From: an uncultured Fimbriimonadaceae bacterium
Lineage (GTDB): Bacteria; Armatimonadota; Fimbriimonadia; Fimbriimonadales; Fimbriimonadaceae
Length of the DNA: 39,500 nt
Assembly (NCBI GenBank): GCA_964583465.1
Contig: CAZOVP010000005.1
Location: 165,296-204,795, forward strand
Direction: 5' to 3'
Numbering within the stretch: the stretch's first letter is position 1; the number at the start of each line of letters is the position of its first letter. A model generated the notes under the pieces. It made no database searches. It worked only from the letters and a program-made list of their open reading frames with translations, and was not told where the DNA came from. Both the position numbers and the translations under genes were made by a program. Shown here one piece after another: positions 1-39,500 of the stretch.

Positions 1-126
1 TTTGGTAGTGATAAGGAAGGCCAAGGGATGAAAAGGCTGCATTGTGCATGGCTGGCGACCATGAATGCCCGATGGGATCGCCGAGGACAGCAAAATCCCC
101 ATCCTCAATTTCACTCCAGTGGAGAT

Positions 127-1224
127 TCATGACGTTTTTGTTCTGAAAACATAGGCTCGGGAACCTGCAAAATTCCAAAAGGCCACAACTATTGTCGCGA
201 CGGCTTTTGCAATCCCCCAACTGATTTTTGCATGACCGGGAATGATGTGATTCAACCCTGTCGAAAGCCCGGTACCCAAAGCCAGACCGAGCAAAACAAC
301 AAGAAAGTATCGCCGCAGCTGACTGGCCTTTTCAGCGGAGTCCTTGATCTGAAACGTCCATTGGCGGTTCCAATAAAAGCCATTAAGAATGGCCACACAT
401 GTGCTGGGGATCTGAAGGATCGGAAAGGCCGCATCGCTCGCTCTTAATGGATGACCGAAAATCGCTGGGTAATTTTGAGAAAGCCACTGACCAAATGCCG
501 TTCCGAGCGGAACACCGTGTATTGGAATGACAAACATTAGCAAGTAGTTCAGGCCCATGTCGATGGCCGTTGACGAGGCGCCAACAAGGCAAAACTTTGC
601 AAATTGCCGGACACTTTCTTTGCGAAAGAAGCCGGGTCTCTCCTCGTGATGGCCCGGAGCATTCTGATCTTCTTGAAAATATTGATACAAAAATCGCCCC
701 ACGATCTTTTCGACATTCCGACTGAAATAGGTTGTTCCCACAAACTCTCGCTTGGCAATTGGTTTCACCCAAATGGCGTCAATGTCACAGCGATTTGCGC
801 CCAACACATCGGTTAAGAGTTGATCTCCAATCATCACGGCTTCTCTCGGCGGGCACTGATACCGATCCAAAGCTATCTGATACATTTTTGGGTGTGGCTT
901 AAACCGGTCGCGTACAAAATCAAGCCCCATGGCCGACGTGAGCTTTGCAAGTCTCTCTGGATTTCGAGTGTTGCTCAAAATGCAAAAATCAAACCCGAGA
1001 CTTCGCCCTTTCTCAATCCAAGATGTCGTCGATTGTGGGATATCGTGGCTCCTCCACGGCAAGAGTGTGTTATCGACATCGAGCAAAATAAGTCTCTTTC
1101 CAGCAGCTCGGAGCTCCTCAAGATCGACATCTTCCAATGCGTGCAAAGATTCTGATGGACTAAACTTCTTAAGCGCATTCGGCATTTGGTGTCGCTGAAA
1201 TGTTCCGGATCGAAAATGCCTCAT
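127..1224 (-). CDS. Fusion protein: N-terminal HAD-superfamily subfamily IIIA (YqeG-like) phosphatase, C-terminal GtrA-like four-helix membrane domain
   Basis: HAD motif I LILLDVDNTLL and motif III/IV around MIGDQLLTDV. C-terminal half has four hydrophobic helices with GtrA-family signatures (FAKFCLVGASSTAIDMGLNYLL ... NFAGSRAYVF). Start codon overlaps the mltG stop as ATGA (rc of 1221..1224). Confidence 0.7.
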   Translation of the reverse strand: MRHFRSGTFQRHQMPNALKKFSPSESLHALEDVDLEELRAAGKRLILLDVDNTLLPWRSHDIPQSTTSWIEKGRSLGFDFCILSNTRNPERLAKLTSAMGLDFVRDRFKPHPKMYQIALDRYQCPPREAVMIGDQLLTDVLGANRCDIDAIWVKPIAKREFVGTTYFSRNVEKIVGRFLYQYFQEDQNAPGHHEERPGFFRKESVRQFAKFCLVGASSTAIDMGLNYLLMFVIPIHGVPLGTAFGQWLSQNYPAIFGHPLRASDAAFPILQIPSTCVAILNGFYWNRQWTFQIKDSAEKASQLRRYFLVVLLGLALGTGLSTGLNHIIPGHAKISWGIAKAVATIVVAFWNFAGSRAYVFRTKTS

Positions 1225-2183
1225 AGCGATCCAGACGCCAACGCATGGCGTACCTTTTTGATATTGAGGATGTGCGCGGCATAAGTCTTTGCAAACAAAT
1301 GATGTCCCTTGCCATCCGCTACGTAATAGAGGTCATCGGTTTTTAACGGATGAATGGCAGCCTTGATGCTCTTGAGCCCGGGCGAACCAATGGGGCCTGG
1401 TGGGAGCCCAAAATGAAGATATGTATTGTAAGGCGAGGGGACCGTTTTCACGACTCCTGGTCTCAGAACTTGCCATTTTTGCAGGGCATATAAAACTGTG
1501 GCATCGATCTCGAGTCGCATATTTTTTTGCAACCTGTTTTCAATTATTCCGGCGATATGTTCGCGATCAGAATCTCCCGAAGCTTCAAGCTCCACGAGTG
1601 AAGCTATGGTCAAGATTCGCTTGAGATCAGCTCCCGCAGGGAGGATTGGCATGACCTTCTTTTCAAAGGTTTGCATTTGCATTTCTACGACTTTTTCCGC
1701 GGGAGTGAGTGGCGGAATGTTATAAGTATCTGGGAAAAGCATCCCTTCTTTGCCGTGAGCCTTGGCCGCATCAATATAATCCTGTGCCGAACAGACCGAT
1801 TTTTCTTCAAGCCTGGAGGCAACCCGAGCAATCCACCAGCCTTCTGGAATTCTGACAAGGAGATTCACAGGGCTTTTGAGCGCGTAAGCGATTTCGCTCG
1901 TCGTCATTCCCGGGTGAAATTGGTATGTGCCAGCCGATACGTCTGTTGGAACACGCCGCAAGTTGAGCATCATTTTCGTGGCAAAGGCATTTCGAACAAT
2001 ATGTTCTGATTCCAGCCTTTCGAGAGCTTTGTTGAGGTGAATTGGAGATTCAAACCTTAGATAAACATTTGGGCCTTTGGCAAGTGGGGAAGCTTCTTGA
2101 AACGTTGAGGCGATAAAAATGCCCAGAGCTAAAAAGATGGTGGCCAAAACAACGGCGCAACCGGTGCGTCCACTACGAGCCAT
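1221..2183 (-). CDS. mltG: Endolytic murein transglycosylase MltG (YceG family)
   Basis: N-terminal membrane anchor, then the YceG-like domain with the conserved C-terminal motif LYYVADGKGHHLFAKTYAAH. Lies immediately downstream of ruvX, which is the conserved yqgF-yceG pairing. Confidence 0.85.
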   Translation of the reverse strand: MARSGRTGCAVVLATIFLALGIFIASTFQEASPLAKGPNVYLRFESPIHLNKALERLESEHIVRNAFATKMMLNLRRVPTDVSAGTYQFHPGMTTSEIAYALKSPVNLLVRIPEGWWIARVASRLEEKSVCSAQDYIDAAKAHGKEGMLFPDTYNIPPLTPAEKVVEMQMQTFEKKVMPILPAGADLKRILTIASLVELEASGDSDREHIAGIIENRLQKNMRLEIDATVLYALQKWQVLRPGVVKTVPSPYNTYLHFGLPPGPIGSPGLKSIKAAIHPLKTDDLYYVADGKGHHLFAKTYAAHILNIKKVRHALASGSL

Positions 2184-2580
2184 TCTCCTCCATAAACCGC
2201 TCTAGGATACGACAAGCGGCTTCGCTATCTATAGCTTTTCGGATCAAACTGCCCTTGAGTCCTGCCATTTTCATCTCTTGCTCGGCCTGAAAGCTGGTCA
2301 ATGACTCGTCAACGAAACGCACACCTACACCCATTTCGCTTAGCCGATCACCCAACATTCTGCATATTCGTGACATTTTAGTTTCGTTGCCTTGATCCAG
2401 AGGTAGGCCAATGACAACGAGATCTGCCATTTCCTTTTTCAGGATGTTTTGAATTGTCACGGCGTCTTTGGCAAGAGTTCCACTTGAGATAACTGCTTGG
2501 CGGGGCGATGTGATGTGTTGTTCTGTTTCCGCCACAGCAACCCCGATATGCTTGCCAAAATCGATCCCCAAGAGCCTCAT
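2173..2580 (-). CDS. ruvX: Holliday-junction resolvase-like nuclease RuvX (YqgF)
   Basis: MRLLGIDFGKHIGVAVAE N-terminus is typical of YqgF/RuvX, and the length is about 135 aa. The track ORF extends 12 codons upstream, but the start at MRLLG overlaps the upstream stop as ATGA (2577..2580). Confidence 0.85.
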   Translation of the reverse strand: MRLLGIDFGKHIGVAVAETEQHITSPRQAVISSGTLAKDAVTIQNILKKEMADLVVIGLPLDQGNETKMSRICRMLGDRLSEMGVGVRFVDESLTSFQAEQEMKMAGLKGSLIRKAIDSEAACRILERFMEENGS

Positions 2581-3329
2581 TGTTGGAGAGCTCCAAGAAG
2601 TGTTTCTATAAGCCAAGGCGCTGCACTTAGCGCTTCATTAGAAAGCTCAGGATCACCAGAGAGATTAGTAAAAGAACCTCCTGCTTCGCGTACGATAATT
2701 GACATAGCTGAAATGTCCCACCTTGCGACTTTGGGGTCGATCATCGCTCCAATTTTTCCGGTGGCCACGAGCATATGTCCAAAGGCATCGCCCCAAGTTC
2801 TGGTTGCCATGGCTTTCTGAGCGAGTTTGTTAATTGCTTTATCGAGCCCGCGCTGTTCCATTGATTTGTGGCTGCCACATGCCAAAATGACTTCATTCAT
2901 CGGTCGCTCGGGCATAACTTTACACTTTTGACCATTATCCCAAGTTCCCGCGCCGATTTCTGCATAAATCAACCGATGGAGTGCTGGAAAGTAGGCCACG
3001 CCTAGTTGGGGCACAAAGTTTTCTTCATAAGCTAGCAATGTGGAAAAGAGGGGGACACCAGCAACAAACGAATTCGTTCCATCGATGGGGTCAATGACCC
3101 ACCGATTTGGGTGTCCTTCATCGCCACCTTGCTCTTCTCCAAGTATGTCGTCTTCTGGGAATTCCGATTCAATTCCCTTGCGAATGATGGTCTCTGCAAG
3201 CAAATCCGCTTTCGTTACGGGAGTCTGGTTTGATTTCAGTTCAAATTGACCAGAATTCTCAAAAATTGGAATTGTTGCATCGCCCGCTCTTCTTGCAATC
3301 TCGATGGCAAATTGAAGCCGTGGCGACAT
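2577..3329 (-). CDS. Inositol-monophosphatase family protein (SuhB/HisN-like)
   Basis: IMPase motifs: EE...DPIDGT (WVIDPIDGTNSFVAGVP) and the C-terminal WDISAMSIIVREAGG region. Confidence 0.8.
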   Translation of the reverse strand: MSPRLQFAIEIARRAGDATIPIFENSGQFELKSNQTPVTKADLLAETIIRKGIESEFPEDDILGEEQGGDEGHPNRWVIDPIDGTNSFVAGVPLFSTLLAYEENFVPQLGVAYFPALHRLIYAEIGAGTWDNGQKCKVMPERPMNEVILACGSHKSMEQRGLDKAINKLAQKAMATRTWGDAFGHMLVATGKIGAMIDPKVARWDISAMSIIVREAGGSFTNLSGDPELSNEALSAAPWLIETLLGALQQ

Positions 3330-3428
3330 AGAAAAAGTCTGACTGAGAGTTCATATTTGACCTGGGCTTGACCTAGAGAGGTGGCGCTTGTTTCCAACAA
3401 TATTTGGTACAATACTGATCTCCGATCT

Positions 3429-3504
3429 GGGGGCGTAGCTCAATGGCGAGAGCACCTGCTTTGCAAGCAGGGGGTTAGGGGTTCGAGTCCCCTCGCCTCC
3501 ACCA
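3429..3504 (+). tRNA. tRNA-Ala (anticodon TGC), CCA encoded
   Basis: 76 nt cloverleaf: acceptor GGGGGCG/CGCCTCC with G3:U70, D-loop AGCTCAATGG, anticodon loop CTTTGCAAG (TGC), T-arm GGTTCGAGTCC, discriminator A then CCA. Confidence 0.9.
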
Positions 3505-3995
3505 ATCTACGGTTTTCCATTACTTTGCTGTTCCATCTGAATCTTCGAAATCACTGGGTTTAGCATCAAATCGAAGTTCTTACTGAGTTCCAAAACGAGC
3601 TTTCCGTCCTGTCACGACGAGTTCGAACACATCATTTGGACAAGTTCGCCAACGCAGAACTCCCTGGATCCAAACCCAACATTGCTGAGGCCACGACAGC
3701 CAAGTGACCAGATTTGCTCTGTTCTACCGGCGCAACCATGAGCGCTGTCAGGCCCCGGCAAAGTGTGAAACGCCCTGGCTGAAACATGGCCAAGGGACGT
3801 TTGCAATCTGGCGCAGTGTGTTGCAAGTGGGCTGGCTTAAAGACTACCGGTGGCCAGAGGATGGTTTGGTCGTTGAGACAAATCAGTTGGATACTCGAAG
3901 TGACGAGCAAAGCGCGGCGATAAAGGAGAAACTATAGGAAGAGCGAGGGGTTGTGCCCACACAAATCACATAGAGTCCTGGGCCTAAAGCAAGCG

Positions 3996-5081
3996 TTAGG
4001 CCCTTAATTTTTTACGTTTCGCAACGACCGTTCCAAGTCCTGCTGCCAACGCAATCAAGCTGCCTGGCTCTGGAACAACCTTTATCGCAAACGAATCCAC
4101 CTGATTGGTTGACGTTTGGCCAAAACCCACAATTGTAGAACCGTCGTTTGTGATCCTCATTCCTGATAAGGGGATGAAGCCATTCAAGTTAGCGCCCATT
4201 GATGTAGCGTATGCGCTCAATAGTTGTGCCTGGCCGTTGATCCATATGACTCCGCGCCGTGTCGCAGTGCTTGTTCCCAGTTGCAGATAGCCAACTTGCA
4301 TCGTGCCGTCGTCGGTGCCAAACGCCACTCCACCGCGATCAAAACCAGATAGGATTTGCATATTCGTGGCGACGAAGCTGGAGTTCCACACCACAGGTAT
4401 GTTGCCCTTGAAGCCAAAAAACTGTGTACCGTTGGAGTTGACGCCTTGGATTTCGCTCGCCACGCTCTCGACAAACACTTCCTGCCCGTTGCGCCAAACC
4501 GCTGCTTGCCGAGTGCTCGGGTTCGAGTCCCAGCCTACAAGAGTGCTTCCATCTGCGGAGAGGTCATTGGGGCGAGCGTTTGAGGTGCTGAGCGTTGGGA
4601 AGTTGTCGAAGTTCGAAGTTCCAGTGTCGTATCGCACGGGTTTAAGCTTCAATCCAGCGTCATAGGCGCCCATGGCCAGTTTGGTTCCGCTGCCATCCAT
4701 GCCAAACATGCCACTCAGGGTGTTACCAACTCCGACAGCGGAAAAGCCAGCTGGTTGCGCTGCGAGGTTCCATGTCGAAGACGAAAAATCATAGTAGCCT
4801 GCGTGCCTCTTGCTGGCACCGTCGAGAGCCTCACCGCCTATGCGTGACCCGTCGTCACTGATGAACGTGCTTCCCGCTGAGTGCGAGCCGCCGATATTGG
4901 TAAAGCCGACTCCTATCTCCCATCGAAAGTTCGCTGAGCCTGCAAATCCGGCCGCATACCGGCCGTCAGGTGTCACGTCTGTCACTTGGGCGTTTTGAAA
5001 TCCCATTTGATAAAAAGTCGCTTGGGCGAAGCCAAGTCCGTGAAGAGAGCAAATTCCCAACAGAAAAATAGTTCGTTTCAT
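3996..5081 (-). CDS. Secreted HAF-family extracellular repeat protein with C-terminal PEP-CTERM sorting signal
   Basis: N-terminal signal peptide. Repeated xxDGSxIVG units (ITNDGSTIVG, LSADGSTLVGW, ISDDGSRIGG, GTDDGTMQVGY). C-terminus VPEPGSLIALAAGLGTVVAKRKKLRA is PEP, then a TM helix, then a basic tail. Confidence 0.8.
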   Translation of the reverse strand: MKRTIFLLGICSLHGLGFAQATFYQMGFQNAQVTDVTPDGRYAAGFAGSANFRWEIGVGFTNIGGSHSAGSTFISDDGSRIGGEALDGASKRHAGYYDFSSSTWNLAAQPAGFSAVGVGNTLSGMFGMDGSGTKLAMGAYDAGLKLKPVRYDTGTSNFDNFPTLSTSNARPNDLSADGSTLVGWDSNPSTRQAAVWRNGQEVFVESVASEIQGVNSNGTQFFGFKGNIPVVWNSSFVATNMQILSGFDRGGVAFGTDDGTMQVGYLQLGTSTATRRGVIWINGQAQLLSAYATSMGANLNGFIPLSGMRITNDGSTIVGFGQTSTNQVDSFAIKVVPEPGSLIALAAGLGTVVAKRKKLRA

Positions 5082-5115
5082 TAATATTCAAGCCTCACTG
5101 ATCCGCTAAATGAAG

Positions 5116-5135
5116 TTGTCATAACGTTGTGACAA
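5116..5135. promoter_or_regulatory. Candidate LacI-family operator: 20-bp near-perfect palindrome TTGTCATAACGTTGTGACAA with central CG
   Basis: Read directly: half-sites TGTCATAAC / GTTGTGACA with one mismatch. Lies 35 bp upstream of the HAF/PEP-CTERM start and immediately downstream of the LacI-family gene. Confidence 0.45.
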
Positions 5136-5176
5136 TGTGACGATTCAACTCTCTCTGGTCGTGATTTCACGTATAA

Positions 5177-6199
5177 TTACTTGGATGAAGCTCGCTTGAC
5201 CGGCTCCATGCGAAGCAAGACAGACCGGCTTGGCTGGTCAGGGTCTGAAATCCTCTCGAGCAAGCGCTGCCATGCTAAGCCGACAAGTTCGTCAATCGGG
5301 ACTCTGAGCGTTGAAATCGGAATTCGCGCGTCCGCGGCCTCTGGGTAGTCACCATATCCCCAAACCTCACAGCTCATTGGACAATCAATTTGTTTTTCGG
5401 AAAGAGCCCGCACTGCGCCAAGTGCGAGCGTGTCTGTGAATGCGGTCACAGCCTCTGGTGTGCCTGCCGAGTTAAGGTAACCAAGCAATGCTGTCTTTGC
5501 CTCACTTGCCGATTCGCCAGTTGAACCGATAAGGACAGAGGGAAGGCCGGCCTCATCCATCGCCTCGACATAGCCCGTACGACGTTGTTCTTTCGGGTAT
5601 GAATCGATGACCCATTGTGGAGTGAGGTGGACGATTCGTCGAGCGCCATTCGAGATTAAACGACTCACGAGTGATTTTTGCGAGCCCAACACATCCCATG
5701 ATACGGTGTCAGCGTGGTCAAACTCTTCCGCACCAATAATGACAGTTGGAATGCGTTCGTTCTGAGGAATTTGGCGGAAATTTCGAATGGCGCGCCCTGC
5801 ATCGAAGCTAATGATTCCATCTGTTGGGAAAACATTGAAGGTGCGAGGCTCCTTGCAATAGGCCGCATCGGAGTCGAGCCCGATGACCATCAGCTCGTAT
5901 CCTGAGCCCCTCATAACGTTTGTCAATCCGTTCAAGACTCTCAAGTAAGTGATTGCGGGCCTGTCAGACGGCATCCATAACGAGACAATCTTCGTCTTTC
6001 CAGTTCGCACCGCCTGAGCCAGTCGATTAGGTTGATAACCAACCTCGATCGCTGCCGCACGCACTTTCTCTCGAGTAGCGTTGGCGATCCTAACTCCTTT
6101 GGTTTCGGCTAAGATCTGTGACGCAGTCTGAACCGACACTCCTGCCCGAGCAGCAACGTCGGCAAGGGTCACTCGCTGGGGTTTTCTGTAGGCGCTCAT
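5177..6199 (-). CDS. LacI-family transcriptional regulator
   Basis: N-terminal HTH VTLADVAARAGVSVQTASQILAE. The rest has the periplasmic-binding-protein-like sugar-binding fold typical of LacI/GalR. Confidence 0.85.
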   Translation of the reverse strand: MSAYRKPQRVTLADVAARAGVSVQTASQILAETKGVRIANATREKVRAAAIEVGYQPNRLAQAVRTGKTKIVSLWMPSDRPAITYLRVLNGLTNVMRGSGYELMVIGLDSDAAYCKEPRTFNVFPTDGIISFDAGRAIRNFRQIPQNERIPTVIIGAEEFDHADTVSWDVLGSQKSLVSRLISNGARRIVHLTPQWVIDSYPKEQRRTGYVEAMDEAGLPSVLIGSTGESASEAKTALLGYLNSAGTPEAVTAFTDTLALGAVRALSEKQIDCPMSCEVWGYGDYPEAADARIPISTLRVPIDELVGLAWQRLLERISDPDQPSRSVLLRMEPVKRASSK

Positions 6200-7378
6200 A
6201 GTTTGCTTCTTTCAGAAAGTTTGCCTCCGAATGCATTGTACAATTTTCACTTGATCCTCGTCGCCAAGCGGACGAATCAGAGCGGAATCAAGCCTCCACA
6301 ATCTGCTTCGGGGGATAAACAAGTTAGTGACCAAGGTGACGTTTGAAATCTATTGCGGGAAGAAGAAGTCCGGTGGATTCAAGGACTAAACGGCAGAAAT
6401 TTGTGAGAGCATTGTCGTATTGGCCGCTGTCCACAATATCCCGTCAGAAAGCACGCCCGACTTGGCTTGCATGCGCAACTGTAAGGCGGGCAAATGTAGC
6501 TCGTGCAGCGCCTGCTTTTGACAGGTGATCGAACCGCCCAAGCGACGCTACGGTTCGTGTGGGGCTGCAGGATCGATAAGCAGTGGTTATTCTTGGAAAT
6601 CGAATCTAGCCCAGAAGCGATCGCGCGACCGTTTGCCCAGGTGCAAAACACTTTGAAACGCGTCCAGGAATCTCCAACCAATCAACAGATCGCTGGACTT
6701 GAGCTAAGGTCGTAACGATACTCGTTTGACCATTCGCCACCTATCATTTATACTTATCAAAGAATGCGACACTTTTGGAAGCGCGGTGGATCCTGGCGCC
6801 GAATTACGACTCTGTCACGCATTCAGGACGATTCGGGTCAGACGGTTGGTACATGTATCTTGACGATGAACCATCCCATCGAGAGGAGCCATCCGGATCT
6901 CGTCTACTTCTCGCTGTTCTATACCTCTTCACCTTTACCGTCGTCGGCCGAAATGGACATTTTCGACGAAGTCCAAAATAGGCTTGACGAGCTCTCCGTG
7001 AGTCTCGAATTCTATCAAACCGCGATCATTATGCTTGACGGCAAACGGGATTGGATTCTCTAAGCGAGGGACGGGGCAAAGCTGATGGGTGAACTTCCGT
7101 TGGAACTCTCTCAGTATCACCCTCAAATGGAGTGCCAGAGTGATCCCAATTGGTCTCAATATCGCACGATTCGAAAGCTCAGATGGATCTGAAACAAGTT
7201 TTCCGGCGTTTGGATACCCAGAAAAGAAATTGGTTCAGGTCGGTAAGAAATAGAGTATCAGCGAACTCGAAGTTCAAAACCATTCGAAACTCGTTCTGTA
7301 ATCCCCACCACGACCTGTCCAAGAGCATAGAGTGCTAATTGAGCATCCAGAAAGCTCAAACCTATTGTGCCAAGTGCA

Positions 7379-8065
7379 TCAAATGAAGTAGCGAGATTCT
7401 TCTCTCTTTGGCTTGATGCTTTTCGGAATATTGTCAGGATCGACATCCGCCCACTCCACGTCAAACGTGCCAACAAACCCAAACAAAGATCCCCAAATGG
7501 AATTCTTAACCTCCACTTCGATTTGGTACTTGTTGATCAATTCATCGAACCAAACATACACGGAAGCAGTGCCAGAGAAAACCATCGGAAACTTAAAACC
7601 AATTCGGCCTGCAAAGAACCTCTGCTCGCCAGATTCGATTCGTAGGCCACCATTTTCTGCGACGGCCAAGTGAAGATCGACGGCCAAATGCTGATGTGTT
7701 CCCATCAGGTCTACAACCTGGTTGCGAATCGGATCCCGAATCATATAAGCATCGAAACGACGCGCTCGCCCCAGTTGAAACGTGCGAAGTTCTGTGACAG
7801 TCTCTCGACCAAAGGAGTCTACGTATGCCCAATTTTCGATGGTAAATTCGACGTCTTTTCCTTGTTCGGGGAACATGATGTTTCTCCAGGTTCCAACCAC
7901 CAAGAATGGAAGTGTGTAGAATTTCCCGTGCCAAACGCGGTCCATTACACCTCGGCCAATCGCTCTCTTGCAGGAAGTGCTGTCAAATCCAAATCGTTCC
8001 TGTATCTTGGGATGAAGACGGTCAAAGTCTTCTCCCAAAACAGTTGCATAAATCGACTTGCTCAT
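7379..8065 (-). CDS. DUF4166-like protein (hypothetical)
   Basis: N-terminus MSKSIYATVLGEDFDRLHPKIQERF resembles the conserved start of DUF4166 family members. Start chosen at the Met whose ATG overlaps the upstream stop as ATGA (8062..8065). Confidence 0.5.
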   Translation of the reverse strand: MSKSIYATVLGEDFDRLHPKIQERFGFDSTSCKRAIGRGVMDRVWHGKFYTLPFLVVGTWRNIMFPEQGKDVEFTIENWAYVDSFGRETVTELRTFQLGRARRFDAYMIRDPIRNQVVDLMGTHQHLAVDLHLAVAENGGLRIESGEQRFFAGRIGFKFPMVFSGTASVYVWFDELINKYQIEVEVKNSIWGSLFGFVGTFDVEWADVDPDNIPKSIKPKREESRYFI

Positions 8066-8772
8066 GAGATCGCTCCAAGAGGCAATAGCGTGGAGCGTCC
8101 CTCCCAAGTACCATATTCCGCAGTAGGACGAAATCGAAGAGTTGTGAACTCATGGTGAAAGTCTCGGCGGTCACGTTCTTTCATGGCATCTAGATGGCGA
8201 GTTGGATGATCTACCATGCTATGCCCCCTTACCATGTCGATCATCGCTTGTTGGGAGTTCCAGATGGAGAAAGTTGCGATTGTTTGGGGATAACGTATTG
8301 CGGCAAGCGAAAACGAAGTTTCAGGGTGGTCTCGTACGAGGGTCTCGACGGGTCTACCCCATCGAATAAACCGAGGAATTTCAGGAAGTCTCATTCGCGC
8401 CAAAGTGAATGCTGCGACTGGAGCACTGGGGTCGGGGTCTGTGGTTAATTCAGGTAATGAGGCAAATTCTTTTACCGATCCCCACCGTCGTAGAAAGGTC
8501 ATTCGCAAATGCCATCCGTCCGCGATCGATTGGCCGAGTTTGGTAGCTTTCAGGAATTCATCAAAGGCTTCATTGCTCTCCCAAGCGGCGAACATAACCA
8601 GTGTGCGCAACTGTATTCGATGCGGAGATAAGATGGGCGAACCCAGTTTCATTGGGGTTAGGCACTCGGATTGTATGAGGCCCGGAAAGGATCTGCAGGT
8701 AGGGGGGCGGATGAGCGTAGACAGAGTCAATGGAACAGCTGCCTTTGCCAAGCTGAGCGTAAAAACTTTCAC
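8062..8772 (-). CDS. Hypothetical protein, possibly a two-lobed alpha/beta-barrel (ABM/monooxygenase-like) fold
   Basis: Long ORF with coding-like composition that is translationally coupled to the DUF4166-like gene. No motif was recognised with confidence. Confidence 0.45.
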   Translation of the reverse strand: MKVFTLSLAKAAVPLTLSTLIRPPTCRSFPGLIQSECLTPMKLGSPILSPHRIQLRTLVMFAAWESNEAFDEFLKATKLGQSIADGWHLRMTFLRRWGSVKEFASLPELTTDPDPSAPVAAFTLARMRLPEIPRFIRWGRPVETLVRDHPETSFSLAAIRYPQTIATFSIWNSQQAMIDMVRGHSMVDHPTRHLDAMKERDRRDFHHEFTTLRFRPTAEYGTWEGRSTLLPLGAIS

Positions 8773-8994
8773 ACCGTTGAAATGCTACTTTGTTTGGCTT
8801 CTTTTGGGTTAGTCTTGGGATTTCCAAGTTCCGATACGCGTCCCTGAAATTCCACCAGACTTCGGTTCGACCCATGCAAGCTGGCCACCTGGCTGAGTAA
8901 GTGCTCTATTTTTCTTCATAATTCCGTCAGATCCTGCTGCCCCATGTTTAACCAGTCTTGCCCGATTGACGAGAGCGGCTTCCAGAAAAATGAC

Positions 8995-10347
8995 TCAGTG
9001 CAAACTTGGAAATGTATATGATTTCCGAACTTGCTGCAAGGGGTAGCCAGACTCGCTCGAATAACCTCTGCTGAATTTGTTAAGAAAGAAGTCGTATCTG
9101 CCAGGCTTTTTGAACCTAAATGTAACATCAAGGCTCTTTCCATCCGAGGCAAATACAGTCTTCTTTGTCACTTCATAAGTATCCGGTGTGATGACGAGTC
9201 CTCTCGATGTCTTCTGCATAGGGCGGTCAAACTCAAGGTGAATTGTAACCTGACCCTCCGAATCCGGCTTCGATGCAGTCAAAGATTTCAGCTTGGGACA
9301 TCGCTCCAAGATCAGTTTCGGATTCTTATAGAGCCTTTCGAGAACGGGTTGAAGCTTCGCGATACGTTCCGAAAGGGGCGCGTTAGAACCTGATTCAGCA
9401 ACCAGAGCGTCGGTTATGTCTGACTCCCATAAGAACCCTTGGCTGCGGTGTTCCAGCATATTTACCTCCACCAATTGGGGATAGTGAATCCTCAGAATGG
9501 CATTTTCCGCAGCTCTTGTAAAGGTTTCAAAGAGCATAACTTGAACGTCCCCATAAGCGTTGAGTGCCAAAGTGGATTTGGTTAACCTGAAGAGTGGCGC
9601 TCCCAACTTTATGAAATCCTTCCTTTGAGCAACAACGGGATTTACATATGCGTGACTGAATTCGTGAAGAATGAGCCCCAAATTGTCGTCACTGTAGACC
9701 GGAATCCCTTCGCTGTCAAACTCACCTGCTCCAAGCACAGGGGTCATATCTACCGTATCGTTCAAATGCCGAAAACTGACGCCGTAATTGGCCCCACCAG
9801 TGAGCAAGCCAACGATGACGTAAGAATCTTTGTTCGGCGCATTGCCATAGAAACCCTTCAGCCACTCTCCTACAGGCCGGCGACGTAGCAAGCTCTCCAT
9901 GCTCTGCGTGGCTTTACGATAGTATTCATCTTCCGACTTCAAAAAGCCTGCAAAGTTGGTGTCGCGAGCGAAATCTGCTAGGAGTGGCAAAAACTTCTCG
10001 ACGTCTTTCGGCTTCCAGGTTCGTTTCCAATCATCTGGATGGTTCCCGGGAATCAACTTTGGGTTCAAGGCATCAGTGATATGCACAGCCAGCCAAGGTA
10101 CAGAGTCAAATCCAATGCCAGACTCATCACGAAGCTTGCTCGCCATCTTGACCGCGGGGTGATCCTTGGCCGACCGGAAATAAGCGTCAACTCGATCGGA
10201 GTAAGGGCTCTTGCTTGAACTTTGGTTGAACTCCATCGCACCTTGCAATCGAAAAATACACGAAAGGAGTTCGACTCGCGGATCTATTCGAACCGAGATA
10301 GGTTGGGACAGTTGTAGCGCAATCGCTCCGATAGCCAGAGTCAACAT
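8995..10347 (-). CDS. Secreted HExxH-motif protein (putative zinc metallopeptidase-like; DUF4932-like)
   Basis: Signal-peptide-like N-terminus. HEFSH motif in LGLILHEFSHAYVNP with downstream Glu/Asp candidates. Confidence 0.45.
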   Translation of the reverse strand: MLTLAIGAIALQLSQPISVRIDPRVELLSCIFRLQGAMEFNQSSSKSPYSDRVDAYFRSAKDHPAVKMASKLRDESGIGFDSVPWLAVHITDALNPKLIPGNHPDDWKRTWKPKDVEKFLPLLADFARDTNFAGFLKSEDEYYRKATQSMESLLRRRPVGEWLKGFYGNAPNKDSYVIVGLLTGGANYGVSFRHLNDTVDMTPVLGAGEFDSEGIPVYSDDNLGLILHEFSHAYVNPVVAQRKDFIKLGAPLFRLTKSTLALNAYGDVQVMLFETFTRAAENAILRIHYPQLVEVNMLEHRSQGFLWESDITDALVAESGSNAPLSERIAKLQPVLERLYKNPKLILERCPKLKSLTASKPDSEGQVTIHLEFDRPMQKTSRGLVITPDTYEVTKKTVFASDGKSLDVTFRFKKPGRYDFFLNKFSRGYSSESGYPLQQVRKSYTFPSLH

Positions 10348-10374
10348 TCTTACAATGTACCAAATTTGGTACGA

Positions 10375-11049
10375 TTATGTCAACCGGAACAGCAATATTC
10401 GTGCTGAAGCCCCAACTATTGAGGGTGAGTAAGCATGGACTTCCCCGTCTGAGACATAAAAGGTTTCGCCCTCTTGGACTTCTAAGGACTCCGCCCCGAT
10501 TTTGACTTTGGCGAACCCACTCAACACATATCCGAATTCGGCACCTGGATGAGATCTAAGTTCGGTTGGGCTGTCAATCTCAACAATTCCACTAATGAAG
10601 CCAGCATTTGAAGGAATGTTTTGGAACATCATGAGATGGTTGGTTTCAGCCAAACCAGGCTCAGAGACCCTTCCTTCTATCGGGCCATTAACCAGCCCAT
10701 CCAGCTCATACCACTCATCATCCGCTTGTCGATGTACTTTCGAGAGAGCAACGATTTCTGGCTTGGCAAGCCTTTCGACATGGAGATTGAGCGCCCGGCA
10801 AACCTTCTCAAGGGTAACGGGCCGGCATCCTTTTCCTTGCTCCAATGTGACGATCGATGTTTTACTCACCATCGCCATTGCAGAAAGCTGTCGGATCGAT
10901 AGTCCACTGTTCTTTCGATGATCGCGAAGCCTTTGTCCCAATTGTTCGTGCGACACGCTCCCCAAAATCTCCTTCAGATAGCGTTCGGATTTCAATGGAT
11001 CGGGCGTAGGGCGCACAATCTCATTATGAACCTCACTCAAAGAGCACAC
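10375..11049 (-). CDS. XRE-family HTH plus cupin-domain transcriptional regulator
   Basis: HTH_3-like segment LRDHRKNSGLSIRQLSAMAMVSKTSIVTLEQGK, then a C-terminal cupin beta-barrel (GAEFGYVLSGFAKVKIG...GETFYVSDGEVHAY). Confidence 0.75.
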   Translation of the reverse strand: MCSLSEVHNEIVRPTPDPLKSERYLKEILGSVSHEQLGQRLRDHRKNSGLSIRQLSAMAMVSKTSIVTLEQGKGCRPVTLEKVCRALNLHVERLAKPEIVALSKVHRQADDEWYELDGLVNGPIEGRVSEPGLAETNHLMMFQNIPSNAGFISGIVEIDSPTELRSHPGAEFGYVLSGFAKVKIGAESLEVQEGETFYVSDGEVHAYSPSIVGASARILLFRLT

Positions 11050-11438
11050 TGCCCCGCATTGGTTTCAAGACGTGTGGTCGAATAGTCGTTTCCGTAGCGC
11101 GGTGAAGCTTCTCAAAGGGCAATCTTTGCTTGAAGTTTAAAAATCGTACCTAAGAATCTCCACCAGAATTCACACATTCGCCAAATCTTTTACGACGGCA
11201 ATAGCTCAGTGAGCACGCCATTCAAAACTGCAAACAGCTTGCTGTTTGGGCTCAATCTCCGCATAGGTTCCTACAGACATCGTCTTGCTTTGTTGTAGTC
11301 AATAATTCAAACAAACAAGTCGCTTAAGTTTGGAAAATTACTCGGTCAACCTAAATTCGATGAAGTGGAGATCTCGATGAAAGCCATCTTTGGGTCTGAA
11401 CATTTCGGGTGTAACTGCAAACATCAGACTGGTTCAAT

Positions 11439-12755
11439 TCAGGGCATTTTAAGATCAAATAATTGGATTCTTTCGAGGCCATCAAGATTTAGTTTTGAAT
11501 TTGAAAGCTCGTCAAGATGATCGCAAAGAACGGATTCACCATCGTTGGCATAAACATCTAAGGCGGTGGCATCAATAAAAATCTGGAGCGAAAATAGAGG
11601 TCTCCGAATCGCGACAGAGCGACGGTTTGTTTTGAGCACCTTCGTCATGGGATCATACTGAATGGTAAACCCAAAAAGTGAAAGGTTGAGAGGTTTGTTT
11701 GCTGGTACGTGGGCCAAAATTTCGCACGGGTTCTGCAAGGAATCCTTTGTTGTCGGTTGGCGCAAAGTTTGGAGCTCTTTAACCGGTCGTAATATCACAT
11801 TTTGATCTTTGGAGATGCTCATTTCGGAAGGCAAAATGAGATAGCCGTTCCAAGCTTTGTGGTTAGAAGTGTTGACCCAAGCAGAGTAAAGCGCTCTTCG
11901 ACCAGTATTCTGAAAAACCTGCGACGCATAAGAGCCTTCTGCAAGGAAACCGCGAGTTTTGTATTCAAACTTTTCGCCAACGATTTGACCTACAAAGGCT
12001 TCGACCCGGCCTCGAACCGAAACCAAAAGAACCCAGTCTCTTCCAATTTGGATAAGGTTTGGACATTCGATATTTCCGACATCACTGTCAGGATAAGTGA
12101 AAAACACGCCAGCTTGCTTCCAACTCAAAAGGCTATCGGTCTGAGCCTTGTAAAGTGCGACGATGCCACGTCCCATCCTCCCTCCCCCTGTAAGCAAATA
12201 GGCTGTGCCCTTGTACCAAAATCCAAATGGATCTCTCCATTCAGCAAAAGACTGATCGTTATCGTTTTGCGTGAGCATATGGGAATGCTTGCTCCATCGA
12301 ATCAGATCGTCAGATTCGGGAGTTGCTGCCCATTGTTCGGGCTCTCGCTTAGAGCTAATACTTGTGTAAAAGATAACAGGTGATCCAGATTTTGTCATCA
12401 TATTTGAACCTGAAAAGATATGATCTTCAACAAGCTCAGGGCTGGGATAAAGAGCAATTGGCAAATGTTCCCAATGAACCAAATCTAGACTGCGAGCATG
12501 CCCCCAATGCATGTGATTCCATTGCGAATCGAAAGGATTGTGTTGGTAGAACATGTGGTACCAACCCTTGAAAAAGATCGGCCCATTAGGGTCGTTCATC
12601 CACTGAGCTGCTGGCGTGAAATGGATCGAGGGTCGCGATAAATCTTCTCTGGCTTCTTTGGCTCGTGATTGGACAGCTCGATTCGCTTGCTCTTGGCTTT
12701 GATCCATGACATTCAGGCAAAAACTGAAGACAGCGATACCCAGCAGTGCTCCCAT
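11439..12755 (-). CDS. Glycoside hydrolase family 32 (beta-fructofuranosidase/levanase-like), membrane-anchored or secreted
   Basis: GH32 catalytic motifs WMNDPNG (nucleophile), FSGS, WRDP (RDP) and ECPNL (acid/base), with an N-terminal hydrophobic segment. Confidence 0.85.
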   Translation of the reverse strand: MGALLGIAVFSFCLNVMDQSQEQANRAVQSRAKEAREDLSRPSIHFTPAAQWMNDPNGPIFFKGWYHMFYQHNPFDSQWNHMHWGHARSLDLVHWEHLPIALYPSPELVEDHIFSGSNMMTKSGSPVIFYTSISSKREPEQWAATPESDDLIRWSKHSHMLTQNDNDQSFAEWRDPFGFWYKGTAYLLTGGGRMGRGIVALYKAQTDSLLSWKQAGVFFTYPDSDVGNIECPNLIQIGRDWVLLVSVRGRVEAFVGQIVGEKFEYKTRGFLAEGSYASQVFQNTGRRALYSAWVNTSNHKAWNGYLILPSEMSISKDQNVILRPVKELQTLRQPTTKDSLQNPCEILAHVPANKPLNLSLFGFTIQYDPMTKVLKTNRRSVAIRRPLFSLQIFIDATALDVYANDGESVLCDHLDELSNSKLNLDGLERIQLFDLKMP

Positions 12756-12781
12756 GATCGCCGGAGGTTACCTGGGCGAGC

Positions 12782-13963
12782 TCAACGATGACCGTTGATT
12801 ATGAGGTTTGCAAAGTTAAGGAGCCCACCAATTTTGCCTCGGTAGTTGGGGTTTTGGAGTGAGATATCGACTGAGGTGTTTTTGATTGCGTTGCTGATCC
12901 AACTTGACGCTCCAAGAGCAGTTGAATGGCGAAGAAGCTCCGCAACCGAACCAGCGACAAAGGGAGTTGCAAACGAAGTTCCGGACCAAACTCCTAGTCG
13001 CCCCGTCCAATCAGTGCTTCCGATTGTGACCGCGGGCGCACTAGCTAAGCAAGTTCCATCCCAGTTGCTAAATGAAGCTTTAGCGTTGTGATCATCAAGT
13101 CCGCCGACACAAATGGCGGCCCGAATTCGGGCTGGTGAGCACGAATCGTTGACCCCGTTGTTTCCAATTGCGGCAACGACAGTTGCATCATGTAAATCGG
13201 CCCAATCGAGCACATCTGTCATGCTAGGAATTCGAGTGAGCGTGCCCAAACTAATATTGATGACCTCAGCACCGTTGTTTATGGCGAAAACGATCCCTTT
13301 TATAAGCCTCCAAGTCGTTGCGAAACCGTCAGAATCGGCAACCCGAACTGGAATCAGAAGGCTCTGAGGGGAGATTTGATTGATGAGCCCAGCAACCATG
13401 GTGCCGTGACCCGTAAGATTATCGAATATTCCATCAAGGTTAGAATCGGTTTGATGTGGAATGTCCCAGGCCGGATAGTTGGCTTCAACATAGTTGGCAG
13501 TCGCGACGACTTTTCGCCAGAGCGGAAAAGCCTTTGGAGAAATGCCTGAATCGAGGATAGCCACTCTCACTTGGCGCCCTGGCTCGTTTGCAATCGCTGA
13601 TTGCCAATTGATCTGGTTCAATGCTTGGGTGTTGTAGGCCAATCCTGCATCTCGGCCTCCAACAGCTGGGAGTGTCGAACCTTTTTGGCCTTCCGGGGTG
13701 CCGAGGTCAATGTTGTCCTCTGTCCAAATGACTAACGGGCTGGAAGCCATATTGGCTCGAATTCGAATCGCCCTGGCTTCGGATCCGAAATCAAACAGAA
13801 CAAATGGGGAGTTTTGTGCTGCATCCAGAAAAACGACATCGAACGAGTGAACGACATCGCTCGGTGCTACTCCATCGGCCAGACGACACAGGATCTTAGT
13901 TTGAGCGAAACAAGACAGGCTTAATAATGAGAAAGTGATTGAAGCAAAAAATTTCGATTTCAT
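12782..13963 (-). CDS. Secreted subtilisin-like serine peptidase (S8 family)
   Basis: Catalytic triad contexts VAILDSGI (Asp), HGTMVAG (His) and GTSFATPFVAG (Ser). Signal peptide MKSKFFASITFSLLSLSCFAQ, and that start ATG overlaps the CHAT gene stop as ATGA (13960..13963). The track ORF extends to 14029. Confidence 0.85.
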   Translation of the reverse strand: MKSKFFASITFSLLSLSCFAQTKILCRLADGVAPSDVVHSFDVVFLDAAQNSPFVLFDFGSEARAIRIRANMASSPLVIWTEDNIDLGTPEGQKGSTLPAVGGRDAGLAYNTQALNQINWQSAIANEPGRQVRVAILDSGISPKAFPLWRKVVATANYVEANYPAWDIPHQTDSNLDGIFDNLTGHGTMVAGLINQISPQSLLIPVRVADSDGFATTWRLIKGIVFAINNGAEVINISLGTLTRIPSMTDVLDWADLHDATVVAAIGNNGVNDSCSPARIRAAICVGGLDDHNAKASFSNWDGTCLASAPAVTIGSTDWTGRLGVWSGTSFATPFVAGSVAELLRHSTALGASSWISNAIKNTSVDISLQNPNYRGKIGGLLNFANLIINGHR

Positions 13964-16551
13964 TTCGAGAATCCAGAGTAGTGAACGAACGAACCCCAAT
14001 AATAAGGATGATCGTTTTCGTCGCGACAAATACGTTGTCCTGTCAAAAACGCTTCAGAAACCGTATTTTTCTCAGCGAGAGTCTTGTAAAAGGCCCCATA
14101 CATGAGCGGCGCCACAGAATCATCGAGTTCCCAGAGACTAGCAAGCACATTTTTTGTGCCACATGAAATAAAAGCACGTGAAAGACCATTTGGTTCCCAA
14201 TTGATCTCCGAAGACAGCAATCCCGTATCGCACGCGCTAAGAGTGGCAAGGTCAGTTTTCAACCCACTTTTCGAGATTTCGAATGCAAAAAGTGGCCCAT
14301 CCACTAATTGAATCGAGGACAACATCGGGTTAGATTTTTTGTGCTGAGCATGTCCGAGAACATGAACCGCTGAAAAGCTTGAATCAGCAAGATTTCGAAA
14401 TTCACTTTTTGTTTGAATGATTGTTGATTCTTGAAAATATCCGGAAATTTGATCGATTTCTTTTTGGGTGTGTTGGAGCCCCTCGGTGTTGCCAAGAATG
14501 ATGAGACATCGATCTAAGTGCAGAGGTTCAGTTTTGCTATCGAAACTTGGGTGCATTGCAATTCTCCAGCATCGCTCGTCGCCGCTCGCCCTTGCCAAAG
14601 CGTTCCAGGGCAAACTCCAACCCACCGAGTCCGGACAGATCACGGTGCTTTGTGATTGCCAAAGAAAGGCAAATGGCTCGGAAATTTGATTCATTAATCG
14701 TTGTACTTGAAACTTTGACTGGGTTCCCTTTATCGGAGCTGCACTCAGTTCAAAACTCAGCCACTTTAATAATCGCATGAGCTCATTAGTTTTCATAGAA
14801 AGGGTTTTGCAACGATCATTTGTAATGACTCTCAAAAGATCCTTGCCAGCCCAAAAGATATGGCAATCACTCGATCGTGCCTCTAATTTTTTGACGCTGA
14901 GATTCAGGTCAAAATGAAGATCAGCCAGCCGGAACGATGTTGGCGCATCTAGGGCTTCTTGTTGAAAATCTATTCGACGAGACCCGCGTGGAAAATCGTT
15001 ATGATTGTGACTCGCAAGATCTGCAACTTGCTGAATCTTTGCTTGTGTCAATGATGACAACAATTTCCTATCCAATAATTCGGTTAGAAGCAGAGTCGAC
15101 CGGAGCTGCTCGATGACTTCACGAGCTTCTTTTATTCTTTTGGGTGTTCTTGAATCAAAAAGGTATTCCAAATAGTGGCTAATTCCTTCTGATTTGTCCT
15201 GAAGGCTGTAGCTTAACCCCGTTTCAGTGCCCTTTGATGCTCGATCAATGAGAATGAGTTGCATCATTTTTCGATAATGCTTTATAGGCTTAAGTGAATA
15301 TTTTGCAGCAAGAAATTCACATTTCCAAGCGAGTCCAACGAAACCATACTTTTTGATGAGTCTTGAGGCAATGGTGAGGCTTTCGGGTTCAATTTCGGCC
15401 AAAGCAAGTGCTACTAAGGCTGAAAAGTAAGGGCTCGATTTGGCAAGTGTTCTGGCATCTTCCAGCCTTTTGCGTCCACGCTTTTTTCTTCCTTCAGCGA
15501 TGTCAATTTTTGCCTGCTCTAGCATCGTCAGGCTGAGCCAAGTTTGATTTTTCAACTTGCGGTAGATCGAAGCTGCAATTTTTAAAGATTTTTGAGCCAA
15601 ATCTTGCTGATCTAGCCTGGCTTGACACTGTCCGAGGCCGAGCCATAAGTGAGCCTGGTGAAGCGGAATTGTTTGCAGCCCTTCCGCGATAGTTGACTGG
15701 TATTGAATCGAGGCTTCACGAAATAGATTGAGCTGAAAATAGGTATCGGCCAGGTACTCGCAAACCCGTGCTTTGTCCACAGAAGAATTTTCAAATTTTA
15801 AGGCAAGATTTTGAAATCGTTGCAATGCTAACTCGCATTGATTCATGCAATTGTTTGCTAGCCCGAGATTGATTTCTGCAAGATTGGCTAGGTATTTGGC
15901 ATCCAAATCATTTGCCAGTGATATTGCTTCCTGGGCATATTCTAAAGCCCTTTTGGGATCGCCACCAAAAATGTGAGTTGAAGAAAGTGCCGTCAAAGCC
16001 GAGGCATATTCAAGTTGAAAGTGAGAAGACTTCAGGTGAGCCACGGCCATTCCGAGCACCTTCCGCGCGCGAAATGAATCATCTCGATAGACATAGGCAT
16101 TCCCCAGATTCAGCCAAACGCGGCCAGCCGATCCAGGTTCGTGCAGTTCTAAGAGTTGAGATGAGAGTTTTTCTGCCAGATTGTCGGCCTCATCCATTAA
16201 CCCTTGTCTGGCAAGGCTATCGACCGCACCAATTGAAAAGGAAGCCTTTTGGTGTGGATCTGTTGCGAGTTCTCCGCTTTTCAAAAAAGCATGGGCGCTC
16301 GATTTCCATTGGCCCTGAAGTCGTAAATAAATTCCACCTGCTCGATATGCCCAGTGGCGATCATCGCAAGCCCTGAGAACAGTTCTCCAATGTTGCCCGA
16401 GTGCGCTTAGCTTTTCGTTATCTGCCCCGTAAAAGGACAAGACTCTTAGACAAAATGCTTCTCCAAGTCCTTCAATCTTTCCACTCAATTCAATTGACGA
16501 ACCAGACTCAAGGCGATCAAGAATCTCCGCTTTCGTCATACATGACCTCAA
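13960..16551 (-). CDS. TPR-repeat protein with C-terminal CHAT (caspase-like) protease domain
   Basis: N-terminal two-thirds are TPR-like helical repeats. C-terminus has the CHAT His/Cys dyad context (VHVLGHAQH ... LATLSACDTGL) and the characteristic end motif PYYWGSFVHYSG. No signal peptide. Confidence 0.85.
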   Translation of the reverse strand: MRSCMTKAEILDRLESGSSIELSGKIEGLGEAFCLRVLSFYGADNEKLSALGQHWRTVLRACDDRHWAYRAGGIYLRLQGQWKSSAHAFLKSGELATDPHQKASFSIGAVDSLARQGLMDEADNLAEKLSSQLLELHEPGSAGRVWLNLGNAYVYRDDSFRARKVLGMAVAHLKSSHFQLEYASALTALSSTHIFGGDPKRALEYAQEAISLANDLDAKYLANLAEINLGLANNCMNQCELALQRFQNLALKFENSSVDKARVCEYLADTYFQLNLFREASIQYQSTIAEGLQTIPLHQAHLWLGLGQCQARLDQQDLAQKSLKIAASIYRKLKNQTWLSLTMLEQAKIDIAEGRKKRGRKRLEDARTLAKSSPYFSALVALALAEIEPESLTIASRLIKKYGFVGLAWKCEFLAAKYSLKPIKHYRKMMQLILIDRASKGTETGLSYSLQDKSEGISHYLEYLFDSRTPKRIKEAREVIEQLRSTLLLTELLDRKLLSSLTQAKIQQVADLASHNHNDFPRGSRRIDFQQEALDAPTSFRLADLHFDLNLSVKKLEARSSDCHIFWAGKDLLRVITNDRCKTLSMKTNELMRLLKWLSFELSAAPIKGTQSKFQVQRLMNQISEPFAFLWQSQSTVICPDSVGWSLPWNALARASGDERCWRIAMHPSFDSKTEPLHLDRCLIILGNTEGLQHTQKEIDQISGYFQESTIIQTKSEFRNLADSSFSAVHVLGHAQHKKSNPMLSSIQLVDGPLFAFEISKSGLKTDLATLSACDTGLLSSEINWEPNGLSRAFISCGTKNVLASLWELDDSVAPLMYGAFYKTLAEKNTVSEAFLTGQRICRDENDHPYYWGSFVHYSGFSK

Positions 16552-17065
16552 TTGCAGGCATCAGATAAGCCCGGCCATCGCCTTCAAACAAAAGCTCGCT
16601 TTCAGAAAGATCTTTCGCGACAAAATGAAAATACTTGTCATCTGTCAGAGCAATCTCTTGGCTCTGGTGGGATACCTTGGACACAAATTCTGGAGCTCGA
16701 CCGGTGATGTCGAATCCTTGCGACAGGGGCTGAACTAAGATTCGAATTTCAAATCCTTCTTCTTCATATAGACACTGAAAATCTTGAGCTTGCCGACGTG
16801 CTCCTTGTCCCATCCAAACAAATCTCGCAAGTTTCAGTGTTCTTGGTGCAAATTCAGCGATAGCTTTGGCCCGAGCAACAGATTCGGCGGGCGGTGTATA
16901 CATTTTGACTTGGGCCGAGAGAAAAACGAGGGACAAAAATTTCAAAGACTCTTGACAATAAGAGCAATTTGCAATATGGCTCTTGGGGTCTGGCTGACCA
17001 TTTGTTTCAGCGAGGTCGACAAGTTCGACCCAAAATTTCTCACACCCGTTTTTCATCGATTTCAT
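16517..17065 (-). CDS. Soluble zinc-finger (ZAS) anti-sigma factor, RsrA-like, with extra C-terminal domain
   Basis: HxxxCxxC motif (HIANCSYCQE, H30/C34/C37) plus an upstream Cys8, mirroring the RsrA ligand pattern. No transmembrane helix. Lies directly after the ECF sigma gene, and its 3' end overlaps the CHAT gene start. Confidence 0.6.
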   Translation of the reverse strand: MKSMKNGCEKFWVELVDLAETNGQPDPKSHIANCSYCQESLKFLSLVFLSAQVKMYTPPAESVARAKAIAEFAPRTLKLARFVWMGQGARRQAQDFQCLYEEEGFEIRILVQPLSQGFDITGRAPEFVSKVSHQSQEIALTDDKYFHFVAKDLSESELLFEGDGRAYLMPAIEVMYDESGDS

Positions 17066-17106
17066 ACTAAAAATGCACTAAACATGAACAAAAATACATT
17101 CGCGTT

Positions 17107-17673
17107 TCAAAAATAATCAGATTCCTCTAAGAGAAGTTTGAGTTTGGCAAGGCATCTTGCTCTTGTCGGGCCCAATGCTCCTAGTGGAATATTGAGTTTT
17201 TGGCTCGCCGATTCATAGTTGGAGCCCTCCTGAAAATAAAGCTCCAGAAGTAGCGGAGTGCAGCGCCCGCCCAGGGATTCCACTGCGCTCCGTAAGACTC
17301 TGGCTCGTTCGGCTTCTATGGCGGATTCCTCAGCGGAGCTTTCTTCGTCGGCGATGAGGAGCACGAGATCTTCTTCGATAACGGGTCGAAGTTTCTTCAG
17401 CCTCGCAACTCTTAGACTCGTGCGAGCAGCGGTCACGGCAAGCCATTTTGGGATCACGAGCCCAGACTCAATGCGATTTCGACTGCTAAAGAGAGCCTGA
17501 AAAGTCTCAATCATGACGTCTGAAGAATCATCATCATCGAGTCCATATCGGCGGGCAATGGAAAAAATATAACCAGAAAACGATTCGACAAGCTCACTCC
17601 ACGCTCTCGAATCGTTCTTTTGAATCTTCGTCAAGAGTTGTTTGAGATCAGTAGTTTTAGATCCTCGCAACAT
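17107..17673 (-). CDS. ECF-type RNA polymerase sigma-70 family factor
   Basis: Region 2 (YIFSIARRYGLDDDDSSDVMIETFQALF) and region 4 HTH (SASQKLNIPLGALGPTRARCLAKLK). About 188 aa, typical of ECF sigma factors. Confidence 0.8.
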   Translation of the reverse strand: MLRGSKTTDLKQLLTKIQKNDSRAWSELVESFSGYIFSIARRYGLDDDDSSDVMIETFQALFSSRNRIESGLVIPKWLAVTAARTSLRVARLKKLRPVIEEDLVLLIADEESSAEESAIEAERARVLRSAVESLGGRCTPLLLELYFQEGSNYESASQKLNIPLGALGPTRARCLAKLKLLLEESDYF

Positions 17674-17700
17674 CTTAATTCAAAAGTTTACTCGTAGAGC

Positions 17701-19164
17701 TTACTTTTTCGGCCTTTCCGACGAACCCAAGGGGAAAAGCTTATTAACTTTGTGCTCTCGGTTCATTATTTTGAGACCCTCAGTTACGATATCTATATGC
17801 TGACTCGAAATATCATTCAATTCCGGCAAGTCTTTTTCAAGATCATAAAGTTCTATTTTTTGTGGTTGAGAGTTAAGGTCGGGCTTAATGAGCTTGTAAT
17901 TTCGAAACATCACGGCTTGCATGTTGCTCGCTTCGGGGTATTCAAAATAGATGAAGTGTCGTGTTGAAACGTGCTTCCCTTTGAGTAGTGGCAAATAGCT
18001 TCTTCCATCGTGAACTGGAGCTGTTGAGCCCACGAGATCACATACAGTCGCAAAAAAGTCGTAGGCCACAACAGGTTCATCAATTTTCAATCCTGCGGGA
18101 ATGTTTTTGGGCCAACGAGCAACCATCGGGACTCGTATTCCTCCCTCATAGAGGCTCATTTTGCCTGAGCGAAGCTCACCATTAGACTGGAAGAACGTAC
18201 GATCAACTCCACCGACGTTAGTAGCACCGTTATCGCTCGTAAAAATGAACAGAGTGTTATCGAGTTGCCCAGTTGATTTCAAAGTAGCGACCAATCGACC
18301 AACGGAGTCGTCCAGATAAGCAATCATAGCGGCGTAAGTTGCTCGGGGGCGAGCACAAGGCAGGTAGCCATTTTGTCCAAGATAAGGCTCTTTGTCCCAG
18401 TCTTGCGGAAACTTATTAACCCATTCTTTGGGAGCTTGTAAGGCCACATGTGGCAAAGTCGATGCAAAGTAAAGAAAGAATGGTTTGGACTTATCTTTGG
18501 AGCTGACAAATTTTATGGCGTTTTCAATAAGCTTTTGGCCACTGAAAACCTGCCCCAGGTACTTATCTTCATAGTCGGATTGATTTGCCCATCCGACTTC
18601 AATCTTCTGGTGCGCCGAAAAAACGGGATTCCCGAGAAGATCAACATCGCGCCCATTCCAAAGATAGGGTGGGTAATAATTGTGAGCCCGACGCTGGCAC
18701 AAATATCCGTAAAAAAAGTCGAACCCGTGATCTAAGGGGCTCTCCCCAGGCTGAGTGCCTCCTAACCCCCATTTGCCGACGAGACCTGTACGATATCCTC
18801 GAGACTTTAAGACCTCTGCTACTGTGGTTTCTTGCTGAGAAATGGGCATTTGCCCTTCCTTATCGTTAGGGCCAAACCCACCAAACTCCCTGTTACCGCG
18901 AATATCTGCATGACCTTGGTGCTTTCCAGTAAGTAATGAATATCGCGTTGGCGCACAGACAGGGCTCGCAGAATAGGATCTTGTAAAAAGTGCACCTTCT
19001 TTTGCAAGCTGATCGATATTTGGAGTTTTGATTTTGGTTTGGCCATAGCACGCTAGTTCTCCATAGCCAAGGTCATCTGCCATAACGTAAACAATGTTGG
19101 GAAGTGAAGGTTTTGCTTCGTTAATTTGGCAGAGAGAAAATATCACTCTCTGAGTATGAATCAA
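17701..19164 (-). CDS. Sulfatase (formylglycine-dependent arylsulfatase family)
   Basis: N-terminal IVYVMADDLGYGEL, and the C-x-P-x-R formylglycine motif in SPVCAPTRYSLLTGK. The 5' end at 19164 is a TTG, forming TTGA with the upstream stop. No clear signal peptide with this start. Confidence 0.85.
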   Translation of the reverse strand: MIHTQRVIFSLCQINEAKPSLPNIVYVMADDLGYGELACYGQTKIKTPNIDQLAKEGALFTRSYSASPVCAPTRYSLLTGKHQGHADIRGNREFGGFGPNDKEGQMPISQQETTVAEVLKSRGYRTGLVGKWGLGGTQPGESPLDHGFDFFYGYLCQRRAHNYYPPYLWNGRDVDLLGNPVFSAHQKIEVGWANQSDYEDKYLGQVFSGQKLIENAIKFVSSKDKSKPFFLYFASTLPHVALQAPKEWVNKFPQDWDKEPYLGQNGYLPCARPRATYAAMIAYLDDSVGRLVATLKSTGQLDNTLFIFTSDNGATNVGGVDRTFFQSNGELRSGKMSLYEGGIRVPMVARWPKNIPAGLKIDEPVVAYDFFATVCDLVGSTAPVHDGRSYLPLLKGKHVSTRHFIYFEYPEASNMQAVMFRNYKLIKPDLNSQPQKIELYDLEKDLPELNDISSQHIDIVTEGLKIMNREHKVNKLFPLGSSERPKK

Positions 19165-20399
19165 TTGTATCGATCAACTGAAATCTGAGCAGGTGGTTTA
19201 CTCCCTTCGAGAATCTCAACCATCATTTGGCCGGTGATCGGAGCAAGACTGACCCCCATCATTCCATGGCCTGTTGCAAAGAATATTCCAGGGGCCCTAT
19301 CTGTTCCTCCCAAATAAGGCATTCCATCTGGTGAACAGGGGCGCAATCCAGACCAAACTTGACCCTCTGACACTGAATCCGCGCCGGATTTGAACTTTGG
19401 TAAGAATGTGCTCAAACCTGTCTTCATTCCTCCCAGCCGGACCAAATCGATAGACAAATTCCACTCCCCAAGTTCCATTGTTCCTCCAATTCTCACTCCA
19501 CCGACCATTGGTGTGACCGCGAGTCGGGCTTCTTTTAGCAGTAAGGGCCTTGTGAGTTGAGGAACATTTTCAGTCAAAGAAAAGCTCATCCCCTTGCCCG
19601 GCTGCAGTGGCAGGTTCACTCCGGCCGTTTTTGCTAATTTGCCAGAGGCCGCACCAGCTGCCACGATTATCGCATCCGCATTTAGAGTTTGATGATCCAA
19701 TTGAACTGCTGGTTGAGAACCGGCTACTAACGAAGTTACTTTGTTCGACCACAAAAACTGGACACCGCGCTCCATCAAGGCCAGCTTGAGATGAGCCACA
19801 AAGAGGTGGGGTGACACATGAGCGTCCTCGGGAAATTCGACTCCTCCCAGGACATCAGCACCTAGGTCTGGTTCCAAAGCGAAGATTTCATCTCCAGAAA
19901 TGACTCGTGCTTCCATTCCTAATCTGTGTGCATGCAGAGCAACCTCCGCTTCTTCTTCTATCCCTTCATGCGTATGACAGAGCATCAGCAGACCACGCTC
20001 TTGAAACCCGAATGGGTTATCCCAGTCCTTCGAAAATTGACGAAATAGCTCCCTACTTTTGCGATGCAGATTCAAAAGAATTGGCGCACATTGTTCGACA
20101 TGGGATTCATTGCAATGAGCTTGAAACTGCAGGCACCAAGACGCTAGTCCTTGATCTAAAGACGGTTTAATTCGAAATGGACTGTCCCGCTTCATCATCA
20201 TTTTGAGCCCGGTCAGCACCATCCCCGGCGATGCCAATGGCACGAAATGGCTCGGAACAATAATTCCAGAATTGCCTAGGGAGCACCGATCCCCTTCCAT
20301 TGGGCCAGAGTCTATAAGAGTGGCTTCATGGCCAGCCTGGGTCAGATACCAAGCGCAACAAAGCCCAACAACTCCGGCCCCAACAACAAGAACACGCAT
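19161..20399 (-). CDS. FAD-dependent oxidoreductase (DAO family, D-amino-acid dehydrogenase-like)
   Basis: N-terminal dinucleotide-binding motif MRVLVVGAGVVGLCCAWYL...LID. The rest matches the DAO fold. Confidence 0.75.
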   Translation of the reverse strand: MRVLVVGAGVVGLCCAWYLTQAGHEATLIDSGPMEGDRCSLGNSGIIVPSHFVPLASPGMVLTGLKMMMKRDSPFRIKPSLDQGLASWCLQFQAHCNESHVEQCAPILLNLHRKSRELFRQFSKDWDNPFGFQERGLLMLCHTHEGIEEEAEVALHAHRLGMEARVISGDEIFALEPDLGADVLGGVEFPEDAHVSPHLFVAHLKLALMERGVQFLWSNKVTSLVAGSQPAVQLDHQTLNADAIIVAAGAASGKLAKTAGVNLPLQPGKGMSFSLTENVPQLTRPLLLKEARLAVTPMVGGVRIGGTMELGEWNLSIDLVRLGGMKTGLSTFLPKFKSGADSVSEGQVWSGLRPCSPDGMPYLGGTDRAPGIFFATGHGMMGVSLAPITGQMMVEILEGSKPPAQISVDRYN

Positions 20400-20449
20400 T
20401 TGAGATAAGAATTTACACTTCTAATGAAACAGGATTTGTCGCACCAGGA

Positions 20450-22423
20450 TCAACTCCAAACCCGGATCAGGCTGCACCCATGGGATCGAATGTTGAGATT
20501 CACAGATCCGGTGGCTCGTCCCATGTCCCTTTGACGCCACAGGTCGCGAACCCTTTTCGCAGGTTTTGTGCCGAGCTCTGACCATTTGTAAGACTTTGAG
20601 ACGGCTGAATCGCCAAGGTTAAAGATTCCAATGGCCATGCTTCCGTCTTCTAGGTTCCGCCCCCAAACTTGAATGTCTCCCTTCATACTGATTCGGTGCG
20701 CGGGCTTACCCAAAGGATCTTGATTAACGGCGATGACTTCGTCGTTCGTTAAAAGGTTCAGAGTAAATTCATCGAGCCTCGTCATATCGCATCCAATAAG
20801 AAGCGGTGATGATAGTAGCGACCACAGCGAAATGTGAGTGTATTGCTCGCTTGGAGTGAGTCGCGTCGGATGAAGTTGTGGCCCCCATCCCACCCATCCC
20901 ACGACGAGCATATCGGGGTCATTCCAATGGCCGGGTCCTGCAAATTTCTCGTGCCCATCTTGGCTGAAGCCAATTCCGCTCAAACTTTCCCACGAATCGG
21001 TGATGTCACCCGTTGTTCGCCAGCAATTTCCTCCAACCGATTCTCCCCACTTCCAAACATCACCCATTCCATATTGACACAAGCTATAAACGATATCGCG
21101 GTTGACCTTTTTGAGTGCTTGTTGCATCACTTCATATGGTTTTTTAAGATTGTCCAGCCCTTCTGGTTTCTGAATTTGGGAATAACTGCACCAATCATAT
21201 TTGATGTAGTCAAACCCCCAATCGGCCATTTTCTTAATGTCCTGTTCCTCGTGGCCATAAAAAGCTGCGTATCCACCACAAGTTGTCGGCCCAGGGCTAG
21301 AGTAAATTCCGGCTCGTAGTCCGTAACTGTGAATCTTATCTGTCAAGGCTTTCATGTTAGGAAATTTCTTGTTAGTCAAAATCTCCCCATTTTGGTCCCG
21401 AGTGGCTCCACCGACGATCGGGTCATTGGAGTTTGGAACTATCGACCAGCAATCGTCGATATTGATGTACTGCCAACCGTGATTAATGAGCCCCGAGTTG
21501 ACAAATGCTTTCGTCGCATCAAGAACTTTTTGTTCATCGACAGCATTGGCAAAACAGTTCCAGCTATTCCATCCCATGGGCGGTGTCAATGCGAGCTTGT
21601 CACCGATGACAAGACTCAATTTTCGAGTTGAACGTCCCATGGCATTTTTTGCAACGAGAGTAAGTTCATAGGTTCCATTGGCAGGCGTGGTGCCCGAAAT
21701 CACTCCGTTTGAAGACAACTTGAGCCCGTCTGGCAACTTACTTACGGAATATGTCATGGGTTGCTGACCAGTCGCTGGAATCTTCCAAACAAATTCGCGA
21801 TTCGCTCTCGCGCCAACTCGTTTCGGCCCATTAATTCGAGGTGCTTTTGGTGGTTTTGGAGTCAAGATATAAGGTTTCTCGATAGAGGGAACCATTATTA
21901 TTGGTTTTTTGCCAGAGTAATCGATTTGTGGCATTGCCCAATCTGCGTGATCATAATCGATTTCGTCGCCACCATTGCCGGCTTTAAGAGTTAGCAATTT
22001 GACACCTTTGAGAGGAACAGAAACTTTGATAGGGCCATCACCTTTCTTCAATTTTCCTGAATTAAACTTTTCAACCCCGTCGCAAAACACGTGAAAGTCG
22101 ACATCCCCATTGTCATTCGGAATTTCGTCGTCGACTCCAACAAAAGCCGTGAAAGCGATGGCCCGACCATCCAGGGCAATCTTAATATTTGAGACAGCAT
22201 GTGTTCCGATCCCATTTCCAAATCCTTGCCCCGCAATTCGAATCGGGTTGCCATCGACAGACTTATTTCTTTGCGCCGAACCCCAACCTTGTCGAATATG
22301 AGTCAAATCAAGATCGGATAAGAAGATCGATTTGACTTGTTGAGTGGCAAGTAGAGCGAGAGGCAAAAACATTATCAACATTGTTGCTTGAAAGTCTTGC
22401 CAATGGCAAGTGAGAGCCCTCAC
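20450..22423 (-). CDS. Secreted GH27 alpha-galactosidase / alpha-N-acetylgalactosaminidase with N-terminal NPCBM carbohydrate-binding domain and Ig-like domain
   Basis: NPCBM signatures (GTHAVSN, VGVDDE, FHVFCDG, DHADWA). Ig-like segment YSVSKLPDGLKLSSNGVISGTTP. GH27 motifs PPMGWNSWN, IDDCW and KYDWC. The true start is probably the internal Met at MLIMFLPLALLA (about 22381). Confidence 0.8.
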   Translation of the reverse strand: MRALTCHWQDFQATMLIMFLPLALLATQQVKSIFLSDLDLTHIRQGWGSAQRNKSVDGNPIRIAGQGFGNGIGTHAVSNIKIALDGRAIAFTAFVGVDDEIPNDNGDVDFHVFCDGVEKFNSGKLKKGDGPIKVSVPLKGVKLLTLKAGNGGDEIDYDHADWAMPQIDYSGKKPIIMVPSIEKPYILTPKPPKAPRINGPKRVGARANREFVWKIPATGQQPMTYSVSKLPDGLKLSSNGVISGTTPANGTYELTLVAKNAMGRSTRKLSLVIGDKLALTPPMGWNSWNCFANAVDEQKVLDATKAFVNSGLINHGWQYINIDDCWSIVPNSNDPIVGGATRDQNGEILTNKKFPNMKALTDKIHSYGLRAGIYSSPGPTTCGGYAAFYGHEEQDIKKMADWGFDYIKYDWCSYSQIQKPEGLDNLKKPYEVMQQALKKVNRDIVYSLCQYGMGDVWKWGESVGGNCWRTTGDITDSWESLSGIGFSQDGHEKFAGPGHWNDPDMLVVGWVGWGPQLHPTRLTPSEQYTHISLWSLLSSPLLIGCDMTRLDEFTLNLLTNDEVIAVNQDPLGKPAHRISMKGDIQVWGRNLEDGSMAIGIFNLGDSAVSKSYKWSELGTKPAKRVRDLWRQRDMGRATGSVNLNIRSHGCSLIRVWS

Positions 22424-22440
22424 CAGGTAACTTTTATGTT

Positions 22441-23916
22441 GTGTCTGTGGCCCCGTATTTAGAATTTTGCGGTCTCTCCAAGAGCTTTCCTGGTGTCCAA
22501 GCTCTTCAAGATGTCAGTTTTGGGGTTCGAGGGGGTTCGGTTCACGCGCTGTGTGGCGAAAATGGAGCTGGAAAAAGCACGCTTCTCAAAACTCTTTCGG
22601 GAGTGAATCGACCAGATTCTGGAGTGATAAAGCTCAATGGCCAAGAGCATGTATTTTCTAGTGCATCACAAGCCATAGACGCGGGAATCGCTGTCATTTA
22701 TCAAGAATTGCACTTGGTGCCCGATCTCAACGTTGCAGAGAATCTTTACTTAGGGCACTTCCCATCAAAAATTGGCATCGTCAATAGAAGCCAACTTCAT
22801 GCCGATTGCCAGGTTCTTCTAGACGAACTTGGGCTCGAATTCTCACCTCAGACACGAGTAGGTGATCTAGCAATTGCTGAACGACAAATGGTGGAGATTG
22901 CAAAAGCTCTGACACGAAATGCCCGCGTGATTGCATTTGACGAACCCACTAGTAGTTTAAGCAGTCGCGAAGTTGAAAGCCTGTTTGCGACGATTGCTAA
23001 GTTGCAATCCCAAGGCAAAGTGATTCTCTATGTGTCACACCGAATGGATGAAATTGGTCGAATTTGTGATTCTGCGACCGTTTTGCGCGACGGTCGACAT
23101 GTCATTACTTTTGAATCTATGGAAGGCGTAACGACCGATAAGATTGTTGAAAATATGGTCGGTCGCAAAATCGAAGATATCTTTCACTATCGGCCTCGTG
23201 AGCACGGTGAAGAAATTATTTCAATTCATTCGCTGAAAGGACCCGGATTGTCAGAGCCAGCCTCGCTTCAAGTGAAAGCTGGCGAAATTGTTGGCATTTT
23301 TGGGCTGGTTGGGGCTGGTCGGACTGAGTTCCTGAAAGCCCTTTATGAATCTGGGCAAGGAAACATCAAAATTCACGGCCAAGAGGTCAAAATTCGATCA
23401 CCTAGGCAAGCCATAAAAAGTGGGATCGTCTTGTGCCCAGAAGATCGAAAGAAAGAAGGCATTATTGCCTTAAGAAGTGTGAAAGAGAATATCAATATTG
23501 CTCGGCGAAAAGGCATCGTGATCAACGAACGCGAGGAATCTGCGCTCGCTCATCAAATGGTTGAAAAGCTGGGAATTAAGACTCCAACCATCGAGCAGCT
23601 CGTCAAAAACCTTTCGGGCGGGAATCAGCAAAAGACGATTTTGGCTCGATGGCTGGGTGGAGATGTGCAAGTGATTCTCTTGGATGAACCTACTCGTGGA
23701 ATTGATGTTGGAGCAAAAAGCGAAATTTACGAGATCATCTACGATTTGGCTGAACGTGGTATTGGAGTGATTCTGGTGTCCAGTGAATTGCCTGAAGTTC
23801 TCGGTGTTTGTGATCGAATCGTAGTCATGAACTCGGGGCGATTTGTGGCCAGCGTGGATCGAACTGATGCCACTGAAGACAATCTTTTGAAGCTAGCATT
23901 GCCCGGCGTCGCTTAA
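22441..23916 (+). CDS. Sugar ABC transporter ATP-binding protein with duplicated NBDs (RbsA/MglA/XylG-like)
   Basis: First NBD Walker A GENGAGKST. Second NBD has a degenerate P-loop (GLVGAGRTE) and an LSGGNQQK signature. No permease or binding-protein gene is adjacent. Confidence 0.85.
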   Translation: MSVAPYLEFCGLSKSFPGVQALQDVSFGVRGGSVHALCGENGAGKSTLLKTLSGVNRPDSGVIKLNGQEHVFSSASQAIDAGIAVIYQELHLVPDLNVAENLYLGHFPSKIGIVNRSQLHADCQVLLDELGLEFSPQTRVGDLAIAERQMVEIAKALTRNARVIAFDEPTSSLSSREVESLFATIAKLQSQGKVILYVSHRMDEIGRICDSATVLRDGRHVITFESMEGVTTDKIVENMVGRKIEDIFHYRPREHGEEIISIHSLKGPGLSEPASLQVKAGEIVGIFGLVGAGRTEFLKALYESGQGNIKIHGQEVKIRSPRQAIKSGIVLCPEDRKKEGIIALRSVKENINIARRKGIVINEREESALAHQMVEKLGIKTPTIEQLVKNLSGGNQQKTILARWLGGDVQVILLDEPTRGIDVGAKSEIYEIIYDLAERGIGVILVSSELPEVLGVCDRIVVMNSGRFVASVDRTDATEDNLLKLALPGVA

Positions 23917-23978
23917 TTTGTTGTATCTTTTAGGTGAATGGTTGGTAGAATTCCCAATCTCATTGCTGGTGAATACCC

Positions 23979-25547
23979 ATGTTTCAAAGACTCATTCCTT
24001 TTTTGCTTGGCCTGACCCTGGGCGGTTCGGCGTTAGCGCAATATCAACACGAAAACGTTGAGCTCTATCGACACTACACGCTTTCGGAATTTAGTTCCGG
24101 AAGTGGCAACTCTTGCTGGGGATATGTGAGTCCTTCAGGTCGCGAATACGCCATTATGGGGCTCGATAACAAGACAGCTTTTGTCGAAATAACCGACCCA
24201 AAAAACACTCAGTATTTTGCTCAAATTCCCCATTCATCTGGGCTTTGGTCTGATGTCAAAGTCTATAAAAACGCCCTGTATGTCGTGACAGAAAATAGCG
24301 GGAGCGGTGTTCAGGTCATCGATCTCAGCAATATCGATAACCACCAAGTCACTTTGGTGAAGACACTTACGAAGCCTGGACGTTCACACACCATCTTTGT
24401 GGATACCGATAGCGGATTTCTTTACAACTGCGGAACGAACGAAGGAACGGGGACAACAATGGCATTTAGCCTTGCTGATCCACTCAATCCAGTTCAAGTG
24501 GGCTCAAATTCGCTCACACCTGGTTATATTCATGAATGCCAGGTCATCACTTATAAATCAGGACCCTATGCTGGGAAACAGATTTTCTTTGGGGGAGGAA
24601 CTCAAAGAGGGCTCGAAATATATGACGTCACCGACAAATCCAACGTCAAATTGATTCGCAGAATCACCTATCCTTTTGTAGGCTATTGCCACCAAGTTTG
24701 GTTATCTGAAGACTTGAAGTATGCCTATGTCAATGATGAATTTGACGAATCACAGCAGTCGTTCAACGTGAGAACTCTCGTTTTTGATGTAAGCGTTTTG
24801 GAAACGGCCGATCTCGTGTCGACTTATACAAACGGTCGCCCCACAATAGACCATAACATTTATGTTAAGAATGGATTCATTTTCCATTCGAATTATACGA
24901 GCGGATTCTGGATTTTCGATGGCAATTCCAACCCTACAAATCCGACTTATCGTGGTTATTTCGATACCTATCCTTCTGGAGACCCGCGCCAATATAACGG
25001 AACTTGGAGCAATTATGATTTCTTCCCGAGTGGAACCTGTATCATCAGCGATCTCGATGACGGACTCTTTATCGTAGATGTTTCGAATGCAACTAAAACT
25101 CCTCTAAACGCCGACGTTGCCCTGGCCATGCGAGGAAGCATTGCAAGTGGTGGACCAGCGGAATTATCAGGTACCGATGGCAAGACAATGGACATCGATC
25201 GGGGCTTGGTAGCAAACATCTTTGAGGCTCCTATTACAACGGTATTCGAAGGCAAGTCACCCTGGAAAGATATTTCCAAAATTCAGTTCAAAGTGGTGAA
25301 TAGTGTAAATGCGCCAGGGCTCAATCAGAGGATCGAACTTTATGATTGGACGACCCGAACGTGGGTTCAAGTTTATGCGGGAATCGCTTCTCAGACTATG
25401 GCAGAATCACTTGGTTTAGGTTCAAACCCAGATCGATTTGTCGATCAGACCACGTTGGCCATTCGTGCAAGAGTCAGAATCGGATCGCTTGCAACTCCGA
25501 GCTTTAGCACTTCGATCGATGAAGTGAAGTGGATCATCAATCCCTAA
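23979..25547 (+). CDS. Secreted LVIVD-repeat beta-propeller protein, paralog 1 (choice-of-anchor-B-like) with uncharacterised C-terminal domain
   Basis: Signal peptide. Repeated hydrophobic-x-hydrophobic-D-hydrophobic-S/T-x-hydrophobic units with a PxNP tail (VQVIDLSNIDN, LEIYDVTDKSN, LVFDVSVLETADL, FIVDVSNATKT). Conserved NSCWGYVSPSGREYAIMG and FVGYCHQ motifs. Ends ...KWIINP. Confidence 0.75.
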   Translation: MFQRLIPFLLGLTLGGSALAQYQHENVELYRHYTLSEFSSGSGNSCWGYVSPSGREYAIMGLDNKTAFVEITDPKNTQYFAQIPHSSGLWSDVKVYKNALYVVTENSGSGVQVIDLSNIDNHQVTLVKTLTKPGRSHTIFVDTDSGFLYNCGTNEGTGTTMAFSLADPLNPVQVGSNSLTPGYIHECQVITYKSGPYAGKQIFFGGGTQRGLEIYDVTDKSNVKLIRRITYPFVGYCHQVWLSEDLKYAYVNDEFDESQQSFNVRTLVFDVSVLETADLVSTYTNGRPTIDHNIYVKNGFIFHSNYTSGFWIFDGNSNPTNPTYRGYFDTYPSGDPRQYNGTWSNYDFFPSGTCIISDLDDGLFIVDVSNATKTPLNADVALAMRGSIASGGPAELSGTDGKTMDIDRGLVANIFEAPITTVFEGKSPWKDISKIQFKVVNSVNAPGLNQRIELYDWTTRTWVQVYAGIASQTMAESLGLGSNPDRFVDQTTLAIRARVRIGSLATPSFSTSIDEVKWIINP

Positions 25548-25569
25548 TTCTAAGTCGTGCAAAAAAGAT

Positions 25570-25598
25570 TGCGGGGGCGATTTCAAATCGCCCCCGCA
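25570..25598 (+). terminator. Rho-independent-terminator-like hairpin after paralog 1
   Basis: Perfect inverted repeat TGCGGGGGCGAT-ttcaa-ATCGCCCCCGCA (12-bp GC-rich stem), followed by TTATTACT. Confidence 0.55.
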
Positions 25599-25687
25599 TT
25601 ATTACTAGATTTCATCACAGCAACACTTCGAGATTTCATTCAAAAAGAGAATATCCTGTGGTATCTTTCCCCTACTGAACTTTAAGC

Positions 25688-27313
25688 ATGCCAAAGTCAG
25701 TCACTTTCCTTGCTGGAGACATCATGATTCATTTGAGAAATATCGGGATCCTGGCAATTGCCGTTGCTGGTTCGGTTGCCCAAGCCCAATTGATAAAGGA
25801 CATTAGCCTTTACAAACAGTTCACACTTTCACAACTCGGCGCAACAGCAGGAAATTCCTGTTGGGGATATGTTTCGCCAAGCGGCCGAGAATACGCAATT
25901 ATGGGGGTCAATAACAAGGTTGCATTCGTTGAAATTACAGACCCTGCCAATGCGGTCTATTTTGCGAGTATCCCTCACGGCAGTAGCAGTTGGGCAGATA
26001 TCAAAACATACAAGACGGCCTGCTATGTCGGAACAGAATTGTCTGGTTCAGGAGTCCAAGTCATAGATCTCAGCAATATCGACAACCATGTCGTGACCTT
26101 AGTGCGAACAATCGCAAATCCTGGTCGTACACACACTCTCCACGTCGATAACGATAGTGGTTTTCTTTATTGCTGTGGAAGTCGCGAGTCACTTGGAACG
26201 ACGATGTGCTTTAACCTTACCGATCCACTTAATCCAGTGGTCACTGGCTCTGCGAGCTTAACAGGAACAAGCTATCAGCACGAAACAATCGTTCATACCT
26301 ACACATCAGGTCCTTACGCTGGCAAACAAATCATGTTTAGCGGAGGTGAAGGTCGTGGAGTCGAAATTTGGGACGTGACAAACAAGAGTGCAGTGACCCT
26401 CGTTCGGCGAATATCTTATCCATTTGTTGGTTACTGCCACCAGAGTTGGCTCAGCCCAGACTTTCATTATCTTTATGTGAATGACGAACTTGATGAAAAT
26501 AATTCGCCTGGTTCAGTTCCCCTGACTCGAACTCTGGTCTTTGACATCAGCGTTTTGGCTACTGCCGATCTTGTTTCCACGTTTTCGACTGGAAAAACTG
26601 GTATCGACCACAACCTTTACAACAAGAACAACTTCATTTTCGAAGGAAACTATACAACTGGCCTCAACATCTTTGATGCAAATGCCAACCCGCTCAACCC
26701 AGTTTATCGAGGCTGGTATGACACTTATCCTGCCAATAATAACGTTTCATTTAATGGAATGTGGAGCAACTATCCGTTCTTCCCAAGCGGCACTGTGATT
26801 TGTGGCGACATCAATTCTGGGCTCTATATTTTCGACGTATCTCAAGCGACAAAGACAAACTTTGCTGTGGACAATGTCATGGCCATTAGAGGCAACGTTT
26901 TAAGCGGAAGTTTAAGCTCAATCGGCACTACTGATGGAAACTACTATGTCGTTCAAGCTGGACTAGTTCCAACTCCTAATGACGCGCCGATTCAAATCGT
27001 ATTCGAAGGTACATGCCTGTGGACGGATATCAGCAAGATTCAATTTGAAGTTCGACACAAAGTGAGCTCTTTGAATCTGGGGCAGACGGTCGATCTTTGG
27101 GATTGGAACACCAATTCTTGGGTCAATTTCGATACTTCAGCGGGTTCGACAACAGATGTCACAACAACGATTTTGGGTACCAATCCAGACCGATTTGTGG
27201 ATCCTGTGTCCAAAAAGATGAAGGCGAGATTGAGCGTGAAAAAGACGGGAATCGTCCCTACTTTGGCTTACAAAGATTCGGTTGATTACGCAAACTTCAT
27301 TGTCAACCCATAA
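25688..27313 (+). CDS. Secreted LVIVD-repeat beta-propeller protein, paralog 2
   Basis: Collinear with paralog 1 (NSCWGYVSPSGREYAIMG, GSGVQVIDLSNIDNH, FVGYCHQSW, FDVSQATKT). Ends ...ANFIVNP. The true start is possibly the Met at MIHLRNIGILAIAVAG (about 25724). Confidence 0.75.
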   Translation: MPKSVTFLAGDIMIHLRNIGILAIAVAGSVAQAQLIKDISLYKQFTLSQLGATAGNSCWGYVSPSGREYAIMGVNNKVAFVEITDPANAVYFASIPHGSSSWADIKTYKTACYVGTELSGSGVQVIDLSNIDNHVVTLVRTIANPGRTHTLHVDNDSGFLYCCGSRESLGTTMCFNLTDPLNPVVTGSASLTGTSYQHETIVHTYTSGPYAGKQIMFSGGEGRGVEIWDVTNKSAVTLVRRISYPFVGYCHQSWLSPDFHYLYVNDELDENNSPGSVPLTRTLVFDISVLATADLVSTFSTGKTGIDHNLYNKNNFIFEGNYTTGLNIFDANANPLNPVYRGWYDTYPANNNVSFNGMWSNYPFFPSGTVICGDINSGLYIFDVSQATKTNFAVDNVMAIRGNVLSGSLSSIGTTDGNYYVVQAGLVPTPNDAPIQIVFEGTCLWTDISKIQFEVRHKVSSLNLGQTVDLWDWNTNSWVNFDTSAGSTTDVTTTILGTNPDRFVDPVSKKMKARLSVKKTGIVPTLAYKDSVDYANFIVNP

Positions 27314-27337
27314 AGGTTAGCAACGAGAAATAACCAA

Positions 27338-27361
27338 GGCTCCAAAAGATCTTTTGGAGCC
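27338..27361. terminator. Bidirectional terminator-like palindrome between convergent genes
   Basis: Perfect 24-nt palindrome GGCTCCAAAAGATCTTTTGGAGCC, with a T-rich tract on the plus side (ttgattgtttatgatttt). Confidence 0.5.
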
Positions 27362-27369
27362 TTGATTGT

Positions 27370-28092
27370 TTATGATTTTCCTGTTTGGGTTGGAATTTCA
27401 AACTGGCAACCTGAAGTGAGTTGATCTGGGGCGGCATCAAGTCGCAAAAGTTTTCGCTCAGAATGGGTTAAGTCTGCAATTCGGTAGCTAAGTTCCTGGA
27501 GCATCGTTTTGCTGTATCCGGGATAGGATTTATCGATAGTCCCTCCTGGTGCAACAAGCGTTGTATAAACGCCCCGGTCGGCTTTGAACGCCTTGATTGC
27601 TGTGCAATCTGGGTCGCACAAAATGGTGAAGTCGGGCTTGACTTTCGTCCTCCATGCCTTGGCCTGATCAGAATTGCCGTTGATGATACCAACGACATTC
27701 AACTTTCCCCGGTAGTATTGCGAAGCAGAATCTACGAAGAGCTTGGCATTCAAGCAGCACGGACACTCTTTTTCAATAAAAAAGATCAGCAGTGGGCGGT
27801 CTTTCCAAAGACTCCGCAACTCAACCTCGATTCCAAATGGAGTCTCAAGAGTTTGGTTTGCAGCTTGATTTGAGACCATTCCATTTGCGACCTTCATCAT
27901 ATCATCGGTCACCGGGTGGTTTTTCTGTGGCCGAAGATTAAGTTTCAATTCATTTGAATCTTGGATATCATCGGAGGGCCATTTGATTACAAAGAGAGCG
28001 ATAGTCCCCGCGCATGCGACTGCGAGAGCATAACTAAAGAATTTTGGAATTCTCACGATCTCCACACCGACTTCAGTGTACGGGATTTTCAA
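27370..28092 (-). CDS. Membrane-anchored thioredoxin-fold protein (TlpA/redoxin-like) with CPCC active-site motif
   Basis: N-terminal TM helix (FFSYALAVACAGTIALFVI). Thioredoxin-fold context LLIFFIEKECPCCLNAKLF...VVGII. Confidence 0.6.
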   Translation of the reverse strand: MKIPYTEVGVEIVRIPKFFSYALAVACAGTIALFVIKWPSDDIQDSNELKLNLRPQKNHPVTDDMMKVANGMVSNQAANQTLETPFGIEVELRSLWKDRPLLIFFIEKECPCCLNAKLFVDSASQYYRGKLNVVGIINGNSDQAKAWRTKVKPDFTILCDPDCTAIKAFKADRGVYTTLVAPGGTIDKSYPGYSKTMLQELSYRIADLTHSERKLLRLDAAPDQLTSGCQFEIPTQTGKS

Positions 28093-28180
28093 AACTCTTG
28101 CTGTGACGTTCTAGATGAGAACAATTTCGGGGTATGTTGAATCTCCATCTGGTTCTTGTGAAACCGAATAAGACTCCGGT

Positions 28181-29737
28181 TTGGTATTTAGAGGAATTAT
28201 GAGATTTGTTCTTGCATCCAGTTTGATTCTGTTATCCGGCCTCGCGATGGCGGATACCGAGTATTCGGCCAGTAAAGTGAAATTGCTTGCCCACTTAGAT
28301 CTCACAGCTTTGTCATGTCGCTCGGGTAACACCTGTTGGGGTTATGTGAGCAAATCGGGTCGGGAATACGCTCTGATGGGTTGCAGCAACAAAATGGCTG
28401 TTGTCGATGTGACGAATCCTAAAGAATCGAAGCTCGTCGCCTCTGTTCCTCATTCTGATGGGCTTTGGTCAGATATCAAAGTTTATAAAGACACGGCTTA
28501 TGTTTCAACAGAGACCAGTGGAACTGGAATCCAAGTTATTGACCTCAGCAAGATTGATGATGGCAAAGCAACACTTATCCGAACCATTACAACGCCGGGT
28601 CGCTCCCACACCATTGCCTTAGACGAAAAGGCTGGATTTCTTTACACATGTGGAAGCAACGAGGGCGTCTCAAAGGGAGCGACCACTTGCTTTGACCTCA
28701 AAGATCCTCACGACCCTAAGCGAGTTGGGGCACCTACACTTACACCGGTTTATCAGCATGAATCGCAGGTTGTCACATATGACAGTGGCAAATACAAAGG
28801 TCGAACCATCTTTTTCGGGGGTGGTGAAGGCCGAGGTCTAGAGATTTGGGATGTCACAGATAAAGATAAGCCCTTCCTGGTTAAGAGGGTGGCCTATCCA
28901 TTCGTGGGGTATTGCCACCAAGGTTGGCTCAGTGCTAACAAAAAGTATTTCTATGTCAACGATGAATTTGATGAGAGTACCAATAGCATTGCGACGCGTA
29001 CTCTGGTTTTCGATGTCAGTGATCTTGATTTTGCAGATTTAGTATCGACATATACGACAGGGCGATCATCCATAGACCATAACCTCTATACAAGAAACGA
29101 CTTTATTTTTCACGCGAATTACACAACTGGGCTATGGATCTTTAACAGTAACGAGAACCCCCAGAGCCCCAAAGTCTGTGGGTTCTTCGATACTTTTCCG
29201 GCTGACGACAACCCACACTTTGATGGTGCCTGGAGCAACTACCCATTCCTGCCAAGTGGCACAGTTCTCATCAGCGATATCAATCAGGGTTTGTTTGTTG
29301 TTGATGCCAGCGAGGCCACAAGAACTCCGTTTCCCGTAACCAAAATGGCCGACAGCAAATCCGATCTTTCGATCGGCGACCTTTTAAGCATCGATGAAAA
29401 GGCTGTGGCGATCAAAGGATCGGGTTCGGCCTCATTCACATTCGAAGGGAAATGCAACTGGACAGGAATAAGCAAATTGGCAATTTCTCTCACTGGTCGG
29501 TCGATGAAAGGAGAAGTGAGCGGACACATTGAGTTCTATAACTTTGCTACCAAAGCTTATGAGCAAAAATCCGTCGTGAAATGGAGTGCCAATTCAGCTG
29601 AATCCACGATTAATGTGAAGGATCCCAACAAATATCTTGATCCAGCTTCAAAATCTTTGAGAGCAAAATTAACAATTGCAAACCAAGGAACTTGGTCGGC
29701 GCAAATTGATCAGGCCCAGTGGATTCTCAACCCATAA
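28181..29737 (+). CDS. Secreted LVIVD-repeat beta-propeller protein, paralog 3
   Basis: Collinear with paralogs 1 and 2 (NTCWGYVSKSGREYALMG, GTGIQVIDLSKIDD, FVGYCHQGW, FVVDASEATRT). Ends ...AQWILNP. Signal peptide begins at MRFVLASSLILLSGLAMA. Confidence 0.75.
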   Translation: MVFRGIMRFVLASSLILLSGLAMADTEYSASKVKLLAHLDLTALSCRSGNTCWGYVSKSGREYALMGCSNKMAVVDVTNPKESKLVASVPHSDGLWSDIKVYKDTAYVSTETSGTGIQVIDLSKIDDGKATLIRTITTPGRSHTIALDEKAGFLYTCGSNEGVSKGATTCFDLKDPHDPKRVGAPTLTPVYQHESQVVTYDSGKYKGRTIFFGGGEGRGLEIWDVTDKDKPFLVKRVAYPFVGYCHQGWLSANKKYFYVNDEFDESTNSIATRTLVFDVSDLDFADLVSTYTTGRSSIDHNLYTRNDFIFHANYTTGLWIFNSNENPQSPKVCGFFDTFPADDNPHFDGAWSNYPFLPSGTVLISDINQGLFVVDASEATRTPFPVTKMADSKSDLSIGDLLSIDEKAVAIKGSGSASFTFEGKCNWTGISKLAISLTGRSMKGEVSGHIEFYNFATKAYEQKSVVKWSANSAESTINVKDPNKYLDPASKSLRAKLTIANQGTWSAQIDQAQWILNP

Positions 29738-29747
29738 ATCAATATGG

Positions 29748-30314
29748 CTAGGCTTGTGGCGTCCCGTCTGGGATTCCACAACCAATGGCCGTTGTAAAAG
29801 GTTTTGAAACGGGTTGACCATCCAAAATTTCTTTGAGTGCGATCCTCAGGTCTTGACGAATGTCGCCTTCCCGCACTCGGCTGTGTTCGGTGTACATGTC
29901 GTTTATTCGACCACGATAGAGTAGTGATCCATCGGCTGAAACAACAGCAACTTCAGGGGTGATGGTCATTCCTAGTGCTTTCACCAAGATATGTTTTTGA
30001 TCCAAAAATGCCTGGCTCGGCATCTTAAAATCCACTCCATGCTGCTTGATTTCTTCAATCGTCACCGAATCGTCTACATAAATCCTGAAAAACGAAATCC
30101 CTTTTTCGTGGAAATCTTTATAAAGTCTCGACATTTCGGGGGAGTATCGATTACTGATCGGGCAGTCAACAGCAATAAAAAGTAGCACTGTGGCCTTTGC
30201 GGTCTTGTCGGGCAATTTAAGCTCCTTACCTTCAATGTCCGTCAGGTTTTGCGCCGGCAAATGAACTGGAGCGTCTTGCTTTAGCGCAAGAGAAAGTGCA
30301 AGCAGAGAAATCAT
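29748..30314 (-). CDS. Thioredoxin-fold protein (AhpC/TSA/redoxin-like) with CxxS (CPIS) motif
   Basis: ATVLLFIAVDCPISNRYSPEMSRLYKDF context typical of redoxin-like proteins, with a single active-site Cys. Convergent with paralog 3, with a 10-nt gap. Confidence 0.55.
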   Translation of the reverse strand: MISLLALSLALKQDAPVHLPAQNLTDIEGKELKLPDKTAKATVLLFIAVDCPISNRYSPEMSRLYKDFHEKGISFFRIYVDDSVTIEEIKQHGVDFKMPSQAFLDQKHILVKALGMTITPEVAVVSADGSLLYRGRINDMYTEHSRVREGDIRQDLRIALKEILDGQPVSKPFTTAIGCGIPDGTPQA

Positions 30315-30372
30315 ATGTCTATTTTGACGTCCGAGGCGGACAAAACGTTAACCCAAGTAAAATAAGTTTAAC

Positions 30373-31590
30373 TTGAAGCTTTATTCTTGGATTCTCTACG
30401 GGATTGCTCCTTTTTTGGCTGCGATCTTGTTTCCGAGCCCCGCAAAGGCTCCAGCAACCACGTTTTCCCAGGATATCAAGCCACTCATCGATCAAAAGTG
30501 CATTTCATGCCACTGCAAAGGCGGGAGTGCCCCATTTGCTTTGCAAACGTATGCCCAGGTGAAGAAACGATCTGAACTCTGCCAGCGAATGATGTTGACA
30601 CGAATGATGCCTCCTTGCCCTACATCATCGGAATTTGGAGAGTTTTGCGAAGGTGGTGGCCCGCTCACGGATTCAGAAGCTGTTGTGCTCCAAAACTGGG
30701 TGAACGGTGGATGCCTTGAAGGCGAAAAAACTGAGCCTAAAGCTGGGCTTGATCCCAAAGTCTGGATCAACGGTACTCCTGATATTATTGTCAAGCCAAA
30801 CAAAGTCGAGCCGATCCCAGAAGAGGGTCGACCTTATTGGATGGCTTATGTGATTCCCACAAAGAGCTTTAAAGACCGAAGAATTCAGGCTTTTGATTTC
30901 AAAGTCAAACAGCCGTTGGCCATAAGATCCATAGTTGTGGCGATGGCGAGGCCAGGACTTTTGCAAACGAAGAGAGCGAGGGAAGGGTGGACAACCGGTG
31001 GAAGTCTTGATGATGATGCCCAAACTTATTTAGGTGTTTGGGCGAGCGGATATCCAATTTGGAAGCTACCCAATGGTGTTTCTTTCCCAGTGACTAGCGA
31101 CGCCTTAGTCGTGCAAGTTTTGTATTGGCCAAGAGGCAAGGCCGAAAGTGGAGATTTCGAGCTTGGACTTTATTGGAGCAAAACAAAACATGAAAAGACT
31201 CCTGAATGGAAAACTCTCGGGCAAGAAGAGTTTTCAGTCCCGGCTCCGGGCTCATTGGTTCTTAATCCTTCTGGCGAGCTTCCCAACCACAGCGATATTC
31301 TCGCTGTCTTTCCAGAAGCGAGGTTTTTTTGCACAAGCATTCGGCTCTGGGCCAACGATAAGCTGATATTTATGACCCGGAGATGGGAACCCTATTGGCA
31401 GGGCCCAAACCGATTTGAAACGCCAATCAGGTTTGATGACAAGGCTTTGCTCAGAACCGAATTCAACTACGACAACGACATTCATATGGGTAGAAATGAA
31501 GGGCGGAGGCCCCGCCCCATTATGGGCGGAACACGAGAGCGGGATGAAATGTGTCGAATTCACGTACTCTATGTTCGATCTAAAACCTAG
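30373..31590 (+). CDS. Secreted mono-heme cytochrome c-like protein: N-terminal planctomycete-type cytochrome c (PSCyt1-like) domain plus uncharacterised ~290 aa domain
   Basis: Signal peptide, then IKPLIDQKCISCHCKGGSAPFAL with a CxxCH heme-binding motif, then a ...MMPPCP... segment as in PSCyt1 domains. The C-terminal part was not recognised. Confidence 0.6.
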   Translation: MKLYSWILYGIAPFLAAILFPSPAKAPATTFSQDIKPLIDQKCISCHCKGGSAPFALQTYAQVKKRSELCQRMMLTRMMPPCPTSSEFGEFCEGGGPLTDSEAVVLQNWVNGGCLEGEKTEPKAGLDPKVWINGTPDIIVKPNKVEPIPEEGRPYWMAYVIPTKSFKDRRIQAFDFKVKQPLAIRSIVVAMARPGLLQTKRAREGWTTGGSLDDDAQTYLGVWASGYPIWKLPNGVSFPVTSDALVVQVLYWPRGKAESGDFELGLYWSKTKHEKTPEWKTLGQEEFSVPAPGSLVLNPSGELPNHSDILAVFPEARFFCTSIRLWANDKLIFMTRRWEPYWQGPNRFETPIRFDDKALLRTEFNYDNDIHMGRNEGRRPRPIMGGTRERDEMCRIHVLYVRSKT

Positions 31591-32807
31591 AGAACGCGCA
31601 CTCCGTTCGCCCAAACCTGATTTGGCCTTGGCCCACAAATCCAGGTCGCAACTTCTTCCCAATCTGCCATCGGCCAAATTGAAAAGTCGGCCTTTGCACC
31701 AACTTCGAGACTTCCACGGTCGTAAAATCCTAAGGAGTCGGCTGCAGTGATCGTTACAGCTTTAAGGCACTCTTTGGGGGTCATGGAGAGCATTCGGCAA
31801 GAAAGGGCCATGACAAACGGAATCGAAGGAGTTGGCGATGAGCCAGGATTGAAATCGGTCGCAAGAACTACGGGGAGCCCAGCATCAAGCATGGCTCGGG
31901 CATGCGGATATTGGGTTAGACCAAGCCCTAGCACGCTGCCAGGTAGCAAAACTGGAAATGTGCCTGATTCCAACAGTGCACCGATTGCAGAATCATTCAT
32001 ATTTTCGAGGTGATCCGCCGACTTGGCCAGGCAACGGGCCGCAAATTGCGCACCAGAACCTTCAGTCAACTGATCAACATGGAGCCTGAGATCCAGCCCA
32101 CCGGCTCGGGCAGCAGTGAGAAACCTTTCTGTAGTGGCTTGATCGAAATATCCGGATTCTATAAACGCATCAACGGATGTAGCAAGTTTGGCGCGAGTGA
32201 CGATGGGCAGGATTTCGGAAATGACAAAGTCTGTGTAGTCGCTTGCAGATTCGAATTCTGGAGGAACCGCATGGAGCCCCAAAAACGTTGGGACGACACG
32301 CGATCCCAAGGTGTCGTTGACCATTTGGCAAAAGGTGGAATCGACTCGGTGAATGGCCAAGAGGAGATTGATTTCGGTTTCGACATCTTGGCCATAACCA
32401 GATTTGGCCTCAAGTGTCGTAGTTCCTGATTGAAGGCACCATGTGAGATGTTTGAGCCCAATTTGAAAAAGCTCTTCTTCAGATGTCTGGCGTGTCGCTT
32501 GGATAGTGCTTCTTATGCCACCACCAAGTGCTGATATATCTTGATATGATCGACCTTGCGAACGCCATTCTAGTTCACGAGACCGGTTTCCGCCAAAAAT
32601 AAGATGAGTATGTGCATCGACAAAACCAGGAAGCACCACACCCCCTTCGGCATCAAAAATATCGTCGACCGGTGGCGGTGTTCCAGTTCCAATTTCGATG
32701 ATGTTTGGGCCATTGATCACCAGAAAAGCATCTTTTGAGACAAGAAAGTCTTGGGAATGCCGCAAGTGCGTTGCAAACTGTCCAATATTGACGATTGCTT
32801 GGGCCAC
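31587..32807 (-). CDS. hutI: Imidazolonepropionase
   Basis: Amidohydrolase metal-binding motif VLPGFVDAHTHLIFGG, and overall collinearity with HutI. Neighbours are ftcD and hutU. Confidence 0.85.
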   Translation of the reverse strand: MAQAIVNIGQFATHLRHSQDFLVSKDAFLVINGPNIIEIGTGTPPPVDDIFDAEGGVVLPGFVDAHTHLIFGGNRSRELEWRSQGRSYQDISALGGGIRSTIQATRQTSEEELFQIGLKHLTWCLQSGTTTLEAKSGYGQDVETEINLLLAIHRVDSTFCQMVNDTLGSRVVPTFLGLHAVPPEFESASDYTDFVISEILPIVTRAKLATSVDAFIESGYFDQATTERFLTAARAGGLDLRLHVDQLTEGSGAQFAARCLAKSADHLENMNDSAIGALLESGTFPVLLPGSVLGLGLTQYPHARAMLDAGLPVVLATDFNPGSSPTPSIPFVMALSCRMLSMTPKECLKAVTITAADSLGFYDRGSLEVGAKADFSIWPMADWEEVATWICGPRPNQVWANGVRVL

Positions 32808-32854
32808 AGATTCTTTTACCCGCTCGGAGAATCAGAATTGCAGGTAGAAATATG

Positions 32855-34543
32855 ACTATGAGCCAGAGACTCGTCGAGTGTGTTCCCAATTTTTCTGAAG
32901 GAAGGGATCAGAGGGTAATCGATGCTATTGCCCAAGCGATCCGAGGTAGCGTTGGTGTTAAGCTGCTTGATGTTGACCCTGGTTATGCCACGAACCGGAC
33001 GGTTTATACTTTTGTAGGAGCCCCGGAAGATGTGATTGAAGCTGCGGTTGTCGCGGCTAAAGTTGGTGCCGAACTCATCGATATGACCAGGCATTCGGGC
33101 GAGCACCCTCGTTTTGGCGCCCTTGATGTTTGTCCGCTCATTCCAATTAGCGGAATCTCGATGGAAGAAACGGTGAATTACGCTCAGAAATTAGCTCAGA
33201 GATTAGGAGAAGAGGTTGGCATGTCCGTATATCTCTATGAAAACGCAGCTCGCGAGGAATACAGGCGAAACTTGGCCGATATACGCGCTGGAGAATACGA
33301 GGGCTTGGCAAAGAAGCTCGCTTCACCAGAATGGAAACCAGATTTTGGATCGCTCGTGTTTCAACCCAGGCTCGGTGCGACGGCCTGTGGTGCTCGAGAG
33401 ATTTTGGTGGCATACAACGTTAATCTCAACACGACTTCAACGCGAAGAGCCAATGCTGTGGCATTTGATGTCCGAGAAAAGGGCCGTGTTTGCCGAAAAG
33501 GCGATCCTCTAATCGGTGAAGTGATTCGAGATGAAAACGGGAATATCGTTTACGAACCCGGGCTCTTGAAAAATGTCAAGGCCATCGGCTGGTTTATCGA
33601 AGAATATGGACTTGCTCAGGTTTCGATGAACTTGACTAATATCAGCGAAACTCCTCTTCACGTTGCCTTTGAGGAAACCAACGAACGCGCTCGCGAGCGG
33701 GGCATGCGAGTGACTGGATCCGAGCTTGTGGGGCTTGTTCCACTAAGTTGCATGATCGAAGCAGGCCGATATTTTCTAAGAAAGCAACAGCGATCAACAG
33801 GTGTTTCAGATTCTGAACTCATTCATATTGCGATCACGAGCATGGGGTTGGATCAGCTTTCAGAGTTCGACCCAAACAAGAAAATTATTGAATATGCCAT
33901 GGAGGATGATTCGACCAAAAGGTTAGTCAATTTGACTGTCAAGGAATTTGTGGAGGAGACAGCTAGTGAATCGCCAGCGCCAGGCGGAGGATCTATTGCA
34001 GCAACAATGGGAGCTATGGGTGCCGCACTCGCGACAATGGTGGCTAACCTTTCTGCGCACAAGAGGGGCTGGGACGAAAGGTGGGAAGAATTTAGCGATT
34101 GGGCCGAAAAAGGAAAGCAGTATCACAGCCGACTGGTATCGCTTATCGACGAAGATACTGATGCTTTTAACGAACTCATGGCGGCATTTTCACTCCCTAA
34201 AGGTTCGGAAACCGAATTACTTTTGCGAAATGAATCGATTCAAAACGCTACGAAACGTGCCGTCGAGATCCCGTTGCTCGTGATGAAGAATGCCTGTGAC
34301 TCGATGCACGTTATAAAAGCTATGGCAGAAATCGGAAACCCAAACTCGGTGTCGGATGCAGGCGTTGGCGCATTGGCTGCAAGGTCGGCGGTTCTAGGTG
34401 CTTGGCTCAATGTGAAAATTAATTGTGGTTCCATCAAAGACGAATCGTTTGTCAATCAATCGTTATCACAAGGACAAGCAATTGTTAATCTGGCGATCGA
34501 ACGGGAAACGGAAATTCTCCAAATCGTTGATTCGAAGTTATGA
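32855..34543 (+). CDS. ftcD: Bifunctional glutamate formimidoyltransferase / formimidoyltetrahydrofolate cyclodeaminase (FTCD-like fusion)
   Basis: N-terminal VECVPNFSEGRD transferase motif. C-terminal cyclodeaminase motif SPAPGGGSIAATMGAMGAALATMVANL. Start placed at MTMSQRLVECVPNF; the track ORF extends to 32795. Confidence 0.85.
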   Translation, partial: TMSQRLVECVPNFSEGRDQRVIDAIAQAIRGSVGVKLLDVDPGYATNRTVYTFVGAPEDVIEAAVVAAKVGAELIDMTRHSGEHPRFGALDVCPLIPISGISMEETVNYAQKLAQRLGEEVGMSVYLYENAAREEYRRNLADIRAGEYEGLAKKLASPEWKPDFGSLVFQPRLGATACGAREILVAYNVNLNTTSTRRANAVAFDVREKGRVCRKGDPLIGEVIRDENGNIVYEPGLLKNVKAIGWFIEEYGLAQVSMNLTNISETPLHVAFEETNERARERGMRVTGSELVGLVPLSCMIEAGRYFLRKQQRSTGVSDSELIHIAITSMGLDQLSEFDPNKKIIEYAMEDDSTKRLVNLTVKEFVEETASESPAPGGGSIAATMGAMGAALATMVANLSAHKRGWDERWEEFSDWAEKGKQYHSRLVSLIDEDTDAFNELMAAFSLPKGSETELLLRNESIQNATKRAVEIPLLVMKNACDSMHVIKAMAEIGNPNSVSDAGVGALAARSAVLGAWLNVKINCGSIKDESFVNQSLSQGQAIVNLAIERETEILQIVDSKL

Positions 34544-35611
34544 CTTTTCTTCGGGATGGAGGAGTTTCCATGCCTCAACATATCGCTTTGTTTTAGGGTT
34601 CTTTTCGTTCCACCGAATGGTCGAATTTGAGTTTGCAACATTCCAGACCCCATTGCAAACTGATCTTACTATTTTGGCCATATTGTCGTAATCGAGTTTC
34701 GGCCATTCGTCTTTTACTCCGTGATAGTCTGGAAATTCATAGGCACAACTTATGGTGTTTGCGGGAACTCCGGCTGTGGCAAATGGGCCGTTATCGCTTG
34801 CAAAAAAGTACATGTCACTATTCTGCAAATGCTTGGACACTTTTACACCAAATGGTTTAGCATTCTTGGTCAAAATTTCGGAAAGATTTGTAAAATCAAA
34901 ACCAGTGAGATTAAACTCAGAAACCCGAGCACCCTCGGTGTCGTCCGTGCGCCCAATTTGCTCTAAATTGATGTCCACTACAGTATCTTTGAGCGGGAAT
35001 ACGGGGTTCTTGACATAATAAGATGATCCTCGCAGGCCCATTTCTTCGCCCCAAAAACACATAAACACAATGGTTCTTTTTGGTTTCAGAATTGCCAGGG
35101 CTCTGGCACATTCAAGCACGCCAGTTGTGCCACTCGCATCATCATTGGCTCCGTTAAAAATAAGGTCTAAGGGAGTTGACTCACCTTCCTTAGCGACTCG
35201 CATACCAAGGTGGTCGTAATGTCCTGAGACAATAACATAGGTCTTGCTCAACGTTTTATCAGACCCGGGGATCACTCCGATCACATTTTTGACAGCTCCC
35301 TTTTGACCAGTCCTTCTGTTTTCAAATTCTGTGACCTGAAAATATCCTTCAAGGCCCGGTATGTCCCCGCTTGAATTGAGAGCTTGTTTGGGAGTTTGGA
35401 GTCCCGCAATTTGGAACTGAGTCGCAATATATTCTGCAGCGATGTCGAGGCCCCTTGAAGGCGTGCCACGGCCTTCCAGCAAGTCGCTAGACAAGAATTT
35501 TTCGTGCGCCTGCAAGCTTGTAGGAGTAATGACCTCAAGGAATTTAGGAGCTGACTGTTCGTAAGCGACAATGGCTGAAGCAAGGAGAAGAGTGGCGGGC
35601 ATGAACAGCAT
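34538..35611 (-). CDS. Secreted M28-family zinc aminopeptidase
   Basis: Signal peptide. M28 motifs VIVSGHYDHLGM, NDDASGTTGVLE and FMCFWGEEMGLRGS. Confidence 0.8.
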   Translation of the reverse strand: MLFMPATLLLASAIVAYEQSAPKFLEVITPTSLQAHEKFLSSDLLEGRGTPSRGLDIAAEYIATQFQIAGLQTPKQALNSSGDIPGLEGYFQVTEFENRRTGQKGAVKNVIGVIPGSDKTLSKTYVIVSGHYDHLGMRVAKEGESTPLDLIFNGANDDASGTTGVLECARALAILKPKRTIVFMCFWGEEMGLRGSSYYVKNPVFPLKDTVVDINLEQIGRTDDTEGARVSEFNLTGFDFTNLSEILTKNAKPFGVKVSKHLQNSDMYFFASDNGPFATAGVPANTISCAYEFPDYHGVKDEWPKLDYDNMAKIVRSVCNGVWNVANSNSTIRWNEKNPKTKRYVEAWKLLHPEEKS

Positions 35612-35624
35612 TATGATCTATTGG

Positions 35625-37265
35625 CTAACTGTTCATCGGAACCTTGATGTCTGATCTCTTGGCAAAATTCTTTGCTTCATCATATCCAGCATCCACGTGC
35701 CTAATCACACCCATGCCCGGATCGGTTGTCAAAACTCTCTGTAGCCTTCTTTCGCAACTCTTTGTCCCATCCGCCACAACCACCATGCCCGAATGTTGAG
35801 AGTATCCAATTCCCACTCCACCACCATTGTGAACCGATACCCAAGAGGCACCAGCGCAGCAATTGATGAGCGCATTGAGGAATGCCCAATCTGAAACGGC
35901 ATCGGAACCGTCTTTCATGGCTTCGGTTTCGCGATTGGGCGAGGCAACGGAACCGCAATCAAGATGATCTCGCCCAATAACTACAGGGCACTCAATTTCT
36001 CCCGATTGCACCAAAGAGTTAAATCTTAGTCCGGCTTCGGCTCGTTCCCCATAGCCCAACCAGCAGATTCTTGCTGGCAGCCCTTGGAACTTTATTTTTT
36101 CATTGGCTTTTCTCATCCATCGATGAAGTTTTTCATTTTCTGGAAACAGGTCTAAAACTGCTTTGTCCGTTTTGGCAATGTCTTGTGAGTTGCCACTGAG
36201 GGCTGCCCAGCGGAATGGCCCTTTTCCCTCGCAGAAAAGTGGTCGGATATATTCCGGCACGAAGCCTGGGATATCAAAAGCATTCTTGACCCCCGCTTGC
36301 TCGGCATATGCTCTGATGTTGTTTCCATAATCAAACGTCACGGCACCTTGTCCTTTCATTTCGAGCATCGCACTGACATGAACGCCCATACTTTCGATGG
36401 ACTTTTGAATGCAAGTCTCCGGATCAGACTGAGACAGCTCTAACCATTTGGTAAGCGACATACCAGCCGGAACATAACCATGGAGAGGGTCATGGGCGGA
36501 GGTCTGATCCGTTAATACTTCAGGAATAATCCCTCGTCGAATCATTTCAGGAAGAACTTCAGCGCAGTTCCCCACAAGTCCAACTGAAATGTTTGGCCTT
36601 CCCTCAATCAAAGCCAGAGCCTCATCGAGGTTGAAGGCGATTTTGTCGCAGTATCCAGTTTGAAGCCTCTTTTCTATTCGAGAAGGATCAACATCAATGC
36701 CTAGATAGCATGCCCCGTTCATGGTTGCTGCAAGAGGCTGAGCTCCACCCATTCCACCCATTCCTCCACTGACAACCAGCTTCCCAGAAAGAGATCCTCC
36801 AAAGTGACGATCGGCACAAGCCGCAAATGTTTCGAATGTTCCTTGAACAATTCCCTGCGAGCCGATATAAATCCAGGATCCGGCGGTCATTTGCCCATAC
36901 ATCATCAGCCCCTTGGCTTCGAGCTCATGAAAGTGATCCCAATTCGACCACTTTCCAACCAAGTTCGAATTTGCGATGAGAACCCGAGGAGCGTCTTCAT
37001 GGGTCGTAAAAACCCCAACCGGTTTACCGCTCTGTACCAAAAGTGTTTCATCGTTTTCTAATTCGCGAAGCGATCTAACAATGGCTTCATAACAGAACCA
37101 ATTCCGGGCTGCTTTTCCTGTTCCACCGTAAACAACAAGGTCTTCTGGTCGTTCGGCCACGTCCGGGTCAAGGTTGTTCATCAGCATTCTTAGAGCTGCT
37201 TCTTGATGCCACCCTTTGCAAGACATCGCACCTCCTCTTGGTGCGCGAACGGTTTGGGCAATCAT
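35625..37265 (-). CDS. hutU: Urocanate hydratase
   Basis: N-terminal [32 protein letters not shown] and the NAD-binding [13 protein letters not shown] motif are characteristic of urocanase. Confidence 0.9.
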
Positions 37266-37291
37266 AGGTTGATTTTACGGTATCAAAGACG

Positions 37292-37330
37292 AAAAAAATT
37301 AGCCCTCAAGGATGACTGATTCTTGAGGGC
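37292..37330 (-). terminator. Rho-independent terminator of the flotillin gene
   Basis: On the minus strand, a GCCCTCAAG-(11 nt)-CTTGAGGGC hairpin (37302..37330) is followed by TAATTTTTTTC (rc of 37290..37300), about 15 nt after the flotillin stop. Confidence 0.6.
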
Positions 37331-37343
37331 CGAAGTTCTCACT

Positions 37344-39296
37344 TTAGATCTTTGACTTTGGCTTTTCAGTAGCGTGTTCTTTGCGAGTTTCGAGCATTTG
37401 CAAGAGCTGCATACCAAGAAGACCGCTGAGGCTACCTTCTGTAGAGTCGCCTCCTTGAACAATGAGATCTGGAATTATTTTGATATGACCTTTACCAATT
37501 TCCTCTGTAATTTTGAACTTCGTAAAGTTTTCGCCACCCATGGCTTGCACTTGGAGCTCATAGGATTTTGCCTGTGATTCGCCAATAGCCAAGATTTTTT
37601 CAGCTTCCGCAAGTCCAGTTTTGGCAATCATTTCGGCATCGGCCACGGCGTTCATCTTTGTGTATTCGGCCTGGGCAGCACCTTTAGCTTTGACAGCTTC
37701 GGCGTCCGCATTTGCTCTCATCTTCGTGGCTTGGGCTTCGGCTTCCACCTGAAGTTTAAGGCTCGCGGCATCACCTTCGGCTTTTTTGACCGTGGCGTCG
37801 GCTGTCCTTTGTGAAATTTCGACACTTTGTTGAGCCTTTACGATTTCGCGCTGCATGTCGGCAATCGCTGTTTCCTTCTCCATGCCTTGACGCTTTTCTT
37901 GAGCCAGTCTTTGGGTTTCATAGGTTTTCTCTTCTTCCTGTGCAATCTTTCGATCGGTCAGGGTTTTCATGAGGGCTTCCGGTGGGACGATATCGCCAAT
38001 CAGCGTGTCCACAGCGTTAACGTTGTACTCTTCCAACACCTCGCGAATATGTTCCTTTGCGGCGGCTTGCCTCTCCTTTCGAGTACTCAAGAAGCTTATG
38101 ACATCGCTGTCTTGTGCGCTATTACGGAAATAGTTTCCAATGGTTGGCTCCAAAACTTGGGACACCAAATTGTTCATGCTTCCAAAGCGCGCAATAACCT
38201 TTGGTGCTTCGGTTGAAGGGATATGTATGATCTGAGAAACATCAAGGTTGAATGGAAATCCGTCTTTACTTCGCACTGTGATTGTGCAGAGATTCTTGTC
38301 TAGGTTATGTGCCTCGCTGCGAGCATTGGCCCAGTTAAGAACTAAGTTTGTAGTCGGAACAATTTCAACCTTAGTTGTGTATTTGTTAACGGGATACTTT
38401 CCTGGCCCTAGCGGTTCCATCCAAACGCCTCGATAACCCTTTGACACGATGTTGCCATGCCGGAAGTGCTCGCCGGTCAGATCTTGCCCATCCTCGCCAA
38501 TGTAAGAAATCACAACCCCGACGTTTCCTATAGGAACATCCGTCATCGGCATCTCTTCAATCTGAATCGCCCATGGGTTGATAAAGTAACTACCGGCCAA
38601 AATCACTTGAGGCTGCAAACCACGGTTCCCGCCCCCATCTAGGAATTTGTCGACATCCTGAAAATTGTTGTGTCCATCAACGTGCTCGCCAGCGATTTGC
38701 CCCTTTCGAATGGGCTGTCCATCTAGGGCCGTAACAATCCCGATCATGTTTTCATGGATGATCGTGATATCTGCCATCGTGATCGTAAAAGCAAGTGGAT
38801 TGATTCGATATGTTCCGGAAGTGAGAATGTGAGTTTGGCGACCCTTTTGGCCATGTGATTGCAAGAACGCAACTGTGTCTTGGAAATTATCACATGGAAC
38901 CATGCGCCCCAAGATGTTTCCAGTGGGAAGAGCTATGCCATCATTGGCCAAAACTAGGCCAATTTTGCCTTCAGGAACCACGGTGAATGGTTTCATCATG
39001 ACACTGAACTGCCAGGGCCACATCATCCAATAGAGTCCGGGGGGCAAAGCCTTTGCCTGAATTCCCGACTCACCCTTAGTTGCAAGAATGCGACCATCAG
39101 GTAGCGATTTGTTCGAGCCGAATAAAACGAATTTCTTAGTCACAATTCCGACGCAGTTTTCTGGAACGATAACCATTCCCAGAAAGAGTCGAAGTATAGG
39201 TTTAAAGAAAACCAGAACCAGGAGAACAACGAAAAGAGGTATGAGCCACGAATACTGTGTTACTCCCCCTTGAACTTGAATTTGTGATATTAACAT
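37344..39296 (-). CDS. Flotillin-like SPFH/band-7 domain protein (YqiK/FloT-like)
   Basis: N-terminal TM helix, SPFH domain, and a long Ala/Glu/Lys/Gln-rich coiled-coil (AEAVKAKGAAQAEYTKMNAVADAEMIAKTGLAEAEKILAIGESQAKSYELQVQAMGGENF) typical of flotillins. Confidence 0.8.
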   Translation of the reverse strand: MLISQIQVQGGVTQYSWLIPLFVVLLVLVFFKPILRLFLGMVIVPENCVGIVTKKFVLFGSNKSLPDGRILATKGESGIQAKALPPGLYWMMWPWQFSVMMKPFTVVPEGKIGLVLANDGIALPTGNILGRMVPCDNFQDTVAFLQSHGQKGRQTHILTSGTYRINPLAFTITMADITIIHENMIGIVTALDGQPIRKGQIAGEHVDGHNNFQDVDKFLDGGGNRGLQPQVILAGSYFINPWAIQIEEMPMTDVPIGNVGVVISYIGEDGQDLTGEHFRHGNIVSKGYRGVWMEPLGPGKYPVNKYTTKVEIVPTTNLVLNWANARSEAHNLDKNLCTITVRSKDGFPFNLDVSQIIHIPSTEAPKVIARFGSMNNLVSQVLEPTIGNYFRNSAQDSDVISFLSTRKERQAAAKEHIREVLEEYNVNAVDTLIGDIVPPEALMKTLTDRKIAQEEEKTYETQRLAQEKRQGMEKETAIADMQREIVKAQQSVEISQRTADATVKKAEGDAASLKLQVEAEAQATKMRANADAEAVKAKGAAQAEYTKMNAVADAEMIAKTGLAEAEKILAIGESQAKSYELQVQAMGGENFTKFKITEEIGKGHIKIIPDLIVQGGDSTEGSLSGLLGMQLLQMLETRKEHATEKPKSKI

Positions 39297-39440
39297 TGCC
39301 GTCTACTAAGCTCAGCTTAGCATCCAAAATGAATTACGAAAATTGCATACTCTTTGATTGGAATTTAGGGCGATTAGACTAAGTACAGACAATTCGAAAC
39401 TGTAGAGAAACGAATTACCTGCAATTCAAGTTCAATTTTT

Positions 39441-39500
39441 GGTCGGGGCAGCGGGATTTGAACCCACGACCTCTTACCCCCCAGATAAGCGCGCTACCAA
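39441..39500 (-). tRNA. tRNA-Pro (anticodon GGG), 3' portion, truncated by the window end
   Basis: The reverse complement ends ...GTGGGTTCAAATCCCGCTGCCCCGACCA: T-arm, acceptor 3' strand TGCCCCG, discriminator A, CCA. Anticodon stem CTTAT/GTAAG with loop CTGGGGG (GGG, G37). D-loop CCTGGTAGCGC-like. The 5' acceptor and D-stem lie beyond position 39500. Confidence 0.7.

Follow-up and report, generated by a model that had tools for sequence, protein, structure and literature searches.

What do three tandem genes for secreted paralogs contribute to a cell, and do the redox genes interleaved with them belong to the same system? These questions are raised by one stretch of an uncultured Fimbriimonadaceae genome (contig CAZOVP010000005.1; 39,500 nucleotides, referred to here as the window). 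The paralogs are choice-of-anchor B proteins (CABs), a family widely found in Armatimonadota, Planctomycetota and further phyla that has been named yet not characterised. We favor a model, to which we give about an even chance, whereby the region combines, as a mosaic, two units whose proximity is mainly a matter of inherited gene order, and whereby the CABs of the first unit would be metallo-propeller enzymes.

Layout of the locus

The six open reading frames described in the first-pass annotation (CAB1 to Cyt405) all have the coordinates that were assigned to them. With their flanking features, they are arranged as follows.

22441..23916, plus strand: two-domain ABC ATPase, 491 aa (Pfam ABC_tran twice, E 1e-50)
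23979-25547, plus strand: CAB1, 522 aa (TIGR04312, 317.8 bits)
25570..25598: strong hairpin after CAB1, bidirectional terminator-like, 13-bp stem with 9 G-C pairs
25688-27313, plus strand: CAB2, 541 aa (TIGR04312, 297.0 bits, E 2e-88)
27332..27367: hairpin between the convergent CAB2 and Rdx240 genes, bidirectional terminator-like, 13-16-bp stem
27370-28092, minus strand: Rdx240, 240 aa (Pfam AhpC-TSA)
28181-29737, plus strand: CAB3, 518 aa (TIGR04312, 334.0 bits, E 1e-99)
29748-30314, minus strand: Rdx188, 188 aa (Pfam AhpC-TSA, Redoxin)
30373-31590, plus strand: Cyt405, 405 aa (CxxCH and a PHM/DBH-like fold)
31587..32807, minus strand: hutI-like amidohydrolase (imidazolonepropionase; Pfam Amidohydro_1/3)

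The CAB genes are set apart by terminator hairpins, and CAB2 may start at its internal Met 13 (MIHLRN...). The ABC ATPase gene ends 62 nt before CAB1, and an ABC ATPase gene lies directly upstream of a CAB gene in the window and in the related Armatimonadota loci L002, L004, L005, L040, L045, and L046; it may be the gene with which the CAB unit begins.

A tandem array of secreted propellers

The three same-strand genes are indeed paralogous, with 50–56% identity in pairwise alignments (CAB1–CAB2, 56%; CAB1–CAB3, 50%, CAB3 being the most divergent), and the sequence blocks originally quoted as shared are found in all three. In L001 and L044, the CAB gene immediately upstream of Rdx188 is an orthologue of CAB3 (62–65%, tblastn). 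Each CAB matches TIGR04312 (NCBIfam) along its whole length (profile positions 8/11-362 of 364) with 297–334 bits against a curated cutoff of 100 bits (E 1e-88 to 1e-99), confirming the choice-of-anchor B identity. The suggested LVIVD assignment (PF08309) fared less well: CAB1 matches marginally, with 20.5 bits against a cutoff of 20.2 made up without any individually significant stretch, and CAB2 and CAB3 have no match to this model, while precomputed PF08309 matches exist on a few CAB homologues. Like LVIVD proteins, the CABs are predicted secreted propellers. Several CAB paralogs occur per genome, and close homologues are already called "choice-of-anchor B family protein" by NCBI and JGI; the tandem paralogs are correctly named in public annotation, and no major paradigm is altered by our analysis. 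Because no function has been assigned to the TIGR04312 family, membership gives no mechanistic explanation.

Each CAB consists of a signal peptide, in line with the secretion first proposed, followed by a seven-bladed beta-propeller and a C-terminal beta-sandwich of ~150 aa. In CAB1, the signal peptide comprises residues ~1-20 (cleavage ...GGSALA|QYQ), the propeller residues ~28-367, and the beta-sandwich residues ~374-522 with WIINP as the last residues; the predicted fold of the propeller and beta-sandwich has a pLDDT of 93.4. As noted at the outset, recognised sorting tags are absent, with no match to PEP-CTERM, T9SS, or LPXTG models at E<=0.1 (Pfam, NCBIfam). TIGR04312 takes its name from the C-terminal anchor, a recognised anchor is not required for membership in the domain family, and the C-terminal module of the CABs matches none of the recognised ones. 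This domain has no Pfam or NCBIfam model, and isolated domains have no Pfam match at E<=5. It ends 0–3 residues before the stop codon in 23/23 occurrences; the terminal motif of the paralogs is confirmed in the form W/F-I-x-N-P. Three non-CAB proteins also bear the domain, and Planctomycetota CAB homologues carry dockerin-like ends in its place. The domain, which is common to secreted Armatimonadota proteins, is modular and strictly terminal and probably functions in binding or anchoring; in this phylum, it sits where PEP-CTERM, T9SS, or dockerin-type ends are found elsewhere.

An invariant His/acidic set in the propeller

Four His residues (H137, H185, H238, H292; CAB1 numbering) are invariant in 59/59 close homologues and in 21/21 homologues from Planctomycetota and other phyla, and an acidic set (D92, E105, E/D186, D253, E254, D256, D358) is invariant in the same 80/80 proteins. 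The entire set is unchanged across phyla despite overall identities of 39–68%. In the secondary structure of the model, these positions fall at the starts of strand A or the ends of strand B in blades 2-7; because each lies where the innermost strand begins or the second strand ends, the residues would ring one mouth of the central channel, and strand topology thus suggests that they cluster there. Conservation suggests a putative metal centre in the central channel, and the CABs are probably metal-dependent enzymes.

The top-ranked solved structural neighbor of the CABs is Sb-PTE of Sphingobium sp. TCM1 (PDB 5HRM/5IOJ), a seven-bladed propeller phosphotriesterase with binuclear Mn, although generic WD40 propellers follow it closely. 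Identity between Sb-PTE and the CABs is only 12–14%, and a family-profile search found no solved relative at the sequence level, Sb-PTE included. Six of the invariant residues (E105, H137, H185, H238, E254, H292; 80/80 homologues) are candidate ligands, and the Sb-PTE ligands E201, H258, H317, H389, E407, and H475 may be their counterparts. Sb-PTE itself has evolved only recently as a hydrolase of xenobiotics. In our model, the first unit would be a lineage-specific tandem array of secreted TIGR04312 propellers in which the His/acidic ring forms a (bi)metal catalytic centre, making the CABs metal-dependent enzymes that act outside the cytoplasm, with hydrolysis of the Sb-PTE type as their most likely activity. 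The invariant ring and the proximity to Sb-PTE provide a concrete, testable hypothesis for the whole TIGR04312 family and may hint at the natural ancestry of this xenobiotic enzyme.

A competing model, which we hold to be unlikely, is that the CABs lack catalytic activity and serve at the surface or in binding, as adhesins, S-layer-like proteins, or scaffold propellers; their conserved channel residues would then have a structural role or hold a ligand or ion without catalysis. LVIVD proteins are generally seen as cell-surface proteins with a possible function in protein-protein interaction or attachment (10.1101/2022.05.06.490989; PMC2447325). Most of the leading structural neighbors of the CABs are WD40 scaffolds, the variable C-terminal modules, including the dockerin-like repeats in Planctomycetota, suit display, and multiple paralogs per genome suit diversified binding. 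However, binding surfaces usually diversify among paralogs, and four His and seven acidic residues that are invariant across phyla are more in keeping with a catalytic metal site; moreover, the best-ranked solved neighbor is an enzyme.

The redoxins and the heme protein

Both redoxins have the active-site motifs reported for them, CPCC in Rdx240 and CPIS (CxxS) in Rdx188. Rdx240 is a membrane-anchored AhpC/TSA-type thioredoxin-fold protein (Pfam AhpC-TSA, PF00578, 42.3 bits against a cutoff of 26) with weak matches to Bcp and SelL-related models (22 bits, where the cutoffs are 140 and 120). Besides one weak match (28%) elsewhere in L038, it has no counterpart in the related loci, and it is peculiar to this genome at this position. 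Rdx188 is an exported TlpA/ResA-like thioredoxin-fold protein (Pfam AhpC-TSA, 44.0 bits, cutoff 26; Redoxin, 36.9 bits) whose best NCBIfam match is ResA-like (E 1.4e-8; 34.8 bits against a cutoff of 170). Rdx188 and Rdx240 share with TlpA/ResA the AhpC/TSA fold and export or membrane anchoring; in contrast, where TlpA/ResA has CxxC, Rdx188 has CPIS together with another conserved Cys, in an xGC motif near the C terminus ~125 residues downstream; its scores fall well short of the equivalog cutoffs for ResA, StoA, and Bcp, and it is conserved together with a heme/PHM-fold protein rather than a cytochrome maturation system. Alignment with orthologues and fused domains identifies DCPI[S/A]NRYxPE, VTPE, and YRGRIDD as conserved motifs.

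Cyt405 had been described as a PSCyt1-like CxxCH protein. The CxxCH motif is confirmed, whereas the PSCyt1 label has no Pfam match and misses the PHM-fold body of the protein. After a signal peptide, Cyt405 has a monoheme cytochrome c domain (C43-x-x-C46-H47, M79-P80) with all features of a c-type cytochrome, i.e., CxxCH, distal Met, export signal, and cytochrome c fold; the Pfam PccH model gives 16.1 bits against a cutoff of 24.4. Unlike PccH- or planctomycete-type monoheme cytochromes c, this domain is an appendage to a larger protein and not a free cytochrome. About 290 of the 405 residues form the two-domain beta-sandwich fold of the copper type II ascorbate-dependent monooxygenases peptidylglycine alpha-hydroxylating monooxygenase (PHM) and dopamine beta-hydroxylase (DBH; Cu2_monooxygen); PF01082 and PF03712 have no match in Cyt405 at E<=0.1, and PF03712 is reached by distant fused relatives only. 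Animal PHM and DBH lack the N-terminal cytochrome domain. All five His of the CuH (His-His...His) and CuM (His-x-His...Met) sites are replaced in Cyt405 (R185, S186, L250, E315, R317), with M393 at the Met position, which is variable within the Cyt405 clade. Because the ligands are replaced by conserved Arg/Glu/Arg, copper monooxygenase chemistry is implausible, while heme/thiol electron transfer is still plausible.

The family that contains Cyt405 is very large (12,909 clusters at E<=1e-3) and uncurated, and it has copper-complete and copper-less subtypes: the ligand set HH..H..HxH..M is retained in 73/170 representatives, and the type found in the window is R..E-x-R. Fifteen redoxin-fused forms have motifs in common with Rdx188. 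By sequence, Rdx188 and Cyt405 are a split version of this single-chain redoxin-cytochrome-PHM family, and they would make up the second unit of our model, with periplasmic heme/thiol electron transfer as a plausible function.

Gene order around the redox pair

The order Rdx-Cyt-HutI recurs in the window, L001, L002, L036-L038, L040, and L043-L046. Among nine independently sampled loci, hutI is linked to the Rdx188/Cyt405 pair in all nine, arguing for inherited gene order, and a CAB gene adjoins the pair in five. The hutI gene, which is convergent with Cyt405 and overlaps it by 4 nt, is outside the system and yet an invariant downstream neighbor of the pair. The expected co-conservation of redox neighbors therefore holds in part: a redoxin and a heme protein recur beside Armatimonadota homologues, but the pair occurs without a CAB in 4/9 loci (L036, L037, L038, L043) and Rdx240 is unmatched.

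These data also bear on the idea, which we consider unlikely, of a three-part system in Armatimonadota in which the heme/PHM-fold protein and the redoxin mature the CAB centre, or in which all three act in successive steps on a shared substrate. Both versions have precedents: methanethiol oxidase (MTO), a propeller enzyme, has SCO1 and MauG genes alongside its own, and PHM works with the propeller lyase PAL in animal PAM. Every component has an export signal, and a CAB gene lies directly beside the pair in three arrangements, CAB> <Rdx Cyt> (window, L001, L002, L040, L044-L046), CAB> <Cyt Rdx> (L004, L007), and <Rdx Cyt> CAB> (L009), which argues for slightly more than passive synteny. The pairs in L004, L007, and L009 are only 28–33% identical to that of the window and lack hutI, suggesting that adjacency outlived rearrangement; however, these loci were collected via their CAB genes, and adjacency there is partly an ascertainment effect. 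Further arguments against a three-part system are the four loci with a CAB-less pair, the lack of a pair near most CAB paralogs of the same Armatimonadota genomes and in 21/21 non-Armatimonadota CAB loci, the far larger size of the redoxin-cytochrome-PHM family, in which CAB fusions were found in 0/169 members screened, and the lack of any copper ligand in the PHM fold of the window, which makes PHM-type hydroxylation unlikely.

The most inclusive reading joins a large class of TIGR04312 metallo-propeller enzymes, a single system with the heme/PHM protein and redoxin in Armatimonadota, and a new phylum-specific terminal domain (W-x-x-N-P). If true, the pair would mature the CAB centre or act before it, providing a bacterial counterpart of peptide amidation by PHM and PAL; as a whole, we regard this combination as quite improbable, and we retain the two-unit mosaic.

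Cysteines of the CABs and gene starts of Cyt405

The first-pass annotation had counted two invariant Cys per paralog (in CWGYVS and FVGYCHQ) and proposed that they form a disulfide or a metal/cofactor site whose redox state is kept by the interleaved thioredoxin-fold proteins and cytochrome. The paralogs in fact have three Cys in common, C46, C151, and C237, which are kept in 52/59, 40/59, and 47/59 close homologues, respectively. The redox genes are physically interleaved with the CAB genes here, C46 and C237 are present in all three paralogs and sit, in the model, in the innermost strand of blade 1 and of blade 5, beside conserved W47 and H238, and C46 is Cys in 73/80 homologues; but 13/59 close homologues hold just one of the two, C237 is Ser/Ala in 15/21 Planctomycetota and other homologues that retain C46, blades 1 and 5 are non-adjacent in a seven-bladed propeller, Rdx240 is confined to this genome, and the redox pair has no CAB neighbor in 4/9 loci and is present in 0/21 non-Armatimonadota CAB loci. 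The proposal is very improbable and largely refuted by conservation, a test that the first-pass annotation had itself set. As judged from the alignments, the Cys pair is not a TIGR04312-wide feature.

Finally, we note that public gene calls for Cyt405 wrongly begin at an internal ATG (327/328 aa); this gene-start error is systematic and strips the heme domain from public annotations.

The CAB family and its conserved His/carboxylate set

The six open reading frames described in the first-pass annotation are all present, with the coordinates it assigned to them: three same-strand paralogous secreted propeller proteins (CAB1, CAB2 and CAB3; 522, 541 and 518 aa), two thioredoxin-fold genes (Rdx240 and Rdx188) and a 405-aa heme protein with a PHM/DBH-like body (Cyt405).

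Features of the window (coordinates, strand, description)
3429-3501, +, tRNA gene, complete (Rfam)
22441-23916, +, two-domain ABC ATPase, 62 nt 5' of CAB1, no permease adjoining
23979-25547, +, CAB1
25688-27313, +, CAB2
27370-28092, -, Rdx240
28181-29737, +, CAB3
29748-30314, -, Rdx188
30373-31590, +, Cyt405
31587-34543 and beyond, histidine-utilisation cluster 3' of Cyt405 (hutI, glutamate formimidoyltransferase/cyclodeaminase, M28 peptidase)
39443-39500, -, tRNA gene, truncated by the window end (Rfam)

The choice-of-anchor B assignment of the CAB proteins is correct and already public knowledge: CAB1-3 fit nearly the whole NCBIfam model TIGR04312 (scores of 297-334 bits; cutoff 100), and the relatives of CAB1, annotated as Fimbriimonadaceae or Armatimonadota, mostly already bear the name 'choice-of-anchor B family protein'. 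The sequence blocks quoted as shared are real in the alignment of all three paralogs, in which CAB2 has 56% and CAB3 50% identity with CAB1; with Pfam or NCBIfam we likewise detected no recognised sorting tag on any of them; the resemblance to LVIVD repeats shrinks to a marginal Pfam match. The CAB1 sequence is identical to that of a protein on several public contigs (up to 353 kb), and the start of CAB3 differs between the public gene call and the window ORF. The CAB paralogs are ordinary representatives of a family that has a name but no assigned function, and they carry a variant C-terminus specific to the phylum.

The AlphaFold model of CAB1, built with 59 homologues as input (pLDDT 93.4), comprises a signal peptide, seven four-stranded blades (residues ~28-367), the seventh closed by the N-terminal strand, and an all-beta C-terminal domain (374-522). 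Neither the CAB1 sequence nor the 59-sequence profile retrieved a real match from PDB. Fifteen residues (CAB1 numbering) are invariant in 59/59 close homologues, namely H137, H185, H238, Q239, H292, N293, E105, D216, D253, E254, D256, D358, W47, Y49 and W343; H85 is present in 58 of them, and Glu or Asp occupies position 186 throughout. The 21 homologues that belong to Planctomycetota and other phyla (39-50% identity) keep this set without exception save for H85, which is not conserved there and is mostly Gly. By the secondary structure of the model, the His residues stand at the start of the innermost strand in blades 3-6, while E105, D253/E254 and D358 lie at second-strand ends; standard propeller topology would place the conserved His and acidic residues on one face around the central channel. 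In Sb-PTE, the seven-bladed propeller phosphotriesterase of Sphingobium sp. TCM1, the ligands of the binuclear Mn centre are reportedly E201, H258, H317, H389, E407 and H475. CAB residues E105-H137-H185-H238-E254-H292 presumably follow the same Glu-His-His-His-Glu-His order, one per blade.

What the analysis adds on the CAB proteins is this invariant metal-like site and its proposed link to Sb-PTE, and from the alignments and the model we give about an even chance to the best-supported proposal, that they are exported metal-dependent enzymes. Catalysis would then take place at the His/carboxylate ring around the mouth of the channel, most likely as an Sb-PTE-like hydrolysis of a natural substrate, and the terminal beta-sandwich would serve in binding or anchoring. 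Alternatively, the CAB proteins could be purely non-catalytic surface proteins, a reading to which the invariance of the ring across phyla stands opposed and which we hold to be rather unlikely. A literature search for 'choice-of-anchor B' returned nothing relevant, and papers on LVIVD proteins mention surface location only (10.1101/2022.05.06.490989; PMC2447325).

The C-terminal domain

The ~150-aa C-terminal beta-sandwich is matched by no Pfam or NCBIfam model, and its recognition as a terminal domain without an existing model is a second addition of the analysis. The W-I-x-N-P end reported for it is real in the window paralogs but is merely the last strand, becoming FRITR, WKIVP and others in distant members. 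Our HMM of the domain found 23 occurrences in the fetched loci, all of them 0-3 residues from the stop codon; three are in non-CAB proteins.

Non-CAB carriers of the C-terminal domain (locus, coordinates, strand, protein)
L008, 4242-6569, -, 776-aa protein, fold unknown
L008, 20615-21541, -, PD40-like protein
L044, 5869-7020, -, 383-aa protein

A fourth such occurrence, in L042, is a fragment at a contig edge and most likely the terminal part of a CAB gene. Because a database-wide search with the domain profile gave no significant match, the wider spread of the domain rests on these three local examples. Planctomycetota CAB homologues have, in place of the beta-sandwich, long extra regions that end in dockerin-like DxNGDG repeats. 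The domain is therefore a modular, strictly terminal unit in the 'anchor' slot of this phylum, and a candidate for a phylum-specific sorting or anchoring domain.

Among the Planctomycetota and other CAB loci (L010-L030), the Planctomycetota proteins have lengths of 740-930 aa and end in pairs of DxNGDGxVDxxDL repeats, after which comes a last Cys-Pro or similar. Two CAB genes stand in tandem in L012, and likewise in L013. The CAB copies of L026-L028 are near-identical though filed as Bacteroidia, Singulisphaera and Actinomycetota MAGs, a pattern suggestive of contamination at the binning step.

Gene layout and conservation of the neighbours

The base composition of the region is uniform and so gives no sign of a foreign origin, and the only Rfam matches in the window are the two tRNA genes, both outside the CAB/redox region. 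Strong terminator hairpins, one after CAB1 and one between CAB2 and Rdx240, indicate separate transcription units; on account of these and of the interleaved opposite-strand genes we rejected a single CAB1-CAB2-CAB3 operon. Convergent 3' ends are very tight, with CAB3 and Rdx188 10 nt apart (29737-29748) and Cyt405 overlapping hutI by 4 nt (31587-31590), leaving no space for terminators there; CAB1 and CAB2, unlike these pairs, are each trailed by a long perfect hairpin. Upstream, at 13960-16551 (-) and 17701-22423 (-), the gene tables of the public contig with the same sequence list a CHAT-domain/TPR protein (859 aa), a sulfatase, a DAO-type FAD oxidoreductase and an NPCBM-alpha-galactosidase; exported or degradative functions thus seem to abound in this neighbourhood.

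Co-conservation of the redox genes with CAB, a check named in the first-pass annotation, holds in part. When loci were sampled from CAB, the Rdx188/Cyt405 pair was directly adjacent in 5/9 Armatimonadota genome loci but in 0/21 CAB loci of other phyla, HMM searches included, and no counterpart of Rdx240 was found in any related locus. Nine loci sampled from Cyt405 homologues, which avoids ascertainment through CAB, all have Rdx188 adjoining, and the order Rdx188-Cyt405-hutI recurs in each of the eight with downstream flank; the pair thus borders on a cluster for histidine utilisation (hutI, FTCD, urocanase). CAB is adjacent in five (L040, L042, L044, L045 and L046) and not in the other four (L036, L037, L038 and L043). 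Scanning metagenomes with a Cyt405 alignment yielded one locus, so that this view of the family's neighbourhoods is a narrow sample. Since the hutI order is constant and CAB adjacency is not, much of the adjacency probably reflects inherited gene order. The hut clusters of relatives (L037, L040, L043 and L044) add urocanase and arginase-family genes.

Against pure synteny speak L004 and L007 (CAB> <Cyt Rdx>) and L009 (<Rdx Cyt> CAB>), in which CAB lies beside much more divergent pairs (28-33% identity), differently arranged and without hutI. A genuine joint system of CAB with Rdx188/Cyt405, to which these arrangements would be congenial, nevertheless strikes us as unlikely given the loci where either occurs without the other, and a CAB-Cyt405 fusion, sought as Rosetta-stone evidence, was found in 0 of 169 family members. 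We favour seeing the pair as a periplasmic heme/thiol redox module in its own right.

By identity, CAB3-type genes (62-65%) adjoin Rdx188 in L001 and L044, and CAB1/2-type genes are placed after the two-domain ABC ATPase. The ABC-then-CAB order also occurs in L002, L004, L005, L040, L045 and L046, of which L005 has no redox pair; the ABC-CAB link persists no less than that to the redoxin and cytochrome. We infer an ancestral order ABC-CAB(1/2)-CAB(3)-Rdx188-Cyt405-hutI-FTCD, to which the window would have added the CAB1/CAB2 duplication and the insertion of Rdx240.

The CAB cysteines

The first-pass annotation had also assigned each paralog two invariant Cys (in CWGYVS and FVGYCHQ), as a possible disulfide or metal/cofactor site that the neighbouring oxidoreductases would maintain. 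The window paralogs have three in common, and none is invariant among the 59 close homologues (C46 in 52, C151 in 40, C237 in 47). C46 and C237 were lost independently, only one being kept in 13/59; in the 21 distant homologues C46 is always kept and C237 is Ser or Ala in 15. The proposal of a redox-active C46/C237 pair thus fails the conservation test named for it, and we regard it as largely refuted and very improbable. C151 would have its partner in the Cys of alignment position 162, which 49/59 sequences possess; it is present in CAB2 and CAB3 and absent from CAB1. The two lie on adjacent strands of blade 3 and look like an ordinary structural disulfide.

Cyt405 and the heme-PHM family

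The label of cytochrome for the last gene is borne out by its CxxCH motif, which like M79-P80 is essentially invariant, but the protein is a copper-less heme/PHM-fold member of a very large uncurated family, which the analysis adds together with an error in start-codon annotation. The family joins a monoheme cytochrome c domain to a PHM-fold domain, often with an N-terminal redoxin and/or C-terminal TPR repeats fused on. A Cyt405 profile search returned 12,909 cluster representatives (E<=1e-3). The full length of the protein is covered by no model of Pfam or NCBIfam, and a literature search on bacterial PHM-like heme proteins found nothing relevant. The complete PHM copper set (HH...H...HxH...M) is kept in 73 of the top 170 family representatives. 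At the ligand positions, placed on Cyt405 by the family HMM alignment (R185/S186, M393), the window clade has R185, S186, L250, E315 and R317, and the Arg/Glu/Arg are themselves conserved. The family divides into two subtypes, with all six PHM copper ligands or with a conserved Arg/Glu-x-Arg; examples of the family are P0151, P0200, P0240 and P0281 (among P0142-P0289).

Rdx188 and Cyt405 are divergent genes 58 nt apart. A redoxin domain is fused in 15 Cyt405-family members, some members also having C-terminal TPR repeats, and the fused domains have the Rdx188 motifs DCPI[S/A]NRYxPE and YRGRIDD and the distal Cys of xGC. Rdx188 and Cyt405 are thus a redoxin-cytochrome-PHM-fold module of wide occurrence in its split form, here of the copper-less subtype.

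Public gene calls of Cyt405 start at an internal ATG, giving 327/328 aa and losing the signal peptide and heme motif with the N-terminal 77 codons (window 30373-30603). Homologues in other genomes align by tblastn from residues 7-30 onward, which shows the long form with the TTG start to be the true one; the same truncated start affects several Cyt405 homologues, including P0134 and P0137.
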